A stretch of 64,000 nucleotides of DNA, taken from positions 1 through 64,000 of the IMG/VR virus record IMGVR_UViG_3300042308_001049; one strand, given 5' to 3'. This DNA is from a virus. The translations under genes and the position numbers were made by a program. Positions 1-64,000 of the stretch are shown here, one piece after another (the stretch's first letter is position 1; every line of letters begins with the position of its first letter). Under the pieces are notes generated by a model. The model had not been told where the DNA came from, made no database searches, and saw only the letters and a list, made by a program, of their open reading frames with translations.

Positions 1-2
1 GT

Positions 3-650
3 GTAACAATAACAAAAGATCAAACAACCATTATAGATGGAAGAGGAGAATCTGAATCAATACAAGCACGTATTGAAGAACTTCAACAACAAATCGAAAA
101 AGCAAAGACTCCTTTCGAACAAGAAAAGCTCCAAGAAAGGCTCGCGAAATTCGTGGGAGGAGTAGCTATCGTTTATGTTGGTGGAAACACTGAAACAGAA
201 ATTAAGGAAAAGAAAGATCGCGTAGAAGATGCCTTATACGCAACCAAAGCCGCTATTGAAGAAGGTATTGTACCAGGTGGGGGCTCAGCTTTGATTTACG
301 CTCGTGAAGCAATTGATCGCTCAAATATTGGAGCTGAGATTGTTTGGAAAGCATGTGGTAAACCATTTGAACAAATTCTTGTAAACGCTGGTTTCAGTTC
401 AACTGAAGCACAAATGGTAGGTCTACAACTTGATCCTTCAAATACTTGGATGGGTTATAATATCAAAGAGGAAACTATTGTCAACATGAAAGAAGCAGGT
501 ATTATTGATCCAGCTAAAGTAACTCGAACTGCACTTGAAAACGCAGCTTCAGTAGCAGGTACAGTATTGCTTACCGAGTGTGTTGTAGTTGATAATCCAG
601 AGGATAAGAAAGAATCTGATCCAATGGGTGGAATGGGAGGTATGTTCTAA
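3..650 (+). CDS. groEL: Chaperonin GroEL, C-terminal part (5' truncated by window)
   Basis: Frame open from base 3 (VTITKDQTTIIDG...EKLQERLAK...KDRVEDAL.ATKAA.EEGIVPGGG...GIIDPAKVTR) ending in GGMGGMF tail. Confidence 0.97.
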   Translation, partial: VTITKDQTTIIDGRGESESIQARIEELQQQIEKAKTPFEQEKLQERLAKFVGGVAIVYVGGNTETEIKEKKDRVEDALYATKAAIEEGIVPGGGSALIYAREAIDRSNIGAEIVWKACGKPFEQILVNAGFSSTEAQMVGLQLDPSNTWMGYNIKEETIVNMKEAGIIDPAKVTRTALENAASVAGTVLLTECVVVDNPEDKKESDPMGGMGGMF

Positions 651-910
651 TGGATACTCAACAAGTAGAAAAAAACATTCAAATCGCTGAGCGAGTTCCA
701 CCTGGTGACAGGTGGAAACTCCTCAACGGTGAGAAAGTTTATGAATCCCTAACTGAAGTGTTAAACGCTTGGTATCAACAAGCAACTACAAAACCCCAAG
801 CATTTAGGCTTGAGCCTCTAAAAGGAAAATTATATATTATTACTACTGAAGAAATAGAAATACCTAAACCTGAACCTAAGAAATACGATTTGTATGGTGA
901 CTTCGAATAA
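650..910 (+). CDS. Hypothetical protein
   Basis: 86 aa ORF coupled to groEL stop (TAATG). Confidence 0.75.
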   Translation: MDTQQVEKNIQIAERVPPGDRWKLLNGEKVYESLTEVLNAWYQQATTKPQAFRLEPLKGKLYIITTEEIEIPKPEPKKYDLYGDFE

Positions 911-1811
911 AGAACATACTTTATTAGTTGAAAAATATCGTTCTAAAAACCTAAATGAATATGTAGGTAATGAGAATATTAAAGCCACTATAGCTAAATA
1001 TTTAGAACAGAACGATATACAAAATCTTATATTCTATGGAAGTCCGGGAACTGGTAAAACTACTTTGGCTAAGCTTATTGTTTCCAATTTGGATTGTGAT
1101 TATCTTTACATCAATGCTTCAGATGAAAGAGGGATTGAAACAATTAGGGACAAAGTATCCGGATTTGCTTCTTCTGCTTCGTTCAAAAGTATCAAAGTTG
1201 TTATCTTGGATGAAGCAGATTTTCTCACAATCCAAGCACAAGCATCATTAAGAAACGTAATCGAAACATTTTCACGTAGTACTCGTTTTATCTTAACTTG
1301 TAACTATGTTGAACGTATTATTGATCCTCTTCAATCACGTTGCCAGGTACTTAAGATTGTACCCCCGTCAATGAAAGAAGTAGCAGCTCATATAGCTGGT
1401 GTTTTAGAGAAAGAAGGAGTTGAATGGACTAAAGAAACATTAGGACCTATTGTTAAACAATACTACCCTGATATTCGTAAAATTCTAGGCACAGCTCAAT
1501 TATCTACCATTGATAATAAACTAATTCTAGACAAGTCAATACTTGTATCAAATAACTATATTGAGCAAGTAATAAACGAAATTAAAACCAATAAAAACTG
1601 GAAAAATATTCGCCAGATAATAGCTGATTCTAATATTAATGATTATGAAGAACTTTATAAGGAACTTTATTCGCGTATCTCAGACTATGCTGACGGGCGA
1701 GAAGGCCTGGTGGTAATTATTCTTGAAGAATATCAATACCATTCTAATTTTAGAATTGATAAAGAAATTAATATCATGGCTTGTATAGCTAAAATTATCT
1801 CAATTCTATGA
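894..1811 (+). CDS. Clamp loader AAA+ subunit (RFC small / T4 gp44-like)
   Basis: VEKYRS, Walker A GSPGTGKT, INASDERGI, Walker B DEAD, SRC motif. Confidence 0.95.
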   Translation: MVTSNKEHTLLVEKYRSKNLNEYVGNENIKATIAKYLEQNDIQNLIFYGSPGTGKTTLAKLIVSNLDCDYLYINASDERGIETIRDKVSGFASSASFKSIKVVILDEADFLTIQAQASLRNVIETFSRSTRFILTCNYVERIIDPLQSRCQVLKIVPPSMKEVAAHIAGVLEKEGVEWTKETLGPIVKQYYPDIRKILGTAQLSTIDNKLILDKSILVSNNYIEQVINEIKTNKNWKNIRQIIADSNINDYEELYKELYSRISDYADGREGLVVIILEEYQYHSNFRIDKEINIMACIAKIISIL

Positions 1812-1999
1812 TTAACATGGAGATAGTCCATATGGGGCCTCGATCATTTTATTTATATAGAACATTTAAAGAACGAGATAAACCTATTGACACAGATCTA
1901 CTTAAAGAACTTTGGCACTGCGACTCAGTACTTAAAAAAGATGGAGTATTTTATTTTTGTAGAGAAATAGAAGATGTCGAGTTTGAGAACATTCCTTAA
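1808..1999 (+). CDS. Hypothetical protein
   Basis: 63 aa ORF, ATGA overlap with upstream gene. Confidence 0.65.
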   Translation: MINMEIVHMGPRSFYLYRTFKERDKPIDTDLLKELWHCDSVLKKDGVFYFCREIEDVEFENIP

Positions 2000-2180
2000 A
2001 TATACTATAACTTGGATATCAGGGAATCTTTCCATACCTTTCTGGATGGTAGGACATGTTCACTTAACAATGAATATCTATGAAGACATTTATGAAATAT
2101 TAGCTTCATTTGGTATGAATATAATAGTGGCTATTGGTTTCTATATTGATTGGTTAAAACATAAAAAAGAAAATTCATGA
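1974..2180 (+). CDS. Small membrane protein
   Basis: 68 aa with two hydrophobic stretches. Confidence 0.6.
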   Translation: MSSLRTFLKYTITWISGNLSIPFWMVGHVHLTMNIYEDIYEILASFGMNIIVAIGFYIDWLKHKKENS

Positions 2181-2419
2181 ATCAAAATCAAGATCTTAAA
2201 CTAAACATTGATCTAAAAAACACAGAAAAAGTAGTTACCCCAGATGGTAACTATGTAGTAGCTGAAGGAATTATTTTGCGTAAAGCATCACGTTTTGCAG
2301 TTGGTACTGCACAAGATGCACTTATTCCTATTCCTGTATTTTATGATGTTAAAACAGGTGCTATTCTAAAAGAAACTCTACCAGGTGACATCAAAGACGA
2401 CTACGAAGACACTATTTGA
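2177..2419 (+). CDS. Hypothetical protein
   Basis: 80 aa ORF, ATGA overlap. Confidence 0.7.
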   Translation: MNQNQDLKLNIDLKNTEKVVTPDGNYVVAEGIILRKASRFAVGTAQDALIPIPVFYDVKTGAILKETLPGDIKDDYEDTI

Positions 2420-2822
2420 TTGGCTGGAAGAAATAACAGTCAAAAAGACTCCTCCTGGAGACTTTAGTGAAGAGTCATGGGACTCATTTAACTCTTATAT
2501 GGTTCATAGATATTTATCTATGGATATAAATTACGTAGACATTGTAAATTATGTTCAAAAGATAAGTCCACAGAATAAAAAACAAATTTACACCATTTAC
2601 AGAGAAATGATCCCAAAGAAAAAGGTTTGGTTAAAGTATATCAAACCGAGTAAAAAACAAAGGCCACAACATATAGCAGAATACATAGCAAAATATTATG
2701 AGTGTAGTTTAGGTGAAGCTGATCACTACATTGATATAATTAGAGAACCTGGTGTTCGAAATATTTTGTGGCAAATGGGGGTTGACCAAAAAGAACAAGA
2801 TAAATTAGTAAAAACTCTGTAA
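2385..2822 (+). CDS. Clamp loader small subunit (T4 gp62-like)
   Basis: LFDWLEEI...FNSYMVHRYLSM...IPKKKVWLKYIK pattern, near the gp44-like gene; no ATG start (GTG 2385 or ACG 2403). Confidence 0.7.
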   Translation: MTSKTTTKTLFDWLEEITVKKTPPGDFSEESWDSFNSYMVHRYLSMDINYVDIVNYVQKISPQNKKQIYTIYREMIPKKKVWLKYIKPSKKQRPQHIAEYIAKYYECSLGEADHYIDIIREPGVRNILWQMGVDQKEQDKLVKTL

Positions 2823-2823
2823 A

Positions 2824-3192
2824 ATGAAAGAACAAGAAGGTTACGATCCACAACCATATTCAGCAATTAAAGATTTTGAACAAAAATATTCTGAACTAGC
2901 ATATGAATTTCAACAAATTCAGAAAGAACAATATGAGTTGTTTGCCGCTAAAATGATGGATTATGGTCTTCAAAATATTGCTTTAGGTTCTACTTTAGAA
3001 AAATCAGAAGACATTAACCTTTCAATTACAGGTATTTGGCTTCGTTGTAATGATAAGATCAATCGTTTAAAAAATATGCTCCAACGTAATGGAAAAAATT
3101 ATGTAGCTGGAGAAGCAATGATTGATAGTTTTATAGATATCTCTAACTATGGTATTATAGCCCAGTTAGTTATGAGAGGTAAATGGAAATAA
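2824..3192 (+). CDS. DUF1599 / nucleotide-modification-associated domain 1 protein
   Basis: K..DYG..NI, R..DKI.RL.N and E...DS..D..NYGII motifs. Confidence 0.8.
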   Translation: MKEQEGYDPQPYSAIKDFEQKYSELAYEFQQIQKEQYELFAAKMMDYGLQNIALGSTLEKSEDINLSITGIWLRCNDKINRLKNMLQRNGKNYVAGEAMIDSFIDISNYGIIAQLVMRGKWK

Positions 3193-3195
3193 GTT

Positions 3196-4146
3196 TTGGC
3201 TAAAAAGAAATCACCTCTAATTGTTGAGGCTGTAAAAAAATTCACACCCCCAAATATAGACTATAGATACCAAAAAACAATATCTTTTAGTCAATATTCA
3301 GTATTTGAGAGTTGCCCACACAAATGGGCACTCCAATACCGGGACGGGCATTATACATCTGAAGTTTCAATTCACATGACATTTGGGACTGCTATGCATG
3401 AAACTATGCAGAACTATTTAGAAGTGATGTATAATGAAAGTGCAACTGCTGCTGATAGGATTAATATAGAAGAATACTTTGAAGAACGTTTAAGAGCAGT
3501 TTACAAAGAAGATTATAAAAAAAATAATAATACTCATTTTTCTAATTCATCTGAATTAAGTGAATTTTATGAAGATGGAATAGGTATTCTTCAATGGTTT
3601 AAAAAGAATAGAGGAAAATACTTTGGTAAAAAAAGTTGGTGGTTAGTAGGTATTGAAGTACCTATTTTACTTCCGCCTAATCCGGTCTATAATAACATAC
3701 TATATAAGGGATATATCGATGTTGTCTTATATAATGAAATGCTTAATAAAATAAAAATTATCGATATTAAAACTTCTACTCGTGGGTGGAAGGATAAAGA
3801 AAAAACAGATGAAGTTAAAAATTCTCAAGTTATTCTTTATAAAAAATTCTTTTCAGAACAATTTAATTTCCCAGTTGATAATATTGATGTAGAGTATTTT
3901 ATTGTAAAAAGAAAACTACATGGTAATCCTGACTTTCCTGATCCAAGAGTACAAATTCATGTGCCTGCTTCTGGTAAAATTAAATTAAATAAAGCCACTA
4001 AACATTTTGAAGAATTTATTGAAATGGCTTTTGATAAAGAAGGAAAACATAGAGAAGGTCCTATGTTAAAAAATCCTTCAAAACAAAACTGTCAATATTG
4101 TCCTTTCAAAGATAGAAAAGATTTATGTGACAGAAACGTATCTTAG
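3196..4146 (+). CDS. PD-(D/E)XK RecB/Cas4-like exonuclease
   Basis: SFSQ....CP, FGTAMHE, GYIDV, IIDIKT, Q...Y and C-terminal CQYCPF....C. Confidence 0.88.
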   Translation: MAKKKSPLIVEAVKKFTPPNIDYRYQKTISFSQYSVFESCPHKWALQYRDGHYTSEVSIHMTFGTAMHETMQNYLEVMYNESATAADRINIEEYFEERLRAVYKEDYKKNNNTHFSNSSELSEFYEDGIGILQWFKKNRGKYFGKKSWWLVGIEVPILLPPNPVYNNILYKGYIDVVLYNEMLNKIKIIDIKTSTRGWKDKEKTDEVKNSQVILYKKFFSEQFNFPVDNIDVEYFIVKRKLHGNPDFPDPRVQIHVPASGKIKLNKATKHFEEFIEMAFDKEGKHREGPMLKNPSKQNCQYCPFKDRKDLCDRNVS

Positions 4147-4189
4147 TATATTTTGAGATATTTATATATGACAATATAAAAACAATGTT

Positions 4190-4375
4190 ATGAGTAAAAA
4201 GGATATGACACTTACAAGTGTTAAAATACAAACAGAATTATTTGATGAATTTAAAGTATCTTGTGTAAGACATAAATTCTCGTTTCAAAAGCTTGCTGAT
4301 CGAGCAATTCATTTATATCTTACTGATGAAGGATTTAGAAAACAAATTCATAACCACAACGATTTAGATATTTAA
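4190..4375 (+). CDS. Small DNA-binding protein (ribbon-helix-helix-like)
   Basis: TSVKI strand followed by two helices, 61 aa. Confidence 0.55.
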   Translation: MSKKDMTLTSVKIQTELFDEFKVSCVRHKFSFQKLADRAIHLYLTDEGFRKQIHNHNDLDI

Positions 4376-4382
4376 TTAGTTT

Positions 4383-5816
4383 ATGAAAGAAGGTTATTTG
4401 CCTAAAGATCAAAGGAAAAAAATTCTTTTGATCACCGATGATATTAGATTACCCTCAGGTGTAGGGAATATAGGAAAAGAAATAGTTATCCATACTGCTC
4501 ATCATTATAATTGGGTTTGTATAGGAGCTGCCATCAACCATCCAGATGCTGGAAAACGTTTTGATTTAAGCACTGACACAAATCAAAATGCTGAAATAGA
4601 GGATGCTAGTGTTTTTCTTTATCCTAATAATGGTTATGGAGATGCTAATCTTTTAAGAGCAATTCTTAAACTTGAAAAACCTGACGCTATAATGATGATT
4701 ACTGATCCTCGTTATTTCACTTGGTTATTCCAAATTGAGAATGAAATCAGAAAAAACATTCCTATTATTTATTTAAATATCTGGGATGATTTACCAGCAC
4801 CTTACTACAATAAATCATTTTATGAGTCATGTGATGCTTTGTTAGGTATTTCAAAACAAACAGTTAATATTAATAAACTTGTTTTAGATAACAAGACTAA
4901 AAACAAGATTATTGAGTATGTACCCCATGGATTAAATACTGAAATATTTTATCCTATCACTGATAAGGAAACTAATACAGAATATCAAAATTTTAAGAAA
5001 AATCTATTCCAAGGAAAAGATTATGAGTTTATGATATTTTTTAACTCAAGAAATATTCGCCGTAAACAAATTCCAGATACAATTTTAGCATATCGTCAAT
5101 TTGTAGAGTCTTTAACTCCTGAACAAAGAGAAAAAGTTGTATTAGTTCTTCATACTGAATTAGCTAATGAACATGGCACTGATTTAGGTGCTGTAATTGA
5201 AACACTTATACCTAAAGATCATAATATCATCTTTACTCCAGGTAAATTAGATGTTAAAGCATTAAATTATCTTTATAATCTAGCAGATGTTCAGATTCTA
5301 CTTACTTCAAATGAAGGTTGGGGTCTATCACTTACAGAAGCATTGCTAACAGGTACTCCTATTATTGCTAATGTAACAGGCGGAATGCAAGACCAAATGC
5401 GTTTTGAATTTGAAGATGGCACTTGGATTGATTTTGATGCTGATTTTCCTTCAAATCATAGAGGCACTTATAAAAAACATGGTAAATGGGCCTTCCCAGT
5501 CTACCCATCTAATTTATCAATGGTAGGTTCTATTCCAACACCTTATATTTTTGATGATCGTTGTCGTTGGGAAGATGCTGCTGAACGTTTAACTGAAGTA
5601 TATAATTTGTCTAAAGAAGAAAGACAAGAAAGAGGAATGGAAGGTTATAAATGGGCTACAAGTGATGAAGCAGGATTTACTTCTAAACATCAAGCAAATC
5701 GATTTATAACTTATACTGATAAACTATTTGATACTTGGGAACCAAGAGAAAAATATGAACTTATCAATGTTAATGAATTTGAAAAACCAGTCTTAAACCA
5801 TAAATTAGTATATTAA
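4383..5816 (+). CDS. GT-B (GT4-like) glycosyltransferase
   Basis: VPHG, RNIRRK, SNEGWGLSLTEA (EX7E) motifs. Confidence 0.9.
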   Translation: MKEGYLPKDQRKKILLITDDIRLPSGVGNIGKEIVIHTAHHYNWVCIGAAINHPDAGKRFDLSTDTNQNAEIEDASVFLYPNNGYGDANLLRAILKLEKPDAIMMITDPRYFTWLFQIENEIRKNIPIIYLNIWDDLPAPYYNKSFYESCDALLGISKQTVNINKLVLDNKTKNKIIEYVPHGLNTEIFYPITDKETNTEYQNFKKNLFQGKDYEFMIFFNSRNIRRKQIPDTILAYRQFVESLTPEQREKVVLVLHTELANEHGTDLGAVIETLIPKDHNIIFTPGKLDVKALNYLYNLADVQILLTSNEGWGLSLTEALLTGTPIIANVTGGMQDQMRFEFEDGTWIDFDADFPSNHRGTYKKHGKWAFPVYPSNLSMVGSIPTPYIFDDRCRWEDAAERLTEVYNLSKEERQERGMEGYKWATSDEAGFTSKHQANRFITYTDKLFDTWEPREKYELINVNEFEKPVLNHKLVY

Positions 5817-7108
5817 TGAAACCAGTTTTTGTAATAAGTTGCCCAATTGACACTTATAGTGGATATGGAGCACGTTCTAGAGATATTGTTAAAGCAATTA
5901 TTAAGACTGATAAATATGATGTAAAAGTCTTACCACAACGTTGGGGAGCTACACCTTGGGGTTTTATTGAAGACCATAAAGATGAATGGGGATTTTTACA
6001 ATCACATATCTTAACTGAACCTAAGTTAAATCAAAAACCTGAAATTTGGGCTCAAATCACTATTCCAAATGAATTCCAACCAGTTGGAAAATATAATATT
6101 GGTATTACAGCAGGTATTGAAACTACAGCTGTAAAAGGTGAATGGATTGAAGGTTGTAACCGAATGAATCTTGTAATCACATCTTCAGAGTTTGCTAAAA
6201 AAACTTTTGAATCTATGAATTACGAGATTAAAAATCAACAAGGTCAGTTACAAGGTCATTTAAAACTTACAACACCTATTGAAGTTATTTTTGAAGGTGC
6301 TAATACAGATCTTTATAAAATAATTGAACAGAATCAAATTAAAACTATTAATTTAGATTCTATTAAAGAATCATTTGCTTATTTATTTGTAGGCCATTGG
6401 ACACAAGGAGATTTTGGTGAGGATAGAAAGAATGTTTCTTTACTAATTAAAGCTTTTTATGAAATATTTAAAAATAAAAAGAATAAACCTGCTTTAATTT
6501 TAAAAACTAGTGGTGCTGGTTCATCTTACATGGACCGTGATGTTATTTTAGATAAAATTAATAAAATTAAAAAATCAGTTAATTCTAAAGATCTTCCTAA
6601 TATCTACTTACTTCATGGTGATTTTAATGATTCTGAAGTAAATGAGTTATATAACCATTCTAAAGTAAAAGCTATGGTTAGTTTAACTAAAGGTGAAGGT
6701 TTTGGTCGCCCATTACTTGAATTTAGTTTAGTTAAAAAACCAATTATAGCTTCAGGGTGGTCGGCTCACACTGAGTTTTTAGATCCTAATTTTACAGTCA
6801 CTTTAAAAGGTGAAGTTAAACCAGTAGGCCCATCTGCTGTAAATGATTGGGTTATAGCTGAATCTCAATGGTTTAATGTTGATTATAGTCAAGTAGGACA
6901 TTATCTTAAAGATGTATTTGAAAATTATAAAAAATACACTGATGGAGCTAAACGTCAAGCATTTAAAAGTAAAAACGAATTTAGCTGGGATAAAATGTTT
7001 GAAAAAGTAAATCAAACATTATCTCAACACATCCCAGAATTTCCTAAAGAAATTCAACTTCAACTGCCTAAATTACAACTTCCTAAACTAGAAAAAATAA
7101 ATGGATAA
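5816..7108 (+). CDS. GT-B (GT4-like) glycosyltransferase
   Basis: SGYG, DRKN, GEGFGRPLLE (EX7E) motifs. Confidence 0.9.
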   Translation: MKPVFVISCPIDTYSGYGARSRDIVKAIIKTDKYDVKVLPQRWGATPWGFIEDHKDEWGFLQSHILTEPKLNQKPEIWAQITIPNEFQPVGKYNIGITAGIETTAVKGEWIEGCNRMNLVITSSEFAKKTFESMNYEIKNQQGQLQGHLKLTTPIEVIFEGANTDLYKIIEQNQIKTINLDSIKESFAYLFVGHWTQGDFGEDRKNVSLLIKAFYEIFKNKKNKPALILKTSGAGSSYMDRDVILDKINKIKKSVNSKDLPNIYLLHGDFNDSEVNELYNHSKVKAMVSLTKGEGFGRPLLEFSLVKKPIIASGWSAHTEFLDPNFTVTLKGEVKPVGPSAVNDWVIAESQWFNVDYSQVGHYLKDVFENYKKYTDGAKRQAFKSKNEFSWDKMFEKVNQTLSQHIPEFPKEIQLQLPKLQLPKLEKING

Positions 7109-7547
7109 TTTAACTATATGTAACCGTTGTGGTTCAGATGCTTGTTATGTTCAAGAAGTAAATGAACAAGTAAAACTACATTTTTGTTATGGCTGTGGTT
7201 TCCAAGCCAATTCAGTTATGACCCGTGACTCAGAATTTTTACAACAACAAATGGAAACACTTCCTGAATTGTATAAAGAATTAATGGGTGAAGATGAAAA
7301 TGGCCTTATTTGGATGCCTTCAGTAGTTAACATTCCTGATAAAGGAATGGTGTTTGCTGATGGAACTAACAGTCAAAATTGGAGATGGGCAGCTGTAAAA
7401 GCAACCCTTATGTCTGAAGAAGAAAAGACCAAGTTTAAAGAAAAAGGTAAAGAGTATGATTATAAAATGGATATGACTACTTTAACTCACTTCCCAGAAA
7501 ATGAATTTATGGAAGCTTTAACTTATATTAGTGTATTACCTGAGTAA
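7101..7547 (+). CDS. Hypothetical protein with N-terminal Zn ribbon
   Basis: CNRC...CYGC. Confidence 0.7.
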   Translation: MDNLTICNRCGSDACYVQEVNEQVKLHFCYGCGFQANSVMTRDSEFLQQQMETLPELYKELMGEDENGLIWMPSVVNIPDKGMVFADGTNSQNWRWAAVKATLMSEEEKTKFKEKGKEYDYKMDMTTLTHFPENEFMEALTYISVLPE

Positions 7548-7548
7548 A

Positions 7549-8160
7549 ATGAAAATTAGTTATGCTATAACAGTTTGTAATGAACTGATAGAAATACAAC
7601 GTTTACTTTCTTTCTTAATTAAAAATAAAAGGAAACAAGATGAAATTGTTGTGTTTTATGATACAAATAATGGTACTCAAGAAGTAGAAGATTATCTTAA
7701 ATCTTTAAAAGATATAAGAAAAATAGGTTATCACTTTGATGGACATTTTGCTAACTTGAAAAATGCTCTAACAGATGCTTGTCTAGGAAATTATATCTTC
7801 CAGATTGATGCTGATGAAATGCCAAGTCTCTATCTTATACAATATCTTCCTATATTACTTGAAAATAATGATGTAGAAGTACTTAGAGTACCTAGAGTTA
7901 ATACAGTTAAAGGATTAACTCAAGAACATATTCAAAAATGGGGTTGGGTAGTAGATAGTAAGAGTAGAGTTAATTGGCCTGATCTACAATGGAGAATTTA
8001 TAAGAACACCCCAGAAATTAAATGGAAAAATAAGGTACATGAAATTTTGGATGGTTATAAAACTCATGCTATATTACCATTAGAGGAACATTTCGCTTTA
8101 GAACATCATAAAGATATTGAACGTCAAGAAAAACAAAATGCTTATTATGAAAACCTCTAA
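7549..8160 (+). CDS. GT2 glycosyltransferase
   Basis: ISYAITVCNE, QIDADE, KVHE motifs; ATG at 7549 preferred over GTG 7531. Confidence 0.88.
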   Translation: MKISYAITVCNELIEIQRLLSFLIKNKRKQDEIVVFYDTNNGTQEVEDYLKSLKDIRKIGYHFDGHFANLKNALTDACLGNYIFQIDADEMPSLYLIQYLPILLENNDVEVLRVPRVNTVKGLTQEHIQKWGWVVDSKSRVNWPDLQWRIYKNTPEIKWKNKVHEILDGYKTHAILPLEEHFALEHHKDIERQEKQNAYYENL

Positions 8161-9184
8161 AACACCTTTGATCCATATATTAGCTGCTCGCCCTAACTTT
8201 ATTAAAGCAGCCCCGGTTATTAAAGCATTAGATGAGGCTAATTTTTACAATATAATTATTCATACTAATCAACATTACGACTATAAACTTTCTGAAGTAT
8301 TCTTCCAAGAGTTAGAAATCCCAGAACCTAATTATCATTTAGGGATTAAATCAGGCTCTCATGGTTACCAAACTGGTAGATCTTTAATAGATATTGAAGA
8401 CATACTTTCAAATATATCACCTAAAGGTGTAGTAGTTTATGGTGATGTTAATTCTACATTAGCTGGGGCTTTAGCCGCTGCTAAACTACATATTCCTATA
8501 TTCCATATAGAATCAGGTTGTAGAAGCTTTGATAAAAAAATGCCAGAGGAAATAAATAGATTAATTGTAGACCAAATCTCAGAATTATTATTCTGTACTG
8601 AGGAAAGTGCTAAAAATAATCTTTTAAATGAGGCTTATGATCCTAAGAAAATATTTGTTGTAGGTAATACTGCTATAGATAGTTTACAAAGTGTTATAAA
8701 CATAATTAAAAATAAACCTAATCCTTATAATTTTAGATATTACTTAGCTACATTACATAGACCATTTAATGTTGATAATTTTTTTATTTTAGATGAAATT
8801 TTAACAAAATTAAATAACTTCCCTCACCCAGTTATAATACCTACACATCCAAGACTTAAAAATAATCTAAAAAAAGAATATCCAAATCTAATTTTTATAG
8901 AACCTTTAGGATATTTAGATTTTTTAACTTATATGTTTTATTCTGAGGGTATATTATCAGACTCAGGAGGGGTTCAGTGTGAGGCTTCAGTTTTAAAAAA
9001 ATCATTACTTACAATTCGTCCTACAACTGAACATTTATTAACTTTAAATTATAGTAATAAATTAGTTTCTCCAGAAGAATTAGATTTTTCTTTATTTAAA
9101 TCTATTGAATATGATTGTCCTTTAGAATGGGATGGTAATGCTTCTAAAAGAATAGCTAATATTATAAAAGAATATTATGAATAA
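8147..9184 (+). CDS. wecB: UDP-N-acetylglucosamine 2-epimerase
   Basis: RPNFIK, HTNQHYD, VYGDVNST, HIESG.RS...MPEEINR, TLHRP.N, SDSGGVQ.EA. Confidence 0.93.
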   Translation: MKTSKTPLIHILAARPNFIKAAPVIKALDEANFYNIIIHTNQHYDYKLSEVFFQELEIPEPNYHLGIKSGSHGYQTGRSLIDIEDILSNISPKGVVVYGDVNSTLAGALAAAKLHIPIFHIESGCRSFDKKMPEEINRLIVDQISELLFCTEESAKNNLLNEAYDPKKIFVVGNTAIDSLQSVINIIKNKPNPYNFRYYLATLHRPFNVDNFFILDEILTKLNNFPHPVIIPTHPRLKNNLKKEYPNLIFIEPLGYLDFLTYMFYSEGILSDSGGVQCEASVLKKSLLTIRPTTEHLLTLNYSNKLVSPEELDFSLFKSIEYDCPLEWDGNASKRIANIIKEYYE

Positions 9185-10142
9185 AGATAATTTAATAATT
9201 TATGTTTCTTCTAGAAACAACTATGATATGTTAGAAGGAGAAGTCCTTAAAAACATAAATAGAGAAGGATTTGAGTTTATAAATGTTGATGATAAATCAT
9301 CTCCTGAAGAAATAGAAAAAGGTAAAAGTATATGTTTTAAACATGGTATTGTCTTTTTAGAAAACAAGTCTAGAGGAGTACAAATGGCTACTCAAACTCT
9401 TATAGATTTTATAAATGAGAACAGACCTAATTGTAAATGGGTATTTTGCTTCCAGCATGATAATTATCCTATCTCAAAAGATTTCTTTACTTCTATTTCT
9501 GAGCTTATTAAAGAAGATAAATTAGATCAATTTGGTATTTTAGGTTTTAATGTTTTAGACCATGGTGACTACACTGGAAATGCTTTAGACCAATTTGAAA
9601 AAGGTGGCTCACCATTAGGTATGATTGGTATGGCTCACTTATCTATTAAGAGTCAAACAGGTAGATGGTTATGCCCTAAACAACAAGACCATCTTCTTAA
9701 ATCAAATCCTTTATGGTCTAAACCTTTTATAGTAGAGTTCCCAATGTGGGCTGCTGTAGGTATTAATGTTAATTTATGGAATGAAAAAATTATCCCAACA
9801 GACCAATACCATTTTCATTTATGGTTACCTGATATTGCTATGCAGTTTAATTACCATAATTATGGGTGTTTAATTCTCCCTGATCATTATTGTTTAAACC
9901 ATCAACAATTAAAATCTAAATATGAAATTAACCCTAATTCAGCTGCTGGAGCTAAAAGTGGAGACGAGTACCATTTTGGAGAATATTCTAATTTCTCAGC
10001 CTGGCAAGAAAGATGGGGTTGGCATTATGAATCTATAACTGATGGGTTTGAAAATATAAAACATAATTATGAAAATACTCTTATAGGAGAATTTTATCAT
10101 CACGATATAACTAAAGGACCTCTTAAATCATTTATTCTATGA
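9177..10142 (+). CDS. GT-A fold glycosyltransferase-like protein
   Basis: INVDDKS, FQHD motifs; within glycosylation island. Confidence 0.7.
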   Translation: MNKDNLIIYVSSRNNYDMLEGEVLKNINREGFEFINVDDKSSPEEIEKGKSICFKHGIVFLENKSRGVQMATQTLIDFINENRPNCKWVFCFQHDNYPISKDFFTSISELIKEDKLDQFGILGFNVLDHGDYTGNALDQFEKGGSPLGMIGMAHLSIKSQTGRWLCPKQQDHLLKSNPLWSKPFIVEFPMWAAVGINVNLWNEKIIPTDQYHFHLWLPDIAMQFNYHNYGCLILPDHYCLNHQQLKSKYEINPNSAAGAKSGDEYHFGEYSNFSAWQERWGWHYESITDGFENIKHNYENTLIGEFYHHDITKGPLKSFIL

Positions 10143-11110
10143 AAATATTAGTTACAGGAGCAGCAGGATTGATAGGTAGCCATCTTGTAGATTTATTGCT
10201 TAAAGATGGACATTCTGTAGTAGGTATAGATGATTTATCATTTGGTAATAGATTAAATATTTTAGAAGCCTCTAAAAAAAATAATTATACTTTTATCAAA
10301 GCTAAACTTCAAACTATACCTTTACTAACACAAAAGTTTGATGTTATATATCATCTAGCATCAATGAAAAAACCTATTAAAGGCTCTCTTAAATCCTCTT
10401 ATGTTATGGAAGAAAATTATTCTATGACTAAAGTTATGGTTGAAGAAGCTTTAAGATATGGAAGTCATTTAATTTTTACTTCAACATCAGATGTATATGG
10501 TAATTCTTCTACATTTAGTGAAGATGAACCTATCACTATAGGTCCTCCTACTAATGAAAGATATTCATATGCTATGTCTAAATTATATAGCGAACAATAT
10601 ATTCTAAATGAAGTAGCTCAATCAGATTTAAATGCTACTATTGCAAGAGTGTTTGGATGTGCATCTTGGAGATCAAATAAAAGTTGGTCAGGAGGGCATA
10701 TACCAGTATTTGTACATAATGCTTTATTAGATAAAGATATTACAATACATGGTGATGGATTACAAACTCGTTCTATATGTCACGCCCTAGATATAGCTAA
10801 TGGTTTAAAATTAATGTTAAATAACTTACAAGAAGTAAATAACCAAATTATTAATTTAGGTACTGACCAACAAACAACTGTTAAAGAAGTAGCTGAATAT
10901 ATAGTTAAGCAGACTGATTCTAGATCTAAATTAAATTTTGAGACTAGAGAAGTTTCATTTGGTGATTATAAAGAAATTTTAACTCGATTTGCTAATACTA
11001 ATAAAGCTAAAAATTTACTTGGATTTGAAGTAAAACATTCTACTTTTGAAGTTATAGATGAAATGATAGAAAAATTTAATAATGAAAATAGCGGTTACTA
11101 CTCCTGTTAA
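10139..11110 (+). CDS. NAD-dependent sugar epimerase/dehydratase
   Basis: GAAGLIG, TSTSDVYG, YAMSK, GDGLQTRS. Confidence 0.92.
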   Translation: MKILVTGAAGLIGSHLVDLLLKDGHSVVGIDDLSFGNRLNILEASKKNNYTFIKAKLQTIPLLTQKFDVIYHLASMKKPIKGSLKSSYVMEENYSMTKVMVEEALRYGSHLIFTSTSDVYGNSSTFSEDEPITIGPPTNERYSYAMSKLYSEQYILNEVAQSDLNATIARVFGCASWRSNKSWSGGHIPVFVHNALLDKDITIHGDGLQTRSICHALDIANGLKLMLNNLQEVNNQIINLGTDQQTTVKEVAEYIVKQTDSRSKLNFETREVSFGDYKEILTRFANTNKAKNLLGFEVKHSTFEVIDEMIEKFNNENSGYYSC

Positions 11111-11999
11111 ACATTTACAAGGTATAGAGAGTCTTCTATCTACTAAAGGAGAAATCTTTTATTTAGAAGAAGGTACTAAATCTGAAGTTAGGGAATTACT
11201 TTTAAAAGAAAATATTGATGTTATAATTTGTAATCCAAACCAACAAACATACAAAATTGACCAGGAATTATTGGAGAATACCACTGTATCTTTAATTAAT
11301 ACATGCTCAACAGGTATGAATCATATTGATCAAGAATATTGTAAATTAAACGGGATTAAAATATATTCACTAACTAAAGACTATAAATTAATAAACAACC
11401 TCCCATCTACCTCAGAATTAGCATTTGGCTTACTCTTAGACTTAATGCGTAATATTACAATATCTAATAATGAAGTTAAACAAAATAAAACTTGGGATTA
11501 TTTACCTTTTGTAGGTCAACAAATGAAAGACTTTAAAGTAGGAATTGTTGGTTATGGTAGATTAGGTAAGATGATGGCTAAATATTGTAAAGCATTTGAT
11601 GCTGAAGTCTATATCTATGACCCATATTCAGATGAATCTAATGTAAAAGAATTAGAGGATTTATTTCAAATATGTGATGCAGTTTCACTTCATGTTCATG
11701 TTAATGACGAAACAAAATACATGATTGATTATGATTTACTCTCTCGTAATGTAAAATTCTTAATAAACACTTCTAGAGGTGAAATAGTAAAAGAATCTGA
11801 TGTTATTAGAGCATTAAAAGAATGTAAATTATGGGGATATGGAGCAGATGTTATAGAAGATGAATTTAATGATATTAAAGACTCCCCATTTTTTAGCTTG
11901 GAAAATTCAAAATTTAATTGTATATTCACCCCACATATAGGAGGAATGACTATACAAGGACAAACTAAAGCTTATACATGGGCAATAAACAAATTATGA
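11082..11999 (+). CDS. D-isomer 2-hydroxyacid dehydrogenase family protein
   Basis: GYGRLG, INTSRG, TPHIGG motifs. Confidence 0.9.
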   Translation: MKIAVTTPVKHLQGIESLLSTKGEIFYLEEGTKSEVRELLLKENIDVIICNPNQQTYKIDQELLENTTVSLINTCSTGMNHIDQEYCKLNGIKIYSLTKDYKLINNLPSTSELAFGLLLDLMRNITISNNEVKQNKTWDYLPFVGQQMKDFKVGIVGYGRLGKMMAKYCKAFDAEVYIYDPYSDESNVKELEDLFQICDAVSLHVHVNDETKYMIDYDLLSRNVKFLINTSRGEIVKESDVIRALKECKLWGYGADVIEDEFNDIKDSPFFSLENSKFNCIFTPHIGGMTIQGQTKAYTWAINKL

Positions 12000-12547
12000 G
12001 AATACTAGCAATTATACCAGCTAAATTAGACTCTACTAGATTAGAGAAAAAAAATCTACAATTAGTAAATGGAAAAACACTTGTAGAACATTCCATTGAT
12101 TATGCGCTTGCAAGTAAACATGACATTACTGTTATAGTTTCATCTGAAAGTCTAGAAGTGAAAGATGCGTTTTGGGGCAAGTATGATAATGTAATTTTCC
12201 ATTATCGTGATGAATCTTTATGTGGTGATACTGAAGTAGTAGATGTTTATATTTCTATAACTAAAACTACCTTTAATAGTTACGACTTAGTAGTAGGTCT
12301 ACAACCAGATAATCCTAATCGATCTTATACTCTTGATGAGTGTATTGATTACATGGTGGAAAACAATTATGACGATTTAATCACAGTGAACCCAAACTAT
12401 AAAAGAAGTGGTTCAGTTCGTATATTTAAATACAACTATTTAAAATCAGAACAAGTAAGTAAACGACTAGGTTGTATTAAAGACTCAGCTGTTGATATTC
12501 ATTATCAAGAAGACTTAGAATTAGTAAAACAAAATTTAAATAAATAA
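11996..12547 (+). CDS. Acylneuraminate cytidylyltransferase (NeuA-like CMP-nonulosonate synthetase)
   Basis: AIIPAK..STRLEKKNL, LQPDNP.R, VDIH..EDL. Confidence 0.85.
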   Translation: MRILAIIPAKLDSTRLEKKNLQLVNGKTLVEHSIDYALASKHDITVIVSSESLEVKDAFWGKYDNVIFHYRDESLCGDTEVVDVYISITKTTFNSYDLVVGLQPDNPNRSYTLDECIDYMVENNYDDLITVNPNYKRSGSVRIFKYNYLKSEQVSKRLGCIKDSAVDIHYQEDLELVKQNLNK

Positions 12548-13134
12548 TGGCCCAATTTGGAAAAGACAGATTCCCAGCTAATTATCAATCAGCTGTTGGA
12601 ATGGGAGCAAGACAAATGCTTCATCAAAACTCTATTGAATTAGCTACTCTGCTTAAAGAAAATAATATTCTTCAAAACTCAAAAAATATATTTGAATTAG
12701 GCTCAGGACCAGCTCGTAACTTATATTACATTTGGTTAGAAAACCAAAATCTAAATTTATATTGTAGTGACTTATTTAAAGATGCTTCTTTAGAGAGTAT
12801 GCATTCTGAGATTAAAGATAAAGTAACCTTCTTTGAAGGTGACTCTGAAGATATAATTAGGACACAACTAATCCCAGACTTAGATATTTTCTTAGTCTCA
12901 GACCACTTTATGCATCTACAATATGATAAAGCTAAAAAAATTATTGATTGGGTTTGTGATAATTGGAAACCTAAACATATAATGTTAAGGGAATTAAAAA
13001 AAGAGTTTGAAACACCTAACCATCCTAGATTGTATCACAATTACCATCGTTTCTTAGATAATTATGAAATGGTATATGAAGGTGATAGTGCTCAAGATTC
13101 TTGTTATTTTATTTGGATATTAAAAAGAAAATGA
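12547..13134 (+). CDS. Class I SAM-dependent methyltransferase
   Basis: IFELGSGPARNL motif I. Confidence 0.75.
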   Translation: MAQFGKDRFPANYQSAVGMGARQMLHQNSIELATLLKENNILQNSKNIFELGSGPARNLYYIWLENQNLNLYCSDLFKDASLESMHSEIKDKVTFFEGDSEDIIRTQLIPDLDIFLVSDHFMHLQYDKAKKIIDWVCDNWKPKHIMLRELKKEFETPNHPRLYHNYHRFLDNYEMVYEGDSAQDSCYFIWILKRK

Positions 13135-13934
13135 TACAAATTATAGCTGAAATAGGATGGAACCATGGTGGTGACATGGACTTAGCCAAGAAAATGATTC
13201 TAGCCGCTAAAGAAAATGGAGCAACTTATGCTAAGTTCCAAAGTTGGTCTGTCTCTAGACTCAAACCAGGTGAATGGGATAATGATGGTCGTAGAGAAAT
13301 TTATGAAAAGGCAGAATTAACTAAAGAAAGACATATTGAATTAATTGATTATTGTAATCAAGTAGGTATTGAATTTTTATCAAGTGTGTTTAGTATTGAA
13401 GATGCTAAATTATTGATTGAATTAGGAGTTAAAAAAGTTAAAATACCTAGTTTTGAATCTCGTAACCATGAGTTAATTCAATACTGTACTCAAAATTTTG
13501 ACTTAGTTTTTATGTCAACCGGTACTTCTACCATACAAGAAATAGAATCAAGCTTGTACATTGAATCAATTACTACTGAAAATCTAATTTTAATGCATTG
13601 TGTTTCAAGTTATCCTTGTAAACCTAATATGGCTAATTTAATTAAAATGTGGACATTAATGGATCTTTGGCCTAATGTAGGATACTCAGATCACATTGAA
13701 GGAGTAGAATCAGCTAAAGTAGCAATTAGTGAAGGTGCGATTGTAATTGAAAAACATTTCACAATTGATAATGATCTCCCAGGTCGTGATAATAAATTTG
13801 CAATTTTACCTCACCAATTGAAAGATCTTTCAGATTATATTAAAATGAGAGAAGAAATGTTTACCCATCAAGATGATGTACAACAATCAGAATTAGACTC
13901 AAGAAAACATTATACTGGGAGATTTAATGGCTAG
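13131..13934 (+). CDS. N-acetylneuraminate/nonulosonate synthase (NeuB-like), no C-terminal AFP-like domain
   Basis: IAEIGWNHGGD, AKFQ, KIPS, MSTG, MHCVSSYP, GYSDH, IEKHFT. Confidence 0.93.
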   Translation: MIQIIAEIGWNHGGDMDLAKKMILAAKENGATYAKFQSWSVSRLKPGEWDNDGRREIYEKAELTKERHIELIDYCNQVGIEFLSSVFSIEDAKLLIELGVKKVKIPSFESRNHELIQYCTQNFDLVFMSTGTSTIQEIESSLYIESITTENLILMHCVSSYPCKPNMANLIKMWTLMDLWPNVGYSDHIEGVESAKVAISEGAIVIEKHFTIDNDLPGRDNKFAILPHQLKDLSDYIKMREEMFTHQDDVQQSELDSRKHYTGRFNG

Positions 13935-14562
13935 TGTTATAATTAGGAATAAAAATGAAGGAGAATATATAGGTTTTGCCCTTCAATCAGTTATAGACCA
14001 TATCCCAGGAGCTGAAATTCTTGTAGTAGATAATAAATCAACTGATGATTCTATAGAAATAGTAAACCTATTTAAAAATATAGCTAATATAAGAGTAATT
14101 ACTATTGATAATTATAGTCCTGGATTATCTATAATGTTAGGGGCTAAAGAAGCAACTAATGATACTTTATTAGTCTTATCAGCTCATTCACAAATAACTC
14201 ATTTAAACCTAAATGAAGTAAAAGATAATCTAAAAGATTATGTAGCTGTATTTGGTAAACAAACTCCTATTTATAGAGGTAAAAAAATTACTCCACGTTA
14301 CATTTGGTCCCATTTTAAAGATGAATTTATAACTAATATGTACTCAGATATAGAAACTAGATATTTTTTACATAATGCATTTTGTTTCTATGATAAACAA
14401 TTTTTATTAAATCATCCTTTTGATTTATCCTTACCTGGTAAAGAAGATAGATATTGGGCTATTGATATGGTAAATCAGGGATACAAGTATTTATATAACC
14501 CACAACAAAAAGTAAATCACTATTATACTAAAAACGGCGCAACATGGAAAGGAATAGGTTAA
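13927..14562 (+). CDS. GT2 glycosyltransferase
   Basis: SVIIRNKNE, VVDNKSTD, ED motif. Confidence 0.87.
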   Translation: MASVIIRNKNEGEYIGFALQSVIDHIPGAEILVVDNKSTDDSIEIVNLFKNIANIRVITIDNYSPGLSIMLGAKEATNDTLLVLSAHSQITHLNLNEVKDNLKDYVAVFGKQTPIYRGKKITPRYIWSHFKDEFITNMYSDIETRYFLHNAFCFYDKQFLLNHPFDLSLPGKEDRYWAIDMVNQGYKYLYNPQQKVNHYYTKNGATWKGIG

Positions 14563-15410
14563 AAATTTTAATAACAGGTGGGGCAGGTTTTGTAGGAACA
14601 AACCTAATTAAAACACTTCAAAAAGCTCATCCTAATAGTGAAATCCAAGTTATAGATAATTATGTGACTGGATTTATTAGAAATCATCAAGATGGGGTTA
14701 TTTACCATAATGTTGATATTACAACAGATCAAGCCACAGCATTAATGATTTCTTTTCAACCTGATGTAATTTATCATTTAGCAGCTTTAGCTCGTATACA
14801 ACCCTCATTTAAATATCCTACCCCAACATTTAATGCTAATGTTATAGGTACTCAACGAGTATTGGAATATGCTAGGATAAATAAAACCCCAGTTATATAC
14901 GCAGGTTCAAGCTCAACACATGGTGGGGTGCATAAAAATCCTTATACATTCTCTAAATGGTTAGGTGAAGAACTTTGTATTATGTATTCTAAAGTATATG
15001 ACACTCCTACCATTATAACTCGTTTTTATAACGTTTATGGTGAACATATGATACCAGGCGATCATGCTTACTCTACTGTAGTTCAAATATTTGATGAACA
15101 ACGGATTAAAAATATTCCTTTAACTATAACAGGAGATGGAGAGCAAAGAAGAGATTTTACTCATGTTCTAGACATTTGTGATGCCTTAACAGCTTGTATT
15201 AACCATCCAGAATTAAGAGCAGAATTTTTTGAATTGGGTAGAGGAGAAAATTTCTCTATTAATGAAATAGCTCAAATGTATTCTCACCCTATAACTTACA
15301 TTCCAGCTAGACCAGGTGAGGCTAAAACTACATTAGCTGATTTTTCTAAAGCAACTGAAATTTTAGGTTACAATCCTTCTAGAAATATTAAAGATTGGAT
15401 TCAAAAATGA
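14544..15410 (+). CDS. NAD-dependent sugar epimerase/dehydratase
   Basis: GGAGFVG, HLAA, YTFSK, RFYNVYG, GDGEQRRDF. Confidence 0.92.
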   Translation: MERNRLKILITGGAGFVGTNLIKTLQKAHPNSEIQVIDNYVTGFIRNHQDGVIYHNVDITTDQATALMISFQPDVIYHLAALARIQPSFKYPTPTFNANVIGTQRVLEYARINKTPVIYAGSSSTHGGVHKNPYTFSKWLGEELCIMYSKVYDTPTIITRFYNVYGEHMIPGDHAYSTVVQIFDEQRIKNIPLTITGDGEQRRDFTHVLDICDALTACINHPELRAEFFELGRGENFSINEIAQMYSHPITYIPARPGEAKTTLADFSKATEILGYNPSRNIKDWIQK

Positions 15411-16120
15411 AATTAGCAGTTTACACAGCCCTATTCACTGATGATCCTGATTATCTATATGGGGATATAATCCCATATGAACATGATAAAGCAGGAATAG
15501 ATTATATATGTTTTACTAATAGTCCTTACCTTAAATCTGACTTTTGGGAGATTAGACAAATGGAAGTTTGGAGAGATGGGAGATGGACAGCTAGAAAATG
15601 TAAAACATCTCCTGAAGAACTACTCCCAGAATATGATGCTTGGTTATGGATGGATAATGAAATATATTTTACTTATGATCCTCATAGTTTATTTGAAACA
15701 CATTTAGGTGAATATGATTTAGCTGTTCATAAACATTGCGATCGTAATTGCCTATACCAGGAAATTCAAGCTGCAGCTGGGAGACAACCTCAAAGAGATC
15801 CTATTGAAAAATTAATAGGTCAAGGACAAACTTATAAAGAAGAAAATTATCCTGAAAATATAGGCCTATATGAAAATGGTATCCTATATAGAAAGAATAA
15901 TAAGCAAATTAGGTCTTTTAATAAATTATGGTTTGAAGAAACAGCCAAATGGAATACAGAAGATCAAGTATCAATGATGTACTCACTCTGGAAATACCCA
16001 GAAGTAAAAGTAAATGCTTTACATCAAACTTTTGTGATGCATAACTATCAAAATCGTTACTTACCTCTTACAGATCAGTTTAAATGTTTACCCCGTTCAA
16101 TGAGGTATGTCAAAGAATAA
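15407..16120 (+). CDS. DUF616-like glycosyltransferase
   Basis: AVYTALF, YICFTN, WLWMD, H..RNCLYQE, DQVS. Confidence 0.75.
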   Translation: MKLAVYTALFTDDPDYLYGDIIPYEHDKAGIDYICFTNSPYLKSDFWEIRQMEVWRDGRWTARKCKTSPEELLPEYDAWLWMDNEIYFTYDPHSLFETHLGEYDLAVHKHCDRNCLYQEIQAAAGRQPQRDPIEKLIGQGQTYKEENYPENIGLYENGILYRKNNKQIRSFNKLWFEETAKWNTEDQVSMMYSLWKYPEVKVNALHQTFVMHNYQNRYLPLTDQFKCLPRSMRYVKE

Positions 16121-17186
16121 AATTCTTTTATTATTTACTAATCATAGGACAGCTGAAAAGTTATGGCCTATAATACCTGAGTTAGCTAAAACTTATACTT
16201 TAGATTTATTTTTAGTAGGTTTATTTAGCCCTAAAACACCTTGGGTAGGAGATATTGATGAACGTAAAGAATTTATTAATCTTTATTCTAAACATCTTAA
16301 TAAAATAATTGAAGGACCTGGGGTTAAATTCCATGGAGATAGAATAAATGAAGACTTATCTAACTATTTAGATATAGACTCTTATTCTTTAGTTATCTTT
16401 GATGATAATAGACCCATGCCTGAATTTTCTATCCCAGACCTATACCAAAAATTTAAATTAAAAGATATTTTAGTTGTAGGTAATTCTCATGGTAATGAAG
16501 AATATAGTAAAAATCATCTAGCAATAGGGCAAAGTTTTGATAAAGTTTTCACCTTTGGGTATAAAGAAAAATATATTATAGAAACTAATTTTGGAATAGA
16601 CTCAAGTAACTTACTTGAAGGTGGTATTCCTCAAAATGATTTACTAAAAAACTATATTAAGGATCCAAAACATATTCTAGTTATAACTAATTTTTTAGGT
16701 AATCGATCCTCTATATTTCCTATTAATTTTGACTCTAACTTCATTAAAAATAGTGGTTTAATTGAATTAAGTAAAGAATATAATTTACCTATAGTAATTA
16801 AACAAAAAACTAGATTAGACGACCCTAACTATCAGGATAATGTAGAATACATTAAAAGTCTCTTAGATTGTCAAATAATAACCAATAGTACAGACATAAA
16901 TCAAATTATAGCTGATTCTGCTTTTGTGATATCTTCCCCTTCAACTTTATCATTTAAACCTATCCAATTAGGCATCCCTACAGTTTTAATTAAAGGATCA
17001 GGTCAAATAGGTAATTTCTATAATTACCCAGGTCTAGTTGACTTAGATAGAGACCAAATTAGAGAATCTATAGAGTTACAAGCTAATTTTGGAAAGCAAG
17101 AAGACTTCATTAAATTCACTATAAAGGGAGGTGAAGAATTTAACTCAACAAAATACTATACAGACACTATTAAAAGTTTTATATGA
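16107..17186 (+). CDS. GT-B fold transferase (sialyl-/glycerophospho-transferase-like)
   Basis: C-terminal ISSPST...LGIPTV pattern; located in the neu cluster. Confidence 0.5.
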   Translation: MSKNKILLLFTNHRTAEKLWPIIPELAKTYTLDLFLVGLFSPKTPWVGDIDERKEFINLYSKHLNKIIEGPGVKFHGDRINEDLSNYLDIDSYSLVIFDDNRPMPEFSIPDLYQKFKLKDILVVGNSHGNEEYSKNHLAIGQSFDKVFTFGYKEKYIIETNFGIDSSNLLEGGIPQNDLLKNYIKDPKHILVITNFLGNRSSIFPINFDSNFIKNSGLIELSKEYNLPIVIKQKTRLDDPNYQDNVEYIKSLLDCQIITNSTDINQIIADSAFVISSPSTLSFKPIQLGIPTVLIKGSGQIGNFYNYPGLVDLDRDQIRESIELQANFGKQEDFIKFTIKGGEEFNSTKYYTDTIKSFI

Positions 17187-17878
17187 AAATAATTTATAGA
17201 ATCTCAGATGCTGGTTATAAAAAAGAAAAACCAGACTATATAAATAATGAAAATTGTTTAAAAAATTTTTGCAATATATTTTTTGATTATATATACGATA
17301 TTATAATTTTAGCAGATAATTGTAGTGATGATACTTTAACTATGATTAAAAAGTACATTGATCCTATTAATATAAGAAAAGTATCTGTAGGACATGGCGC
17401 CGGAACATTTAATTTAGCTTTAGATGAAGCTCTACGATGGCATGATAATGAAACTATTTATTTTATAGAAAATGATTATTTACATAAACCAAATAGTCAA
17501 AAAATATTAGAAGAAGGTTTTGAGTTAGGAGCTTCATTTGTAGCATTATATGATCATCCAGACAAATATCTTTCACCCTCTAAAGGTGGAAACCCATATT
17601 GTGAAGGAGGAGCTGAAGACACTAGAGTATATTTGACTAAATCTACCCATTGGAAAGTCACTAATTCTACAACAATGACATTTGCTGCTAAAGTTAGTAC
17701 TTTAAAAAGAATAGAACCTATCTTAAGAAAATACACTCAAGGATCTTATCCTGAAGACTTTAAAATGTTTCTAGAGCTTAGAGAACAAGGAGAATTACTA
17801 ATAACTCCAATCCCAGGTTATGCTACTCATGGTGAAACAGCTTGGTTATCTCCTTTAACAGATTGGTCACAAATATGA
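17183..17878 (+). CDS. GT-A fold glycosyltransferase-like protein
   Basis: IILADN, YFIENDYLH. Confidence 0.7.
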   Translation: MKIIYRISDAGYKKEKPDYINNENCLKNFCNIFFDYIYDIIILADNCSDDTLTMIKKYIDPINIRKVSVGHGAGTFNLALDEALRWHDNETIYFIENDYLHKPNSQKILEEGFELGASFVALYDHPDKYLSPSKGGNPYCEGGAEDTRVYLTKSTHWKVTNSTTMTFAAKVSTLKRIEPILRKYTQGSYPEDFKMFLELREQGELLITPIPGYATHGETAWLSPLTDWSQI

Positions 17879-18675
17879 TCTCAGTAATTATCCCAACTTA
17901 TAAAGAACCTGAAGTATTAGATTTATGTTTAAAATCTGCTATTGAGGGGCAAAAACATCATAACCAAATAATAGTAGTTATAGATGGATTTTATAATCTA
18001 AATAAAGAAGTATTAGAAAAATATAAAGATTATATTAGTATTCTTAATTTAGAAGAAAATGTTGGATTAAATAGAGCTACTAATTTAGGAGTGTATAATG
18101 CTTCTTATGATAAAATTCTTATTGTAAATGATGATAATTTATTCCCTCAAGAATGGGATATTAGATTATTAGAAACATACCAAGAAAACTCAGTGATTGC
18201 TCCTAACCAAATTGAACCTATTTCTTCTATGTTTAGGCAATTCCATATCAAAGATTTAGGTCGTGATCCTAAAACATTTGATTTAGAACAATTTTGGAGT
18301 TATGAAAAATCACTCTCAATTTCACCTAATGAAAAAACAGGCTCAACATTACCTATCTTTATGTCTAAAAAAGACTATATGAAGATAGGGGGTTGGGATG
18401 AAGCTTATCCTGGCGCTTGGGTTGTTGACTGGGACTTTTTCTTAAAATGTGAACTCTCAGGAATGAATATGATTCGTTCTTATAATTGCCATTTTTACCA
18501 TTTTGTATCTATAGGTACTGAGTTAAGTATTGAAGAAAAGATTCAAAAACAAGAAAAAGAACAAAGATGTCATGAATATTTTAAATATAAATGGGGAACT
18601 TATGCCCAACATAACCCTGAAAATAACTCTAAAATGTTAAATATTTATTCCCATGGAACAGAAGTTAAAGCTTGA
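17875..18675 (+). CDS. GT2 glycosyltransferase
   Basis: ISVIIPTY, IVNDD, IGGWDE, DWDF. Confidence 0.9.
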   Translation: MISVIIPTYKEPEVLDLCLKSAIEGQKHHNQIIVVIDGFYNLNKEVLEKYKDYISILNLEENVGLNRATNLGVYNASYDKILIVNDDNLFPQEWDIRLLETYQENSVIAPNQIEPISSMFRQFHIKDLGRDPKTFDLEQFWSYEKSLSISPNEKTGSTLPIFMSKKDYMKIGGWDEAYPGAWVVDWDFFLKCELSGMNMIRSYNCHFYHFVSIGTELSIEEKIQKQEKEQRCHEYFKYKWGTYAQHNPENNSKMLNIYSHGTEVKA

Positions 18676-18967
18676 ATTCCCCCTTGACCTGGAGATTAAA
18701 TATGATGACCCAGAAGAATTATTTGAATTGGCTACACAGGAAGAATTTGTTATATTCATGTTCAGTAGTGCATTAGCAGCTATAAAGCAATCTATTCGTA
18801 AAAATAAAAGTGAATGTGTAATATTTAGTATACAAAATTATAATGTAAAAGTAGCTATTAAAAAAGAACATTATAAGATATTTTTAAATAAAGCTATTAA
18901 ACATTATGAAACTTTAGAAGACTATTCTAAATGTAGTGAATTAGTAAGTTTAAAATCCAGATTATGA
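18653..18967 (+). CDS. Hypothetical protein (C-terminal EDYSKC, UVR-like)
   Basis: 104 aa; ATATTTAT motif 4 nt upstream; tail resembles that of 47413-47850. Confidence 0.7.
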   Translation: MEQKLKLEFPLDLEIKYDDPEELFELATQEEFVIFMFSSALAAIKQSIRKNKSECVIFSIQNYNVKVAIKKEHYKIFLNKAIKHYETLEDYSKCSELVSLKSRL

Positions 18968-19134
18968 GTTTTTGTTTTTACTATGTACGTCAAGATGAAT
19001 CTAAAGAAATTTTAGGTAAATCTCACTTCACACGTTCAAGATTAGAAGCTGCTAAAGAATTTGCTAAACAAAAACAATTACCCCTTAAAGAATTTCTTAA
19101 AATTTGGGCGGTAGGTAAAAAAGGAATGTTTTAA
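18964..19134 (+). CDS. Hypothetical 56 aa protein
   Basis: MSFCFYY...GKKGMF, coupled at both ends; below ORF-track cut-off. Confidence 0.6.
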   Translation: MSFCFYYVRQDESKEILGKSHFTRSRLEAAKEFAKQKQLPLKEFLKIWAVGKKGMF

Positions 19135-19529
19135 TGAATCCAAAAAAAGATTTTAAAAAATTTTTTCAAAAAATGTTTGATACTCCTGTTGAAATACAAG
19201 GAGAAATTCTTACACCTGAAGAAACAATTAAAAAAAATTTTATCACATTTGTAGATAGCTATAAAACAGCTACAACTCGTTCTCAAGAATTAAATGATAA
19301 ATTTGGTTTAGATCTTTGGGGTTGGGAAGATATATTTGCTAAATCACTTGAAGGTCTCATCAATTATTCTTTTACTCCAGAAGCAGTTGAAGTTATTCTT
19401 TGGTATGTTTATGAACATTCATTAGTTGAAGATGAAGGTGATTATGTTGTAACATATGGAGAAGATGAATATATTATAAAAACTTCCGATGATTTGTATA
19501 AGTTAGTTTTGCTATTGGAAAAAGAATAG
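19134..19529 (+). CDS. Hypothetical protein
   Basis: 131 aa ORF. Confidence 0.75.
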   Translation: MNPKKDFKKFFQKMFDTPVEIQGEILTPEETIKKNFITFVDSYKTATTRSQELNDKFGLDLWGWEDIFAKSLEGLINYSFTPEAVEVILWYVYEHSLVEDEGDYVVTYGEDEYIIKTSDDLYKLVLLLEKE

Positions 19530-19563
19530 TTATATTTATACCTTGAAAATAAAGGTTATATGT

Positions 19564-19887
19564 ATGAATCAAACTGAAATAATGATTATAGAATGTCTTG
19601 GGTGTGGTGAACCTATTCACCCTAAACGTTTAGAAATTCTCCCCAATACTAAATACTGCGTTAAATGCTCAGATACAGGTCGTAAACGAGGTGTGACTGT
19701 GCAACGTGGTGAAGGAGATCATTCTTATACAGATGTAGTAATTTTAGAAGAAAAACAATTTATCAATTATATTATTGGTGAGGGAAAAATATCTAAAGGA
19801 GCTAAAAAAGCAGAATTACAAAATTTTGAAGAAGATGATTCCCCTCCTCAAATTAATCTAGATCAACTAGAAAGAGATATTGAGTAA
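19564..19887 (+). CDS. DksA/TraR C4-type zinc-finger protein
   Basis: CLGCGEPIHPKRLEILPNTKYCVKC. Confidence 0.85.
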   Translation: MNQTEIMIIECLGCGEPIHPKRLEILPNTKYCVKCSDTGRKRGVTVQRGEGDHSYTDVVILEEKQFINYIIGEGKISKGAKKAELQNFEEDDSPPQINLDQLERDIE

Positions 19888-20525
19888 TGCCTTTACCTAA
19901 ACCACTCAGTAAGGAACAAATTTTATCAGCTATGGCAGTTACTAAAAGTAACCGTTCAGCTGCTCGTTACCTTAACTGCAGTTACCATCACTATAAACGA
20001 TACGCTAAACTTTATAAGGATGAGGCAACAGGTGAAACATTATTTAAAAAACATCTAAACCAATCAGGTAAGGGCATTCCTAAATTTTTACCTAACACAG
20101 GTAAAACCCCTCCACTTAAAGATCTAATTAACGGAATCATTCCTATGACTAATTTTAACCCTGATAAGGTTAAAAAGCGTCTATTTGATGAAGGGTACTT
20201 AACTGAGGAATGTGCTATATGTGGTTTTAATGAGCGTAGGATAACTGATTATAAAATACCACTCCTACTTCATTTTAAAGATAAAAACACTAAAAACTAT
20301 AGATTAGAAAATATTGAGGTACTTTGTTACAACCATTACTTTCTAACTGTAACTGATATCTTTAACCAAAATGATATCACCCAAATTGAAACTTCAGTTC
20401 CCAAAAACAACACAACTGAACACATTAACTGGGAATTAGATGATTATCAGCTTGAACGTCTAAAAGAATTAGGGTTATATGAGCCACCCAAAGATGATGA
20501 CTTAGACTTAATTTCAAGGATATGA
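19887..20525 (+). CDS. HNH-like nuclease with N-terminal HTH
   Basis: AARYLN helix; CAICG...LHFKD.N..N.RLENIEVLCYNH. Confidence 0.7.
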   Translation: MPLPKPLSKEQILSAMAVTKSNRSAARYLNCSYHHYKRYAKLYKDEATGETLFKKHLNQSGKGIPKFLPNTGKTPPLKDLINGIIPMTNFNPDKVKKRLFDEGYLTEECAICGFNERRITDYKIPLLLHFKDKNTKNYRLENIEVLCYNHYFLTVTDIFNQNDITQIETSVPKNNTTEHINWELDDYQLERLKELGLYEPPKDDDLDLISRI

Positions 20526-20677
20526 AAAATAAAAAGCATGATAAGATAGTTAAAAACTATCAAAAAGAAAAGGCTAAACACCTTGAAAAACTTGCTGATA
20601 ATCTTTTGGCTAACCAAGAAAAATTTGATAAATTTAGAGAGAAGAAAGGCACAGGTAAGTTTTTAGATTTATTTTAA
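20522..20677 (+). CDS. Hypothetical basic 51 aa protein
   Basis: MKNKKHDK...FLDLF; ATGA overlap. Confidence 0.55.
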   Translation: MKNKKHDKIVKNYQKEKAKHLEKLADNLLANQEKFDKFREKKGTGKFLDLF

Positions 20678-20693
20678 CTTAAAATTAAAGGTT

Positions 20694-21251
20694 ATGTTTT
20701 ATAAATTCAACACTGAAAGTTTAGCTTTTGAAAAAATTAAACTCCATAAAATTTATTTCAATACTGGAGTTATTTTTGTTTTGACTTTGCTTTTAGCTTA
20801 TGGGATAGGTAGGATGACTAAGATTTATTCTTTAAGCCCATACGAAAAAGAAGTACTTCTAGTTAATATGGATCATCCCCCATTTAGTGAAGAAGAATTA
20901 ATTGAATTATTAAAAGAACTAAACATTAAATTCCCCCATATTGTTCTAGCTCAAGCACAACTTGAATCCAGTAACTATAACTCAAATATCTTTAAACATA
21001 ATCATAATTTATTTGGGATGCGAGAAGCTAAACAGCGTATAACTACAGCGTTAGGTACTAAACGTAAACATGCATATTATCAAGACTGGACTAAATCTGT
21101 TTATGATTATGGTTATTACCAAGCAACATTCTTAAGTAAAATTAAAACTGAAGAACAATATTTTAGATATTTAGGAAATAGTTATGCTGAAGATCCAAAT
21201 TATTTACTTAAAATTAAAAAACTATCAGCTAAATTAAAAAATAAATTTTAA
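20694..21251 (+). CDS. GH73 glucosaminidase (peptidoglycan hydrolase) with N-terminal TM
   Basis: LAQAQLES, HNLFGM, YAEDPNY motifs. Confidence 0.88.
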   Translation: MFYKFNTESLAFEKIKLHKIYFNTGVIFVLTLLLAYGIGRMTKIYSLSPYEKEVLLVNMDHPPFSEEELIELLKELNIKFPHIVLAQAQLESSNYNSNIFKHNHNLFGMREAKQRITTALGTKRKHAYYQDWTKSVYDYGYYQATFLSKIKTEEQYFRYLGNSYAEDPNYLLKIKKLSAKLKNKF

Positions 21252-21297
21252 TATATTTATAGCAGTCCGTTATTATTAATTTAACATTTATGTTTAA

Positions 21298-21444
21298 ATG
21301 GCTGCTAAAATCAAATCACAAACAACAGCAACGTTCCAAGAAAAGCCAACAGTAAGTAGACCAGGTGTTCATTCTAAAACTAAAACATCTAAGCTTAAGT
21401 CAAGTAAACTTTATAAAAAAGCCTATAGAGGGCAAGGTAGATAA
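21298..21444 (+). CDS. Small basic protein, 48 aa
   Basis: MAAKIK...RPGVHSKTKTSKLKSSKLYKKAYRGQGR; follows ATATTTAT at 21253. Confidence 0.7.
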   Translation: MAAKIKSQTTATFQEKPTVSRPGVHSKTKTSKLKSSKLYKKAYRGQGR

Positions 21445-21445
21445 G

Positions 21446-21562
21446 ATGGCACGTTCAGGAAGAAAAAGAATAAATGGTAAAAGGCCAACTAGTAGAAAAT
21501 CACAAATTAAATTTGAAAAACGATTAAAAAATAACCATGAAATACTTTCTAGGTTAAAATGA
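21446..21562 (+). CDS. Small basic protein, 38 aa
   Basis: MARSGRKR...; ATG right after preceding stop, preferred over GTG 21365. Confidence 0.55.
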   Translation: MARSGRKRINGKRPTSRKSQIKFEKRLKNNHEILSRLK

Positions 21563-21676
21563 ATATAATAGAAGCATTTTTAGTAATGTCCTCTTTAATT
21601 TGGGCTTGTTATACATTGTTTTCTTCATTATATTCACCATCAAATAAATGTAAAACTAAATGTAAATGTAATTGTT

Positions 21677-21811
21677 ATGAGTAAAGTATCAGCTAAAGCA
21701 CGTTATGAGGCTTTTTCAGAATGGTTTAAATGGGCACAAAACAAGTATCCATCTATGAAGAAAAAGAAAAAAGCCCGCCCTGACTATATGATGGGGAATG
21801 AGGAATACTAA
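21677..21811 (+). CDS. Hypothetical 44 aa protein
   Basis: GTTATG leader; MSKVSAKARY... Confidence 0.5.
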   Translation: MSKVSAKARYEAFSEWFKWAQNKYPSMKKKKKARPDYMMGNEEY

Positions 21812-21977
21812 GATAATTAACTCTATGTTAGAATTGCTCTTTACATTACCTGATGAGCAATTAGCAGAGATTCTTATTGAACAGCCTGAATTAATGAGCA
21901 CAATCTGTATTGGGGCGTCTATAGAGCTTTATGAGATAGAAGAAAAATCTAAAGTAATAATAAATGGCCAAGCCTAA
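21798..21977 (+). CDS. Hypothetical 59 aa protein
   Basis: MRNTKIINSML...; fills gap between neighbours. Confidence 0.5.
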   Translation: MRNTKIINSMLELLFTLPDEQLAEILIEQPELMSTICIGASIELYEIEEKSKVIINGQA

Positions 21978-22191
21978 AGATTATATAGGACCGTTAGTTA
22001 TTGTTTGGAAAACATCTGAGAGATCTAACGCCCAAACTAAAATTAAAAAATCGGCCAACTACAACTTAGACTATTTTCTTAAAATAGATGCCACAATTCC
22101 AGGTATACCTAAAGACGCTATTATTTTAGAATTAGGCATTGGAAACAAATTATTTAATAGTTGGAAAGACAAATATAAGATTTCTGATTAA
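21964..22191 (+). CDS. Hypothetical protein
   Basis: 75 aa ORF. Confidence 0.65.
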   Translation: MAKPKDYIGPLVIVWKTSERSNAQTKIKKSANYNLDYFLKIDATIPGIPKDAIILELGIGNKLFNSWKDKYKISD

Positions 22192-22195
22192 ATGT

Positions 22196-22244
22196 TTGGT
22201 TACACTAAAAATAGATGTTATATTTAGCATGTTAAATAAGAGTT
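22196..22244 (+). promoter_or_regulatory. Early-type promoter (TTTG-N20-TATATTTA) plus leader
   Basis: tttggttacactaaaaatagatgttatatttag...gttATG. Confidence 0.75.
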
Positions 22245-22475
22245 ATGAAAAAAGAAAAAGGTATTTTAACCCGAACGTACAAGCAAGCTAAAACTGCTAT
22301 TGAAAATGGTCATATGGATAAAGCCCGTGACTTATTTGATTTTGGAATTATGCATGTTGCTGATAAACGTTACAAAGATGGGTTAGCAGTAGATGATAAA
22401 ATCGAGAAAGTTAAAGTAGGTGTTTGGCTTGAACGTTTTTGGTATGGTTTAGAAAATAACAATTTACTCCTTTAA
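22245..22475 (+). CDS. Hypothetical protein
   Basis: 76 aa ORF after early promoter. Confidence 0.75.
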   Translation: MKKEKGILTRTYKQAKTAIENGHMDKARDLFDFGIMHVADKRYKDGLAVDDKIEKVKVGVWLERFWYGLENNNLLL

Positions 22476-22477
22476 TT

Positions 22478-22747
22478 ATGAAATTTCTTGAATTAACTGC
22501 ATTTGGTAATAAACGCAAACACTTTATTGCCCTTAAATCAATCGCTGACATTGATTTTCAAGACAAATATTCTACAATTGTCTTAAGTAATGGCCATCAG
22601 CTTAATGTAACTGAAACTGAGTATGATATTAAAAATATGATCCAAAACTTAGATGGTATCATTATAGACCCATTTTACTATACAGATATAACTGGTAGTG
22701 ACACTTGGAGTATGTCATCTTATGATGAGGATAATTTACCTTTCTAA
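22478..22747 (+). CDS. FlbD/SwrD-like small beta protein with acidic DNLPF tail
   Basis: MKFLELT...FIALKSI...STIVLSNG..LNVTET pattern. Confidence 0.5.
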   Translation: MKFLELTAFGNKRKHFIALKSIADIDFQDKYSTIVLSNGHQLNVTETEYDIKNMIQNLDGIIIDPFYYTDITGSDTWSMSSYDEDNLPF

Positions 22748-23031
22748 TGGCTGAGAAAAGAGGTAACTTAGTTAAATTAAAATATGATTTCAAAGAAGCT
22801 TTATGCTGTGAAGTTAATTTTGATGGTGATAAATGGGCTCGAGTTACAGCCCGTGAGTTTAGAAGCTGGAATGGTAAAAGACGTATTTTAAATGTTGACA
22901 ATCCTAGTAAACCCTATTATGAAGAATATGTGGGTCCAGTTTATTATTTTGGGACCAATAATATTAATGAAAAACCTAAAAAACATGGTTTGGTTTTCTA
23001 CCAAGAACAAGATCCAAGAGCAAAAAAGTGA
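22747..23031 (+). CDS. Hypothetical protein
   Basis: 94 aa ORF, TAATG coupling. Confidence 0.7.
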   Translation: MAEKRGNLVKLKYDFKEALCCEVNFDGDKWARVTAREFRSWNGKRRILNVDNPSKPYYEEYVGPVYYFGTNNINEKPKKHGLVFYQEQDPRAKK

Positions 23032-23307
23032 TTTAGATTTTACCCCTAAATTCAAAATTACTTACCCTGAAGGTTGGCATGAACGTCAAACAATGTCTGT
23101 AAAAGATAAATGTGATCATTTTAATAATTGGGCCTCTAAACTATAGTTATGGATACAGATTTTGAAGATTTTACAGACCATGAAAATGAAAATACCAAAC
23201 AAAAGGAGAGATACAGACGAGGGACATTTAGCGAGTCTGATTCGGAGGAAGATGATTACTAAGGTAAAATCTAGTAAGAAAGATTATAATAGAAAAAATA
23301 AAAATTG

Positions 23308-23325
23308 GAGGGGCGAGAGCCCCTC
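23308..23325 (+). terminator. Stem-loop (terminator-like)
   Basis: GAGGGGC-GAGA-GCCCCTC followed by AT-rich tract. Confidence 0.55.
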
Positions 23326-23339
23326 ATTATATTTATTGC

Positions 23340-23537
23340 ATGTACATTAATTGGATATTAAATTACTTAATAGTAGGAATATTATTTCAATGGTTTATGT
23401 ATTGGGTTTCTACAAAACTAGATTCTGAATATTTATTTAATCACGCTGAAAGGATAATGTTAATATTTATTTGGCCAATTGGTATGGTGGGATTTATTAC
23501 TAATATTATAAAAGGATTTTTTAGTAAAAATGAGTAG
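23340..23537 (+). CDS. Small membrane protein
   Basis: Two TM segments; ATATTTAT 3 nt upstream. Confidence 0.65.
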   Translation: MYINWILNYLIVGILFQWFMYWVSTKLDSEYLFNHAERIMLIFIWPIGMVGFITNIIKGFFSKNE

Positions 23538-23699
23538 AATAGAAGAAGTTTTATATAAAGCTTATAAAAAAAATCTTTATTATGAGACTATGTCTTTAGC
23601 CCAAGAAATACAATCTATCAATCCTGTAATGACCCAGATAGATAGGTATGAAACAGCTTATAGACAAGCTAAACAACAACGTAAAACTAATAAAAAGAA

Positions 23700-23939
23700 A
23701 TGACACTCACAGCATTTATCATAAGTGTACTTTGGATTTTAACCTTGATAATAGCGTTTTCTTTATTTTTACAAGTAATTGAGCTTAAAGCAGGTCAAAA
23801 ATCCTTGGACCAACAAATTAGTGATTTAAGAAAACAGGTACATAAAAACCAACACAACATCGAAAATATCCAAAAATCGGATTACATTCAAAACTTAAAC
23901 CAACAGGCATCTGTCTCAAAACACCTTATTAAAGGGTAA
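23700..23939 (+). CDS. TM plus coiled-coil protein
   Basis: N-terminal hydrophobic helix then heptad-like stretch. Confidence 0.65.
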   Translation: MTLTAFIISVLWILTLIIAFSLFLQVIELKAGQKSLDQQISDLRKQVHKNQHNIENIQKSDYIQNLNQQASVSKHLIKG

Positions 23940-23961
23940 AACTATAGAAAATATTTACCAA

Positions 23962-24015
23962 TTTGGCTTCCTAAGATTTCTTACGTATATTTAAATGTAA
24001 GTAAAAATAAAAGTT
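23962..24015 (+). promoter_or_regulatory. Early-type promoter plus leader
   Basis: tttggcttcctaagatttcttacgtatattta...gttATG. Confidence 0.75.
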
Positions 24016-25104
24016 ATGATGTTTAATTCGATTTACAAACGAGCAGTTAATGGTAAAATTAACCAATGGACTGTTGAGGTAGAGGATAACCAATACCGAA
24101 CAATTTCAGGTTACCATGATGGGGTTCAAACCACATCTGAATGGACTGTATGTGAAGGAAAAAATATCAGTAAGAAAAACGAGACCACACCAGCCCAACA
24201 AGCAATGGCTGAGGCTGAAGCTTTATATCGCAAACGTAAAGAGTTAGGTTATTTTGAAGATATAAATGACTGTGATAAACAAGTCTATTTCCAGCCCATG
24301 TTAGCCAAGGATTGGAATAATGAAAAAGGTAAAGTAAAATACCCTATCTTCACTCAGCCTAAATTAGATGGCATTCGTTGTATTGTAAAAAGTGATGGAA
24401 TGTGGAGTCGTAATGGTAAACCAATTGTATCCGCTCCTCATATTTTTGAGTCACTGAAGCCTTTATTTGAATCAAATCCTGATCTAATATTTGATGGTGA
24501 ATTATATGCTGATAAGTACTCTAATGATTTTAATGCTATCTGTTCAATAGTTAAAAAAACTAAACCAACACAACAAGATCTATTAGATAGTGCTAATGTA
24601 ATCCAATACCATATCTATGACTTGCCTAGTCATGATGATGTGTTTACATCACGTTATAAAGCGCTTATAAACTTGGAACTACCAAAAACATGCGTTGTGG
24701 TCGCAACTGAGCAGGTAGACCATATAAATGATGTATTTGGGTACTATGAGGACTACATCGCAGCAGGTTATGAAGGTCAAATGTTACGACTGGATAACCA
24801 TTATGAAAATAAACGTTCTAAATCATTATTGAAACATAAATCATTCATTGATGAAGAATATACCATCTTAGATATTGTTGAGGGTGTAGGTAATAAAACA
24901 GGAATGGTTGGTTCGTTTGTATTTAAAAATAAAGCAGGCAAAACATTTAACTCATCACCTAAATTCAACTGGGAGGTATGTACTGAAATGTGGAACAACC
25001 GTCACGAGTTGATCGGTAAAGAAGCAACAGTGAAATACTTTAACTTAACTCCAGATGGTGTTCCACGATTCCCTTATGTAATCGCTATTCGTAATTACGA
25101 GTGA
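24016..25104 (+). CDS. ATP-dependent DNA ligase
   Basis: PMLA, KLDGIR, FDGELY, YDL, YEGQMLR, LLKHK, GVPRFP. Confidence 0.95.
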   Translation: MMFNSIYKRAVNGKINQWTVEVEDNQYRTISGYHDGVQTTSEWTVCEGKNISKKNETTPAQQAMAEAEALYRKRKELGYFEDINDCDKQVYFQPMLAKDWNNEKGKVKYPIFTQPKLDGIRCIVKSDGMWSRNGKPIVSAPHIFESLKPLFESNPDLIFDGELYADKYSNDFNAICSIVKKTKPTQQDLLDSANVIQYHIYDLPSHDDVFTSRYKALINLELPKTCVVVATEQVDHINDVFGYYEDYIAAGYEGQMLRLDNHYENKRSKSLLKHKSFIDEEYTILDIVEGVGNKTGMVGSFVFKNKAGKTFNSSPKFNWEVCTEMWNNRHELIGKEATVKYFNLTPDGVPRFPYVIAIRNYE

Positions 25105-25157
25105 TTTGGCTACCCAAAATATCTTTTATATATTTAAACATAATTAAAAAATAAGTT

Positions 25158-25277
25158 ATGAAAGAAGTTTATGAAATGCTTAACCTGTATGAGTATTATC
25201 TCAATCAAGGGATGATTGTTTTGGCTATGGAATACAAGAACCAGGCCGATATGCTAATGTCTAAATTGGAAGCGTAA
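25158..25277 (+). CDS. Hypothetical 39 aa protein
   Basis: Follows early promoter at 25105; MKEVYEML... Confidence 0.55.
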   Translation: MKEVYEMLNLYEYYLNQGMIVLAMEYKNQADMLMSKLEA

Positions 25278-25341
25278 TGTGGGTATTTGGTATTATTGTG
25301 GTTTGGATTTTGTTGGAAATTTTGGGTGAAATTAAACGGAA

Positions 25342-26076
25342 ATGAAAACAGTTTTTCTTGGAGATACACACGGTCGTTCCATCTGGAAAGATATTATTAA
25401 AGCAGAAAACCCTGACCGGGTTATCTTCTGGGGAGATTACTTTGACTCATTTAATATTCCAGGTGTATCTCAGATTCGTAACTTCAAAGACATTATCGAG
25501 TTCAAAGAGAACACTGATAAAGAAGTTATCATGTTGATTGGTAATCACGATCACCATTACATGGATGCTGGTGAGGCTTATAGTGGTCACCAAGCAGCAT
25601 TGCATTGGGATATTCATGATGTGTTGAAGCAGAATAAACATCATTTGCAAGTTGCTTACCAACTCAATAACATAATCTGTACTCACGCAGGATTGAGTCC
25701 TGTATGGTTGAGCCATTGCTTGCCTGGTTGGCAACATGAAAATGTAGTTGAACTTGTAAACGATCTATTCAAATACCACCCAAAACGATTCAATTTTAGT
25801 CAAGCTGGTTGGGATCCTTACGGTGATGATGAATCACAAGGTCCATTTTGGATTCGCCCTAGAGCTTTAATGAGATCTAATAAGGGTGAGAAAGGATTTA
25901 AGAAGAAATATATTCAAATAGTAGGACATACTCAAGTAACCAATATCATAGATTCTTTTGAAACTACTAAAAAGTCAATGGGTGGTAAATACTATCTGAT
26001 TGATGCTCAAGAAACCAATGGTTATGTTGTTTATCAAGATGGACAATTGATACCCTCTATAATTGATATTATGTAA
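25342..26076 (+). CDS. Calcineurin-like metallophosphoesterase
   Basis: GDTHG, GDYFD, GNHD, THAG, VGHT. Confidence 0.92.
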   Translation: MKTVFLGDTHGRSIWKDIIKAENPDRVIFWGDYFDSFNIPGVSQIRNFKDIIEFKENTDKEVIMLIGNHDHHYMDAGEAYSGHQAALHWDIHDVLKQNKHHLQVAYQLNNIICTHAGLSPVWLSHCLPGWQHENVVELVNDLFKYHPKRFNFSQAGWDPYGDDESQGPFWIRPRALMRSNKGEKGFKKKYIQIVGHTQVTNIIDSFETTKKSMGGKYYLIDAQETNGYVVYQDGQLIPSIIDIM

Positions 26077-26079
26077 GTC

Positions 26080-26583
26080 ATGGATAGATTCATGTATTTA
26101 AAAGCATTTTGTTCGCCATTCAAGCGACCTTCCCTTAGATGGTACTTTGGGAAGGTTGCTATTGGTGTTCCTTATTTTTTACCTCGCAAATGGGTTAAGG
26201 ATCCTAATCAACCAGGGTATAGAATATCTGTACCTAGAAAGGTTGGATTCGATCATTGTAGTTTAGGATGGAAAACAAAATGGACTGAGACTGACTATCG
26301 CTATGAATACTCTCCAATCCTATCATTTGTATTCTTCAAGTGGCAGATTGCAGTAACAGTTTGGACTTCACACCCAGACCCTTACTGGACAGCGTTCTTG
26401 TTTTACTATTACAAGACCAAAGGAACTCGGCATGAACGAATTGAGCAATGTAAGAAAGAGTTCCCACTCATATTTACTAGCTACAAACCAGGTAAACCAA
26501 AGGAGAAAATAAACTATTATGATATTATCTTAAAAGAAAAGTATAATGGTAAAAAGATTAAATCGACAACAAAAGAAAGATAA
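26080..26583 (+). CDS. Hypothetical protein
   Basis: 167 aa ORF. Confidence 0.75.
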   Translation: MDRFMYLKAFCSPFKRPSLRWYFGKVAIGVPYFLPRKWVKDPNQPGYRISVPRKVGFDHCSLGWKTKWTETDYRYEYSPILSFVFFKWQIAVTVWTSHPDPYWTAFLFYYYKTKGTRHERIEQCKKEFPLIFTSYKPGKPKEKINYYDIILKEKYNGKKIKSTTKER

Positions 26584-26851
26584 AGCAATTAAAGACCTTA
26601 TCAATCAAATGTTTATTATTGCGGGCCATAATGTTACCTATGATGATATTGTAGGGGTTGAGCAATGGTTCAACAAATACACTATGACTGTTGAACAAGG
26701 TGAAGAATTTAAGAAGTGGGGTAAGCAATACCTTATGAAAAATCTTCAAATGCGAGCAGCTGCTGCTGAAAAAGAAATGATGTGGTTTAATGTAATGTGG
26801 GGATTGACTTACAGTAACTGGGAAGAATATCATAAACTAGATAAAAAATGA
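26546..26851 (+). CDS. Hypothetical protein
   Basis: 101 aa ORF. Confidence 0.7.
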   Translation: MVKRLNRQQKKDKAIKDLINQMFIIAGHNVTYDDIVGVEQWFNKYTMTVEQGEEFKKWGKQYLMKNLQMRAAAAEKEMMWFNVMWGLTYSNWEEYHKLDKK

Positions 26852-26996
26852 GAATAGAACGTTACGAACAATCTTACGAGTTTGTTGTTTTACCTAGCAT
26901 CAAATTTGTCTATGATAAAATCCTATTTGGATATTACTGTGTGGATATTATTTGGGGTCGTTGGGGATTTTCATTATCTTGGGGACATAAATAAAA

Positions 26997-27245
26997 ATGC
27001 TAATGACTGAGGAAATTTTCAAAGAGCTCAACTTCGAACGCATCAAAGTATCGACTGAGGAGTCAGGTGCTGCTCCTTTCCACTACTACACCTTAGATAT
27101 TGGAGACATTTGCCTTATTAGTAATTCTAGTGATGAAGCCGAAAAGGAAGGATGGTATTGCTCCATCTTTGACTCAATGACTTTAAAAATTAAAGGTGAA
27201 GGTGATTTGAGAGCGTTAGTAGATATTCTAAAACTCAACTCATGA
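26997..27245 (+). CDS. Hypothetical protein
   Basis: 82 aa ORF. Confidence 0.7.
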   Translation: MLMTEEIFKELNFERIKVSTEESGAAPFHYYTLDIGDICLISNSSDEAEKEGWYCSIFDSMTLKIKGEGDLRALVDILKLNS

Positions 27246-27386
27246 GACAGAATTTAAATGAGCAGCAAAACTGGGTTGTGGTAGAGATACCTAACCTGGT
27301 TCCTCATTATTTTAATACATTTGAAGAGGCTCTAAATAATGCAATTAAAGGTCACTTGATGACTGAAACATATTACAAGTACCATT

Positions 27387-28016
27387 ATGAATAACAAAAC
27401 AAACATAGTAGAACTCATTGGTCACTACGGCAATGATTTAATCCATGCCAGTAGTGCTTGGACTAGCACCTCTCGAGACCTAACAGAAGAAAAGATTGCT
27501 CGAGTTCCTAAACTGCTTAAAATGCTAGCGACAGAAGGACACCACACTCCTTTTGAGAAATCGTCACTACACTTTTTAGTAACAGTAGATCAGGCAACAC
27601 ATATCCACTTACTGAAACATCGTATTGGAGTTTCTATCAACGGAGAGTCTGCTCGATATAAAGAACTTAAGGAGGATAAAATGTATTTACCTTACGATTG
27701 GAGCAATACTTGGTTAAATAAACTTGAAACTTATACTAATGAAGGTAATAAGTTATATCATGAAGCTCTTGAATACTTTACTCCAATCTTAGGACGTAAA
27801 CGTGCTAAAGAATCTGCTCGCTTCTTCAAAGCATTCAATAGTCAAATCACAATGGATATTATGTTCAACTGGAGGAGCTTCTATCACTTCCAGCAACTAA
27901 GAAATAGCGAACATGCCCAGGTAGAAGTTAAATTATTAGCCCAAGATATGCTTGACCAAGTAAAAGCTATTGAAGGTAATCCTTTTAAATATACAATAGA
28001 GGGTTTTGGATTATAA
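27387..28016 (+). CDS. thyX: FAD-dependent thymidylate synthase
   Basis: GHHTPFE, KHR......ESARY (variant of RHR-x7-S), KESAR, NWRS..HF..LR...HAQ.E. Confidence 0.92.
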   Translation: MNNKTNIVELIGHYGNDLIHASSAWTSTSRDLTEEKIARVPKLLKMLATEGHHTPFEKSSLHFLVTVDQATHIHLLKHRIGVSINGESARYKELKEDKMYLPYDWSNTWLNKLETYTNEGNKLYHEALEYFTPILGRKRAKESARFFKAFNSQITMDIMFNWRSFYHFQQLRNSEHAQVEVKLLAQDMLDQVKAIEGNPFKYTIEGFGL

Positions 28017-28157
28017 ACAAATGAAACTAGAAGTAGTAATTAAACTTCCCTTATCAAACTAAAATAAAGAAACCTCTATTAATTAAGATAGAATCAATCT
28101 ATATAACAACCTCCTAACATATTTAAAGCCCTACATATTTTCTAATATTTATAATAT

Positions 28158-28892
28158 ATGGCAACATCATACGGAGGACCAGTTTATACAAGCGTATCCC
28201 AAGTTACAGGACCAACAGGATGGTATCCTATTAGATTATCTAATGGGACAGCTATGGTTTATATCAACCAAGACTATGATGGTGGTGGTTGGGTGTTAGT
28301 TGGAGCTAACCGTATTAATACTGGTGGTATGACCAATTTAGAGTATTATGATGCGGTTAACAGTTGTAATTATAGAAATTCTCAAAACCAAGTCCAGGTA
28401 ACTACTAGTACTAGTTTAAGTGATGTAAATGCTTTTGTTGGAGTTAATTATTGGCAAGAATTAGCAGGTAGATTAACTGCTAATAGAATTACAGTAGTTC
28501 AATATGTGTCTACTTCAGTTGTAGGTTTGAATGCTACAGGATCACATAATAAGCGTTATAGATGGAGAGGTTCATTTAGTAATGCAACCTATACTTTTAA
28601 TGCCTCAACTTTTACTTGGACTAATGTTGAAGGGCTGAGTGATGAAACTGGAACCGGAGCTCCTGGTTTCTTTAGTTATCACGCTGCTAATGGATTCCCA
28701 CTAACTACTTATGATAACTACGGGTATTGGAACGCTTGTGCTACCTATTACACTAACCAAGGATTCTGGTATGGAAGTTGCTGGTCAGGAAATATTTGGG
28801 GTGGTGGGCCTGGTAATTATTATCAAGATGCTTATTATTGGGATAGTTCAGGAGGTGATTATTGGAATTATGGAGCAGTTTATATTAAATAA
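28158..28892 (+). CDS. Fibrinogen C-terminal-like domain virion protein
   Basis: Y..QDYDGGGWVLV, TTYDN, CA......FWYGSCW.GN. Confidence 0.75.
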   Translation: MATSYGGPVYTSVSQVTGPTGWYPIRLSNGTAMVYINQDYDGGGWVLVGANRINTGGMTNLEYYDAVNSCNYRNSQNQVQVTTSTSLSDVNAFVGVNYWQELAGRLTANRITVVQYVSTSVVGLNATGSHNKRYRWRGSFSNATYTFNASTFTWTNVEGLSDETGTGAPGFFSYHAANGFPLTTYDNYGYWNACATYYTNQGFWYGSCWSGNIWGGGPGNYYQDAYYWDSSGGDYWNYGAVYIK

Positions 28893-28898
28893 AAGATT

Positions 28899-29132
28899 AT
28901 GCCAAGAAATACTCAATTAAAACCCATGAAACTTGTAATGTCTCGTAGTAGTGAAACTACTTGGGATATGGTTGTAACTATTATTGAAGATGGAAGTTTA
29001 ATAGTTAGTGAACTTAATTTACTTTTACTCCCAGAAATGCTCAATAAAGAATATTTTGATAACTGGCAAAATCAATTAGAGCATTCCCCAGTTCTTAATA
29101 TTGTAGAAACAGAAAGAATTAATTTACCTTAA
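28899..29132 (+). CDS. Hypothetical protein
   Basis: 77 aa ORF between virion genes. Confidence 0.6.
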   Translation: MPRNTQLKPMKLVMSRSSETTWDMVVTIIEDGSLIVSELNLLLLPEMLNKEYFDNWQNQLEHSPVLNIVETERINLP

Positions 29133-29133
29133 A

Positions 29134-29784
29134 ATGGCATTTTTTCATTCACCTCGTATTGTAACAGATGGGTTAGTATTAGCTTTAGATGCTGCTAATT
29201 CTCTATCTTATCCAGGATCAGGTACTACATGGACTGATCTAAGTGGGAAAGGAAATAATGGTACATTAGTTAATGGGCCTACATTTGATCAAGCTAATGG
29301 AGGTTCAATTGTGTTTGATGGTACTGATGATTATGTTAACTTACCAGATGGGCTATTATCAGGAACTGGTGACTTTACGATAATTCAGTGGGTCCAATGT
29401 GATGGGGCTGGGATTGGAACTACTTTTGGTAATTTCGGTGCGGGTACTTTACAATTTGGGTGGTCTGCTTCCTATGTTTTTTTATGGCTAGGTAATAGTA
29501 GTGCATATGCTTCTCCTGCTAATTTTACAACTGCAATTACTATGATTGCAGGGAGAAGGATTGGAACTACAACCAATTATTTAAAAAATGGGACAGTATT
29601 AACTACCGGTAGTTCAGGTGCTTCGATAGGGAATTCGAGCGCAAACTTTAGGATTGGAACTAACACTTCAACTACCGAGCAGTATAATGGTAAAATTTAT
29701 ACGACAATGGTTTATAATAGAGGACTTTCTAATACTGAAATCCTACAAAATTATCAAGCTTTAAAAACACGATTTGGATTATGA
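29134..29784 (+). CDS. LamG/ConA-like lectin-fold virion protein
   Basis: IVTDGLVLALDAAN..SYPGSGTTW.DLSG, FDG.DDY, YNR.LS..EI.QNY. Confidence 0.85.
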   Translation: MAFFHSPRIVTDGLVLALDAANSLSYPGSGTTWTDLSGKGNNGTLVNGPTFDQANGGSIVFDGTDDYVNLPDGLLSGTGDFTIIQWVQCDGAGIGTTFGNFGAGTLQFGWSASYVFLWLGNSSAYASPANFTTAITMIAGRRIGTTTNYLKNGTVLTTGSSGASIGNSSANFRIGTNTSTTEQYNGKIYTTMVYNRGLSNTEILQNYQALKTRFGL

Positions 29785-30053
29785 TAGATCAAGAATACGA
29801 AAATAGACGTTTTGTAATATTTGAGGTAACAGAATTACCTCTTATAGATTTTAATCAAGTATATGAAACTGATATTGATACAGTACGTAAATCAGTAGAC
29901 GGAACAAAAACATTTGTTAAATATGATTTACCAGAACCTTCTTCGGTAACAGCTTTAACTACTAAGTCTCAAGAGTATACTTATGATGAAATATTACAAA
30001 TATTAAGCACACCTGAGTGGACTAAGGCGATGCCTCCTTATCCCCCAAATTAA
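29781..30053 (+). CDS. Hypothetical protein (accessory to LamG genes)
   Basis: 90 aa, RKSVDGTKTFVKY...ILSTPEW. Confidence 0.7.
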   Translation: MIDQEYENRRFVIFEVTELPLIDFNQVYETDIDTVRKSVDGTKTFVKYDLPEPSSVTALTTKSQEYTYDEILQILSTPEWTKAMPPYPPN

Positions 30054-30072
30054 TATTTATAAATAAAAGATA

Positions 30073-30744
30073 ATGGCAGCTTTTGGGGGACCTGATATAG
30101 TAACAAATGGATTAATTCTAGCTTTAGATGCTGCTAATCCTTTATCTTACCCTGGAACTGGAACAACATGGTATGATTTAAGTGGGAATGGGAGAAATTC
30201 TACATTAGTTAATGGTCCTGTGTGGGATTCTAAAGGATGGATGGGATTTGACGGTGCAGACGATAGAAGTACAACTTCATTTGGATTTTTATCAAATAGT
30301 GAATCTCATGAAGCCTGGGTGTATTCTAAAGGGAATGTATCTACTTATAATATGTTTATGGGTATAATTTTACCTTATTATGGGTTTTTTAATGGAAATA
30401 CTTTTATAGTCCAAGATTATGTTGGTGGTGTTCAAGTTGGATATTATACTGGCACTTTATCTCTTAATAGATGGTATCATTTTTTAAGTACCCGTTCTTA
30501 TAATGGAACTAATACTACATTAACTACATACATAAATGGTACCTTATCAGCTCAAGCAACATACAGTGGAGCTCCTAGTATAGCTGGAGGAACTTGGGCT
30601 ATTGGAAACTGGGATGCACCATCAGCCGGAGCAAGCTACCCATTTTATGGTGATGTTTCAATAGTAAATTTTTATAATAGAGCACTATTATTAGAGGAAG
30701 TCCAACAAAATTACCAATCATTTAAAACACGATTTGGATTATAA
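30073..30744 (+). CDS. LamG/ConA-like virion protein, paralog of 29134-29784
   Basis: Same N- and C-terminal motifs, divergent core. Confidence 0.85.
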   Translation: MAAFGGPDIVTNGLILALDAANPLSYPGTGTTWYDLSGNGRNSTLVNGPVWDSKGWMGFDGADDRSTTSFGFLSNSESHEAWVYSKGNVSTYNMFMGIILPYYGFFNGNTFIVQDYVGGVQVGYYTGTLSLNRWYHFLSTRSYNGTNTTLTTYINGTLSAQATYSGAPSIAGGTWAIGNWDAPSAGASYPFYGDVSIVNFYNRALLLEEVQQNYQSFKTRFGL

Positions 30745-30832
30745 AAAAGTACTATTAATGCTCTTCTCTATTTTAAATTGATATAATTACACCCCTAAAG
30801 CACCTCTATCAAATTAACACATATTTATTAAC

Positions 30833-31192
30833 ATGAAAAAATCAATACTACGAGAGATAATTAAAGAAGAAATCTTTAAAGCATTAAAAGAAGTCACTAT
30901 TAGTAAAGAATATGAAACCCTTTACCTTGATGTAGATGATATTATTGATAACCTACTTAAATTAGAAGGAGTCACTATAGATAATGTAGATGGCATTGCC
31001 ACTAAATTATTTGGAGTTGATCCACAAGAAAATCCAGAGGCTTACGATGTTAGGTTTGATTATAAAAATGGGACTATAGATTATAGACCATTAAAGCCTA
31101 CCCTAAAAGGTGAAACTTTTCTTGAGACCTTAATGGATACATACGAGAAAAAATATAAATCTGATTTATTCTCCCCAGAAAAACCATACTAA
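30833..31192 (+). CDS. Hypothetical protein with LREIIKEEI N-terminal motif
   Basis: 119 aa; ATATTTAT 4 nt upstream. Confidence 0.75.
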   Translation: MKKSILREIIKEEIFKALKEVTISKEYETLYLDVDDIIDNLLKLEGVTIDNVDGIATKLFGVDPQENPEAYDVRFDYKNGTIDYRPLKPTLKGETFLETLMDTYEKKYKSDLFSPEKPY

Positions 31193-31427
31193 CGGGTTTG
31201 GCTACCTAAAATATCTATCATACATTTAGATAAATAAAAAGTAAATAAGATATGAGTAATTCAAATGTACCCTTACATTATCTAATACTTAAAAAAATTC
31301 TATTCATTATATTTGGATGGAGATAAAAAAAGTTCAAACTTTAAGCTTTTTATTAACACCTCCCCATCCCAATATCCGTATATACGACCCTCCAATAGGA
31401 GGGTTGTTTTAACTCCATTTTAAAACC

Positions 31428-31640
31428 ATGGCTCGTAAAAAACGTCAACAGTGTCAAATTAACCAAAAACGTTATGATAAAACGATATTATACGAGAATA
31501 AAACATGGCATGTAGTACATGAGCAAGATGGTTTATCATTTGCTGTTCAAGAAATAAGGAAAGGAGTAGTTGGTGGTAGAGTATTTCCATTTGCCCCTAA
31601 AGGCTTGGCTACTCAAAGAACAGATGTTATATTCATATAA
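31428..31640 (+). CDS. Hypothetical protein
   Basis: 70 aa; C-terminus encoded by next promoter repeat. Confidence 0.65.
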   Translation: MARKKRQQCQINQKRYDKTILYENKTWHVVHEQDGLSFAVQEIRKGVVGGRVFPFAPKGLATQRTDVIFI

Positions 31641-31658
31641 ATTAAAAAACAAGTAGTT

Positions 31659-31817
31659 ATGTTTGAAGCTAAGGTAGGTTATGATGCGGGTAATGGTGAA
31701 ATGTTTGTAGACCAAACCCAGGTATTTGAAACCGAGACAGAAGCAGAAGATTGGCTTGAATTTATGATGAACATGAGTTCAGATTATGATGTGGTTGAAA
31801 TCAATAAAATCAATTAA
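31659..31817 (+). CDS. Acidic 52 aa early protein
   Basis: MFEAKVGYD...; own promoter at 31604 and GTTATG leader. Confidence 0.7.
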   Translation: MFEAKVGYDAGNGEMFVDQTQVFETETEAEDWLEFMMNMSSDYDVVEINKIN

Positions 31818-31818
31818 A

Positions 31819-31911
31819 ATGCATACTCAAATAATTTTACTAACAATAGTAGGAATATTGGTGCTATTGGGAGTGTATGGAATCGATTGGAATAAAACAA
31901 AAACAAAATAA
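31819..31911 (+). CDS. 30 aa membrane peptide
   Basis: MHTQIILLTIVGILVLLGVYGIDWNKTKTK. Confidence 0.45.
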   Translation: MHTQIILLTIVGILVLLGVYGIDWNKTKTK

Positions 31912-31915
31912 CAAT

Positions 31916-32140
31916 ATGAATAACAATAATAACAATACCCAGCAACTCGATTACACGTATGAGGAACTTCAGGGTAAAGTAGTAATACTCTCACTATTGG
32001 AGGACGACGGAGAAGGAGGATACGATGAGAATAAAGAGTTCATCGAGGTACTATCTAAAAACGATTATGAGGACCTAGAACAAACGGTAGCCGAGTATCG
32101 AGAACAGGGAGTATTGGATGAGTATTATGTTGTGAAATAA
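31916..32140 (+). CDS. Acidic hypothetical protein
   Basis: MNNNNNNTQQ...; D/E-rich. Confidence 0.65.
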   Translation: MNNNNNNTQQLDYTYEELQGKVVILSLLEDDGEGGYDENKEFIEVLSKNDYEDLEQTVAEYREQGVLDEYYVVK

Positions 32141-32149
32141 TAACACCGG

Positions 32150-32805
32150 AATTTAACGCGTACGTACGTAGTACGTACGTGGTACTGATGTACTGATGTG
32201 TGTAAAGTGTGTGTGGGGTGCTGGGAAAACTAGCACCCCATATCTATGGATTTAAGTAGATAATGAGATATAAAGATAATTAGATAATAATATAGGAAGA
32301 TAATAATATAAGTAGATACAAATGTGGTCTGCTACATATAGATGTATATTGGGAGATAAGGAGATACGGATGTGTGTGGAAAACGGGCGGACGAGTGGGT
32401 GGGGTGAGGGGTGGGGGGAGTGAACCCCCTCAACATGCACAAGCCAAGCCTTAGTCTCGATAAGAGATATAAGGATATATCAAAAAATGATAAAAGTTTT
32501 GACAGGGTTTGTTTGGCTTCCCCATCTCTTTTGACATTCTTTTGACAGAGTTTTGACAAAGTTTTAAAAAAAGAACAAAAAAAGCTGACAAAGGGGTTTT
32601 ACCCCCGGGGGATCTTCTGGGGGAGGGGGAGATCTTTCCACGCGATAGGCAAACCCTGTCCACCCCTATGGTTAATAGGCAAGATCTATCACCATTTTTT
32701 TGACATTCTTTTGACAGAGTTTTGACATTTTGTTTGGCCCCCTAAGAAATCTTTATTATCTTTATATTGGGGAAACCTACCCCGGGGGGGGGAGAGGAAA
32801 GTAGG
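32150..32805. other. Non-coding block, candidate origin or genome-end region
   Basis: TACG palindrome (32159-32179), 11-bp hairpin (32214-32240), AGATA repeats, G4 motif (32397-32418), phased TTTTGACA repeats, IR GACAGGGTTTG/CAAACCCTGTC. Confidence 0.55.
32529..32727 (+). repeat. Two identical 30-bp units, each with three TTTTGACA at 11-bp spacing
   Basis: TTTTGACATTCTTTTGACAGAGTTTTGACA at 32529-32558 and 32698-32727; extra TTTTGACA at 32497. Confidence 0.9.
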
Positions 32806-32860
32806 TTTGGCTTCGTAAGAGAGGGATGTTATATTTAGGTGTAATTAAAAAATAAATGTT

Positions 32861-33040
32861 ATGAGTATTGAAAACAGTTTCTCAGGTATCACTTTCCAAA
32901 TGGCTAAGGCGTTAGGTAAGTATCAAGGCTTTGCTCAGTTCTTGAAAGAAGGAAATGACACAATGACTAAAGAACAGATCATTGCTCGTTTAATTGAGAT
33001 TGATGAGGAGTTTGAGGCCAATGTTAAGAAAAAATCATAG
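32861..33040 (+). CDS. 59 aa early protein (paralog A)
   Basis: MSIENSF...AKALGKYQG...TKEQIIARL. Confidence 0.8.
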   Translation: MSIENSFSGITFQMAKALGKYQGFAQFLKEGNDTMTKEQIIARLIEIDEEFEANVKKKS

Positions 33041-33095
33041 GCTTGGCTACCCAAAAGATAGATGTTATATTTAGGTGTAATTAAAAATTAAGGTT

Positions 33096-33275
33096 ATGGG
33101 AAACGAATTCATCAACATGCTCCAAACAGCAATGCGTTTTGCAAGTGCATTAGGTAAGCACGAGGGTAATATCAAATTTATCCTAAATGAACAAGATAAT
33201 CTCTCCAAAGAAGATATTATTCGCTACTTACAGGAGACATATGATGAAGTAAATTCAATACTTTCTCAGGAATAA
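33096..33275 (+). CDS. 59 aa early protein (paralog B)
   Basis: MGNEFIN...ASALGKHEG...SKEDIIRYL. Confidence 0.8.
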   Translation: MGNEFINMLQTAMRFASALGKHEGNIKFILNEQDNLSKEDIIRYLQETYDEVNSILSQE

Positions 33276-33337
33276 GTTTGGCTACCCAAAAGATAGATGT
33301 TATATTTAGGTGTAATTAAAAATTAAAAATAAAGGTT

Positions 33338-33502
33338 ATGGCAAACATGAGTTATTGCAGGTTCGAAAACACTTACCACGATTTGGTAGATTGTTTTGAC
33401 AACATTTGGAGTGAAGCTGAGAATGAAAGAGATGAGCGTTACCGTCAACGAATGATTGAGTTTTTGAAAGAACGGATTGATGATATTGAAGAAATGGAGT
33501 GA
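33338..33502 (+). CDS. 54 aa early protein (NMSYCRFENT type)
   Basis: MANMSYCRFENTYHDLVDC; own promoter. Confidence 0.8.
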   Translation: MANMSYCRFENTYHDLVDCFDNIWSEAENERDERYRQRMIEFLKERIDDIEEME

Positions 33503-33562
33503 GGGGCTTGGCCCCCCACTTTTTTCTTATTATATTTAGACGTAATTAAAAATTAAATGGTT

Positions 33563-33793
33563 ATGAAGATTATTAAAGTTACAAGTCTTAAAGACAAATC
33601 ATCAATATACATAAATGTTGAACAAATAGGGCATTTTTTTAGAGTTCCTAAAAGAATGAATTACGGTCGTGTTGAGGAAGAAGAAAATACCAGAGTAGGA
33701 GTTACAACTCATAATAATGGTGGATTTTCAATAGTTGAAACTCCTGAAACATTGTTAAAGTTAATTGATAAGGTTTTGGCTCCTCAAAAGTAG
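33563..33793 (+). CDS. FlbD-like small early protein
   Basis: MKIIKVT...IYINVEQI...IVETPETL; start at GGTTATG. Confidence 0.7.
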   Translation: MKIIKVTSLKDKSSIYINVEQIGHFFRVPKRMNYGRVEEEENTRVGVTTHNNGGFSIVETPETLLKLIDKVLAPQK

Positions 33794-33829
33794 TTTGTTA
33801 TATTTAGACGTAATTAAAAATTAAAGGTT

Positions 33830-33901
33830 ATGAAAAAGCAAGCATTTGTTATCGCGGTGATCACATTTATCTCAACTGCTATTGTGTTGTACGCAAAATA
33901 A
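33830..33901 (+). CDS. 23 aa membrane peptide
   Basis: MKKQAFVIAVITFISTAIVLYAK exactly fills the space between two promoter repeats. Confidence 0.7.
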   Translation: MKKQAFVIAVITFISTAIVLYAK

Positions 33902-33958
33902 GGTTTGGCTACATTAAAAATAGATGTTATATTTAGGTGTAATTAAAAATTAAAGGTT

Positions 33959-34126
33959 ATGAAACATCCAGAGTATTCAAGAGCAAATAATGAGTATCAA
34001 GGTCGTAGTGAAGCGCCCCGTATTCCAAGAGAAGCAAGATTAGCTTTGAAACAGAGAATGATTGATTTTGGAGTGCATTTGAAGGCACTTGAAGAGAAGA
34101 TTAAGAGAGAGAAGCCAGTGTATTAA
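33959..34126 (+). CDS. 55 aa basic early protein
   Basis: MKHPEYSRAN...; own promoter. Confidence 0.78.
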   Translation: MKHPEYSRANNEYQGRSEAPRIPREARLALKQRMIDFGVHLKALEEKIKREKPVY

Positions 34127-34127
34127 G

Positions 34128-34220
34128 GTCACTTAAGAGGTAAGTGATACAGGGGGGCGGGGGCCCCCCTTTTATATTCTCCCTGGGGCTACTTACAGAC
34201 TCCTGCCTAGGGTTCCCCAC
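34128..34220 (-). ncRNA. Candidate small RNA from reverse-oriented early promoter
   Basis: Minus-strand CTTG-N20-TATATTTAGGTG (34253-34218) followed by GC-rich, ORF-less, hairpin-forming sequence. Confidence 0.5.
34151..34173 (+). terminator. Intrinsic terminator
   Basis: AGGGGGGC-GGGG-GCCCCCCT-TTT. Confidence 0.75.
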
Positions 34221-34309
34221 CTAAATATACGTAAATTTTTCCGGCAAGCCAAGCTTGGCTAACAGGGGGATTATTCGTATATTTAAATGTAATTAAAAAC
34301 GAAACGGTT

Positions 34310-34465
34310 ATGTATCATTTAAATTGCCCTTACTACAAAAAGAAGTTTGAGACCATTTATGAGTTGTTAGATGATATTGTGTTGTCAGGAATGGACCCTA
34401 ACTATACAGTATACAAAGATGGTAAGAGTGTAGGGACTAAAGCTATTCACTTAATTCAGTTTTGA
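34310..34465 (+). CDS. 51 aa early protein
   Basis: MYHLNCPYY...SGMDPNY. Confidence 0.78.
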   Translation: MYHLNCPYYKKKFETIYELLDDIVLSGMDPNYTVYKDGKSVGTKAIHLIQF

Positions 34466-34521
34466 TTTGGTTACCCAAAATATATTTTGTATATTTAAAT
34501 GTAATTAAAAATTAAATGGTT

Positions 34522-34713
34522 ATGGAAGATAATAAAGTTGTAGTAGACACAGTAATTGATTTGCTAAACAATATGGATTGTGATGGTGAAACAATGCAAT
34601 TTATACTTAAAAAAGTAGGAATGGAATGGCAGATGTTAAGGCAGTTGATGTTAACTATGCCTATAGAACAGGTAGAATATCTGATAGACGAACGGAAGGA
34701 TTTGGGTATTTAA
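34522..34713 (+). CDS. 63 aa early protein
   Basis: Own promoter; C-terminus overlaps next promoter. Confidence 0.78.
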   Translation: MEDNKVVVDTVIDLLNNMDCDGETMQFILKKVGMEWQMLRQLMLTMPIEQVEYLIDERKDLGI

Positions 34714-34752
34714 GAGAACGTTCGTATATTTAATCAAATAAAAATAATGGTT

Positions 34753-34920
34753 ATGAAAATAGGAGACAAAGTAAAGTATGATGGTGAAGCTCACCTAATT
34801 GTAAACATTGTAGATGGTTACCCAGTAGTGGTACCTATGAGTGTAATTGATGATGAGTGTTTTATCATTGAGTATGAAGGTGATGGGTGTCACGAATTTG
34901 ATTTGATCCCGATAAAATAA
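34753..34920 (+). CDS. 55 aa acidic early protein (SH3/KOW-like start)
   Basis: MKIGDKVKY... Confidence 0.75.
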   Translation: MKIGDKVKYDGEAHLIVNIVDGYPVVVPMSVIDDECFIIEYEGDGCHEFDLIPIK

Positions 34921-34926
34921 ATGGTT

Positions 34927-35145
34927 ATGAGTAAAATTAAGTTTTTAAAAGAAATGTTTATTGAATGTTGTATTGGATTTGATGATTTTGGAGATCCAAT
35001 AATGGAAGAGGAAAAAGTATTAAAAGGTGAGGAATTTGAAGTAGATATTGTTAGTGATGAAGTTGATGAAGATATTATCCAAATTCAATTTGGGAATGGT
35101 TCTGTTAGTTTTATTGATAGAAATGATATTGAAATAGAGGACTAA
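34927..35145 (+). CDS. Highly acidic early protein
   Basis: GGTTATG leader; D/E-rich. Confidence 0.78.
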   Translation: MSKIKFLKEMFIECCIGFDDFGDPIMEEEKVLKGEEFEVDIVSDEVDEDIIQIQFGNGSVSFIDRNDIEIED

Positions 35146-35222
35146 TAAAATAAGGGTGGGGAGCAGGTTTGGCTTCGCCAGAGAGGGATGTTATATTTAG
35201 ACGTAATTAAAAATTAAAGGTT

Positions 35223-35714
35223 ATGAAAGCAAAAGAAATGTCAGAAGAGGTTTATGATGAGTTGATCCGTTTGGATTACCACCGCAAAGTGAATTCAGTG
35301 TATGAAGTTAACACCTCAGTAGATTTTAGTAGTTTTGATAAAGAAACTCAAAAGGCAATTAGTACGTTTCCTGTTCTTATGTTTAATCCAGATACTGACT
35401 TAATGGATATTGAGAATCTAGATGGGGAACAGCAGTTTTATATTTTGTTTACTCGAAATAGAAACTATTTGATTGATACTCAAGGTTATACTTACCCACG
35501 TTATATTATTGGGTTGAATAACTTGAAGTTCGAAGAAGATGAAGACGACATCTACGAACGTATGGAAGGCTTGGTTCGTATTGCCGACAGTAAGATTTTT
35601 GATGAGGTAACAAAGAGTTTGGCTTTCGAATTAAATAAAGAAGACTTTGACCACGAAGATATTGTAAACTATTTGTTTATGAAGGTTCAATTAGCGCTTG
35701 GCTCACACCGATAA
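35223..35714 (+). CDS. Acidic early protein, 163 aa
   Basis: Own promoter; YLIDTQGYTYPRY motif. Confidence 0.82.
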   Translation: MKAKEMSEEVYDELIRLDYHRKVNSVYEVNTSVDFSSFDKETQKAISTFPVLMFNPDTDLMDIENLDGEQQFYILFTRNRNYLIDTQGYTYPRYIIGLNNLKFEEDEDDIYERMEGLVRIADSKIFDEVTKSLAFELNKEDFDHEDIVNYLFMKVQLALGSHR

Positions 35715-35752
35715 TTTTATTATATTTAGGTGTAATTAAAAAATAAATGGTT

Positions 35753-35917
35753 ATGAATGGAATGTTTTATGTAGTGGTTGAACAAGATGTGGCCTCAGTT
35801 GTAAATGCTAGTTTGGCTTTGACTCTCGAAATGGATCCATATTTTGATGGTGAATTGTATGGTGCTTATTCAAGTTATGAACAGGCTGCTGATCATGCCA
35901 ACCAGGTCAATCTCTAA
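35753..35917 (+). CDS. 54 aa early protein
   Basis: MNGMFYVVVE... Confidence 0.75.
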   Translation: MNGMFYVVVEQDVASVVNASLALTLEMDPYFDGELYGAYSSYEQAADHANQVNL

Positions 35918-35980
35918 AGATTGATTTGGCTACCCAGAATATTTTTGTTATATTTAAATGTAATTAAAAATTAAAAGGTT

Positions 35981-36676
35981 ATGAAAGAGCAACTGATTGA
36001 GCAAATTGAAGGTTTAAAAGCCATCAAAGAAGAAGCACGCAATAACAAGGCTATGAAAATTAGTTCTTTGTTTCATGAGGTGTTTGATTTGAAAGATGTA
36101 GAATATTCAAATCTGAATATTGGTTCTGAACGGGCTGAGTTTAGCTTCAATAATGAATATTCTGGTCAGTTTACAGTTTTGTATTACGAGACATATGGTG
36201 ATGATGAGACCAAATTAGAAGTAAGTGTACCATCATCTTACAGTGAAGATGTTTCACGTTTGATTCAGTGGGGTAAGATTGCAGAACAAATTGAATTGAA
36301 GGGTAGTGAGTTTTTAACTAAACTAAAAGTACTCCGAAACGAATATAAAGCAGGAATTGAGGTCACTAACAACATGTTGTATGAGGCTGAAACTAGATTG
36401 AAGTTTATTCAAAATAAAGAAAATGCAGTTGATTTAGAATTGACTAAAACGGCTTTGAGAACTGTAGGTCATCAATTTGAAACAGGTCATTGGGTGCAAG
36501 TAGGAGCAATGGATAGTGTTTATACTGACAGTATCCGGATTGAACAAACACCAGGTAAGAAAACATATAAAGTTCATTATGTAAACTTAGGCCGCCCGGC
36601 TACATATGAACGAGTACGAGAAATGTATATCAATAAATTGGCTCAAGAATTGGTAAATAACTCTAAAAACGCCTAA
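35981..36676 (+). CDS. Early protein, 231 aa
   Basis: Own promoter; coiled-coil segments. Confidence 0.82.
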   Translation: MKEQLIEQIEGLKAIKEEARNNKAMKISSLFHEVFDLKDVEYSNLNIGSERAEFSFNNEYSGQFTVLYYETYGDDETKLEVSVPSSYSEDVSRLIQWGKIAEQIELKGSEFLTKLKVLRNEYKAGIEVTNNMLYEAETRLKFIQNKENAVDLELTKTALRTVGHQFETGHWVQVGAMDSVYTDSIRIEQTPGKKTYKVHYVNLGRPATYERVREMYINKLAQELVNNSKNA

Positions 36677-36678
36677 CC

Positions 36679-36810
36679 ATGAACCAGCAAGAATTAACCA
36701 CCAAGTTGATTGAATTGAAATCACAGGTAACAGGCACAACACCTTACGCATACGGTTTGTTAGACGGTTTAACAATGGCAATAGAAGAAATAGAGAGTCC
36801 CCGATCATAA
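36679..36810 (+). CDS. 43 aa protein
   Basis: MNQQELTTKLIEL...YGLLDGLTMAIEEIESPRS; stop lies in anti-leader hairpin. Confidence 0.6.
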   Translation: MNQQELTTKLIELKSQVTGTTPYAYGLLDGLTMAIEEIESPRS

Positions 36811-36842
36811 CCATTTTTAATTACACCCGCGTTATGGGGACT
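36796..36842 (+). ncRNA. Hairpin complementary to the shared early leader (candidate antisense RNA element)
   Basis: AGTCCC(CGAT)CATAAC-loop CATTTTTAATTACACCCGC-GTTATG GGGACT; 36806-36827 is the reverse complement of GGTGTAATTAAAAATGGTTATG. Confidence 0.55.
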
Positions 36843-36843
36843 A

Positions 36844-36873
36844 GGGGAGCCAGGTTTGGCTCCCCACTCTTTT
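36844..36873 (+). terminator. Terminator hairpin overlapping the -33 box of next promoter
   Basis: GGGGAGCCA-GGTT-TGGCTCCCC-actctttt. Confidence 0.7.
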
Positions 36874-36909
36874 ATTGTTATATTTAGACGTAATTAAAAA
36901 TTAAAGGTT

Positions 36910-37176
36910 ATGCTGTTAGTAGAGTTTAAAGAAATGGTTAACGACGGTAAAATATTCTCCGTTGTATTTACTAAGAAGGATGGTACGATCCGAAAAATGG
37001 TAGCGCGGTTAGGGGTGCGTAAGCATCTTAAGGGAGGCGAATTGAAATACGACGCCGCTGCCCGCAATTTATTGCCTGTATTTGATATGGAGAAAGAAGA
37101 ATATCGTATGATTAATGTTTCAACCATACAAGAAATTAAAGTGGGTGGTGCTAAGATTGATTTGGCTACGCTATAA
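36910..37176 (+). CDS. SH3/Sm-like beta-barrel protein (DUF2693/WYL-like)
   Basis: FSVVFTKKDGTIRKM...VFDMEKEEYRMIN. Confidence 0.75.
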   Translation: MLLVEFKEMVNDGKIFSVVFTKKDGTIRKMVARLGVRKHLKGGELKYDAAARNLLPVFDMEKEEYRMINVSTIQEIKVGGAKIDLATL

Positions 37177-37215
37177 TTTGATGTTATATTTAGACGTAAT
37201 TAAAAATTAAGTGTT

Positions 37216-37461
37216 ATGAAAAAAGTGCAGTTTAAAAGTGACGTTTATGGTTTCGTTTACGATTCAGTTTATGGCGAAGTTAGTAAAGTGTTTAATACAC
37301 CTTTAAATGAATCAGAATTAGAATTAATTGAGAGTGTATTAAGTGAAGATGATTGTATTTTCACAGATATTGATTCAGTAAATGCAGTGTTTGAATTTGA
37401 TGAGAATAGTTTGGAGTGTGATGTTGAGGGTTTGAATACAGTATTAGAGTACGCAGAATAA
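37216..37461 (+). CDS. Highly acidic early protein
   Basis: 81 aa; own promoter. Confidence 0.8.
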   Translation: MKKVQFKSDVYGFVYDSVYGEVSKVFNTPLNESELELIESVLSEDDCIFTDIDSVNAVFEFDENSLECDVEGLNTVLEYAE

Positions 37462-37470
37462 AATAAAAAC

Positions 37471-37507
37471 AAAGGTGGTGATGAGCTTGGCTCACGCCAC
37501 CTTTTTT
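37471..37507 (+). terminator. Terminator/promoter hybrid, near-duplicated at 37822-37858
   Basis: AAAGGTGGTG-A-TGAGC-TTG-GCTCA-CGCCACCTTT-TTT. Confidence 0.75.
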
Positions 37508-37542
37508 ATTATATTTAAACGTAATTAAAAAATTAAAAGGTT

Positions 37543-37812
37543 ATGAAAATGATTGATTTAAATGTTGCTTTTAGAGAGGCGATGGATGTAGCATCTTATG
37601 AAGATGTATTGGGTATTATAGAGAGTTATGAGGATGAAAGTATATTAGATGACTTTAAACTTGAGTTTGTTGAAGGTGAAGATATTAGTAAAGATGACTA
37701 TAGTTACTTCTCTATTAGTTTGATAGATGATATAAGTGAAGTTGGTTATATACAGGCCAATTGGATTTATATTTGGGATAAGGATATTTTTGAAAAGACT
37801 GAGTTACTTTAA
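37543..37812 (+). CDS. Highly acidic early protein
   Basis: 89 aa; flanked by ~70-bp direct repeats. Confidence 0.8.
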   Translation: MKMIDLNVAFREAMDVASYEDVLGIIESYEDESILDDFKLEFVEGEDISKDDYSYFSISLIDDISEVGYIQANWIYIWDKDIFEKTELL

Positions 37813-37891
37813 AATAAAAACAAAGGTGGCGATGGGCTTGGCTCACGCCACCTTTTTTATTATATTTAACCGTAATTAAAAATTAATGGTT

Positions 37892-38152
37892 ATGAAAGCA
37901 AAAGGAATTAAAGCAATGATGACGTTGCTGGAGAAGAAGGGTTGCAAGGTGTGTGGCACCACAGAGGATTTTTACGGCCGCCATAACAGCACACCAGGCG
38001 TTTGGATCGCAGCAGACCACACACCTGAATTGTTCAACTACTGGAGTTCAAATGGAGTATTGATTAGTGGTAAGTTGAATAGGGCAGTTCAGAAAGCCGG
38101 ATGGTGGTTTGAGTGGCACGATCCAGGAACGATTATGGTATGGCCACACTAA
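37892..38152 (+). CDS. Early protein
   Basis: GWWFEWHDPGT C-terminal motif. Confidence 0.8.
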   Translation: MKAKGIKAMMTLLEKKGCKVCGTTEDFYGRHNSTPGVWIAADHTPELFNYWSSNGVLISGKLNRAVQKAGWWFEWHDPGTIMVWPH

Positions 38153-38231
38153 CCAGGGTGGGGAGCCGGTTTGGCTCCCCGCTTATTTTTTGTTATATTT
38201 AGATGTAATTAAAAATTAAAAACAAAAGGTT

Positions 38232-38426
38232 ATGACAGTTCAAGAATTGATTGATAAGTTGAGTCAGGTTAAAAACAAAAACTTAGAAGTAGTAGTTCAG
38301 GTTACTGACCCAACAGATTGGGAGTACAACAACTCAATTGAATTTACTGAGGTTCAAAGTGTATTATTGGTTGAGGATGATGATGATGAGACTGAAGTAT
38401 TTGTAATTAATGGGGGTGATGTTTGA
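38232..38426 (+). CDS. Acidic early protein (MTVQELI type)
   Basis: 64 aa; own promoter. Confidence 0.8.
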   Translation: MTVQELIDKLSQVKNKNLEVVVQVTDPTDWEYNNSIEFTEVQSVLLVEDDDDETEVFVINGGDV

Positions 38427-38490
38427 TCACCCCTTATTTTTTTACCCCAAAAAGGGATGTTATATTTAGACGTAATTAAAAATAATGGTT

Positions 38491-38823
38491 ATGAAAAACG
38501 AAAAAATGATCGTGAATGAAGAGTTGATCGGTAAATACATCAACCAGGTATTGTGGAGCGATGTTAATCCGGTAGGCAAAATTATCGCAATCAAAGGCAA
38601 AACCAAAGTATTGATTCAACCGGTTTGTGCCAGCAAAAATAAAGCCAAAATGGAATTCGTACCGGGTGGTTTTTCAGCGGTGTGTTTGAATCAAAATGAA
38701 CAACATTACGATTTCATGGAGGTGGGAGAGGTATTTGAAACGACTCTGAGCCATGCCAAGATGAAAAAAGCGTTCTGGAATATTGACGACGCACCATATA
38801 AGCAATATGATTATAACTTCTAA
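38491..38823 (+). CDS. Early protein
   Basis: FVPGGFSAVC.NQ..Q, YDYNF. Confidence 0.8.
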   Translation: MKNEKMIVNEELIGKYINQVLWSDVNPVGKIIAIKGKTKVLIQPVCASKNKAKMEFVPGGFSAVCLNQNEQHYDFMEVGEVFETTLSHAKMKKAFWNIDDAPYKQYDYNF

Positions 38824-38836
38824 ATAGAAGATACGG

Positions 38837-38873
38837 AGAGGGGAAAGGGCCGAAAGGCTCTTTCTTCTTTTTT
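38837..38873 (+). terminator. Intrinsic terminator closing the array
   Basis: AAAGGGCC-GAAA-GGCTCTTT with extension and T tract. Confidence 0.8.
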
Positions 38874-39165
38874 GGAAAAGAGGGGTGTACGTGGTACGTG
38901 ATATATACTTTATATGTGGTATATCCCCCCGCGCGCTGTTATCCATACATGCTTGGATACTGGGAAAGAATTTTTTTGATGTAAGGATGAAATAAAGGTA
39001 ACTTCCACCATCGGATAGTATATACTTATATATTTGCACCGCCCACCATACCCCCATACCACACCATCCTATACCATGCCCATCCCCCACACCCACACCC
39101 CAATTTCCGGATTTGCCCTTTTACCCATTTTTTCCAGCTCCCTAAATCCTTCTTTCTTAAAAAAG
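38874..39165. other. Non-coding block with C-rich tract
   Basis: GTACGTGGTAC shared with 32175; CCCATCCCCCACACCCACACCCC (minus-strand G4 motif, 39079-39101). Confidence 0.5.
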
Positions 39166-39227
39166 TTTGGCTACCATAAGGTATATACATATATTCAGGT
39201 ATTAATGAAAACAAAGTAAATAAGTTT

Positions 39228-39446
39228 ATGTGGGCATTTGCAGTTGTAGGAGCATTATTACTATTCGCGTTTATTAACGGTTTAATTCACTTATTTAAAC
39301 CAGACAAACCCACTATCATTAGATGTATCGCCTTTATGGTCGGGTTGGTATTATCCAATATTTTATTTGATTGGGGAATTGAACGTATGGAATGGTTTTT
39401 AGGACTGTCTATTACTATGGTGGGTCTTTGGAAATGGTATGAGTAA
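39228..39446 (+). CDS. Small membrane protein
   Basis: About three TM segments; promoter at 39166. Confidence 0.7.
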   Translation: MWAFAVVGALLLFAFINGLIHLFKPDKPTIIRCIAFMVGLVLSNILFDWGIERMEWFLGLSITMVGLWKWYE

Positions 39447-39564
39447 GGAGCGTATATACGGATATGTGGATGTGGGTGGGATGCAAGGAAACTTTCGAGC
39501 TGAGGCTTGGCTTCCCAAGATTTTTTCCATAACTTCACCCCACTGGAGTTAATAAATTAAGGTT

Positions 39565-39723
39565 ATGAAGATTCGCTTTAATGATACATTTCTATTTATT
39601 ATTGGAATTATATTTTTCATAGGAGGATATTTTACTGAGACTATAGGTTCATATTTTGTATTTGGTTTATGTCTTGGTACTTTAATTAATCACGCTGTCC
39701 AAGATTTTAAGAATAAAAAATAA
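39565..39723 (+). CDS. 52 aa membrane protein
   Basis: GGTTATG leader; two hydrophobic segments; TAATG coupling. Confidence 0.6.
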   Translation: MKIRFNDTFLFIIGIIFFIGGYFTETIGSYFVFGLCLGTLINHAVQDFKNKK

Positions 39724-40226
39724 TGAGTTACTATTCAGAAACATCTATTAAACATCCTATTCAAAAGATTACTTATGAAGAGGCTAAACAATATATTCCC
39801 TTAAAAGAAGATTATACTGGTGTAACAGTAGATAAATGTCCATACTACACCATGACTGAAGGTGAGGACGGGTGGACTCTGGTGACATATTACACTGGGA
39901 GAAAACGAGCGAGGTATGTTAACCTAGATAAAGAATATGATTCATGGGTTTATGTTATATCTAACCCTAGCATTCCTGGTCAAATAAAAATTGGTTATAC
40001 TGATCTTACTCCTGAGAAACGAGCTCAACAATTGTCTCGATCAACAGGTGTTCCAACTCCATTTATTGTTGAATGGGCATTCCATTGTTTTAATGGGGCT
40101 CAATTGGAAGGTGAGGTTCATCGTTACTTAGAGGCATCACGTGTGTCTGGTAATAGAGAATTTTTTGATACTTCTATTAGTGAAGCTAGAGACACTATTG
40201 TTAGGTTCGGACAAAATTATCTTTAG
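39723..40226 (+). CDS. T5orf172/GIY-YIG-like domain protein
   Basis: WVYVISNP..PG.IKIGYT...R..QL...TGVPTPF, LE..VH, REFF. Confidence 0.88.
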   Translation: MSYYSETSIKHPIQKITYEEAKQYIPLKEDYTGVTVDKCPYYTMTEGEDGWTLVTYYTGRKRARYVNLDKEYDSWVYVISNPSIPGQIKIGYTDLTPEKRAQQLSRSTGVPTPFIVEWAFHCFNGAQLEGEVHRYLEASRVSGNREFFDTSISEARDTIVRFGQNYL

Positions 40227-40282
40227 GTTTGGCTACCCAAGAATATATACATATATTTAGGTGTTAATTAAAAATTAAAGTT

Positions 40283-41467
40283 ATGAGTAAAACAAAGAAA
40301 CATGATCTGGTATCGGTAAACGTGAATGAGCTCAAAGAGTTCCTTACCCATATCATCAACAACAACCGTTACCTGCAAGAGAATGGTAAGCCATCAGTTT
40401 CAATTGAAGTTGTAGGTGAATCAGGTATTGGTAAAACATCTTCAATCATCCAGCTAGCTAATGAGTTGGATTTGCATTTTGTTAAATTGAACCTCGCACA
40501 AATTGAAGAAATTGGTGACTTGGTTGGTTTTCCAATCCGTCAATTTGAACTTACAAAAGGTTCTGATAAAGTATGGGTTGATGAGAATTTGATTAAAGAA
40601 TATCAAGATCAAGGTTTTAAATCAACTGGTTTGAACCGAATGAGTTACTGCGCACCTGAATGGATTAGTGGTAAAGAAAAAGGAGGTATTTTGCTTCTGG
40701 ATGACTGGAACCGCGCTGATATTCGTTTCATTCAAGCTGTAATGGAGCTGATTGATCGTCAACAATATATTAGCTGGACATTACCTAAAGATTGGCATAT
40801 CATTTTGACTGCTAATCCTGACACAGGTGAATATTTGGTTAATAGTATTGATAACGCACAAAAAACACGATTTATTTCAGTTAATCTAAAGTATGATGTT
40901 GACTGTTGGGGTAAATGGGCTGAAGAAAATGAAATGGATGGTCGTTGTATCAACTTCATGCTTATGCATCCTGAATTGGTTACTAAAGAGATAAACAGCC
41001 GAAGTGTTAGTATGTTCTTTAATTCTATTTCTTCACTTAAGAATTTTGAAGAGTCATTGCCTCTAATTCAAATGGTTGGAGAAGGATCAGTTGGTTCTGA
41101 GTTTAGTACTATGTTCACTATGTTTATTAATAACAAGTTGGACCGTATGATTACTCCTGAGAATATCTTGAACCAAGATGAAAAGTATGTTATGAATACT
41201 TTAAAAAGTTTAGTTGGTAAGGAAGATAAATATCGAGCAGATATTGCCTCAACACTCTCAACTCGATTGGCTAACTATTTGGATATTAAAGCTAAAACTG
41301 AGAAAATCTCAAATGAAATTATTAACCGTATCTCGGCACTGGTAAAGGAGGAAATTTTTACCACTGATATCTGTTACAATATGGTTAAGAATATCTACAA
41401 TAGTAATCCGACACAGTTCAAGATGATGATGGTAGATAAGAATTTGGTTAAATATATTATGAAATAA
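40283..41467 (+). CDS. AAA+ ATPase (MoxR-like)
   Basis: GESGIGKT, DLVGFP, LLLDDWNRA, TANP; early promoter at 40228. Confidence 0.9.
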   Translation: MSKTKKHDLVSVNVNELKEFLTHIINNNRYLQENGKPSVSIEVVGESGIGKTSSIIQLANELDLHFVKLNLAQIEEIGDLVGFPIRQFELTKGSDKVWVDENLIKEYQDQGFKSTGLNRMSYCAPEWISGKEKGGILLLDDWNRADIRFIQAVMELIDRQQYISWTLPKDWHIILTANPDTGEYLVNSIDNAQKTRFISVNLKYDVDCWGKWAEENEMDGRCINFMLMHPELVTKEINSRSVSMFFNSISSLKNFEESLPLIQMVGEGSVGSEFSTMFTMFINNKLDRMITPENILNQDEKYVMNTLKSLVGKEDKYRADIASTLSTRLANYLDIKAKTEKISNEIINRISALVKEEIFTTDICYNMVKNIYNSNPTQFKMMMVDKNLVKYIMK

Positions 41468-41470
41468 GTT

Positions 41471-42532
41471 ATGAGTAAGAATACATACGCTATATATTCA
41501 ATAAGAAATTACAACAATGATATCATTATATATGATTCAAGTAGCCAGACAAAAGACCCATATAAATTTAAAAGTAATTTTGCCCCACTTGTAGAGTTCG
41601 CTGGAGAGCTTCTTAAAGATAAATCACAAAAGCCTCATGGGAATGTTTATACAGCCACTACTTGCAAGATTCCACGTGATAAAATGAAGGTTTATTTTCA
41701 AGAAAATAATCTTAAGAAAACTACTCGTACTTATTTAGCTGATACTGTATTGATTGATCTAGAATCTCTTGATAAGGTTCTTAGAATATTTCCAAAACAA
41801 CATAGTTGGACTAAAGGATTTATGATCCCTTCAGAGGATGTTGTAAAGAATAGCCATCTTTTTGATATTGATCATAATAGAAACAATTCATGGTCTCAAC
41901 CATATTTTACAATACATGATCAAGTACTTAAAGGAGAACATGATGTTTTTATTAAAACATATGATGATAGAGCTACTCAAATTGTCAAATCGTCATTTCC
42001 AGAGGCTGAGAAAATTGAAATTTTAAGTTATCCAACTGGAGATCTTCTTAAAACACTTGAACTTCTAACTTTCCTTAAAAGTCACCCAAATATTACAGTA
42101 GTATTTGATACTACTTTAAATGAGGGGATGACTAATGAAGGTATTGAGATGGATGACGAGATTGAGAAACAAGTAATGCAAATGCTTAAATCTACAGATA
42201 TTAATGACACTAAAATGGCGATTGAGATTTGTAGTAACTTTGATTTAGAAAAATCATTGTTTCGTATTGCTTTTATGTTTAACAAACATAAGAATTGTTT
42301 TATTGGTAAGCAAAGTATGCTAACTAAAACTAGTTACAAACAAATTGATGCTTATATTCGTAGTAAAGGTATTGGTTGGATGAGTGATCGAGATACATTC
42401 TTAAGTGATATGTTTGTACTTTATAAGGATGATGAAAAAATTACTCCAATTATTAAACGACACATCCAGGACTATCTTCAATCTCAACTTAAACATACTA
42501 AAATTAAACTAACTGACATTAGTTTGGCTTAA
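41471..42532 (+). CDS. Hypothetical protein
   Basis: 353 aa between AAA and vWA genes. Confidence 0.8.
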   Translation: MSKNTYAIYSIRNYNNDIIIYDSSSQTKDPYKFKSNFAPLVEFAGELLKDKSQKPHGNVYTATTCKIPRDKMKVYFQENNLKKTTRTYLADTVLIDLESLDKVLRIFPKQHSWTKGFMIPSEDVVKNSHLFDIDHNRNNSWSQPYFTIHDQVLKGEHDVFIKTYDDRATQIVKSSFPEAEKIEILSYPTGDLLKTLELLTFLKSHPNITVVFDTTLNEGMTNEGIEMDDEIEKQVMQMLKSTDINDTKMAIEICSNFDLEKSLFRIAFMFNKHKNCFIGKQSMLTKTSYKQIDAYIRSKGIGWMSDRDTFLSDMFVLYKDDEKITPIIKRHIQDYLQSQLKHTKIKLTDISLA

Positions 42533-42571
42533 CCCAATATCTTACTTATATTTAGGTAAAAGAAATAAGTT

Positions 42572-43741
42572 ATGAATGTATATGAAGAAGTAGTTAAACA
42601 CTCAAAGAAGTTAATGTTTGACGAACCATTCTATGGGTTGATGCTCATAGCGATGAATAAGGAACTTAGTGAGCGAATTGACACTGCATGTGTTACTCGA
42701 GATAATATCAACACTAAGTTGATGGTCAATCCTGAGTTTTGGGCTACATTGGATGAGAGTACTAAAACAGGTGTTCTTAAACATGAGTTGCTCCATATCG
42801 CGTTCTTTCACCTACTTAATATGGATGGTTTTCCAGATCGTAAACTACACAACGTAGCCGCGGATTTGGAAATTAACCAGTATATTGAGGATAATTATAA
42901 AGGAGAAAAATGGGATGGTTTAGAGATTCATAAGGAACCATTTGCTAAACTTAATCTTGAACCTAAACAAGGTACTAAGTATTACTACTCAATGCTCCAG
43001 GAGGAAATTCAAAACAATCCTGAAGGTGATGTAGCCAAGTTTATGGAAGGAATGGATCCGATGCATGAGTTATGGGAAGCATTTGATGGTTTGTCTGATG
43101 CTGAAAAGAAGCTTATTGCTAAACAAATCGACCACCAACTCAAAGAAATTGCTGATCAGGTTCAAAAGAGCTGTGGTACTATACCAGGTGAGTTGAAAGA
43201 TTATGTTTTAGGTTTGTTTGAGATGGAAGAACCAGTATTGGACTGGAAAGCTTACCTACGACGTTTTAATGGTATGTCTCAAAAGATTCTTACTAAAAAG
43301 ACTCGTCGTAAACCATCTCGACGTTACCCATCTAATCCCGCCCTTAAAGTAAAGCCTAAGAAACGTACACTTGTTGCCATAGACACATCAGGTAGCGTAA
43401 ATAACGATGAATTAAAGGAGTTCTTTAATGAAATCTATCACATGTATAAAACCGGAACTGAGATTACAGTGGTTGAATGTGACGCTAAAATTCAACGAGA
43501 GTATGAATATAAAGGTAAGTTAGAAGAAATTAAGGTAGCAGGACGTGGTGGTACTGATTTTGAACCAGTGATGGTTTACCTAAAAGAACATCAAAACAAG
43601 TTTCAAAACCTAATTTATTTTACTGATGGTGAATGTAGTGCTCCTGAAACAAAACCGATGAAACCTATTTTGTGGGTTCATAGTTCACGTTCACCTATCA
43701 ATGAAGAACTCCCAGGAGCTAAAATTAAAATTACCCGATAA
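42572..43741 (+). CDS. DUF2201-type metallopeptidase plus vWA protein
   Basis: HELLH, N.AADLEINQ; MIDAS DTSGS, GGTDF, FTDG. Confidence 0.9.
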   Translation: MNVYEEVVKHSKKLMFDEPFYGLMLIAMNKELSERIDTACVTRDNINTKLMVNPEFWATLDESTKTGVLKHELLHIAFFHLLNMDGFPDRKLHNVAADLEINQYIEDNYKGEKWDGLEIHKEPFAKLNLEPKQGTKYYYSMLQEEIQNNPEGDVAKFMEGMDPMHELWEAFDGLSDAEKKLIAKQIDHQLKEIADQVQKSCGTIPGELKDYVLGLFEMEEPVLDWKAYLRRFNGMSQKILTKKTRRKPSRRYPSNPALKVKPKKRTLVAIDTSGSVNNDELKEFFNEIYHMYKTGTEITVVECDAKIQREYEYKGKLEEIKVAGRGGTDFEPVMVYLKEHQNKFQNLIYFTDGECSAPETKPMKPILWVHSSRSPINEELPGAKIKITR

Positions 43742-44526
43742 TGGCATCGAAAATTTCATTAAATAATCCTAATCCATGGAAACAACCTCTAGATGTGATT
43801 CCACTACCCTCTAATATTGAGGAAATTGTATATCCACTATTGGGTATGTGTAATAAGTTGGTTTTAGGTGGTAGTTTAGGGCTGTATGTTATGGACATTA
43901 TGGAATACAATTTTAATAAGCGTAAACCTGATATTGACTTTTCCTTAACTGAGCCTTTAACAGTTGAAGAACTTAATACTATTAAGGATTTCTTCCAGTT
44001 GGGGTTTGTATTAGGAAATAATGACTATGATTTTGAATCAGTTCAGGCTAGTCCTACTGGAGATAAAATAATAAAAACAAAATCAGCAGAACACTTCTTA
44101 ACTAAAGAACTTATCCAACTTTCGAAGTTGGATGAGAAGGGAAATGTTCTATATACTATTGACTTCTTTAATTCACAATATATGAAGTCAAAAGATGTAG
44201 TTGAGGTGAGAATACCATTTCAAGATAACCCATCTTCTAAATTCCCACTTCGAGTAAATCACCCAGCTATCACAATCTCATACAAGGCACGATACGCTTA
44301 TGATACTCGAGTAGGTAAACAGTTTAAACACTGGGAAGATATTGAAAAGATTGATAAGAAGAAGTACTTTCAAATCATTAAAAAGATTAAAACTAAACAA
44401 GTTAAGTCTACAACAACAGATACTTCTTCTAAAGACTCTTACAAGACCAAATCATACTTTGATCCATACGATAATATGGAAACAGCTTCCTCAAGTAGTA
44501 TGAGCTGGGGTAACTTACCATTCTAA
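43741..44526 (+). CDS. Pol-beta-superfamily nucleotidyltransferase-like protein
   Basis: LGGS...PDIDF...TIDFF. Confidence 0.65.
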   Translation: MASKISLNNPNPWKQPLDVIPLPSNIEEIVYPLLGMCNKLVLGGSLGLYVMDIMEYNFNKRKPDIDFSLTEPLTVEELNTIKDFFQLGFVLGNNDYDFESVQASPTGDKIIKTKSAEHFLTKELIQLSKLDEKGNVLYTIDFFNSQYMKSKDVVEVRIPFQDNPSSKFPLRVNHPAITISYKARYAYDTRVGKQFKHWEDIEKIDKKKYFQIIKKIKTKQVKSTTTDTSSKDSYKTKSYFDPYDNMETASSSSMSWGNLPF

Positions 44527-44583
44527 AGTTTGGCTACAGCGTAAATAGATGTTATATTTATATCATAGAAAAAAATAAATGTT

Positions 44584-44781
44584 ATGGATAAGTTTAAGCA
44601 AACGTTAGTTGAAGCAATTGAGGAGAATAAAGAAGAAATGATTTCTCCATCACGCGAATATACAGATAATGAAATCATCTGGATGCGTGGTTACACTCAG
44701 GCGCTTCAAGACATGTTAAATGACTTCACTGAGGACTATAACAAGTTCATTGAAGATCTTATTAAAGTTCAACTTAACTAA
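44584..44781 (+). CDS. Hypothetical protein
   Basis: 65 aa; early promoter at 44529. Confidence 0.75.
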   Translation: MDKFKQTLVEAIEENKEEMISPSREYTDNEIIWMRGYTQALQDMLNDFTEDYNKFIEDLIKVQLN

Positions 44782-44796
44782 TATTTATATTTTATT

Positions 44797-44876
44797 GCAC
44801 CCGTGGTGAAACAGGTAGACACAAGGGACTTAAAATCCCTCGCGCAAGCATGCCGGTTCGATTCCGGCCGGGTGTA
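44797..44876 (+). tRNA. tRNA-Leu(TAA)
   Basis: GCACCCG/CGGGTGT acceptor, AGGGA-CTTAAAA-TCCCT, GGTTCGATTCC. Confidence 0.93.
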
Positions 44877-44881
44877 CAAAG

Positions 44882-44941
44882 AAGGGGAGACTAAGGTTTC
44901 CGGCTACAAGTTGTTCGCGACAATAAGGTAGGTAGCCCCTT
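44882..44941 (+). ncRNA. Candidate ~60-nt three-way-junction RNA
   Basis: AAGG/CCTT, GGAGAC/GTTTCC, GGCTAC/GTAGCC, TTGT/ACAA helices between two tRNAs. Confidence 0.45.
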
Positions 44942-44948
44942 AAAACAT

Positions 44949-45022
44949 GGTCCGGTAGCTCAGTTGGATAGAGCATCGCACTTCTAATGCGACGGTCGAA
45001 GGTTCGAATCCTTCTCGGATCA
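44949..45022 (+). tRNA. tRNA-Arg(TCT)
   Basis: TCGCA-CTTCTAA-TGCGA; canonical D and T arms. Confidence 0.95.
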
Positions 45023-45030
45023 CTAAATAC

Positions 45031-45107
45031 TGGCAAGTATCTCCTCAAGCTTATACCTTGTAGAAAGAGTAACTGGTCACATGAGGGTTCGAGTCCCTTC
45101 TTGCCAA
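45031..45107 (+). tRNA. Atypical tRNA-like gene, anticodon-like TAT, no D-arm
   Basis: TGGCAAG/CTTGCCA acceptor, GAGGG-TTCGAGT-CCCTT T arm, CAAG-CTTATAC-CTTG arm only 8 nt after acceptor. Confidence 0.6.
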
Positions 45108-45108
45108 C

Positions 45109-45233
45109 AGAGAGAGGTAGTGAAGCTGTAGTTGGGAGGTAGAGTGTATTAGTTACTGAAAAAGGGTTTATAGTAGGTAGGCGTCACTTATTGCACTCAA
45201 CCAGAAACCCTGAAAGACCCGAAACCTCTCTTT
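45109..45233 (+). ncRNA. Candidate ~125-nt pseudoknotted RNA
   Basis: Closing AGAGAGGT/ACCTCTCT; crossing helices GAGTGTA/TGCACTC and AGGGTTT/AAACCCT. Confidence 0.55.
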
Positions 45234-45236
45234 AAA

Positions 45237-45322
45237 GGAAGGTTACTCAAGTGGCCTAAGAGGATGGTTTGCTAAACCATTAGGGTGTAACAGCCGCGAG
45301 GGTTCGAATCCCTCACCTTCCG
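45237..45322 (+). tRNA. tRNA-Ser(GCT)
   Basis: ATGGT-TTGCTAA-ACCAT; long variable arm; G discriminator. Confidence 0.93.
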
Positions 45323-45339
45323 CATAATACCACGTTATA

Positions 45340-45801
45340 ATGAACTCAATATTCCGAAGCGGCACAACTCATAAACCAATACAGTTAGTACCTTATCTAC
45401 TGGATTACATACGAAATAATCCAGAGACAAAAATATATGTTGGTTCTGACTCTCAAAACCGTGGTCCTGAAACTGTTTACTGCACAGCAGTAGTACTCCG
45501 ATATAGAAGCAGAGGTTGTCATGTTTTGTACCACAAAACAAAAGTACCAATTGTTAGAGATTTTTGGTCGCGTTTATGGAAAGAAACAGAATTGTCAATC
45601 GAAGCTGCTCTATTCATTACAGAAAATAGCCCACTTAAAATCGAATCAATCGATCTGGATTTTAACGACGATGAATATAAAGCATCTAACAAACTTGTAG
45701 CAGCATCAAAGGGTTGGGTGCAAGCAACTGGCTTTAGAAGTACTACAAAACCAGCTCTTCAAATCGCGACAAGAGCTGCCGACCATATTATACGGACTTA
45801 A
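45340..45801 (+). CDS. RNase H-like YkuK (DUF458) family protein
   Basis: IYVGSDSQ, RLWKE.ELS, DLDFN, AADH. Confidence 0.85.
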   Translation: MNSIFRSGTTHKPIQLVPYLLDYIRNNPETKIYVGSDSQNRGPETVYCTAVVLRYRSRGCHVLYHKTKVPIVRDFWSRLWKETELSIEAALFITENSPLKIESIDLDFNDDEYKASNKLVAASKGWVQATGFRSTTKPALQIATRAADHIIRT

Positions 45802-45809
45802 CAAACAAA

Positions 45810-45878
45810 TTTGGTTATCCAAAATATTGTTCGTATATTTATATAGTTGAAAAAGCAACATGTTATTTGACATATTGG
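45810..45878 (+). promoter_or_regulatory. Early-type promoter plus boxA-like antitermination element
   Basis: TTTG-N20-TATATTTA then TGTTATTTGACATATTG ahead of tRNA run. Confidence 0.6.
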
Positions 45879-45885
45879 TAAAAAT

Positions 45886-45965
45886 GCCGAAGTGGTGGAA
45901 TGGTAGACACGCTGGTCTTAGGAACCAGTGCCTAGTGTGTGTGGGTTCGAGTCCCACCTTCGGTA
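45886..45965 (+). tRNA. tRNA-Leu(TAG)
   Basis: CTGGT-CTTAGGA-ACCAG. Confidence 0.93.
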
Positions 45966-45973
45966 CATAAATT

Positions 45974-46045
45974 GCTCTTGTAGCGCAGCGGTAGCGCAGT
46001 TGACTGTTAATCAATTGGTCGTTGGTTCGAATCCAGCCAGGAGCG
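45974..46045 (+). tRNA. tRNA-Asn(GTT)
   Basis: GTTGA-CTGTTAA-TCAAT. Confidence 0.95.
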
Positions 46046-46052
46046 CAAATAT

Positions 46053-46124
46053 TGTGGGATAGAGCAGAGGTAGCTCGCAAGGCTCATAACCTTGAGGTCG
46101 GGGGTTCGATTCCCTCTCCCGCTA
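46053..46124 (+). tRNA. tRNA-Met(CAT), initiator-like
   Basis: CAAGG-CTCATAA-CCTTG; T1:T72 mismatch. Confidence 0.88.
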
Positions 46125-46129
46125 CAAAT

Positions 46130-46206
46130 AGTCAGGTGGGCGTAATGAGGCATTGGTGGCCGAATCCTATATGGTTGCTTCCCCGGTTCGAGTCCGGCCC
46201 TGACTA
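46130..46206 (+). tRNA. tRNA-like gene without canonical D or anticodon arms
   Basis: AGTCAGG/CCTGACT acceptor and CCGG-TTCGAGT-CCGG T arm; middle forms a wobble-rich stem with 9-nt loop. Confidence 0.5.
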
Positions 46207-46218
46207 CAATAATTACAA

Positions 46219-46306
46219 GGAGGTTTGGCAGAGCGGTCGAATGCGGCAGTCTTGAAAACTGTTGACTGTAACAGGTCCCGGGGTTCGAATCCCTGAGCCT
46301 CCGCCA
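46219..46306 (+). tRNA. tRNA-Ser(TGA), encoded CCA
   Basis: GCAGT-CTTGAAA-ACTGT; long variable arm. Confidence 0.95.
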
Positions 46307-46379
46307 CGAGATGTAGCGCAGTTGGTAGCGCACCTGGTTTGGGACCAGGGGGTCGCAGGTTCGAACCCTGTCATCTCGA
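46307..46379 (+). tRNA. tRNA-Pro(TGG)
   Basis: CTGGT-TTGGG-ACCAG region; canonical arms. Confidence 0.95.
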
Positions 46380-46385
46380 CTATAT

Positions 46386-46456
46386 TACCCTCTCGTCTAA
46401 TGGCAGGACAATTGGTTTTGGTCCAATTAATTGGGGTTCGAGTCCCTGGGGGGTAA
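46386..46456 (+). tRNA. tRNA-Gln(TTG)
   Basis: ATTGG-TTTTGGT-CCAAT. Confidence 0.92.
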
Positions 46457-46462
46457 CAAAAT

Positions 46463-46544
46463 TGGAAGGTGGGTGAGTGGTTAAAACCGGCAGACTGTAA
46501 ATCTGCTCCCATTGGGTACGGCGGTTCGAATCCGTCCCTTCCAA
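46463..46544 (+). tRNA. tRNA-Tyr(GTA)
   Basis: GCAGA-CTGTAAA-TCTGC; variable arm. Confidence 0.95.
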
Positions 46545-46549
46545 CAACT

Positions 46550-46623
46550 GGACCTTTAGCTCAGTCGGTTAGAGCAGTTGACTCATAATCAATTGGTCGG
46601 GGGTTCGAGCCCCTCAAGGTCCA
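46550..46623 (+). tRNA. tRNA-Ile2(CAT) (lysidine type) or elongator Met
   Basis: GGACCTT/AAGGTCC acceptor resembling Ile2; GTTGA-CTCATAA-TCAAT. Confidence 0.85.
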
Positions 46624-46696
46624 CAAAATAAAGTTTGGCCCAGTCAGATTTTATTTATATATTTATATCATTAAATAATTAATTAACAAAAACAAA

Positions 46697-46843
46697 ATGA
46701 AAAAAGCATTTTTCGCAATCGCAATCGCTGCTGTAGCTGTAGCTTGTTCCAACGAAGCAGCAACTACTGAATCAACCACAGTAGACACTCTTGTAGTATC
46801 TACCGATACCACAGTTACAGCTGACACTACAGTAGCAGAATAA
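46697..46843 (+). CDS. 48 aa lipoprotein
   Basis: MKKAFFAIAIAAVAVA-C lipobox; Thr-rich tail with DTL and DTT; promoter at 46634. Confidence 0.8.
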   Translation: MKKAFFAIAIAAVAVACSNEAATTESTTVDTLVVSTDTTVTADTTVAE

Positions 46844-46919
46844 TACTGAGTCTAGCCTGAAAAACGACCTCCTCCAGGTTCTTTGAGAACGTATGCTTGA
46901 AGTTTTGTAAGGGAGATTT

Positions 46920-46992
46920 GCCTCAATAGCTCAGTTGGTAGAGCCACTGATTTGTAATCAGTAGGTCGCTGGTTCAAGTCCGGCTTGAGGCT
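46920..46992 (+). tRNA. tRNA-Thr(TGT)
   Basis: ACTGA-TTTGTAA-TCAGT. Confidence 0.95.
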
Positions 46993-46994
46993 CA

Positions 46995-47289
46995 AAAGTA
47001 ATGTGGCTGAATAAAGGGTTGAGAGCTCTTAAGGCACTGGTTGAACTGCTGAAAAGCAGGAATATTGGGTCATACAGACATGTGAGGTAAAACCACCTAA
47101 ACTACAGGGTAGAATGCGCAACCTGGTAGCCTCTAGGGTCCCGTCAAGGTTATATTCATGATCTCTGCCGCGGGTGTTGGTAAGCAATCCAACCAATCGT
47201 TAACAGCAGAATTAGCTACTCTGTTGGGTTGTGGGTGAAAGGGGGCATGTCCAGGACGTATGGGTAGTCAGGATTCCCATCATTACTTT
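46995..47289 (+). ncRNA. Candidate ~295-nt structured ncRNA
   Basis: Closing AAAGTAATG/CATTACTTT abutting both flanking tRNAs; many internal helices; no ORF. Confidence 0.65.
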
Positions 47290-47291
47290 AT

Positions 47292-47364
47292 GCGAAAGTA
47301 GCTCAGTTGGTAGAGCATGACCTTGCCAAGGTCAGGGTCGCCGGTTCGAATCCGGTCTTTCGCT
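47292..47364 (+). tRNA. tRNA-Gly(GCC)
   Basis: TGACC-TTGCCAA-GGTCA. Confidence 0.95.
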
Positions 47365-47412
47365 CTAATTTTACCTATATGTTTCTTGATCTACGCATAT
47401 ATGTATATGCAA

Positions 47413-47850
47413 ATGGATATAAATAAAATATTTAATCTATTCGATTCAACAGAATTTGATACTCCCTTAGAGCAAAAAGCTAAGGCAGCTGATGAACTTA
47501 TTTTAATTCAAGAAACCCCTATATTTTGGGTAGGGATGCTTAAAAAAATTATATTAAATAATAAAGCTTTCTACCATCAACTTAAACATCATCTTCCTGA
47601 ACAATTAATTAAAGAAATAGCTGGTTTAGATGATATAGCCGATTTAGTCACTTATTCAAGGGTGTGGTTTTATGCTTCTAAATTAAATTTAAAACGTAAA
47701 ATAGATATAGATGCTATAAAAACTTTTGCTGATGATAATTTAGTATTTGCCTTAGTTATGGCTATTAAATTCTTTGAATGTAAAGAAGAGTATGAGAAAT
47801 GTGCTCATTTAAAACAAATCCAAGATATAGTTGAGAAATTTATCAAGTAA
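47413..47850 (+). CDS. Hypothetical protein (C-terminal EEYEKCAHL, UVR-like)
   Basis: Start trimmed to exclude tRNA-Gly overlap. Confidence 0.75.
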   Translation: MDINKIFNLFDSTEFDTPLEQKAKAADELILIQETPIFWVGMLKKIILNNKAFYHQLKHHLPEQLIKEIAGLDDIADLVTYSRVWFYASKLNLKRKIDIDAIKTFADDNLVFALVMAIKFFECKEEYEKCAHLKQIQDIVEKFIK

Positions 47851-47904
47851 ACTTGATTCCAACATATATCTACATTACATTATAACCCAACAAAAATATT
47901 AAAC

Positions 47905-48078
47905 ATGAGAAATCCAGATCTAGCAGTTCAAAAACTAGAGAAACTTGAAGGCAAGTTAACCTCTATGGGTGTTTTAATTACACGCCCAACCACAACTAAA
48001 GAACAATACCAAAAACTTATTGCAGAGGCACATGATATTATCAGTGACCTTAAAATGATGGTACAACGTCAAAACTAA
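47905..48078 (+). CDS. 57 aa helical protein
   Basis: MRNPDLAVQKLEKLEG... Confidence 0.6.
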   Translation: MRNPDLAVQKLEKLEGKLTSMGVLITRPTTTKEQYQKLIAEAHDIISDLKMMVQRQN

Positions 48079-48093
48079 TTTTAAATAAAAGTT

Positions 48094-48864
48094 ATGAATC
48101 TTACAGCAGAACAAATCCAAAACAATTGGGAAGTATTTTTAGGACTTATTGAAGAACATATCTCTTCACCTCGTAAAGAAAAACTCCTAGACTTCTATAA
48201 TCAGTACGCTGATCGCTTAATGCTAATGCCTGCTGCCCATAAAAAAGAATACCATAATGCTTTCCCAGGTGGTTATGTAGAACATGTTATTCGTGTTGTA
48301 CGTTGTGCTCTTAAACAACATCAACTATGGGCTGATGAAGGAGTAGATACAAGTACATACACTATGGAAGAACTTGTTTTTGCTGCAATCAACCATGACC
48401 TAGGTAAGATGGGTGATGAAGAAAATGAAGCTTATATTCCCCAAACTGATGAATGGAGACGAAATAAGCTAGGTGAAGATTATATGCATAATGATAAAAT
48501 TGCATTTGCCTCAGTTCCTGACCGTGGTCTTTATCTTCTTCAATCTCATGGCATTCAATATACCTTTAATGAGATGATAGGTATTCAAACTCATGATGGT
48601 TTATATGATGAAGCAAATAAGAAGTACTTTATGGGATTCACTCCTGAGGTTAAACCGCGTACTTCACTTCCTTATATTCTCCATTTTGCTGATATGATGG
48701 CTGCTCGTATTGAGTTTGAACGTGAATGGTTACCTAAGTTTAAAAATGGAACTGCTAAAACAGCCCCAGTTAAAAAAACAACTAACACTCCTTCAGTCAC
48801 CAAGCAAAAAGCACTTAGTGGAGTTAGAAGTGAAGGATTAAAAAATCTATTAGATAGTATATGA
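48094..48864 (+). CDS. HD-domain phosphohydrolase
   Basis: YH.AFPGGYVEH, HDLGK, HDG, ADM. Confidence 0.88.
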   Translation: MNLTAEQIQNNWEVFLGLIEEHISSPRKEKLLDFYNQYADRLMLMPAAHKKEYHNAFPGGYVEHVIRVVRCALKQHQLWADEGVDTSTYTMEELVFAAINHDLGKMGDEENEAYIPQTDEWRRNKLGEDYMHNDKIAFASVPDRGLYLLQSHGIQYTFNEMIGIQTHDGLYDEANKKYFMGFTPEVKPRTSLPYILHFADMMAARIEFEREWLPKFKNGTAKTAPVKKTTNTPSVTKQKALSGVRSEGLKNLLDSI

Positions 48865-49154
48865 TAATTACCATTATTATACTTTTGGTTGCGGTCGTGA
48901 TCTTAGGATTCACGACCTTTAACCTTCTTAAGAAAGTTGAACGATACGAAGACGAACTTAACAAAAGACAAGAAGCTATTATCTCATACCAAGACTATAT
49001 TAATGGTTTAGGTAGTACTGTAGAATTTATGATTAAGCGGATTGATGAAGTTGATGCTAAAGGTACTTTTAAAAGTGATGATGAAGTAGGATTTTTCTTT
49101 GATCGACTTAAAATGTTAAACGATATGTTAAGACCCTATAACATAAAATTATGA
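48861..49154 (+). CDS. TM plus coiled-coil protein
   Basis: N-terminal TM; FKSDDEVG.FF. Confidence 0.75.
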   Translation: MIITIIILLVAVVILGFTTFNLLKKVERYEDELNKRQEAIISYQDYINGLGSTVEFMIKRIDEVDAKGTFKSDDEVGFFFDRLKMLNDMLRPYNIKL

Positions 49155-49873
49155 GTGAAGAAATAATCCCTAAAAAGAAAAAAGGTGTACAATACTTCAC
49201 TCAGGAAACAGAGGATGCTATTGTAAGATATAATAAAGCAACTAATACATTAGAAAAAGAAAGAATATATCATAGATATATTCATTACCCATTTTTTAAA
49301 CTTACTGAGAATATTATTCATACCTTTAAATTCTATTATACAGAAGTAGAAAATATTGAAGATCTTCAGCATGAGGTAATTACCTTTCTTCTCTCTAAAA
49401 TACATCTATACGATCAGACTAAAGGATCTAAAGCATACTCTTACTTTGGTACAATTGCAAAACGTTATTTAATTATATCCAACACACGAAACTACAAGCG
49501 TAGAATCGATAAGGCACCTGTTGAAGGATTAGATGAGAATGAAAAATTTTCTTATCAAATTGAAGAAACATTACAAGATGCTCATGATGATAAACTATCA
49601 TATTATATAGATGAGTTTACAGTGTATTGTACTGAGAATATTTTTGAGTTGTTTCCTAAAGATGAAGATGCTCAAATTGCTGATGCTATTTTAGAACTAT
49701 TCCGTAAACGTGACAGTATAGACGTTTTTAATAAGAAAGCATTATATATCTACATTAGGGAACAGATAGACGCTAAAACCCCAAAAATAACTAAAATAGC
49801 AGGACAATTATACAGTATATTTAGATCCAACTATATACATTATTTAGAACACGGTTATGTAGAGTTTAAATAA
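49151..49873 (+). CDS. Phage sigma-like factor (T4 gp55-like late sigma)
   Basis: EDL..E...FL...I..YD..KGSKAYSYFGTIAK region-2-like motif; precedes structural genes. Confidence 0.7.
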   Translation: MSEEIIPKKKKGVQYFTQETEDAIVRYNKATNTLEKERIYHRYIHYPFFKLTENIIHTFKFYYTEVENIEDLQHEVITFLLSKIHLYDQTKGSKAYSYFGTIAKRYLIISNTRNYKRRIDKAPVEGLDENEKFSYQIEETLQDAHDDKLSYYIDEFTVYCTENIFELFPKDEDAQIADAILELFRKRDSIDVFNKKALYIYIREQIDAKTPKITKIAGQLYSIFRSNYIHYLEHGYVEFK

Positions 49874-49875
49874 AT

Positions 49876-49883
49876 ATATTTAT
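49876..49883 (+). promoter_or_regulatory. Putative late promoter ATATTTAT (representative copy)
   Basis: Also at 4158, 18641, 21253, 23329, 28145, 30053, 30821, 44781, 52270, mostly just upstream of starts. Confidence 0.6.
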
Positions 49884-49887
49884 AACC

Positions 49888-50223
49888 ATGAGCCAGTTTG
49901 ATAAAACCGTATTTGGTAAAAAGAAATTCTCTGATTTATTAGAGGAAATCTATGACAATCAAAAGAAAAAAGATAAGCAAATAAATGCTCTTATCAATGA
50001 ACTAAAACCTATGATTGAAGAAATAGGTGACGCTACTCTCTTAGTTCCCTTAATTAAAGAATACCTAGAAATGGGCATCAAAAATGATGACCTATTAATT
50101 AAAATGGCTGCCCTAGCACAACGTGCAATGAATAGTGAAGCAACTGATGCTGGCTTAGGAATTTCAGACGAAGAAAAACAACAATTACTTGATGAGATAA
50201 GTAAGTTTAAATCTGAGGAGTAA
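49888..50223 (+). CDS. Hypothetical helical protein
   Basis: 111 aa. Confidence 0.8.
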   Translation: MSQFDKTVFGKKKFSDLLEEIYDNQKKKDKQINALINELKPMIEEIGDATLLVPLIKEYLEMGIKNDDLLIKMAALAQRAMNSEATDAGLGISDEEKQQLLDEISKFKSEE

Positions 50224-51422
50224 TGGCTAAAACAAATAGGTCAGGTGGTGTTTTAGGGGCTTTACTTGATAAGTCTAGATTTTCTATAGCTTTTCCTGTT
50301 CAAAATGTAGGTAGAGTAGTTAGCATAGTATTAGATGAGACTCATCCGCGTTGGAAAGAACTTGGTGAATGGAATGGTTTAGGTACAATTGAATATGTTT
50401 TAGTTGACCAACCTGTATCTCCAAACCAATCTTATCCTACAGCTAAACCCTATGATCCTTCTACTAGGAATTTACCTTTAATAAATGAGATAGTATTTAT
50501 CTCTTCTTTCCCAAATACTGATATAGGTGAATTTGCTTCATCTAAGACAGCTTATTATATGAGTGTTGTGGGTATTTGGAATCATCCCCACCATAATGCT
50601 TTTCCTCAAAACTCTAATATATTACCTCCCTCACAACAAAAAGATTATGTTGAGACAGAGTTAGGTAGTGTAAGAAGAGTAACAGATCAATCTACTGAGA
50701 TATTTTTAGGAAGAACATTTGTTGAAAGAGGGAATATACATCCACTCTTACCATTTGAAGGAGATAGAATTTTTGAGGGTAGGTGGGGTAATTCAATCCG
50801 TTTAGGATCTACTGTTAAAAATACTCCTAATACATGGTCTTCTATAGGAACTAATGGCGACCCTATTACTATTATTCGTAATGGTCAAGGTAATCAAACA
50901 GATGAAGGATGGATTCCAACTATAGAAGATATTAATAATGATGATACTTCTATATATTTTACTAGTACTCAAAAAATACCTTTAAAAGCCTCTAGTACTT
51001 CTTACTCTAGTTATACTTCTAATCCACCAACCCAACCTAATGAGTACTCTGGTAAACAGCTTATTCTAAACTCAGGCCGTTTAGTATTTAATACTACAGA
51101 AGATCATTTACTTTTATCATCAACTAAAACTGTAAATATCAATGCTTTAAACAGTTTCAATGTTGACTCACCACAGTCAGTGATTCAATCCAATAGCGTG
51201 TTATTAGGTGGGGCTAATGCGGTACAACCATTACTTTACGGTGATACTACTATAACTCTTTTAACTCAATTAGTAGACCAATTATCTCTTTTAAGTGCAA
51301 CTTTAACAAATATCCCAGTTTCTACAGTTGCATCAGCAGCTGGTCAGTTTATAACTTATTTAACTACCTTAAAGGTTCAATTAGAGACTACAACTAAATC
51401 GAATATAAGTAAAACTCTGTAA
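50223..51422 (+). CDS. Baseplate hub/spike-like protein (gp5/VgrG-like)
   Basis: LPLINEIV OB-like segment, EGRWGNSIRLG, beta-strand repeats; upstream of gp25-like gene. Confidence 0.6.
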   Translation: MAKTNRSGGVLGALLDKSRFSIAFPVQNVGRVVSIVLDETHPRWKELGEWNGLGTIEYVLVDQPVSPNQSYPTAKPYDPSTRNLPLINEIVFISSFPNTDIGEFASSKTAYYMSVVGIWNHPHHNAFPQNSNILPPSQQKDYVETELGSVRRVTDQSTEIFLGRTFVERGNIHPLLPFEGDRIFEGRWGNSIRLGSTVKNTPNTWSSIGTNGDPITIIRNGQGNQTDEGWIPTIEDINNDDTSIYFTSTQKIPLKASSTSYSSYTSNPPTQPNEYSGKQLILNSGRLVFNTTEDHLLLSSTKTVNINALNSFNVDSPQSVIQSNSVLLGGANAVQPLLYGDTTITLLTQLVDQLSLLSATLTNIPVSTVASAAGQFITYLTTLKVQLETTTKSNISKTL

Positions 51423-52264
51423 TGGCTGGGATTGATATAACTTCTATACAAAATGCTATCTCTGATCCTAAATCAGCTTTAGTAAAATTGTCTTTACTAT
51501 TAATTAAAAAAACATCAGATAACGAGAATTTAATTAAATTACCTTTAGAAAATTTACTAAAACAAATCCCAACAGACGGCACTTGCCCAGATCCTCAAAC
51601 ACTACAAAATATTATAGACAAACGAAACAATATTGTAGAGTTTCTAAATAAATTTAGTACATTTTTAGATACTGTAATTTTTACATATACTGGAGTTAGT
51701 GTTGCTTTTGATGTTGCTTTATCTACTATAACTGGGTTGAAATTAACTAAAACCACAGCTTCAGGTGGAGTAAAAATTTTACCCACAGCACCCGGTTTTG
51801 TTACTGCTCTTTTAAGTGATTTAGGTGATTTAACAGATAATTTAACTTATAATTCTTTAGGTGAATCTAAATTAGTTAAAAGAAAACAAGACCTAGATAC
51901 TTTAGCAATTGCTTTAAATATAGTATCTTCTTTTGTAAAAAATGTAGTGACTATTTTAAATTCTTTAGACGCGGCACTTTCATTATGTTTACAACCAAAC
52001 CAAACTCTAAATCCTGTAAGTGATAATCTTCAAAAAATATTAACAGATAATCAACAATCTGTAGATAATTCAACTTATCAAGGTTTTATATTCAAAATAG
52101 AAGAAGTACCTTTCAGCTCTACTGTTACTCGTAGAAAAGCAGTTGCATTTAATCAATCCGGTATTCCTTTAATAGAGACACCTCTATCGTTTACAACTAA
52201 CGATCGAACATTAATTGATGAACTTAAATTAATTATTGACAGAGACAATTTAAAAGCCTACTAA
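51422..52264 (+). CDS. Hypothetical structural protein
   Basis: 280 aa in baseplate operon. Confidence 0.75.
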   Translation: MAGIDITSIQNAISDPKSALVKLSLLLIKKTSDNENLIKLPLENLLKQIPTDGTCPDPQTLQNIIDKRNNIVEFLNKFSTFLDTVIFTYTGVSVAFDVALSTITGLKLTKTTASGGVKILPTAPGFVTALLSDLGDLTDNLTYNSLGESKLVKRKQDLDTLAIALNIVSSFVKNVVTILNSLDAALSLCLQPNQTLNPVSDNLQKILTDNQQSVDNSTYQGFIFKIEEVPFSSTVTRRKAVAFNQSGIPLIETPLSFTTNDRTLIDELKLIIDRDNLKAY

Positions 52265-52282
52265 ATTCAATATTTATAACAG

Positions 52283-52651
52283 ATGAAACCAAGTGAATTA
52301 AAATCATTTATCAAAGACGCAGTTAGAGAAGCTATCCAAGAGGAACTAAAAGATATCCTTTTGGAAGCAGTTCGTGCACCTAAAACACAAGTGGTTGAAT
52401 CATATACTCAACCAATTCAACCTCAACCAAGTACTACATCAGCAACTGATAAAAGAGCTATGATGGAAAGTATTATGGGCGATATGAGAAGAGGACAAGA
52501 TACTCTTTCATTTAACTCAATGGATGCTAGAGGAATGGGTATGAATCAAACTACAATGCAAGTACCTTCAGGTGCTATGCCTGGTAGTGATTTACCAGCA
52601 GGTAATGTTGGTTTAGATATGATTATGGGATTAATGAAAGGAGGTAAGTAA
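52283..52651 (+). CDS. Hypothetical protein with LKSFIKDAVREAIQEE motif
   Basis: 122 aa after ATATTTAT. Confidence 0.75.
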   Translation: MKPSELKSFIKDAVREAIQEELKDILLEAVRAPKTQVVESYTQPIQPQPSTTSATDKRAMMESIMGDMRRGQDTLSFNSMDARGMGMNQTTMQVPSGAMPGSDLPAGNVGLDMIMGLMKGGK

Positions 52652-53058
52652 TGGCATTTGGAGCACAAAAGATATTTCCAATTGATACCAAACCAGGAAC
52701 AGCTGTTGGTGTTGCTATTCCTTTTAATGCTCCAGGTGTTTTTTATTCTACCTATACCACAAAAGACGCTATAAGAAATAATCTTATAAATTTTTTTCTA
52801 ACTAACCCACCCGAAAGATATCTTAACCCTACATTTGGCTCAGGTTTAAGAGCTTTTATTTTTGAACAAATTACTACTGGTAATTTAGATGGTCTTAAAG
52901 AGAATATTCAATCACAACTATCTCGTTTTTTTCCTAATGTACTTGTAGCTAGTTTAGATATATTTCAAGACCCAGACACTAATACTATAACAGTATCCTT
53001 AACTTACAATGTTATAGATACCGCTATATCAGACGAAATTCAAATAGCATTCAACTAA
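52651..53058 (+). CDS. Baseplate wedge gp25-like protein
   Basis: IRNNL.NFFLT...ER..NPTFGS.L...IFE. Confidence 0.88.
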   Translation: MAFGAQKIFPIDTKPGTAVGVAIPFNAPGVFYSTYTTKDAIRNNLINFFLTNPPERYLNPTFGSGLRAFIFEQITTGNLDGLKENIQSQLSRFFPNVLVASLDIFQDPDTNTITVSLTYNVIDTAISDEIQIAFN

Positions 53059-54923
53059 TGGCCGTAAGACGTAACATACAGTATATAAACAAGGATTTTA
53101 CCGAGTTAAGAGCGAGTTTAATTAACTACGCTCGTACTTATTTCCCTACAACCTACAATGACTTTTCTCCAGCATCACCAGGTATGATGTTTATGGAAAT
53201 GGCAGCTTATGTAGGTGATATTATGTCTTTCTATTTGGATAACCAAATCCAAGAGACATACTTACAGTATGCCCGTCAAACAAATAATTTATATGAGTTA
53301 GCTTATATGTTTGGTTATAAACCAAATGTAACTCAAGTTGCTACAGTTGATATTGAATTTTACCAACAAGTCCCAGCAACAGGATTTATAGGATCTCAAT
53401 CTCCAGACTTTAGCTATGCTTTATCAATACCAGCTAATACTGTAATATCTTCTACACCTCCTAATAGTGTCTCTTTTATTATAGAAGACCCAGTTGATTT
53501 TAGTGTTTCATCTTCAGGTGACCCTACAGAAGTAACAGTTTATCAAGTATCAAGTGGAGGTTTAGTAGTGGACTATTTCTTATTAAGAAAAGTTCGTAAA
53601 GCTATATCCTCTACTATTAATACTACCTCATTCTCATTTGGGGCTCCTCAACAGTTTGCTACAGTAGAAATAAATTCACCTAACATAGTAGGTATTTTAG
53701 ATATAGTAGATAGTAATGGAAATGTCTGGTATGAAGTAGATTATTTAGCTCAAGATACTGTTTTTGACTCTATCAAGAATACTAATGTAAATGATCCTAA
53801 CCTATCACAGTACCAAGGTGATACCCCATTCCTTTTACAATTAAAACAAGTACAAAGAAGATTTACAACTCGTTTCTTAAACAGTACTACTCTCCAACTA
53901 CAATTCGGAGCTGGAACCTCAGCTGATACTGATGAGGAAATTTTACCTAACCCAGATAATGTTGGTTTAGGTTTACCGTTTGAGATTGATAAATTAACAA
54001 CAGCATTTGCTCCTTCAAACTTTGTATTTACTAAAACATATGGTATAGCCCCATCAAATACCACTTTAACTGTTAGATACTTAACAGGTGGAGGAGTCTC
54101 AGCCAATGTACCAGCTAATACAATTACGTCAATTACAAGCGGTACTCCCCAATTTTTAAATAATAATTTAAATACTAATACAGCCAATTATATATTTGGA
54201 ACTTTAGCTGTTAACAATTTAGCAGCAGCTGATGGGGGTGGTGATGGAGACACAGCTGAAGAGATTAGACAAAATGCTTCAGCAAACTTTGCAACTCAAT
54301 TGCGTAACGTAACTCAAGATGATTATTTAGTAAGAGCACTTTCAATACCTTCTAAATTTGGAGTAATAGCTAAAGCCTATATAGAACCTACAAAAGCTCA
54401 ATCAGTACAATCCGGAGCTGCAGCTTCTGTACTTGATTTGTATGTTCTTTCTTTTGATATTAATAGTAAACTAAGAACAGCCTCAGTAGCTCTTAAACAA
54501 AATCTATCTACTTACCTTTCTCAATATAGAATGGTAAATGATTCAATCAATATTAAAGACGCATTTATTATTAATATCGGGGTTAATTTTGATATTATAG
54601 TACTTCCAAACTTCAACTCAAATGAAGTACTAACTAGATGTATTTTGGCTATGCAAGATTTTTTTGCTATTAAGAACTGGCAGATTAATGAACCTATTAT
54701 TCTAAGAGATTTATATGTTATCTTAGATGAAATTGAAGGAGTGCAAACTGTTAAAAATATTACAATATCAAATAAAGTAGGTGTTAATTTAGGATACTCT
54801 GAGTTTGCTTATGACATTCCCGGAGCTACAGTTAATAATGTAGTTTATCCATCAATAGATCCTATGATTTTTGAAGTAAAATATCCTAATACTGATATTC
54901 AAGGTAGAGTAGTAAACTTATAA
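53058..54923 (+). CDS. Baseplate wedge gp6/J-like protein
   Basis: DF..LR..LI.Y, DFS..SPG, YVGD.MSFY.D, GG.D.D..EEIR, R.VT..DY. Confidence 0.88.
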   Translation: MAVRRNIQYINKDFTELRASLINYARTYFPTTYNDFSPASPGMMFMEMAAYVGDIMSFYLDNQIQETYLQYARQTNNLYELAYMFGYKPNVTQVATVDIEFYQQVPATGFIGSQSPDFSYALSIPANTVISSTPPNSVSFIIEDPVDFSVSSSGDPTEVTVYQVSSGGLVVDYFLLRKVRKAISSTINTTSFSFGAPQQFATVEINSPNIVGILDIVDSNGNVWYEVDYLAQDTVFDSIKNTNVNDPNLSQYQGDTPFLLQLKQVQRRFTTRFLNSTTLQLQFGAGTSADTDEEILPNPDNVGLGLPFEIDKLTTAFAPSNFVFTKTYGIAPSNTTLTVRYLTGGGVSANVPANTITSITSGTPQFLNNNLNTNTANYIFGTLAVNNLAAADGGGDGDTAEEIRQNASANFATQLRNVTQDDYLVRALSIPSKFGVIAKAYIEPTKAQSVQSGAAASVLDLYVLSFDINSKLRTASVALKQNLSTYLSQYRMVNDSINIKDAFIINIGVNFDIIVLPNFNSNEVLTRCILAMQDFFAIKNWQINEPIILRDLYVILDEIEGVQTVKNITISNKVGVNLGYSEFAYDIPGATVNNVVYPSIDPMIFEVKYPNTDIQGRVVNL

Positions 54924-54927
54924 GACA

Positions 54928-56031
54928 ATGGCTGTATATAAAATTTTCCCAGAAAAAGACGCTACTATATATTCGTTGTTCCCAACAATGAATACTGGTA
55001 TTGATGAAATCTTAGATATTTCAAATTTAAATTTTTCAATTAGTAGTAACGCTCAAGTAGCTAGATATTTAATTAAATTTAATCAAGAACAACTTAATAA
55101 TGCTGTTAATAATTTAGCAGATGGGGCTCAATGGGATGCTGATTTAAGATGTTTCATAGCTACTGCTCAAGGTATCAATATAGACTCTTATTTAGAAGTT
55201 TACCCAGTCTCTGGATCTTGGGGTATGGGTACTGGGAAATATTTGGACCAACCTATAGTAACTAATGGTACAAGCTGGCAGTGGAGAACTTTTGAAGGTG
55301 GGATAGCATGGGCTACATCATCTGCAAATCCCAATGTTACAGCTTCATACTCTGGGTCTAATTATGGAGGAGGTAACTGGTATGGCACCCCATCAGCAAA
55401 TCAAGAATTTACTTATAATTCAGATAAAGACTTAAAAGTATCTGTCACTGATTTTATTGACACTTGGTATAGTGGTACTATATCTAATGATGGATTTATA
55501 GTAAAGTGGGAAGATATTATAGAATTTAATCAAAATTTAAATGTACAACCTGTCCTACAGTACTACTCAATGGACACTCATACAATCTATCCTCCATGTA
55601 TAGATTTTAAATGGAATGATTTTACTTATAATACTTCATCTAATATACCATTATTAACAACCCCTCAAGCTTATCTTTCTATAGCAAATAATAATGGATT
55701 TTTCTATAGCCAAAGTGTTCAAGAATTTAGAGTAGATTGTCGTCCTCAATATCCACCTATTGTTTTTCAAACAGCCTCTATCTATACTCAAAACTATTAC
55801 TTACCTACAGCCTCATATTGGGCTATTAAGGATTTAGATACAAATGAGTATGTTATAGATTTTGATTCAACTTATACTAAATTAAGTGCTGATACTACTT
55901 CTAGTCTTTTCACAGTGTATATGAATGGTCTACAACCTGAGAGATATTATACAATCCTAATTCAAACTACTATTGGAGGAACAACTCAGGTGATAGATAG
56001 TAATTATAACTTTAAGGTTATTAATGGATAA
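54928..56031 (+). CDS. Structural protein
   Basis: KDATIYS..P..NTG.DEIL, R.LIKF; baseplate context. Confidence 0.7.
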   Translation: MAVYKIFPEKDATIYSLFPTMNTGIDEILDISNLNFSISSNAQVARYLIKFNQEQLNNAVNNLADGAQWDADLRCFIATAQGINIDSYLEVYPVSGSWGMGTGKYLDQPIVTNGTSWQWRTFEGGIAWATSSANPNVTASYSGSNYGGGNWYGTPSANQEFTYNSDKDLKVSVTDFIDTWYSGTISNDGFIVKWEDIIEFNQNLNVQPVLQYYSMDTHTIYPPCIDFKWNDFTYNTSSNIPLLTTPQAYLSIANNNGFFYSQSVQEFRVDCRPQYPPIVFQTASIYTQNYYLPTASYWAIKDLDTNEYVIDFDSTYTKLSADTTSSLFTVYMNGLQPERYYTILIQTTIGGTTQVIDSNYNFKVING

Positions 56032-56387
56032 TGGCTCAACAGGTAACTTTAACTAAACAAGTCTATGATAAGAATCAATACCAAAAGGTAATTGATACTT
56101 CATTTACCCAACTTGTTCAACCTACTACAACTACTACTGATTCTGCTTTACCTTCAGTAGACCAATTCTTTGATTATTATAATCAATTATTTTTTGATAT
56201 ACCTAAATTTGGAGAAATAAATTCTCATGAGTATCTTATCAAGACTAGCCAAGAATACATTGGTACTTCAAATATAGTAAATGATGAAATTCAAGCGCTA
56301 ATTAATGAAATAACAGAGTTAAGACAAGAAAATTTAGAATTACAACAACAATTGTTTACCACAGTCCAAAATACAAGTAATGGCTAA
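56031..56387 (+). CDS. Hypothetical structural protein
   Basis: 118 aa with C-terminal coiled coil. Confidence 0.75.
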   Translation: MAQQVTLTKQVYDKNQYQKVIDTSFTQLVQPTTTTTDSALPSVDQFFDYYNQLFFDIPKFGEINSHEYLIKTSQEYIGTSNIVNDEIQALINEITELRQENLELQQQLFTTVQNTSNG

Positions 56388-59300
56388 TACAGTAACTATA
56401 AATAATATTCCAAGTAACTTTTTTGAATTGCAGGACTACTCAATTCAAGATGATAATCTTATAACTAATAGTACTGTACAATCTACTTTTGATCCTTTAC
56501 AAAATTATGTTTCATATTTTATTTATAATTTAAATAATGAAATAATTTACTCTAATGAAGCTGGGTTTAGTGGATGGAGTTTTATAAATGGTCAGGTTTA
56601 TCTTGATCCTCAAAGAGATCTTGAGCGAGTAGGATTTACTATAGGTGAGTATAATACTTTATATACATTCCTCAATAATGAGGCTTCTAGTTCTATCTTT
56701 AACCAATACTACATTGAGACTATCTCCCCAGATAGAACTGAAATTAGGCTTAATACTACTCAGATTCTTAATGCTAATGTAATAAATGGGGTTAATGCTT
56801 TAGCTACTAAAATCCAAAATAGCCCACTTACATATTTTGACTTTTACCTTAACTTTGGAGAAAATCAATTAGTAATTGCTAACAATATTCTGTTAGATAC
56901 TACCAACCCAAATGACCCAACTGTTCTAATTAAGTTATATGAACCTCTTCCTATAAACTTTACTTTAAAGGATGAATGTTGGATTGTCACTCAAGTAGCT
57001 CAACCTATTGCTTATAACATTAATATTGTTGAGATATTTGAACCACTAAGTGATTTAACTTATTTAAAAGGTCCTAACTTAAACCTTAATGTTAAAGACC
57101 AGATAAATAACTCCACAGCGTATACTAATTATGATACTTTATCATCTTCAACTTATGCTGCAGGCCCTAACAATCTACAATATCAAGTTAACAGTATTTT
57201 AGCTGAACGTGGGGTTGAAATTAATATTGATTACTCTGATTATAGTAATTTTATATATTTTTCTTCAGCGTTAACTCGTTTAGAAAATTTCTATTATAAA
57301 CTCCAATTAATTGAAGAATACAGTTACAGTGCTAGTTTATCTAACTTAGCGGGTTCTAGTGCTCAGGTTGTTACTAGTAAAAATATTTGGGAGGAAAAAA
57401 TTAATGAAATTATAACTACATTTGATGGTTATGATTATTATCTTTACTATTCTTCAGGTTCAACAGCATGGCCTAAAACCAATTCAGTTTACCCCTACAA
57501 CAATGCTACTACTGACTCGGTTGCAGGATTAACGTTTATACAAAGTCAATCTTTAGTAGCGGCCGATTACGACGAAAATAATAACAATGCGTTAATCAAC
57601 GCTATCCCAGCGTATTTAAGGGAAGATGAAGCGAATGCTCAATACGAATTGTTTATTGAGATGTTAGGTGAAATGTTTGATAACATTTGGATCTATTATC
57701 AAGATGTAACTGAAAAATGGAATGCTGATAACCGTTTACAATATGGTGTTTCTAAAGATATTGTAGCAGACGTCTTAAGAGATCTCGGTTTAAAAATCTA
57801 CCAAAGTAGTTTTGGTTCAGCTGATTTATATACTGCTCTATTAGGGGTTACTCCTTCAGGAAGTGATTTTCCATTCCCTTACATGACAGGTTCCTTACCT
57901 ACCCCAACAGGATTTGAGTACATTAATTCATCTATCTCTGCTTCAAATGGGGCCGTTCCTTTAGAAGACATTGAAAAAGGAACATATAAGAGATTATACC
58001 ACAACCTACCACTTCTTCTAAAGAAAAAAGGTACAACAGTTGGTATTCAAGATCTTATTACAGTTTATGGTATTCCAAGTACAATTTTAAGAGTAGCTGA
58101 ATTTGGTGGTAAAGATAAAGATGAATCAAACGATTGGGATTACTATAAGCAGAGATATAACTATAAGTTTGACACTAGAACTAATGGTTGGATCCAAACC
58201 GAATGGGCTTTAAATAGTGATTGGGGGGTAACTCCTGCTAAATCACTCGAATTTAGATTCAAAACCCCAGGATTAAATTCAGCTTTATCATTTGTTAATC
58301 AATCATTATGGAGTTTAGATGATGGCAGCCTAACTAAAATAGTATTAGAATATACAGGATCAGGATATGCTTCAGGTTCATATAGTGGATCAATAGCTAA
58401 TCCTTATAACGAATATGCTAATCTAAAACTTATTATAGGATCAGATTCAGCAAGTGTTTATTTACCATTCTTTGATGGAGATTGGTGGTCAGTTGGTGTA
58501 ACAGTAGATCATTCAAATGGTTCTGCTAATTTTACACTTTATGCAGCTAATAACATTTACAATGGTAATGATGGTTCTACTATAGGATTTATAGCTTCAT
58601 CTTCAGTAAACACTAGTAATTCAACTTGGAACGCTGGTACTACTTCATATTTCCCATCTGACTCTAGAAATAATATAGGTAAATATAGACCATTTACAGG
58701 ATCTTATCAAGAAATAAGATACTATACAGAAGTTATTACAGATTCTCTATTTAGAGACTATACAATGAACCCAGATTCAGTTGAGAGTACTTCAACTGAT
58801 CCTGAGTTAACTAAATTAGCATTTAGAGCTTCTTTAGGAGGTGAACTATATACTGGGTCAGTTTCAATACATCCTAAAGTAACTGGTTCTTGGGTTGCTA
58901 CTTCATCATTTGCTTCAGATAGTAACTTTACAGTTACAGGAGGTGATTATACTTCAAATACTGAAACAGTATACCTAGATCAACCAGCAGCTGGTATTAA
59001 AAATATTGTATCGAATAAGATACAAGTTGTAGATATGAACCTACCTTCAGGTAGTACTTTATCTCAATACCGCTCAATTCAACAACAACCTCCTGGTGGT
59101 AGTACTTATACTGAGAACTTAGCATATACTGAGGTAGCTTTCTCTCCACAAAACGAAATCAACGATGATATTATGGATCAACTTGGTTTCTTTAATATGG
59201 GAGACTATATAGGTGATCCAAGACAACGCTTTAATCAAGATACTTCATATCCTGATTTGGATAAGTTAAGAAATGCTTACTTTGAAAAATATATAGGTAA

Positions 59301-61866
59301 CTATGACTTAAACGACTATATCCGTCTTATCAAATTCTTTGATAATTCGTTATTTAAGATGATTAAGGACTTTACTCCTGCTAGAGCATCTTTAGCTTCA
59401 GGAGTAGTTGTTAAGCAAACTCTTTTAGAAAGAAACAAATACCCACAACCAGAGGTAGAATGGGCTAAGTATGATTATTCTGGTTCTATAAATACAGCTT
59501 TTATCTCAGGTGGTGCAGGAGGTTCAGTAAATAAATTAAACGGTTTAAACACTAACCCATATTACTTAGCTAATGGTTTATCTAATAATTACGGTTTAAC
59601 TCAAAGTTGGGTTGAAGGAGTTGTAAACACCTATGGCTTAGCTTATGTTTCTCGTTCAACCCAAGAAGAATTTTATAACGGTGAGTATAGTGGTTCAAGT
59701 TTTGTAGTTGAAAATGGTGAGTTAAATGAGGCTAACCCTTATAAACAACCTGTTACTCAACCTCTATTTTATGATGTAACTGTATACGATTCAAGAGCTA
59801 TCTCAGCGGGAACATACTTAAGCACATATTTTACCACCCCAGGCCAAATAAATATTTGGTTTGAAGAGGGACCACCTCCTAGTCCTGTTGATGATCCTAT
59901 TTTTATCCCACCCGGCCTTCAATATGGTCCAACTTATGCTAAAATAAGTTATGAGGATAAAAACTCAGTATATTCTAAGACTGAGATTCTTAATATGTCG
60001 GAATTTACTTTAATTGTTCCTAATACTTCTGTTCCTAGAACTTTTAAAGTTATAAATGCTATAGATGAAGCTGATATAAGAGCAGTTTTAACTTTACTAC
60101 CAGATGGAGGTACAGTTACAAATAATGCCTCATCTACTGATGTTTTGGTTTCAATTGAACCTTATTTACCTGAAGTATTTGTTAACTCAGATTATAATGT
60201 ATTAATTAATAATAGTGAATTAAACAGACCAAGTCAATTCATTCAACAAGTTGATTACACAACAGATCAATTAGTTCCTGTTAATTTTGCCCAGATCATT
60301 TCAGGTTCTGCTTTCCTAGCATCTATTCCTGATTCAAACTATACTATGAGAAAGCATATCTATCCAAGATATGTTGGTAGTAAAAACACAACAGATGATT
60401 TTAATATAGCATCAGTAAACACTGCTAATGATATAGAAATTAGTCAAAATGTTGATTTAGGAAACACACAACTTGGTTTACCATCTGTAGATCTAAACAG
60501 AACATATTTTGCCTACTTTAACTGGGCAGGTGGTACTGCACCAGAATGGGGTAATATCTACGAGGATAAAACTACGTATAATTTACGTTATATAATCGAT
60601 GAAAATGGAAATATTATACGCCCACTAAATGACTCGACAGGCATTAACTTAGGTATAATTAACCAGAATTTCACCGAAAATACTACAGCAGTATCAGCTT
60701 TAACTAATACTAATATATTTGGAACTAATCTTTCAATATTAAATGGATCATATAATATTTTTAAGAGTGGTAAAACAATCCAACCTATCCTTTACAGTCA
60801 AACTCAAAGCTATGATGGAAATGGAAATGTGTTAGGATATGGTTTTACTAGTTCAATCAATTTTAATATTCAGTTAGGTACAACAGGGGTCACAAATTTT
60901 GCATTTAATGCTTATAAAACTAGTGCTCAAAGTTATACCTCAACATCTGATACTCTTATAACATTCCCTAACGAATCATTTGATTATACAAGTGCGTATA
61001 ATACAGGAACTTCAATATATACTTTCACCCAAGATACTAATACAGCTGTTTCATTTATAGCTAATTTAAGAACTTCAGTATCATATGTTTATGATCCCGA
61101 AACCTCCCGACCTCAAAAAGTTAGTGTAACATTTGCTATTCAAAGATCAACTGATGGGGGTACTACATGGAATAGTTTAACAACTGGTGGAGCTACATTT
61201 AGTCAGGATTCTGGTGGAGTTAAAACTATTACTATGGTTACCCCATTCCGAAATTTTAATATAAATGATCAAATTAGAGTAGTATCCACAGGATATATTA
61301 TTAGACCTAATGACCCTGACAACCCCACAGCTACAATTAATATAAGTGCAACTAACACTTACTTTACAAATAAACAAGCACAAGGTGGATTTACAGTCCC
61401 AACAGCTTCAGTTACACCAACTCAAAATTATTGGGAGACAGGATCTGTAACTAGTACAGTTTTAACAGCATCTCTTGAATTAACAAATCTATATGGTTAC
61501 TATGCTTCTGGTATAGAAGATAGTGGATTCAGCTCTATAAACTATCCATTTACAATCCAACCATACGACGAGATAAGATTTGAAGCAATTGAACCAAACG
61601 CTTATACAATAATTTCAGCATCTCTTGATGACAAATTATATTTATATCTTGATAAGGCTATATCACCAACAGGTAGTAATGCTAATTTCTTCCTAATTAG
61701 AAGATATGTTGATGATCCTGCTTTTATTGTCCTAGATGTGGATAAACCTGCTGGTGATTCTGGTGAAGGAATTTTAAAACCAGAATATATAGCGGGTCGC
61801 GTTGAAGGTAAAATAGATCAAATATTAGAGAATCTACAAGAAAGAGGATTAATATCTCCTCAATAA
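56380..61866 (+). CDS. Large baseplate/tail structural protein (1828 aa)
   Basis: NLPLLLKKKGT..GI..LI..YG (tail-P2-I/gp7-like), LamG-like and beta-rich segments. Confidence 0.75.
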   Translation: MANTVTINNIPSNFFELQDYSIQDDNLITNSTVQSTFDPLQNYVSYFIYNLNNEIIYSNEAGFSGWSFINGQVYLDPQRDLERVGFTIGEYNTLYTFLNNEASSSIFNQYYIETISPDRTEIRLNTTQILNANVINGVNALATKIQNSPLTYFDFYLNFGENQLVIANNILLDTTNPNDPTVLIKLYEPLPINFTLKDECWIVTQVAQPIAYNINIVEIFEPLSDLTYLKGPNLNLNVKDQINNSTAYTNYDTLSSSTYAAGPNNLQYQVNSILAERGVEINIDYSDYSNFIYFSSALTRLENFYYKLQLIEEYSYSASLSNLAGSSAQVVTSKNIWEEKINEIITTFDGYDYYLYYSSGSTAWPKTNSVYPYNNATTDSVAGLTFIQSQSLVAADYDENNNNALINAIPAYLREDEANAQYELFIEMLGEMFDNIWIYYQDVTEKWNADNRLQYGVSKDIVADVLRDLGLKIYQSSFGSADLYTALLGVTPSGSDFPFPYMTGSLPTPTGFEYINSSISASNGAVPLEDIEKGTYKRLYHNLPLLLKKKGTTVGIQDLITVYGIPSTILRVAEFGGKDKDESNDWDYYKQRYNYKFDTRTNGWIQTEWALNSDWGVTPAKSLEFRFKTPGLNSALSFVNQSLWSLDDGSLTKIVLEYTGSGYASGSYSGSIANPYNEYANLKLIIGSDSASVYLPFFDGDWWSVGVTVDHSNGSANFTLYAANNIYNGNDGSTIGFIASSSVNTSNSTWNAGTTSYFPSDSRNNIGKYRPFTGSYQEIRYYTEVITDSLFRDYTMNPDSVESTSTDPELTKLAFRASLGGELYTGSVSIHPKVTGSWVATSSFASDSNFTVTGGDYTSNTETVYLDQPAAGIKNIVSNKIQVVDMNLPSGSTLSQYRSIQQQPPGGSTYTENLAYTEVAFSPQNEINDDIMDQLGFFNMGDYIGDPRQRFNQDTSYPDLDKLRNAYFEKYIGNYDLNDYIRLIKFFDNSLFKMIKDFTPARASLASGVVVKQTLLERNKYPQPEVEWAKYDYSGSINTAFISGGAGGSVNKLNGLNTNPYYLANGLSNNYGLTQSWVEGVVNTYGLAYVSRSTQEEFYNGEYSGSSFVVENGELNEANPYKQPVTQPLFYDVTVYDSRAISAGTYLSTYFTTPGQINIWFEEGPPPSPVDDPIFIPPGLQYGPTYAKISYEDKNSVYSKTEILNMSEFTLIVPNTSVPRTFKVINAIDEADIRAVLTLLPDGGTVTNNASSTDVLVSIEPYLPEVFVNSDYNVLINNSELNRPSQFIQQVDYTTDQLVPVNFAQIISGSAFLASIPDSNYTMRKHIYPRYVGSKNTTDDFNIASVNTANDIEISQNVDLGNTQLGLPSVDLNRTYFAYFNWAGGTAPEWGNIYEDKTTYNLRYIIDENGNIIRPLNDSTGINLGIINQNFTENTTAVSALTNTNIFGTNLSILNGSYNIFKSGKTIQPILYSQTQSYDGNGNVLGYGFTSSINFNIQLGTTGVTNFAFNAYKTSAQSYTSTSDTLITFPNESFDYTSAYNTGTSIYTFTQDTNTAVSFIANLRTSVSYVYDPETSRPQKVSVTFAIQRSTDGGTTWNSLTTGGATFSQDSGGVKTITMVTPFRNFNINDQIRVVSTGYIIRPNDPDNPTATINISATNTYFTNKQAQGGFTVPTASVTPTQNYWETGSVTSTVLTASLELTNLYGYYASGIEDSGFSSINYPFTIQPYDEIRFEAIEPNAYTIISASLDDKLYLYLDKAISPTGSNANFFLIRRYVDDPAFIVLDVDKPAGDSGEGILKPEYIAGRVEGKIDQILENLQERGLISPQ

Positions 61867-61869
61867 TAT

Positions 61870-64000
61870 ATGGGTGAACAAAGAATAGTAAATAAACGTC
61901 TTGACACTGATGGAGGTGCTTGGATTGATAGACGTTTGGCTTTCAATAAGGAAAACCTTTCAGTCTTAGATCAAGGTTGGAATGATTATGCTTTAACTAT
62001 TGATGAGTTTGGGGTTACTTCTTTAACTCCTTTAAGTAATCAGTTTTTTTGTATTCAATATGAGTATACTTCTAGTATTGATACTTTACTTAACCCATCA
62101 AGTAGCCACTTTTCTTTAAATAGTTTAACTTCATCATTAGTAACCACAGCTTCCTTTAACTATACTAGTTCAGCAGGATTACCTATGCTGTCATATTTTC
62201 AAATGACAGACCCAGTTTATAGTGGATCTTTAACTATTGTTAATAAAACTGATGCAAGTAAATTTGTAATTTTTGAATTTGATGGTTTTGTTAATAAAAC
62301 ATCATTTGGAGAATTTCATTTTGTTTCATCTTCAAATAATACTAGACTCTCCTCTTCAGCTTTTATAACTGATATATTTACAGATGATACTCCTGTTTGT
62401 ATAAGTTTAGATTTTTTTGGAGCTGGGGCAGGTGGGGGAGGTAGTGTAGGTCCACAAGGAGCACAGGGTGCACAGGGTGCCCAAGGTTCCCAAGGTACTC
62501 AGGGTGCCCAAGGTCTACAAGGCGCCCAAGGCGCTCAAGGACTACAAGGTGCTCAAGGAGCACAAGGCGCAAATGGTTCACAAGGTGCACAAGGAGGAAC
62601 AGGTGCCCAAGGCTCTCAAGGTCTACAAGGAGCACAAGGTGCTCAAGGAGATATAGGAGCCCAAGGTGCCCAAGGAACACAAGGTCTACAAGGAGCACAA
62701 GGCGCTCAAGGAGACACAGGTGCTCAAGGAGCACAGGGTGCAACTGGTTCACAAGGTGCAACTGGTTCACAAGGCGCACAAGGAGACACAGGAGCTCAAG
62801 GTGCACAAGGTGCTCAAGGAGATACAGGTGCCCAAGGCGCTCAAGGAGATATAGGAGCACAAGGTGCCCAAGGCGCTACAGGTGCCCAAGGAGGAACAGG
62901 AGCACAAGGTGCAACAGGCGCTCAAGGCGCACAGGGTGCTATAGGTGCCCAAGGTACTCAGGGTTTACAAGGCGCTCAAGGTGCGCAGGGAGACATAGGA
63001 GCTCAAGGTGCACAAGGTAATACAGGTGCACAAGGTGCTCAAGGCGCTCAAGGTGCGCAGGGAGACATAGGAGCTCAAGGTGCACAAGGTAATACAGGTG
63101 CACAAGGTGCTCAAGGCGTGCAAGGTGCCCAAGGAGGAACAGGTGCACAAGGTGCTCAAGGTCTACAAGGCGCTCAAGGTGCTCAAGGCGCCCAAGGAGA
63201 CATAGGAGCTCAAGGCGCCCAAGGTGCTACAGGTGCTCAAGGTTTACAAGGCGCCCAAGGCGCCCAAGGAGACACAGGAGCACAAGGTGCTCAAGGTGCT
63301 CAAGGAGATACAGGTGCTCAAGGTTTACAAGGCGCCCAAGGAGACACAGGAGCACAAGGCGCACAAGGTTTACAAGGCGCTCAAGGCGCACAAGGTTTAC
63401 AAGGCGCTCAAGGCGCCCAAGGAGACATAGGAGCTCAAGGTGCTCAAGGTTTACAAGGCGCCCAAGGCGCCCAAGGAGACATAGGAGCTCAAGGCGCCCA
63501 AGGAGACATAGGAGCTCAAGGTGCTCAAGGTTTACAAGGCGCCCAAGGCGCCCAAGGAGACATAGGAGCTCAAGGCGCCCAAGGTTTACAAGGCGCTCAA
63601 GGTGCACAAGGTTTACAAGGTGCTCAAGGTGCTCAGGGAGCACAAGGTCTACAAGGAGCACAGGGCGCCCAAGGTGCACAAGGAGGAACAGGTGCTCAAG
63701 GTGCGCAGGGAGCACAAGGTCTACAAGGAGCACAGGGCGCCCAAGGTGCACAAGGAGGAACAGGTGCCCAAGGTGCTCAGGGAGCACAAGGAGCACAAGG
63801 TTTACAAGGAGCTCAAGGCGCTCAAGGAGCCACTGGTGCTCAAGGTGCACAGGGAGCTCAAGGTGCTCAAGGAGGAACAGGAGCTCAAGGTGCTCAAGGT
63901 TTACAAGGAGCACAGGGTGCACAGGGTGCGACAGGCTCCCAAGGTGCTCAGGGTGCTCAAGGTGCTCAAGGAGGAACAGGAGCACAAGGAGCACAAGGTT
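61870..64000 (+). CDS. Collagen-like fibre protein (3' truncated by window)
   Basis: ATG 61870, ~190 aa head then G-X-Y from 62449 to window end; absent from ORF track because no stop in window. Confidence 0.92.
62449..64000 (+). repeat. 9-bp-period collagen repeat (GGN GCN CAA)
   Basis: ~170 triplets dominated by GAQ, with GLQ, GDT, GDI, GGT. Confidence 0.95.

Follow-up and report, generated by a model that had tools for sequence, protein, structure and literature searches.

Positions 32806-38873 in the window (the whole 64,000-nucleotide stretch analyzed, from position 1 of IMGVR_UViG_3300042308_001049) probably represent an array of small cassettes that are bounded by promoters, carry host-type expression signals, and have been exchanged among phage lineages by recombination at the repeated promoter units. 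The full record, 130,563 bp and 81% complete, encodes a T4-like clamp loader, baseplate, portal, head protease, major head, and sheath proteins, and by this gene content it is a large T4-like myovirus, an uncultured lake phage. The closest cultured relative is Flavobacterium phage immuto (60.6% identity between the large terminases), and the host of the lake phage is probably a Flavobacterium-like member of Bacteroidota. Within the hyperplastic small-gene region of this T4-like myovirus, the array would be the most densely packed stretch, where each gene or gene pair would lie in a self-contained expression cassette.

A single unit of ~55 bp occurs in 18 copies, all on the plus strand within 32807-38491, and is composed of TTGGCT, 17 bases, TATATTTA, and an A/T-rich leader with GGTTATG at its end. 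Both promoter boxes are found in 17 of the 18 units, while the remaining copy lacks the TTGG box but has the leader and a -7 box at 38461. The initial annotation had counted at least 17 promoter/leader copies before small ORFs and about 20 small genes, most with their own copy, and both counts hold, given that the 18 units serve 20 ORFs of 23-231 aa. The leader motif TATATTTARRYGTAATTAAAAA, allowing up to 2 mismatches, gave 19 matches in the window, all on the plus strand, against 0.01 expected from shuffles, and 17 of them are inside 32806-38873. The pattern TTGG-N14-26-TATATTTA gave 28 matches versus 0.80 expected, and its N19 form, TTGG-N19-TATATTTA, occurs 27 times on the plus strand and once on the minus strand of the full 130,563-bp record, 17 of the 27 being array copies between 32807 and 38171. 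Because weaker copies exist at 31605, 32734, and 39167, and full copies at 22196-25106 and 40229-46635, the motif extends beyond 32806-38873. A generic sigma-70 scan of the whole 31000-47500 region detected 74 sites versus 61.4 ± 8.5 in shuffles and hence no enrichment; the signal of the array is a specific motif, not generic sigma-70 sites. The unit also scores 9/12 as an ordinary sigma-70 promoter, a point against the explanation preferred here.

All cassettes are on the plus strand. Cassette 1 (32807..33040) proceeds from TTGG at 32807 and the -7 box at 32830 through the leader to g01 (32861-33040, 59 aa), a paralogue (39% over 38 aa) of g02 (33096-33275, 59 aa), which follows the promoter-leader of cassette 2 (33043..33275). 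Cassette 2 has a 49-bp exact repeat in common with cassette 3 (33278..33502), whose promoter-leader precedes g03 (33338-33502, 54 aa, phrog_8760), a gene with a homologue within the array of the relative G001. Cassette 4 (33503..33793) consists of a hairpin, a T run, the -7 box, the leader, and g04 (33563-33793, 76 aa), and the promoter of cassette 5 (33776..33901) overlaps the end of g04 and leads, via the leader, to g05 (33830-33901), which encodes a hydrophobic 23-aa product and is only a candidate coding sequence because no homologue was found. The promoter-leader and g06 (33959-34126, 55 aa) of cassette 6 (33905..34126) are followed by a GC-rich hairpin and then a T run at 34151..34170 on the plus strand. 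Next come the promoter-leaders of cassette 7 (34255..34465), with g07 (34310-34465, 51 aa), and cassette 8 (34467..34713), with g08 (34522-34713, 63 aa), the only array gene common to both G001 and immuto. The sole minus-strand promoter copy (34222..34252) stands back to back with the cassette 7 promoter, and the transcript predicted from it is not unusual in structure (z -0.73) and matched no Rfam family. Two units precede two ORFs each: that of cassette 9 (34702..35145), where a promoter and a variant leader serve g09 (34753-34920, 55 aa) and g10 (34927-35145, 72 aa), and that of cassette 12 (35926..36810), where a promoter-leader serves g13 (35981-36676, 231 aa) and g14 (36679-36810, 43 aa), the latter having no unit of its own. 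Between them lie cassette 10 (35169..35714), with its promoter-leader and g11 (35223-35714, 163 aa), and cassette 11 (35698..35917), whose promoter overlaps the end of g11 and is followed by the leader and g12 (35753-35917, 54 aa).

In the last third of the array, cassette 13 (36844..37176) has a hairpin, the promoter-leader, and g15 (36910-37176, 88 aa, Pfam WYL_2), whose end is overlapped by the promoter of cassette 14 (37162..37461), with its leader and g16 (37216-37461, 81 aa). Hairpins also accompany the promoter-leaders of cassette 15 (37471..37812; with a T run; g17, 37543-37812, 89 aa), cassette 16 (37822..38152; g18, 37892-38152, 86 aa), and cassette 17 (38156..38426; g19, 38232-38426, 64 aa), while cassette 18 (38412..38823) is composed of a hairpin at 38412-38434, the -7 box at 38461, the leader, and g20 (38491-38823, 110 aa). 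The -33 box (33508) is overlapped by the GC hairpin of cassette 4 (33503-33515, dG -20.4), is contained in those of cassettes 13 (36844-36865, dG -24.2), 16 (37822-37855, dG -22.8), and 17 (38156-38184, dG -24.3), and occupies the loop and 3′ arm of that of cassette 15 (37471-37504, dG -21.8). A strong GC-rich hairpin with a T run overlapping the -33 box is restricted to 6 of the 18 units; in these the -33 box would form the 3′ arm or loop, and the unit would terminate the upstream transcript and also start the next one.

A role of the array in host takeover or anti-defence, as had been proposed initially, found no support from the proteins: 16 of the 20 matched no family, and the models of g11 (pLDDT 84; 15 homologues from relatives aligned) and g13 (pLDDT 88; 16 homologues) gave no significant fold match. 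That they perform accessory early functions, for example host takeover or counter-defence, is a guess by analogy.

In the predicted promoter, TTGGCT would be placed at about -33 and, after 17 bases, TATATTTA at about -12 to -5. The consensus reported for Bacteroidota is TTTG at -33 and TANNTTTG at -7, the latter box spanning -12 to -5 (PMC6847099, PMC9723704). As far as the sigma-ABfr promoter is described there, the array agrees with it in T-12, A-11, T-8, T-7, and T-6 in 18/18 units, in the absence of G at -10 or -9, and in TTG 20 nt upstream in 17/18 units. The -33 box is, however, much stronger in the array than in the host, where it is described as “much less evident,” and all 18 copies have A at -5, where the host G is called “nearly invariant” (PMC6847099). 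Thus, of the match to the Bacteroidota sigma-70 promoter claimed at the outset, the -33/-7 geometry stands, but the -7 box departs from it at the G. Promoters of the canonical type, with a -33 box and a terminal G, are at chance level in the genome (5 on each strand), which, together with A at -5, means that the host sigma may recognize the sites inefficiently or depend on a phage factor. A second motif class, ATATTTATA, has no -33 box, is found 30 times on the plus and never on the minus strand before structural genes, and would be the late class. The two boxes of the array unit also stand upstream of tRNA genes without the leader, and they are therefore a transcription signal. The RNA-library runs consist of contigs from relatives, possibly including DNA, and yielded no start site.

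Judging from the conserved -33 box, the sites would be read by a sigma factor that has region 4, most simply the host housekeeping sigma, early in infection. It is less probable, though a prospect of some weight, that this promoter class is of a middle type requiring a phage-encoded or phage-modified factor rather than unmodified host sigma-A. Such a factor would explain why A at -5 never varies and why the sequence immediately downstream is specific to each lineage, and A-ending -7 boxes predominate in G001 and immuto as well. Among the genes of the phage is one for a DksA-like zinc-finger protein, and phage nt-1 is described as having PmSLs, a middle-promoter version of the PeSLs discussed below (PMC4122927). 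Without any host-readable promoter, however, the phage program could not start, and the array class is the only abundant one with a -33 box. Moreover, PHROG scans of the ORFs examined in this 81% complete record (84-88 and 126-130.6 kb being outside the scans) revealed no AsiA, MotA, or sigma family, and the sole sigma-like ORF found, at 49151-49873, has a weak, sub-threshold match to sigma region 2 only, region 4 being found neither there nor elsewhere.

The leader, ~20-26 nt long, A/T-rich, and predicted to be unstructured, has an A tract at -10 to -14 and A at -6. Translation in Bacteroidota is reported to be favored by A at -3, -6, -12, and -13, with no Shine-Dalgarno sequence (PMC6847099, PMC9723704), and throughout the phage genome, the start contexts of ORFs favor A at positions -11 to -13 (104-109 of 183 ORFs), where G seldom occurs. 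The leader thus fits the start-site rules of this phylum and would form the second part of the cassette. The uniformity of the leader within each lineage might also be maintained if a phage factor used it as an operator for post-transcriptional shut-off, as T4 RegA does with the A/U-rich start regions that it binds, but we regard this additional role as improbable. The A tract, UU, and GGUUAUG do resemble the RegA SELEX consensus aaAAUUGUUAUGUAA and the natural operators, described as A/U-rich and unstructured (PMC3014915). A 122-aa ORF (2824-3192) directly follows the gp62-like clamp-loader gene, and regA, also of 122 aa, is reported to occupy the position after gp62 in all T4-related phages (PMC3014915). 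On the other hand, nothing in the record matches the RegA family PF01818, and the ORF matches no solved RegA sequence and falls just below the threshold for DUF1599 (24.9 versus 25 bits), while the A-rich start rules already account for the leader.

Metagenome relatives contain the same cassettes in differing order and assortment, and the comparison with them indicates that whole cassettes are gained, lost, moved, and exchanged between lineages, with the exact repeats of 28-49 bp as substrates for homologous recombination. Gene order differs from that of the present genome in 24 of the 39 relatives' contigs with at least 2 mapped genes, which are metagenomic, and where several “g18” matches at 52-55% may represent a paralogue rather than a moved gene. 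Part of this count is due to the cassette x44584 (44530..44757, plus strand), which has the same promoter and a small gene, lies outside the array here, and is inside it in 23 of the relatives' contigs; when it is ignored, 17 of 39 still differ by hand count. The shuffling postulated in the initial annotation is consistent with this lack of a fixed order and with contig L130, which is 99.9% identical over g09-g12 yet has three extra cassettes before g09. In contig L161, the identities of neighboring cassettes are mosaic, for example, 91, 55, 100, and 54%, and a ~97% identical cassette 17 block, bounded by promoter elements, extends from the -33 box to directly after the next ATG. Shared blocks run from inside one promoter to the next start codon. 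The syntenic array of G001 has its own leader variant and only g03 and g08 in common with this one. Of 170 ends of homology blocks, 90 are located inside a unit or no more than 10 nt away from one, versus 23% expected, although such ends are partly expected wherever neighbors differ and repeats are conserved, and the contigs are not independent.

The same observations might be explained, though with rather low probability in our view, if the repeats were expression signals only, kept alike by selection for strong expression, and the order differences came from illegitimate recombination, divergence, or chimeric assembly. The exact repeats are indeed short (mostly 28-40 bp, 49 bp at the longest), the block ends are partly a matter of construction, and metagenome assemblies can change strain at shared repeats, where short-read contigs break or switch. 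Near-identical strains also show no rearrangement: contigs from two other samples match this genome without differences over 33925-35213 and 35196-36904, and three immuto isolates are ~100% identical, aligning as a single piece across their own array. The array of the lake phage persisted in 18 lake runs dated 2016-2024, with 92-97% of its words present. Such constancy among near-identical strains implies that shuffling is slow. Against signals alone, the same alternative orders recur in several contigs, such as g19-g11-g13-g14 in L123, L161, L165, L167, and L180, the ~97-99.9% identical blocks of L161 and L130 end in a promoter or at a start codon beside unrelated sequence, and the g08-g09 junction of this genome (G000) is confirmed by contigs of two other samples. 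Leaders are, in addition, more alike within one genome (identity 0.73-0.85) than between genomes (0.49-0.58).

It seems very unlikely that the array is an active system of mobile cassettes served by an enzyme of its own, such as the T5orf172 (GIY-YIG-like) protein cutting at the units in an integron-like manner. The T5orf172 gene (39723..40226, plus strand) does mark the downstream border of the array and is kept there in G000, G001, several metagenome relatives, and immuto, and HNH endonuclease genes are located near the array. A conserved position by itself is, however, uninformative on activity, the junctions resemble plain homologous exchange, and close strains are stable. The array was also correctly described as integrase-free, in that none of its 20 proteins matched an integrase or recombinase family.

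The likeness to the SPO1 host-takeover module suggested initially applies to the general form, a compact block of ~20-26 mostly small genes with many strong promoters and good start sites (PMC6873191); no sequence relation between the two was found. According to the account in PMC6873191, the SPO1 module occupies the terminal region of its phage, which infects Bacillus, and toxicity to the host was shown for several of the module's products.

The other comparison, with the PeSLs (promoter-early stem-loop cassettes) described from hyperplastic regions of the T4-type phages RB49/phi1, PST/T4, and nt-1/KVP40 (PMC2839356, PMC4122927), was apt. In both cases, a variable region of a T4-like myovirus contains repeated promoter units immediately upstream of small orphan genes, some subclasses have a GC-rich stem-loop over the upstream box of the promoter, the unit has a lineage-specific consensus and extends as far as the start codon, and relatives differ by whole cassettes with junctions within units. 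The array differs from the PeSLs, as reported, in the host phylum and grammar (Bacteroidota-type -33/-7, with A at -5), in its conserved leader without Shine-Dalgarno, in the limitation of strong hairpins to 6/18 units, and in its shorter unit (~55-80 versus ~100 bp). For the PeSLs, experiments have demonstrated mini-circles, promoter strength, and termination (PMC2839356, PMC4122927). Bacteroidota or Flavobacterium phages are unmentioned in the available text of both papers (0 occurrences, PMC4122927). Judging from its layout, the array is a Bacteroidota-grammar version of the T4-type PeSL cassettes, that is, a known phage design now equipped with the signals of another host.

An array of similar kind exists at the same genomic place, ~60.9-76.2 kb, in immuto (vB_FspM_immuto, NC_055915.1, whose annotation comprises coding sequences only), and literature searches found no paper on the promoters of this phage. 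A relaxed motif gave 36 forward and 8 reverse matches there versus 5 and 6 in the control, and 23 of the matches are in a syntenic block at 58-80 kb that consists of small genes for hypothetical proteins. Both arrays are preceded by DksA-like and HNH genes and followed by T5orf172, phosphohydrolase, and baseplate genes, and they agree in the two boxes, their spacing, and one unit per small gene, while immuto has a leader version of its own and shares only g08 of the 20 genes.

The initial annotation had described about 20 small genes, most of them preceded by their own copy of a conserved promoter and leader, and this description was borne out: 20 ORFs of 23-231 aa at 32807-38823 (g01-g20) are served by 18 copies of a unit that consists of a promoter, with boxes at -33 and -7, and a leader. 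The IMG/VR record is 130,563 bp long, linear, and 81% complete by CheckV, and in the window, its first 64 kb, the + strand carries almost every long ORF. The leader motif TATATTTARRYGTAATTAAAAA, with up to 2 mismatches allowed, has 19 matches in the window, all on the + strand, against 0.01 expected, and 17 of the 19 fall within the array. The promoter in its fixed-spacing form, TTGG-N19-TATATTTA, occurs 27 times on the + strand and once on the - strand of the whole record; the array accounts for 17 of these + strand copies, and its 18th unit has its -7 box at 38461 and lacks the TTGG box. Each of the eight bases of TATATTTA is conserved in 18 of 18 copies, and in TTGGCT the two T's are invariant, GG is found in 17, C in 15 and the last T in 17 copies. 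The -7 box is followed by G or A, a variable base, C or T, and G, and then by TAATTAAAAA, conserved at 17-18 of 18, while the 3' end of all 18 units is GGTTATG or a close variant that includes the start codon of the gene. Because weaker copies (31605, 32734 and 39167) and full copies (22196-25106, 40229-46635 and 90521) also occur outside the array, the motif is a genome-wide class with its densest run in the array interval. A generic sigma-70 scan of 31000-47500 gave no overall enrichment (74 sites versus 61.4 ± 8.5). The repeated unit is concentrated in a variable region, with 18 copies in 6 kb, of a genome in which T4-like core genes are present.

Matches to PHROGs include both clamp-loader subunits, DNA ligase, primase, baseplate wedge proteins, tail sheath, portal, head protease, major head protein and large terminase, and by this gene content the phage is a distant T4-like myovirus. 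The best match to its large terminase, at 60.6% identity, comes from Flavobacterium phage vB_FspM_immuto, a 160-kb phage of Flavobacterium sp. LMO8, and the next best from a Microcystis phage (51.8%). Upstream of 183 ORF starts, positions -11 to -13 are rich in A (104-109 A) and G is rare, hence a Shine-Dalgarno signal is absent. A-rich starts without Shine-Dalgarno are described as the Bacteroidota pattern (PMC6847099), and since the start contexts fit it, a Bacteroidota host is likely.

The housekeeping promoter of Bacteroidota is given as TTTG at -33 and TANNTTTG at -7, the latter box spanning -12 to -5 (PMC6847099, PMC9723704), with T-12, A-11, T-8, T-7, T-6 and G-5 nearly invariant according to PMC6847099. 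The unit has TTG followed by 20 nt to the -7 box in 17 of 18 copies, with a T before TTG in 12 of 18, so that two boxes stand at fixed spacing in 17 of the 18 units. Its -7 box keeps five of the six nearly invariant positions and has no G at -10 or -9; at -5, A replaces the nearly invariant G in all 18 copies (TATATTTA), and there the consensus departs from the host's TANNTTTG. In this genome the G-ending canonical form with a -33 box occurs at chance level, five times on each strand, against 40 copies on the + strand and 10 on the - strand for the A-ending form. The A-ending box is also found in G001, a relative of this phage, and the boxes of immuto are almost only A-ending. Since A-ending boxes recur in all copies and in both relatives, the phage promoter class appears to be a systematic variant of the host consensus. 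Alternatively, the motif can be scored as a sigma-70 promoter, TTGGCT-17-TATATT, at 9 of 12 positions. The two boxes are probably a transcription signal because, both in this genome and in G001, they also precede tRNA genes without the leader. At 44797-47365, 13 tRNA genes are interspersed with the same promoter class (copies at 44530, 45811 and 46635), which apparently drives the cluster.

A second motif, ATATTTATA, without a conserved upstream box, occurs 30 times on the + strand of the whole record and never on the - strand, mostly just before structural genes (for example at 49876, 52270, 28145 and 30053 in the window), and is probably a late-promoter class. By exclusion, given ATATTTATA as the late class, the class with the -33 box would most simply be the early one, read by the host. 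A phage sigma factor was considered as well and set aside on a single sub-threshold match to Sigma70 region 2 (17.7-19.3 bits against a cut-off of 24) and none to region 4, both concerning a 240-aa ORF at 49151-49873, just before the baseplate genes; this ORF is conserved in G001 and is a candidate for a late sigma of the T4 gp55 type. In T4, late promoters of the form TATAAATA are read by gp55, a sigma without region 4. That gp55 is the late sigma of T4 is described in PMC3014915.

Two wetland metatranscriptome runs contain 6-9% of the array words. Their contigs, which show neither starts nor strand and in which DNA may be present, cover parts of g08-g11 and g18-g20, stem from relatives at 88-99% likeness, and display another cassette order, with the end of g19 joined to the promoter of g09.

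With the -7 box at -12 to -5, transcription would start about 5 nt downstream, leaving a leader of roughly 20-26 nt. Relative to ATG, the leader has A at -5 to -7 and at -10 to -14, and its position -3 is G, not A. Positive determinants of translation in Bacteroidota are listed in PMC6847099 as A-6, A-12 and A-13, and also A-3; the leader, as read from its bases, agrees with the first three. Leaders are 0.73-0.85 identical within a genome versus 0.49-0.58 between genomes.

When each promoter was folded, from 30 nt before its TTGG box up to and including the -7 box, strong hairpins resulted (dG -19.5 to -24.3) in 6 of the 18 units, those of g04, g15, g17, g18, g19 and g20. In five of the six, TTGGCT makes up the loop and 3' arm, with four to six consecutive T's after it in the promoter spacer; in the unit of g20, where the TTGG box is missing, the hairpin is likewise followed by a T run. 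An extra hairpin stands 85 nt upstream of cassette 7, and the remaining 11 units have none; in the units without a hairpin, the preceding ORF ends next to the -33 box or runs into it, the gap between stop codon and box being -18 to +23 nt.

The proteins encoded in the array are mostly orphans and differ from each other, the sole similar pair being g01 and g02 (39% over 38 residues). Pfam names one of the 20 (g15, WYL_2), PHROGs match three (g03, g15 and, weakly, g20), all in families of unknown function, and 16 of the 20 have no family in either collection. Distinct homologs on metagenome contigs number 16 for g13 and 15 for g11, at 41-77% identity, and no homolog of g02, g20 or the 23-aa g05 was found in the contigs examined, so that g05 is only a putative coding ORF. 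The folds of g13 and g11 were predicted confidently (pLDDT 88 and 84), and for neither did Foldseek against the PDB return anything at E 0.001 or better; a wide structure search with g11 gave helical-hairpin similarities alone (Z ≤ 5.5), and the ESM Atlas held no usable match for g11 and one unnamed viral cluster, at 0.78, for g13. The immediate-early timing and the host-takeover or anti-defense role that the initial annotation had proposed are guesses; none of the family or fold assignments of the array proteins indicates a target.

The other proposal, that the genes are cassettes shuffled without an integrase, is supported by comparison with relatives. G001, 160,908 bp long and rated 100% complete, has core proteins mostly about 40-80% identical to those of this phage; its 33 strict promoter copies lie on a single strand, and it has its own version of the leader. 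Its dense array is syntenic, upstream of a T5orf172 gene and the baseplate module, and has only g03 and g08 in common with the present one; its g15 homolog sits elsewhere. Phage immuto (NC_055915.1) has 23 units in a syntenic block of small hypothetical genes at 58-80 kb, with only g08 in common. The g08 homolog of immuto (72433-72645), 50% identical over 50 aa, is annotated as 'ABC-type histidine transport ATPase component', which looks like a mis-annotation because the protein has only about 70 aa.

A leader-motif scan of metagenomes gave 117 stretches, and 79 loci among them were analyzed by tblastn. At least two mapped genes were found in 39 of the 79 loci, and the gene order differs from that of the present genome in 24 of the 39; these contigs were assembled from short reads, are not independent of one another, and may contain strain switching at the repeats. 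One contributor to the differences is the cassette at 44530-44757 (+), which has the same promoter and a small gene and lies at 44.5 kb in this genome and inside the array in 23 contigs; even without it, 17 of the 39 contigs differ in order by a hand count. Contig L130 matches this genome at 99.9% identity in g09-g12 and at 91% in g08, and between these it has three extra cassettes, each with its own unit. Read base by base, the right junction of this insertion falls on the start of g09, where the first codons are different. In contig L161, neighboring cassettes are identical to ours at discordant levels (g16 91%, g18 55%, g19 100% and g11 54%), the matches to g18 at 52-55% being possibly to a paralog. 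The shared block of about 97% identity, also read base by base, runs from the -33 box of g19 to just after the next ATG, thus spanning g19, the hairpin, and the next promoter and leader, with unrelated sequence on both sides. Among 170 internal ends of homology blocks, 90 lie in a unit or no more than 10 nt from one, versus 23% expected, an excess that is itself partly expected for block ends in conserved repeats. Insertions, deletions and replacements in these short-read assemblies are thus bordered by units, as is described for PeSLs.

Misassembly is the explanation to be weighed against such exchange. One exact repeat in the array reaches 49 bp and none of the rest exceeds 40 bp, lengths that ordinary assemblies should be able to read through. 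In two other samples, contigs match 33925-35213 and 35196-36904 without a difference, including the g08-g09 junction of the present genome. Contigs of the DNA runs break at nearly every unit, and the order across units cannot be confirmed from them. Shuffling, as judged from sequence conservation, is not fast, because 18 lake-water runs from 2016-2024 contain 92-97% of the array words and three immuto isolates align over their array as a single piece at about 100% identity. In near-identity DNA searches of a phage collection, neither the array nor the 1828-aa gene gave a match, and in IMG/VR the leader motif gave only single matches, in six contigs.

Among known systems, the closest counterparts are the PeSLs (promoter-early stem-loops), described in PMC2839356 and PMC4122927 as repeated units in hyperplastic regions of T4-type coliphages and of Yersinia and Vibrio phages. 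According to these papers, a PeSL combines a strong early promoter of the sigma-70 type with an AT-rich upstream part, a Shine-Dalgarno sequence, a start codon, and a stem-loop terminator whose place varies and which sometimes lies over the -35 box; PeSLs precede orphan genes and border indels between close relatives, and mini-circles have been demonstrated experimentally. The array resembles them in phage type, placement, composite build (in a third of the units here), comparative signature, the start codon borne at the 3' end of the unit, and mostly orphan gene content (16 of 20). It differs in promoter grammar, in a leader without Shine-Dalgarno, in a shorter unit, and in being known from sequence alone. 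On balance, the array can be filed as a variant of the PeSL kind that would work like PeSLs. The PeSL principle, in which regulatory repeats double as swap sites for accessory genes, would thereby be extended to a distant T4-like lineage, and because the promoter rules of the host differ and Shine-Dalgarno is lacking, this design appears to be tied to architecture rather than to particular signals. The likeness to the SPO1 host-takeover module (PMC6873191) is in layout only. An integron-like cassette system would have a site-specific recombinase beside the array; none of the 20 array proteins belongs to an integrase or recombinase family, and the neighbors of the array are a T5orf172-domain gene and an ATPase. 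The literature searched gave no published description of such arrays in phages of Flavobacterium or other Bacteroidota.

The array leader also resembles the operators of T4 RegA as described in PMC3014915, and a search of the 81%-complete record for the RegA family PF01818, with E up to 10 allowed, was negative. A far-reaching reading would make the unit three elements in one, a terminator, a phage-specific promoter with A at -5, and an RNA operator, kept uniform across the lineage by gene conversion. An unrecognized phage shut-off factor, an analog of T4 RegA without detectable sequence relation, would act on the leader, and exchange would be triggered by the conserved T5orf172 nuclease-like gene that borders the array. 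We consider this combination very improbable. If it were true, T4-like phages of Bacteroidota would run a regulated, enzyme-assisted cassette exchange. As for the PeSL-like variant itself, the compact natural promoter and leader, with an optional terminator, might serve as an expression part for Flavobacteria, and the invariant A at -5 raises a testable question about how the RNA polymerase of Bacteroidota is recruited. Bench testing is possible because immuto, which has the same architecture, is cultured on Flavobacterium sp. LMO8.

Several features in and around the array deserve mention. The GC skew is 0.28-0.34 over 32001-38000 versus about 0.03-0.16 elsewhere, and the coding strand is markedly C-poor, possibly through protein composition or a transcription-linked mutation bias. 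The sole minus-strand promoter copy (34222-34252) stands back to back with the g07 promoter across a small palindrome and is predicted to yield an antisense or small transcript; the fold of the putative transcript from 34252 is not unusual, and Rfam gave no match to it or anywhere over 31000-40300. Just upstream of the array, the non-coding, locally GC-rich stretch at 32497-32727 holds seven of the record's nine TTTTGACA words, clustered within a 30-bp direct repeat that occurs twice, at 32529 and 32698; they might be an iteron, an origin or a regulator site. Just downstream, 39000-39100 is strongly C-rich (44 C and 6 G per 100 nt), with G runs on the minus strand, in a non-coding stretch 72-81% conserved in relatives.

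Beyond it, a MoxR-like ATPase, a 353-aa ORF, an HNH-like ORF and a 261-aa ORF occupy 40283-44526; this block comes immediately after the array in the present genome and in some of the metagenome relatives and lies about 40 kb away in G001, and IMG/VR contains more than 590 relatives of the ATPase (40283-41467). A 122-aa ORF at 2824-3192, directly after the gp62-like clamp-loader gene and like T4 regA in place and length, was rejected as RegA for want of a family match or a sequence match to a solved structure; it is DUF1599-like at 24.9 bits against a cut-off of 25. At 21798-23939, a second, smaller run comprises nine small ORFs (50-94 aa, without a PHROG family), with promoter copies at 22196, 23305 and 23963. 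A long block of genes for glycosyltransferases, nucleotide-sugar epimerases and related proteins spans 4383-18675 and is also found in G001 and immuto.

Follow-up and report, generated by a model that had tools for sequence, protein, structure and literature searches.

A conserved RNA element complementary to the leaders of an early-gene array in T4-like phages and its possible role in switching off early protein synthesis

The DNA analysed here (the window) is a stretch of 64,000 nucleotides, the first 64 kb of a viral contig of 130,563 bases which is estimated to be 81% complete. Nearly all long open reading frames (ORFs) of the window lie on the + strand, the exceptions being two at its far end, and the stretch carries 13 tRNA genes as well as T4-like markers (a baseplate-wedge protein and an ATP-dependent DNA ligase). 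For these marker proteins the best matches among cultured viruses are T4-like phages and other large myoviruses, and no close cultured relative was found by blastn and tblastn against phage GenBank records. The source phages probably belong to the T4-like family and have freshwater or wetland bacteria as hosts. Between positions 32830 and 38491 the + strand holds an early-gene array of 17 cassettes, each with a −35 box TTGGCT, a spacer of 17 nt, a TG-extended −10 box TATATT, a leader of the type GTAATTAAAAA..GGTTATG with an A/T-rich spacer between its two blocks, and a small ORF; this form, TTGGCT-N17-(TG)TATATT-..GTAATTAAAAA..GGTTATG, is present at every + strand copy of GTAATTAAAAA. The −35 box of many cassettes is located inside the preceding terminator hairpin, in its loop or its stem, in a PeSL-like manner, and a hairpin is absent from some cassettes. 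As stem-loops and promoters of the early sigma-70 type are repeated ahead of small ORFs and the phage is T4-like, the array is of PeSL type. In RNA-library contigs of related phages cassettes are found joined at leader borders (e.g., 34495 to 37880 and 34743 to 38284), and the same junction is followed by different genes on its 3′ side in relatives.

One transcription unit of this array starts with a promoter at 35926–35954 (+ strand, TTGGCT-17-TATATT with TG), followed by the leader and AUG of a 231-aa gene (35960–35983), transcription being predicted to start at about 35960. The 231-aa ORF itself (35981–36676, + strand) has 36 homologues with 52–94% identity; it has no match in Pfam, PHROG or PDB sequences, and no structural match to the PDB was obtained with Foldseek at E ≤ 0.001 (AlphaFold model, pLDDT 73.9). 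Two nucleotides after its stop codon begins a 43-aa ORF (36679–36810, + strand), whose own stop codon TAA lies inside the motif CATAAC and which is under purifying selection. The unit ends with a hairpin (36796–36842) and an intrinsic terminator (36844–36875), the latter overlapping the next cassette (36856–36912, + strand; promoter 36856–36884, leader 36890–36912), which precedes a gene of 88 aa (36910–37176, + strand) encoding a WYL_2 protein (Sm-like SH3 barrel, PF10902) whose position is not conserved in relatives. As the gene 3′ of the terminator varies among relatives, the element described in the following belongs to the upstream unit.

At positions 36806–36827 the + strand reads CATAACCATTTTTAATTACACC, the exact reverse complement of GGTGTAATTAAAAATGGTTATG, and the core of this anti-leader, TCATAACCATTTTTAATTACACC (36805–36827, + strand), is complementary to GGTGTAATTAAAAATGGTTATGA. 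Exact copies of GTAATTAAAAA number 17 on the + strand (32841–38472) and one on the minus strand (36814–36824), a count that is valid for the window and for the whole 130,563-base contig; the contig read backwards as a control gave two forward copies and no reverse one. When one mismatch was allowed, 31 matches were obtained compared to 9.81 ± 2.70 in shuffled sequences, none of 100 shuffles reaching 31. A strand-aware search of the 130 kb contig for CATAAC..ATTAC returned one site vs. 18 sense leaders, and upon alignment of the leader reverse complements to the coding strand the anti-leader was the best antisense match for 18 of the 21 window leaders.

The hairpin at 36796–36842 (+ strand) is formed by the stems AGUCCCC/GGGGACU and CAUAAC/GUUAUG, with a 16-nt loop that contains AUUUUUAAUUACAC. 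Located 17 nt downstream of the core is the terminator-like hairpin (36844–36865), followed by ACTCTTTTAT; the full intrinsic terminator consists of GGGGAGCC/GGCTCCCC and then CTCTTTTATT, and the −35 box of the next cassette lies inside it. Hairpin and terminator fold together with −32.2 kcal/mol (z = −4.35), and none of 200 shuffles folded as well. Within the anti-leader RNA, AAUUACAC and CAUAACC form two blocks. The putative seed thereby lies directly upstream of the intrinsic terminator of the parental mRNA, as in 3′UTR-derived small RNAs (sRNAs), and the same holds for three distant loci treated below (L051, L155 and L113). It is not a true cis-encoded antisense RNA, as the element is on the coding strand, its targets are elsewhere and a minus-strand promoter is absent; no internal promoter-like site for the element was found either. 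Searches against Rfam gave only chance-level matches for window positions 36500–37100 (E = 4.5–9.4, far below gathering) and no match for the elements of L155 and L113. The preliminary description of this locus had read from the letters a single + strand element whose complement is the leader with start codon found throughout the array, folded into a hairpin with the anti-leader in its loop, placed at a transcript 3′ end by a terminator directly 3′ of it and served by no minus-strand promoter. All of this holds in the window, with one antisense copy to 17–18 sense copies and no promoter-like site between 36828 and 37300.

A metagenome scan with the 231-aa protein yielded 15 loci with homologues of 53–87% identity, two of which are cut inside the gene. 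All 13 loci with downstream sequence encode the small ORF (42–45 aa, with mostly synonymous change) and carry exactly one anti-leader, the hairpin and the terminator at the same place, even though the 231-aa homologues are only 53–58% identical in these 13 relatives that keep the anti-leader. They represent two lineages beside that of the window, namely L035 and a group of 12 near-identical loci (group B). No related loci were found in viral contigs searched with the 231-aa protein and its alignment, nor in genome contigs. The group-B core is TCATAACCTTCAATTACAC, the complement of GTGTAATTGAAGGTTATGA, and the leaders of this group are mostly GTAATT(G/A)AAAA(A)TGAAGGTTATG. The group-B anti-leader (UUC) is predicted to bind group-B leaders (GAA) with −16.0 vs. 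−11.3 kcal/mol for window leaders (p = 1.5e-6), and the window core shows equal predicted binding to both leader sets. Identical between the window and group B are TCATAACC, AATTACAC and TTATGGGGACTAGGG, whereas 22 of the 36 third codon positions in the adjacent ORF are different and synonymous sites between the two are near saturation; the putative seed is conserved more than its surroundings, which is again a property of 3′UTR-derived sRNAs. The 5′ stem arm AGTCCCCG is kept across lineages despite different reading frames (..S P R S* vs. ..Q S P S*), and the spacer has been shortened differently in each lineage. The preliminary description had proposed to look for the same loop-exposed anti-leader in related phages. 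The + strand anti-leader and its hairpin were indeed kept in 13 of 13 loci, but the loop-exposed geometry was not: only the window lineage shows the proposed toehold, in which the anti-GUAAUU part is in the loop and a GUUAUG decoy holds the anti-GUUAUG part; the decoy pairing is replaced by AGUCCCCGU/AUGGGGACU in group B, and the layout is reversed in the more distant lineages C–F, where UCAUAAC is in the loop and is closed by a covarying stem. Because the stretch is kept in related phages, the anti-leader is probably an RNA that pairs with the leaders and would thereby switch early protein synthesis off.

A leader-pattern scan of viral contigs gave 24 contigs, mostly with single matches, some of which are distant kin that were used in the following. 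Contigs recovered with leader-like patterns include arrays whose promoters are related (TTCGTATATTTAAGT..) and whose leaders have (G)GTTATG at their end but differ upstream, and one site in the respective record is the best match to the leader reverse complements (22/27 in L048, 20/26 in L050 and 6/10 in L051). An unbiased scan was performed in which all 36-nt windows were scored by the median duplex energy with up to eight randomly chosen leaders, energies that are inflated by U-rich terminator flanks pairing trivially with A-rich leaders. The element was the best leader-binding window in seven of eight records and the second in the eighth. It was the global best in the window (z = −8.9, 1497 windows scanned), L039 (z = −7.0, 889 windows), L044 (z = −6.3, 460 windows), L048 (z = −6.4, 1498 windows), L051 (z = −7.9, 1356 windows) and L113 (z = −6.5, 269 windows); L155 has two copies which ranked first and second among 891 windows (z = −8.4 and −7.2), and in L050 the element took second place among 1506 windows (z = −5.1). 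Compared across lineages, the energies do not give a diagonal matrix, as the anti-leaders of the window and L155 alone bind their own leader sets best. Tests by exact motif and alignment score were weak or negative for lineage C: local-alignment scores compared to shuffles were significant for the window only, and L048 and L050 gave a negative result in the exact 7-mer bipartite test.

On the 3′ side of each distant element a GC hairpin and a U-rich stretch are found, within about 20 nt where checked; the terminator scanner calls this hairpin in the window and in L051, but not in L048, in which it is seen by fold only. In L020 the element is situated in a 3′ UTR and starts 15 nt after the stop codon of a 62-aa ORF. 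The L051 element begins 13 nt downstream of a tRNA-like gene (38.3 bits for the Rfam tRNA family, gathering 29; missed by ARAGORN), a position in which tRNA 3′ processing would cut the anti-leader free. The genes upstream of the element are not the same in lineages C–F. Among 11 further arrays, whose loci cover only parts of their contigs, CATAACC is contained in the top window of six, CAT with a U-run and AATTATAC in one, and the top window is unremarkable in four. A candidate site at 12033 of L052 was rejected as a chance match, being inside a long ORF and without a hairpin 3′ of it. In the pairs L016/L138 and L011/L027 no more than the anti-start block (TCATAACCG) is present, ahead of a terminator or within the loop of a hairpin, and this is too short for a call. 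We regard it as very likely that the element is a selected one that is complementary to the leaders.

The extent of the complementarity and the structure around it point to the RNA level. In every lineage the complementary stretch reaches from AUG+1 to +4 back to within 1–3 nt of the transcription start, as predicted from the −10 box, and in no lineage does it include the −10 box or the promoter. Had a cassette been inverted as DNA, its promoter should have been included, and the constant exclusion of the promoter therefore argues for a function at the RNA level. In lineages C–F the element opens with a small hairpin consisting of a stem of 7–9 bp and a loop that is always YYUCAUAAC, with stem sequences that differ between lineages and even between the two L155 copies (AAAUG/CAUUU vs. 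AAGUG/CACUU). An alignment of eight sequences of this stem, in which the L051 row pairs in a register shifted by 2 nt and the L103 and L101 rows are not from evident arrays, has 83.9% of cells paired and both-sided changes in six of seven pairs; its covariation score of 0.556 was reached by none of 500 shuffles (0.176 ± 0.07), and slid controls gave 0.02–0.20. The loop starts with YUCA and fits YUNR, the U-turn motif that Franch et al. reportedly described in 1999 for the recognition loops of antisense RNAs. The element is real, conserved and apparently undescribed, and it appears to act at the RNA level; that it works by pairing with the leaders we consider reasonably likely.

Our best explanation is that an anti-leader module forms the last ~80 nt of an early transcription unit composed of the 231-aa gene, the 43-aa gene, the hairpin and the terminator, and that it would be released as a fragment, act in trans and repress; to this explanation as a whole we would give about an even chance. 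The complement corresponds to the whole 5′ untranslated leader that is common to the early cassettes, from approximately the transcription start through AUG+1. A 3′-terminal fragment, shielded by two hairpins, would accumulate and base-pair with the 5′ ends of early mRNAs, thereby covering the A-rich leader and the GGUUAUG start region; this pairing would block binding of the 30S subunit and may also create a substrate for a double-strand RNase, and early protein synthesis would in this way be damped or shut off by an RNA. Leader and anti-leader might likewise pair within the parental mRNA, with the 3′ end folding onto the 5′ leader, and in all modes (trans, fold-back or read-through) the A-rich, unstructured start region would be occluded. 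The net cofold ddG, i.e., after the cost of unfolding, of an 86-nt 3′ fragment averages −8.9 kcal/mol with the 17 leaders (−4.1 to −14.3) vs. −1.75 ± 1.79 kcal/mol with 131 other gene starts. Arguments in favour of the trans mode are that the anti-leader is a single copy, that it matches the consensus of the array and not one particular gene, that its upstream contexts vary and that it sits at a tRNA trailer in L051. Repression of early translation mainly in trans appears plausible, at or slightly short of an even chance. With one anti-leader per about 18 strongly promoted leaders, a global effect would need a much greater stability of the RNA or catalytic turnover. Contigs of four wetland metatranscriptome runs, in which 6–12% of the words are present, do not cover 36672–36838 and give no usable ends, and are uninformative either way. 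Only tentatively do we suggest that a dedicated anti-leader RNA, encoded once or twice in each genome at the 3′ terminus of a tRNA or of an early transcript, accumulates during infection and silences all early mRNAs at once.

Other explanations have to be weighed against this one. That the site is the start of a minus-strand gene, i.e., an inverted cassette with a translated ORF of 75 aa at 36587–36814, is close to refuted. Leader-like sequence and an ATG do open a frame of 73–75 codons in the window, but no promoter-like site was found on the minus strand, on which none of the window's long ORFs lie apart from the two at the far end, and the frame has 73, 22 and 32 codons of unrelated sequence in three lineages and, by eye, six in lineage C. 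The overlapping + strand ORF, by comparison, shows 18 synonymous vs. six non-synonymous changes among the 24 codons that differ between the window and group B (9, 2 and 22 differences at the first, second and third codon position). The objection already raised in the preliminary description against a simple inverted cassette stands. It is also quite improbable that the anti-leader is a by-product at the DNA level, namely an inverted cassette fragment from PeSL-like module shuffling that has no RNA function and whose similarity to the leaders is kept by gene conversion or which serves as a recombination or protein-binding site. Arrays of the PeSL type do recombine at these motifs (PMC2839356, PMC4122927), the joined cassettes in RNA-library contigs mentioned above have their borders at the leaders, and the complementarity extends 1–3 nt beyond the predicted transcription start. 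However, the inverted copy lacks a promoter in every lineage, the copies number one or two in a record and all have a GC hairpin on their 3′ side, the lineage-specific shortening of the spacer would be erased by conversion, the element comes with a covarying stem and has been conserved although divergence is at saturation, and an inverted leader repeat would promote harmful inversions. We consider it highly improbable that the hairpin is a structural or decoy element with no relation to the leaders, for instance a tandem terminator, a signal for processing, or an imitation of the anticodon arm of tRNA-Met (loop YUCAUAA) that would bind to the P site of the 30S subunit or to a protein which recognises tRNA. 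UCAUAACC is also found as anticodon loop and 3′ stem of the phage's own tRNA-Met (window position 46085; L016, 8759), and L101/L126 and L103 have hairpins with a UCAUAAC loop and a subsequent U run that are not part of an obvious array; yet the leader complementarity reaches well past the loop, through the complement of the A-run to AAUUAYAC, the loops have 9–11 nt rather than seven, and CAUAAC is in the stem and not in the loop in the window lineage.

Two further alternatives share the pairing with a leader but restrict it to a single partner. If the anti-leader paired only with the leader of its own mRNA (35960–35983), the 916-nt transcript would form a panhandle that affects only the operon of the 231-aa and 43-aa genes, which it would switch off or stabilise, with ribosomes that end at the UAA keeping it open during translation. 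For the full window mRNA both the MFE structure and the partition function do pair the leader with the anti-leader (20 bp; expected 19.7 bp), the MFE pairing involving 36805–36824, and the coupled 43-aa ORF terminates within the element; such a fold-back is also predicted in L039, L040 and L044, i.e., in four of nine loci, and the own leader ranks first to third in predicted ddG in all nine, although these represent just two independent lineages. In the other five of the nine loci the local hairpin is kept instead, folds of 900-nt RNAs are unreliable, own leaders vary (GTAATAG in L033 and L039) without a matching change in the anti-leader, the upstream genes differ in lineages C–F, and in L051 a tRNA-like gene lies between mRNA and anti-leader, so that processing would separate them. 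We judge a fold-back as the only function to be unlikely. Very unlikely is sequestration in read-through RNA after the manner of the T4 genes e, soc, 49 and I-TevI, whereby the anti-leader would pair with the next leader (36890–36912) and the gene would be translated only from its own promoter. The arrangement is suitable, with the arm (36806–36827) upstream of the proximal promoter (36856–36884) and the leader downstream of its start, and precedents in T4 exist in the part of the literature covered (PMC3014915). But local hairpins (−41.3 kcal/mol) are favoured over the forced long-range pairing (−34.8 kcal/mol, by a crude constraint), the next leader ranks only 12th of 17, relatives vary in the gene on the 3′ side but retain the element next to the upstream operon, the next cassette of L051 is situated ~170 nt further on, and both promoters are of the same early type, which leaves no temporal logic; the pairing is thus neither favoured in the read-through RNA nor gene-specific, as it is in the T4 cases.

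The trans-acting anti-leader RNA that we favour would have its closest counterparts, in terms of logic, in the c4 RNA of phage P1, in sRNAs derived from 3′UTRs and tRNA trailers, and in the fold-back element of hok. The c4 RNA pairs with short complementary sequences at a ribosome-binding region, is encoded upstream of a single operon, icd-ant, and functions in lysogenic immunity. An sRNA from a tRNA trailer is 3′ETS-leuZ. In hok mRNA the 3′-terminal sequence (fbi) pairs with the 5′ translation start of the same mRNA in a toxin-antitoxin system, and 3′ processing activates the mRNA. The 5′–3′ pairing predicted in four of our nine loci, with the local hairpin in five, would resemble fbi, but there is no toxin-antitoxin context here. 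In contrast to c4, the RNA discussed here is at the 3′ end, in a lytic T4-like phage, and the complement is common to at least 17 separate early transcripts. What they have in common, as far as the cited account extends, is a phage RNA that shares its strand and its transcription unit with coding genes and is not a true cis-antisense RNA (c4 antisense RNA of phages P1 and P7; Citron and Schuster, 1990, as cited in PMC8198154). Among 3′UTR-derived bacterial sRNAs, of which GlnZ is an example in the portion of PMC9731577 considered, and tRNA-trailer sRNAs, the seed is found a few nucleotides upstream of the intrinsic terminator of the mRNA or tRNA and release by processing is possible, as here; these sRNAs, however, are host regulators with few unrelated targets, and the release of a fragment is a proposal in our case. 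For T4 e, soc, 49 and I-TevI, the sections of the review considered describe sequence upstream of the proximal promoter that is complementary to the downstream translation start, in gene-specific structures that distinguish early read-through RNA from RNA of the late promoter (PMC3014915), whereas in our case every cassette is matched by the arm, which remains with the upstream operon, and the long-range fold is not favoured. The likeness to PeSL consists of arrays of small early ORFs with stem-loop/terminator and early promoter, in a plastic region of T4-like genomes, with cassettes that may be shuffled between relatives (PMC2839356, PMC4122927); the anti-leader is an addition to such an array and not a PeSL, and neither an inverted leader copy nor a leader-complementary RNA came up in a word search of the PeSL papers (Arbiol et al., 2010, PMC2839356; Comeau et al., 2014, PMC4122927).

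The role proposed here, the switch-off of early mRNAs at their translation starts, is performed in T4 by proteins, RegA being a translational repressor and RegB an endoribonuclease that acts at early Shine-Dalgarno sites (PMC3014915). The RegA SELEX site aaAAUUGUUAUGUAA resembles the leaders described here; the agent proposed in our phages is an RNA. Neither RegA nor RegB (PF01818, PF10715) was found in the contig, which is 81% complete, so that their absence is not proven. According to a review of post-transcriptional control in T4 from 2010, functional characterisation had not been achieved for any small regulatory RNA acting in trans in this phage, and candidates might be offered by related genomes (PMC3014915). 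In our literature search, outside of which lay subscription journals and supplements and which included PMC10914365 in part, no published phage sRNA directed at early mRNAs or translation starts of this kind was found. What is new is that an entire temporal class of phage genes has, as its common leader, the complement of this element.

How lytic phages end their early phase is only partly understood, and the element represents a candidate small trans-acting RNA with an unusually clear set of predicted targets, namely every cassette of the early array. If true, it would be an RNA counterpart of the T4 proteins RegA and RegB and the first trans-acting regulatory RNA to control a temporal gene class in a lytic T4-like phage, and a compact switch of one RNA for many genes might also be of use in synthetic biology. 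The strict conservation of the GUAAUU and GGUUAUG blocks of the leaders would then be explained in part by the need to stay addressable, which would supply a functional reason for the uniform leaders of PeSL-type arrays.

The phage encodes a tRNA-Met (window 46053-46125) that carries CATAACC at 46085, with a counterpart of this motif at 8759 in L016, one of the other phage contigs compared. The anticodon arm of the phage's tRNA-Met reads CAAGG-CUCAUAA-CCUUG, so that 10 nt of the arm (UCAUAACCUU) can pair with the early-leader sequence AAGGUUAUGA; these 10 nt are identical to the core of the anti-leader, the element complementary to the common early leader and start codon. On the + strand of the contig GTTATG occurs 84 times and CATAAC 12 times. 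The complementarity between leader and tRNA-Met could result from extended codon-anticodon pairing during initiation, or it could be a coincidence. A second complementarity concerns the terminator tail CUCUUUU (window 36865-36875), which can pair with AAAGAG at 35984-35990, i.e., codons 2-3 of the 231-aa gene that opens the transcription unit carrying the anti-leader. Such pairing, in the modeled interaction, may be the reason why the operon's own leader outscores identical leaders of other genes; this match, too, could have arisen by chance.

Adjoining the element on its 3' side lies a WYL_2 gene (window 36910-37176; PF10902, E = 2.5e-10), whose product is an Sm-like SH3 beta-barrel. RNA chaperones occur among Sm-like folds, but relatives lack a WYL_2 gene at the position just 3' of the element. 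In the phage locus L051 a tRNA-like gene (2745-2815) is located between a 123-aa gene and that phage's own anti-leader; the Rfam tRNA model gives this gene 38.3 bits, but ARAGORN does not report it. A GGGGAG..CTCCCC hairpin lies upstream of the tRNA-like gene as well.

Related motifs were found elsewhere. Two tandem copies of TCATAACCGC are situated directly upstream of an early promoter in L011 (4778-4830) and L027 (2944-2996), the second copy within the loop that a CCCTC/GAGGG stem closes; these sites contain the anti-start block only. Strong, terminator-like hairpins of 10-14 bp with a YUCAUAAC loop, followed by UUUUUAAUUA, are present in L101 (6957-6986, minus strand), identically in L126, and in L103 (9288-9317), and no early array was evident in the stretch examined of these three contigs.

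The promoter type of the array, TTTGGCT-N17-TATATTTA, also drives non-array genes with other leaders (22219, 23986, 25129, 34725, 40252, 42547, 44553 and, in the contig, 90544), almost all of which still end in GTTATG. The span listed for this promoter type is window 32830-44560 plus contig 90544. The promoter motif also matches a Bacteroidota-type -33/-7 promoter (TTTG..TAnnTTTG). At window 62001-64000, inside an ORF starting at 61870, G+C rises to 0.51, compared to 0.28-0.41 in the rest of the window, with an AT skew of 0.23.

Within window 34000-39000, contigs from wetland RNA libraries, 90-99% identical over parts of their length, join different cassettes at leader/promoter borders (e.g., 34495>37880, 34743>38284 and 34863>35716). 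The order of these modules thus differs among related phages that share them, a reordering that resembles the shuffling of PeSL cassettes in T4-type phages.

Follow-up and report, generated by a model that had tools for sequence, protein, structure and literature searches.

A real, strongly conserved structured RNA gene occupies positions 46995-47289 of the phage DNA analyzed here, a stretch of 64,000 nucleotides that we call the window. The gene encodes a stand-alone RNA and not a leader, and its fold, closed by the terminal helix P1, is built from ten covarying helical elements. Both ends of the RNA resemble manA RNA, and the element is better called an expanded manA-like variant than a wholly new class. 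We regard it as reasonably probable that this expanded manA-like phage RNA is excised by tRNA processing and self-assembles. The gene and its immediate neighbors are arranged as follows.

46635-46667, + strand: likely promoter TTGGCC-17-TATATT, from a consensus scan; includes the TATATTTATA box at 46658-46667
46920-46993, + strand: tRNA-Thr(tgt), from ARAGORN; Rfam score 70.5 bits
46995-47289, + strand: structured RNA gene of ~295 nt, from the P1 5′ strand to the P1 3′ strand
47292-47365, + strand: tRNA-Gly(gcc), from ARAGORN; Rfam score 71.1 bits

An initial annotation of this DNA had placed a structured RNA between tRNA-Thr and tRNA-Gly, and this claim is confirmed by covariation for the RNA and by ARAGORN for its flanks. 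The 9-bp terminal helix that it described is present, and the gaps of 3 nt given for the two sides were right within 1 nt: P1 starts 1-2 nt past tRNA-Thr (which ends at 46993 according to ARAGORN and at 46992 according to Rfam) and ends 2 nt ahead of tRNA-Gly. The tRNA-Thr gene does not encode CCA, and CAAAAG follows its discriminator. ARAGORN finds neither a tRNA nor a tmRNA inside the element. GC content is elevated, as had been noted, with values of 0.44-0.485 inside versus 0.25-0.38 immediately downstream. The statement that the interval holds no ORF was nearly right, in that the only frames reaching into the element are 26-55 aa long, and the longest stop-to-stop frame varies in strand, frame and length between relatives.

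Downstream of the likely promoter, the order is a 48-aa ORF, tRNA-Thr, the element and tRNA-Gly. Promoter-like sites in this neighborhood are no commoner than in shuffled sequences by the consensus scan, and the TATATTTATA box occurs seven times in the window, always on the + strand, where 1.58 occurrences are expected. A gene resembling those for HNH endonucleases lies ~3 kb upstream of the element. A covariance model built for this study (R1) scores 296.6 bits at 46995-47299 and detects one copy in the 130.6-kb virus record; five of five virus records scanned, including one complete 174-kb genome, carry a single copy each. DNA runs containing this copy are labelled freshwater or lake water. 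A search of the phage's own record (81% complete) for a tmRNA returned only weak tRNA-like matches, none above threshold.

The evidence for the RNA is comparative. Single-sequence folding cannot decide the matter, because the minimum free energy z-score is insignificant on either strand (-0.76 on the + strand, where 51 of 200 shuffled sequences fold equally well). The homologue and covariation search recommended at the outset gives a clear answer: there are at least 73 distinct homologues, all so far from uncultivated viral and metagenome contigs, with 51-95% identity to this copy. In the alignment of all 73 sequences (A3), 97.2% of cells are paired and 62 of 80 pairs have changed on both sides, compared with 19-24 in slid controls. 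Similarly, a MAFFT alignment of 16 sequences (A1) has 96.8% of cells paired versus 85.9% in shuffles, with none of 500 shuffles as high, and both-side changes at 39 of 77 pairs versus 5-10 in slid controls.

The family was sought in cultured and deposited phages as well. A blastn comparison of the element and a clade-B member with 50,697 deposited phage records gave no match. Neither R1 nor the manA model matched any of three named relatives reached via a baseplate protein, Flavobacterium phage immuto, Microcystis phage Mel-JY01 and LR756508, whereas R1 matched five of five positive records. Patterns containing UGCGCA, the sequence of one apical loop described below, served to retrieve 57 metagenome loci and the majority of viral loci, and the frequency of UGCGCA is biased as a result; variation in this loop was sampled only by two loop-blind scans, which contributed nine new members.

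The covarying fold, from 5′ to 3′, has the following parts.

46995-47003, + strand: P1 5′ strand, AAAGUAAUG, 9 bp with 47281-47289
47004-47035, + strand: manA-like 5′ module, aligned to the RF01745 consensus
47037-47068, + strand: P3 hairpin, 47037-47041/47064-47068 plus 47046-47050/47055-47059
47077-47083, + strand: P4 5′ strand, GACAUGU, long-range with 47245-47251, enclosing the central domain
47092-47137, + strand: three-part arm, from consensus and covariation
47140-47174, + strand: P7 hairpin, stem 47140-47144/47170-47174 with a 25-nt loop
47176-47193, + strand: P8 hairpin, GUUGG-UAAGCAAU-CCAAC, with the loop pattern GG-UAnnCAAn-CC conserved
47194-47231, + strand: P9 arm, 47194-47198/47227-47231 and 47204-47210/47220-47226
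47232-47251, + strand: conserved purine-rich joiner UGUGGGUGAAAGGGGG, then the P4 3′ strand at 47245-47251
47260-47280, + strand: P10 hairpin, AUGGG-UAGUCAGGAUU-CCCAU, the manA-like last hairpin, aligned to RF01745
47281-47289, + strand: P1 3′ strand, CAUUACUUU

P1 is the weakest helix of the family, with 75.8-79.8% of cells paired and double changes at 5-7 of its 8 pairs. RNAalifold had proposed a UGUG/CACA helix (columns 9-12 with 80-83), which was replaced by P1 because it shows no informative variation. The 5′ module begins with UG, followed by a 3-bp helix (47006-47008/47033-47035), then GAAUA/AA as an internal loop and P2, a hairpin with the loop GAG (47014-47020/47024-47030), such that the module reads GUGGCUGAAUAA...UAAGGC. 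Its helices are 100% paired in the 16-sequence alignment, with both-side changes at two of three and four of seven pairs. The GAAA tetraloop of P3 (47051-47054) is identical in all 69 distinct rows that have letters there. P4 is 100% paired, with both-side changes at four of seven pairs among 16 sequences and at six of seven among 73 rows.

Within the central domain, the three-part arm comprises pairs 47092-47094/47234-47236, 47096-47098/47135-47137 and 47102-47103/47128-47129 and an apical stem, 47107-47110/47121-47124, whose loop (P6c) displays the self-complementary sequence UGCGCA at 47115-47120. All five pairs of the P7 stem show double changes among the 73 rows. The apical loop of P9 is 9 nt long (47211-47219) and includes the self-complementary sequence UAGCUA at 47213-47218. 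In the distant relatives L013 and L107, the joiner reads GUGGAUGAAUAA / GUGGCUGAAUAA, a duplication of the 5′ motif. The stem of P10 is 100% paired, and loop-loop covariation pairs the P7 loop sequence AUGAU (47158-47162) with GUCAG (47267-47271) in the P10 loop.

Five of the internal helices that had been picked out from the sequence hold up in this covariation-supported consensus. These are CUGC/GCAG (47046-47049/47056-47059), which is capped by the GAAA loop, CUAC..GGG/CCUGGUAG (47102-47110/47121-47129), GUUGG/CCAAC (47176-47180/47189-47193), AUGGG/CCCAU (47260-47264/47276-47280) and the long-range GACAUGU/GCAUGUC (47077-47083/47245-47251). The exception is AACAG/CUGUU, which was mis-registered; the covarying helix is CAGCAGA at 47204-47210 with UCUGUUG at 47220-47226.

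The same annotation could name no known family and called for a search of Rfam. Indeed, no family reaches its threshold, and among all Rfam 15 families at E up to 10 only manA RNA (RF01745) is listed within 46994-47291, scoring 30.0 bits where the gathering score is 55.2. The claim must be qualified, because this match links both ends of the element to manA RNA: it spans model positions 1-192 (with an E value of 6.8e-6 in 601 nt and of 3.4e-7 in the genome) and leaves the central 182 nt unaligned. Both RNAs have P1 followed by a module of GUGRCUGAAUAA, a short hairpin and UAAGG that aligns column by column, and in both the last hairpin has an 11-nt loop, UAnnCAnnAUU, and leads straight into the P1 3′ strand. 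P10 aligns to RF01745 with high posterior probability. A GNRA loop and several loop-loop contacts are likewise common to the two, as is carriage by phages of aquatic bacteria. Conversely, R1 matches 188-nt cyanophage manA RNAs end to end with 20-25 bits.

The element is ~295 nt long, compared with ~190 nt for manA, and the central multi-stem junction and long hairpin of manA (model positions ~65-150) are deleted or mispaired in the alignment. The central domain of the element instead consists of a long-range helix around four arms, an architecture unlike that of manA, and the manA consensus has no counterpart of the two palindromic loops. A manA-style pseudoknot between CUGA of the 5′ module and the last-hairpin loop was considered for the family and rejected, as no more than 24 of 62 sequences have its variable position paired; the P7-P10 loop pairing takes the place of this candidate pseudoknot.

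Rfam manA scores form a graded series across loci with the 5′ motif (182, 66, 64, 52, 49, 35, 31 and 29 bits), but these intermediates are not independent evidence because the loci (L001-L115) were selected by the very motif that drives the scores. Relatives of the element score 31.1, 28.7, 12.6, 10.9 and 10.6 bits, with those that have CCGAAYAA in place of CUGAAUAA, as most do, reaching only 10.6-12.6 bits; in most relatives the 5′ motif is the variant CCGAAUAA or CCGAACAA. Thus, the link to manA is weak and uneven, with a score below threshold and 182 nt unaligned.

Genomic context was tallied for 63 full-length distinct members. On the 5′ side, a tRNA abuts the RNA in 18, a tmRNA abuts it in five, and a TATATTTAT box, the one also seen in the likely promoter here, lies no more than 45 nt away in 26, ending 2-14 nt ahead of P1 in 25 of these. 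On the 3′ side, a tRNA abuts in 17, and a hairpin with a U-run follows in 39. The tRNAs abut both sides in 15 members, namely this phage and 14 other distinct relatives, and the flanking pairs vary (Thr/Gly, Gly/Asn, Gly/Ala, Ala/Gly, Asn/Tyr). This arrangement fits release by tRNA-processing enzymes, judging from position. The terminator-like hairpin begins past P1 and does not overlap it. Another promoter-like box comes next after 19 of 41 U-runs, and therefore the hairpin ends a transcription unit rather than attenuating one. In some relatives, a tRNA-Thr or tRNA-Met gene lies 29-34 nt beyond the hairpin and U-run.

These counts refine the proposal of a new RNA class punctuated by tRNAs and released by their processing. 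A conserved noncoding RNA abutted by tRNAs is found here, as envisaged, and also in 14 relatives, but the class is not wholly new, and tRNA punctuation is one way of delimiting the RNA among several, since most relatives use a box or tmRNA on the 5′ side and a terminator-like hairpin on the 3′ side.

Evidence that the RNA is made comes from lake metatranscriptomes. All four runs contain contigs of 117-241 nt with 0-1 mismatches that lie wholly inside 47013-47259; these are assembled contigs from RNA runs only, with a depth of 2-3.4, and they cannot give ends, strand or level. Matches to the tRNA region in the four runs come from contigs that carry tRNAs of other organisms and are partial and mismatched. 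No contig in these runs falls on the flanking coding DNA or covers 46624-46893 or 47380-47900, which does not count as absence.

The loops of two arms bear a signature suggestive of pairing between molecules. Of 70 distinct P9 loops, 69 carry a palindrome of 6 nt, which is UGAUCA, UAGCUA or UAAUUA, and adjacent columns of this loop are 100% complementary (GC in 49 and AU in 20; AU in 50 and GC in 19). The P6c loop occurs as UGCGCA, UGUACA (in both clades), GGCC, GUAC and AUGCAU, with a central pair that is CG in 64 and UA in three of the 73 rows. By comparison, palindromes of at least 6 nt occur in one of 19 variants of the P8 loop and two of 16 variants of the P10 loop. At positions p2-q4 of the P7-P10 loop pairing, CG occurs 15 times and UA 46 times, with 62 of 63 paired, and none of 2000 shuffles does as well. 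Kretsch et al. 2025 (PMC12286853) describe switching among the palindromes GGCC, GAUC and AGCU at adjacent bases in OLE and GOLLD RNAs, in loops observed by cryo-EM to form symmetric kissing loops. The palindromic loops of the present family suggest that copies of the RNA stick together into a larger RNA-only assembly, but they could serve a different partner instead.

The explanation that we consider reasonably probable combines these observations. In this phage, the element would be co-transcribed with the tRNA array. As its position suggests, host tRNA-processing enzymes would generate its 5′ end through 3′ processing of tRNA-Thr, and its 3′ end would arise when RNase P cuts ahead of tRNA-Gly. 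In relatives, the 5′ bound would come from a promoter-like box or from a phage tmRNA lying directly alongside, and the 3′ bound from a hairpin resembling an intrinsic terminator. Similarities of sequence and structure indicate that the RNA may be a distant, enlarged relative of manA with a different central domain twice as large. UGCGCA and UAGCUA would each pair with their own counterparts in other copies as symmetric kissing loops, with the P7-P10 loop helix and the GAAA tetraloop supplying further contacts. The RNA would then act as a homo-oligomeric, RNA-only assembly, whether ring, cage or lattice, of the kind described for manA, ROOL, GOLLD and OLE. The constant company of tRNA or tmRNA genes points weakly to the translation or RNA-processing machinery.

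The alternative that deserves most weight, although we judge it unlikely, is that the RNA acts alone as a monomer, for example as a scaffold that binds proteins, as a ribozyme, or as a sponge or decoy for a host factor of RNA processing or defense, and that its likeness to manA is convergent. Consistent with this alternative are the sub-threshold RF01745 scores, which fall to 10.6-12.6 bits in relatives lacking CUGAAUAA, the failure of the central 182 nt to align with manA, and the occurrence of the same short motifs in the ROOL consensus, where they may be portable modules; the oligomeric state, moreover, is deduced from sequence. Two separate loops nevertheless stay self-complementary through paired changes at adjacent bases, which counts against a monomer because adjacent bases cannot pair within one chain, and both the graded intermediates and the common genomic context tie the family to true manA RNAs. 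A non-functional, GC-richer spacer folded by chance would accord with the insignificant folding z-scores on both strands, but it has practically no standing: covariation refutes it, as 73 distinct homologues keep 97% of pairs with both sides changed at 62 of 80, and RNA contigs exist.

Two further possibilities concern the neighboring genes. In the assessment of Weinberg et al. 2010 (PMC2864571), manA is a probable riboswitch located in 5′ UTRs, and a riboswitch-like leader whose expression platform is the terminator-like hairpin would account for the hairpin and U-run directly after P1 in 39 of 63 members, followed in some by tRNA-Thr or tRNA-Met 29-34 nt further on. We consider this very improbable. 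The 15 members abutted by tRNAs on both sides leave no space for a platform, the hairpin begins beyond P1 without overlap, a fresh promoter-like box follows 19 of 41 U-runs, and RNA contigs fall on the element and none on downstream DNA. The 5′ UTR position proposed for manA does not apply to the element, which is flanked by tRNAs, or to its relatives, which are bounded by tRNA, tmRNA, box or terminator-like hairpin. This feature is in doubt for manA itself, because manA RNAs above the Rfam threshold (66.6-69.5 bits) are flanked by tRNAs at 8-10 nt in four loci. There is similarly little to commend the idea that the element serves processing or spacing within the tRNA array, or is a mobile or intron-like remnant, and is conserved for the maturation of neighboring tRNAs rather than for any role as a free RNA. 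The tRNA or tmRNA genes that are always alongside and the upstream HNH endonuclease-like gene are in keeping with such a role, but most relatives lack a 5′ tRNA and are equipped with a promoter-like box and terminator of their own, the identity of the flanking tRNAs varies, no intron or ribozyme family in Rfam matches the element at E up to 10, and conserved loops with 80 pairs go far beyond the needs of a spacer.

manA RNA has been an orphan riboswitch candidate for sixteen years. A 2026 preprint (10.64898/2026.07.01.735769) reports from cryo-EM that manA RNAs form closed homo-oligomers built on pentamers, as 8-, 10- and 60-mers held together by kissing loops and a GNRA-receptor contact; the cages are demonstrated in vitro, and the preprint leaves their biology open. 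Production in the manner of a tRNA, or from promoter to terminator, speaks for manA-type RNAs being stable molecules in free form and against their being leaders of mRNAs. The present RNAs add a larger, well-covarying family in which two palindromic loops clearly predict self-assembly, and the alignment and R1 would permit the definition of a new Rfam-type family. The pattern recurs, in that multimer-forming phage RNAs (here predicted) reside in tRNA islands, as do ROOL and GOLLD, and the link to phage tmRNA sharpens the question of what role these assemblies have in infection.

A bolder proposal, which we hold only tentatively, is that the element, as a 'long manA' of roughly 295 nt, is a subunit of an RNA-only assembly not seen before and made by large phages present in freshwater and marine metagenomes, and that manA-type RNAs are a cage-forming guild and not riboswitches. 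Such an assembly would employ two orthogonal symmetric kissing loops and a heterotypic loop pair, and its RNA would be made like a tRNA from a tRNA/tmRNA island. Together with true manA RNAs that are flanked by tRNAs and motifs shared with ROOL, these would make up a single broad guild, perhaps one lineage, of phage RNAs that form cages and are tied to the island of translation RNAs.

Several known RNAs offer parallels of differing depth. Phage T4 encodes the stable RNAs C and D (species 1 and 2), which are small RNAs of unknown function, about 120-140 nt long, that lie within the T4 tRNA cluster and are freed from tRNA precursors by tRNA-processing enzymes. We know of no likeness in sequence or fold between these RNAs and the element, nor of evidence that they multimerize. 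Loop-loop pairing drives RNA-RNA assembly in the HIV-1 dimerization initiation site, where subtypes alternate two self-complementary hexamers, and in the phi29 pRNA; both are unrelated to the element in molecule and biology and serve as mechanistic analogies only.

A closer parallel is found in the symmetric kissing loop L9.3 of OLE RNA (Kretsch et al. 2025), where, as in the element, adjacent loop bases covary to exchange one palindrome for another, a pattern read in OLE as pairing between two chains (PMC12286853). OLE is otherwise a bacterial RNA of ~600 nt that dimerizes together with protein partners and has no sequence likeness to the element.

ROOL (RF03087) and GOLLD share with the element an ornate structure and a phage origin, and they often lie beside tRNA islands; at locus L087, a ROOL RNA sits inside a tRNA array. 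At about 580 nt and over 800 nt, they exceed the element two- to threefold in length, and neither matches anywhere in 46850-47450 at E up to 10. The ROOL consensus includes GUGgcuGAAUA and a GGUAAUCAAUCC hairpin resembling P8, and R1 finds only a 16-nt local match of 6.4 bits in a ROOL RNA. Homology with ROOL was set aside on the strength of such short local matches and kept as a lead; by any test run, the element and ROOL or GOLLD are not one family. ROOL and GOLLD are reported to form homo-oligomeric nanocages through kissing loops and A-minor contacts (PMC12286853). The symmetric kissing loop of GOLLD switches palindromes (PMC12286853), and the same signature is present in the loops of the element. 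The position beside tRNAs and the palindrome-covarying loops that the element has in common with ROOL and GOLLD thus speak to a mode of action rather than to family membership.

The structured RNA gene at 46995-47289 is real, conserved and expressed. The initial annotation had proposed a 9-bp terminal helix between tRNA-Thr and tRNA-Gly, and its strands, AAAGUAAUG (46995-47003) and CAUUACUUU (47281-47289), are fully complementary; they form the closing helix, P1. The source record is a 130,563-base IMG/VR virus contig with an estimated completeness of 81%. All long ORFs of the window lie on the + strand, and its proteins match phage families (baseplate wedge protein, HNH endonuclease, ATPase); the baseplate protein shares 47% identity with its counterpart in Flavobacterium phage immuto, 46% with that in Microcystis phage Mel-JY01 and 38% with that in an uncultured 484-kb phage. 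ARAGORN places 13 tRNA genes at 44797-47365, throughout on the + strand, and at Rfam gathering thresholds the window contains these 13 tRNAs only. The main features are:

42572-43741 (+), HNH-endonuclease-family gene (phrog_1314, E 2.8e-69), just 5' of the tRNA array
45340-45801 (+), 153-aa ORF of phrog_11311, a function-unknown phage family, interrupting the array
46697-46843 (+), 48-aa ORF inside the array, with a signal-peptide-like start, a Cys after AVA (MKKAFFAIAIAAVAVAC...) and a Thr/Val-rich tail
to 46993 (ARAGORN) or 46992 (Rfam) (+), tRNA-Thr(tgt)
46995-47289 (+), the element, about 295 nt
from 47292 (+), tRNA-Gly(gcc) (ARAGORN, Rfam)

The 48-aa ORF may encode a small lipoprotein and is preceded, at a distance of 30 nt, by a TATATTTATA box. 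Two array gaps also lack a long ORF: 45024-45236 (213 nt, tRNA-Arg to tRNA-Ser, GC about 0.44-0.45) and 46126-46218 (93 nt). At 45921-46032 (+), a YrlA (Y-RNA-like) match reaches 24.6 bits, where the gathering score is 69; it overlaps both tRNA-Leu and tRNA-Asn and is in all likelihood an artefact of tRNA-like sequence.

Pattern scans with the 5' motif (a GUGRCUGAAUAA-type, manA-like module) yielded at least 115 viral loci. Among the matches listed, the sequence 3' of the motif is very diverse, and 23 of 116 loci, the window's own included, have a tRNA close by on the same strand. Three loci, each a close or a distant copy of the element, have a 17-nt stretch in common. A 15-mer from this stretch recovered 41 viral loci (23 of them family members), a longer pattern recovered 57 metagenome loci (all members), and two scans without fixed loop sequence gave 41 and 7 new loci, adding nine members. 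In total, the family comprises 84 matches, corresponding to 73 distinct sequences with 51-95% identity to the window copy. Five of five virus records, among them a 174-kb genome that is complete and has terminal repeats, contain a single copy each. Blastn found no match to the element or a relative among 50,697 deposited phage records, and R1, our covariance model of the family, found none in three named relatives. The metagenome runs that contain DNA of the window copy are labelled freshwater or lake water.

Covariation supports a common fold in three alignments, of which A2 and A3 are biased towards structure because they were fitted to the model.

Pairing and covariation in the family alignments (slid controls: pairs with changes on both sides)
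A1 (MAFFT), 16 distinct rows: 96.8% of cells paired (shuffles 85.9%; 0/500 as high); changes on both sides in 39/77 pairs; slid controls 5-10 pairs, 31-45% paired
A2 (model-fitted), 64 distinct rows: 97.0% paired; 56/75 pairs; slid controls 16-21
A3 (model-fitted), 73 distinct rows: 97.2% paired; 62/80 pairs; slid controls 19-24

The 77 pairs of A1 are the RNAalifold prediction (71 pairs, compensatory changes in 34) with P1 added; P1 is the weakest helix (76-80% paired). From 5' to 3', P1 is followed by the manA-like 5' module, which includes P2, then by the P3 hairpin, whose GAAA loop is invariant, and by P4, a long-range helix enclosing four arms (P5/P6, P7, P8 and P9); a purine-rich joiner, P10 and the 3' strand of P1 complete the fold. 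Five of the six internal helices initially proposed fall within this structure, whereas AACAG/CUGUU is shifted, the covarying helix being 47204-47210/47220-47226. The elevated GC also noted there is borne out (0.44-0.485 versus 0.25-0.38 downstream). The absence of an ORF nearly holds: the only frames that overlap the element are 26-55 aa long, and the longest open frame varies in strand, frame and length across relatives. Folded as a single sequence, the element gives no significant signal (z = -0.76 for the + strand, -0.30 for the - strand). In the two most distant full-length relatives (L013 2784-3087 and L107 292-605), the joiner before the 3' strand of P4 reads GUGGAUGAAUAA / GUGGCUGAAUAA and so repeats the 5' motif, suggestive of an internally duplicated or pseudo-symmetric fold.

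The element is a stand-alone gene, not a leader. Among 63 full-length distinct members, its flanks are distributed as follows.

Genomic context of the RNA gene (n = 63)
5' side: tRNA abutting, 18; phage tmRNA abutting, 5; TATATTTAT box within 45 nt, 26 (8 just after a tmRNA); tmRNA at 11-80 nt without box, 1; neither, 13 (some contigs too short to tell)
3' side: tRNA abutting, 17; GC hairpin plus U-run, 39; neither, 7
Both sides: tRNA abutting, 15

Because the flanking tRNA pairs differ (Thr/Gly, Gly(tcc)/Asn, Gly(gcc)/Ala, Ala/Gly, Asn/Tyr), it is the RNA itself that is conserved rather than any single junction. In 25 of the 26 members that carry it, the box ends 2-14 nt 5' of P1, and the U-run is followed by another box in 19 of 41 cases. 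In the window, TATATTTATA occurs at 19531, 21252, 44553, 45834, 46658, 49875 and 61637, always on the gene strand (+); seven sites compare with 1.58 expected, and 0/100 shuffles reach seven. In relatives, this box also lies 5' of the RNA gene and 3' of its terminator, and it probably serves this phage group as a promoter element. At 46635-46667, a box with a TTGGCC -35-like hexamer precedes the small ORF, tRNA-Thr, the element and tRNA-Gly. A consensus scan found no excess of promoter-like sites over shuffles around 46635-46667, and no terminator-like sites were found in 44300-48200. ARAGORN detects same-strand tmRNAs directly upstream of the RNA in L139, L126, L141 and L257 (gaps 1-5 nt) and at 19-51 nt in L199, L117, L172 and L166, with tags such as AEELSSFTFEDAMSFVGADYAVAA; tRNA-Thr and tRNA-Met often lie 3' of the terminator in tmRNA-bearing relatives. 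No tmRNA exceeds threshold in the window's own, 81% complete record.

Six lake metatranscriptome runs contain 33-48% of sampled words of 46900-47400. Four of these, RNA runs only, were mapped on 46300-47900, and each yielded contigs wholly inside the element (47019-47259; 47017-47254; 47013-47129 and 47100-47241; 47039-47257) with 0-1 mismatches and a depth of 2-3.4, which reveal neither RNA ends, strand nor level. No contig covers flanking coding DNA in these runs. Thus, RNA of the element does occur in RNA libraries; the confinement of the contigs hints, weakly, at a separate molecule.

The loops carry signatures of self-assembly. The 9-nt P9 loop contains a 6-nt palindrome (UGAUCA, UAGCUA or UAAUUA) in 69 of 70 distinct loops; its inner positions, taken as pairs, are GC:49/AU:20 and AU:50/GC:19, complementary in all 69 rows. 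The innermost two bases are adjacent and unable to pair within one chain, and two chains are therefore implied. The P6c apical loop reads UGCGCA (47115-47120 in the element) in most members, for which the search patterns selected, but loop-blind finds carry UGUACA (in both clades), GGCC, GUAC, AUGCAU or GGCU. Palindromes of at least 6 nt appear in 1/19 variants of the control loop P8 and 2/16 of P10. A third loop-loop helix joins P7 (NNGAU) with P10 (RUCNN): its variable pair is C-G in 15 and U-A in 46 members (paired in 62/63), the next pair is kept in 44/63, and 0/2000 shuffles are as good. This helix could form within or between chains. A manA-style pseudoknot was rejected, being kept in only 24/62. 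Collectively, the sequence evidence points to homo-oligomerization.

The initial annotation could assign no known family. A permissive search gives manA RNA (RF01745) as the element's sole match; it scores 30.0 bits, short of the gathering score of 55.2 (E values: 6.8e-6 for 601 nt, 7.2e-4 for the window, 3.4e-7 for the whole record as a single-family search). By Rfam's own criterion the element is therefore not a manA member. The alignment nevertheless runs end to end (model 1-192), leaving 182 nt mid-element unaligned. Matched parts are P1 (UAAUG/CAUUA), the GUGGCUGAAUAA motif, the short hairpin after it, UAAGG, and AUGGG-UAGUCAGGAUU-CCCAU as the final hairpin; placement of the model's optional first hairpin on the tRNA-Thr end is spurious. 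Loci with the 5' motif score 182.2, 66.0, 64.1, 51.9, 49.1, 34.9, 30.9 and 28.7 bits with RF01745 (no match in 3 of 11 tested), and R1 gives 110.7 and 104.1 bits for distant full-length relatives, 35-52 for intermediate forms of 166-342 nt and 20-25, always end to end, for 188-nt cyanophage manA RNAs, series that are not independent evidence because the loci were picked by this motif. CCGAAYAA-bearing relatives reach only 10.6-12.6 bits with RF01745. We read these data as distant kinship with manA, or at least a common core module, combined with a different, larger central domain. Threshold-passing manA RNAs (66.6-69.5 bits) themselves have a tRNA gene 8-10 nt away on either side in four loci (L071 5159-5328, L099, L041, L048), which does not fit the published 5' UTR view. 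In the passages covered, the literature on the manA motif in phage, RF01745, structured RNAs of phage tRNA arrays and phage RNA nanocages (from 2024) describes neither this family nor tRNA-embedded manA RNAs.

ROOL RNA likewise occurs in phage tRNA arrays (305 bits at L087 3144-3739 (-); also L008 and L043). Its consensus contains GUGgcuGAAUA, a GGUAAUCAAUCC hairpin like P8 of the element and GNRA hairpins, and R1 finds only a 16-nt local match in a ROOL RNA (6.4 bits); ROOL and manA-type RNAs may have a module in common, or the likeness may be due to chance. The palindrome signature of the P9 and P6c loops has also been described for OLE and GOLLD, at symmetric kissing loops observed by cryo-EM (Kretsch et al., 2025). 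A 2026 preprint (10.64898/2026.07.01.735769), whose accessible text mentions neither tRNAs nor palindromes, reports that manA RNAs assemble as octamers and decamers and also as a 60-mer, held together by kissing loops and a GNRA-receptor contact. Among these systems, the element is most aptly regarded as a new and enlarged form of manA-type RNA with tRNA-like delimitation.
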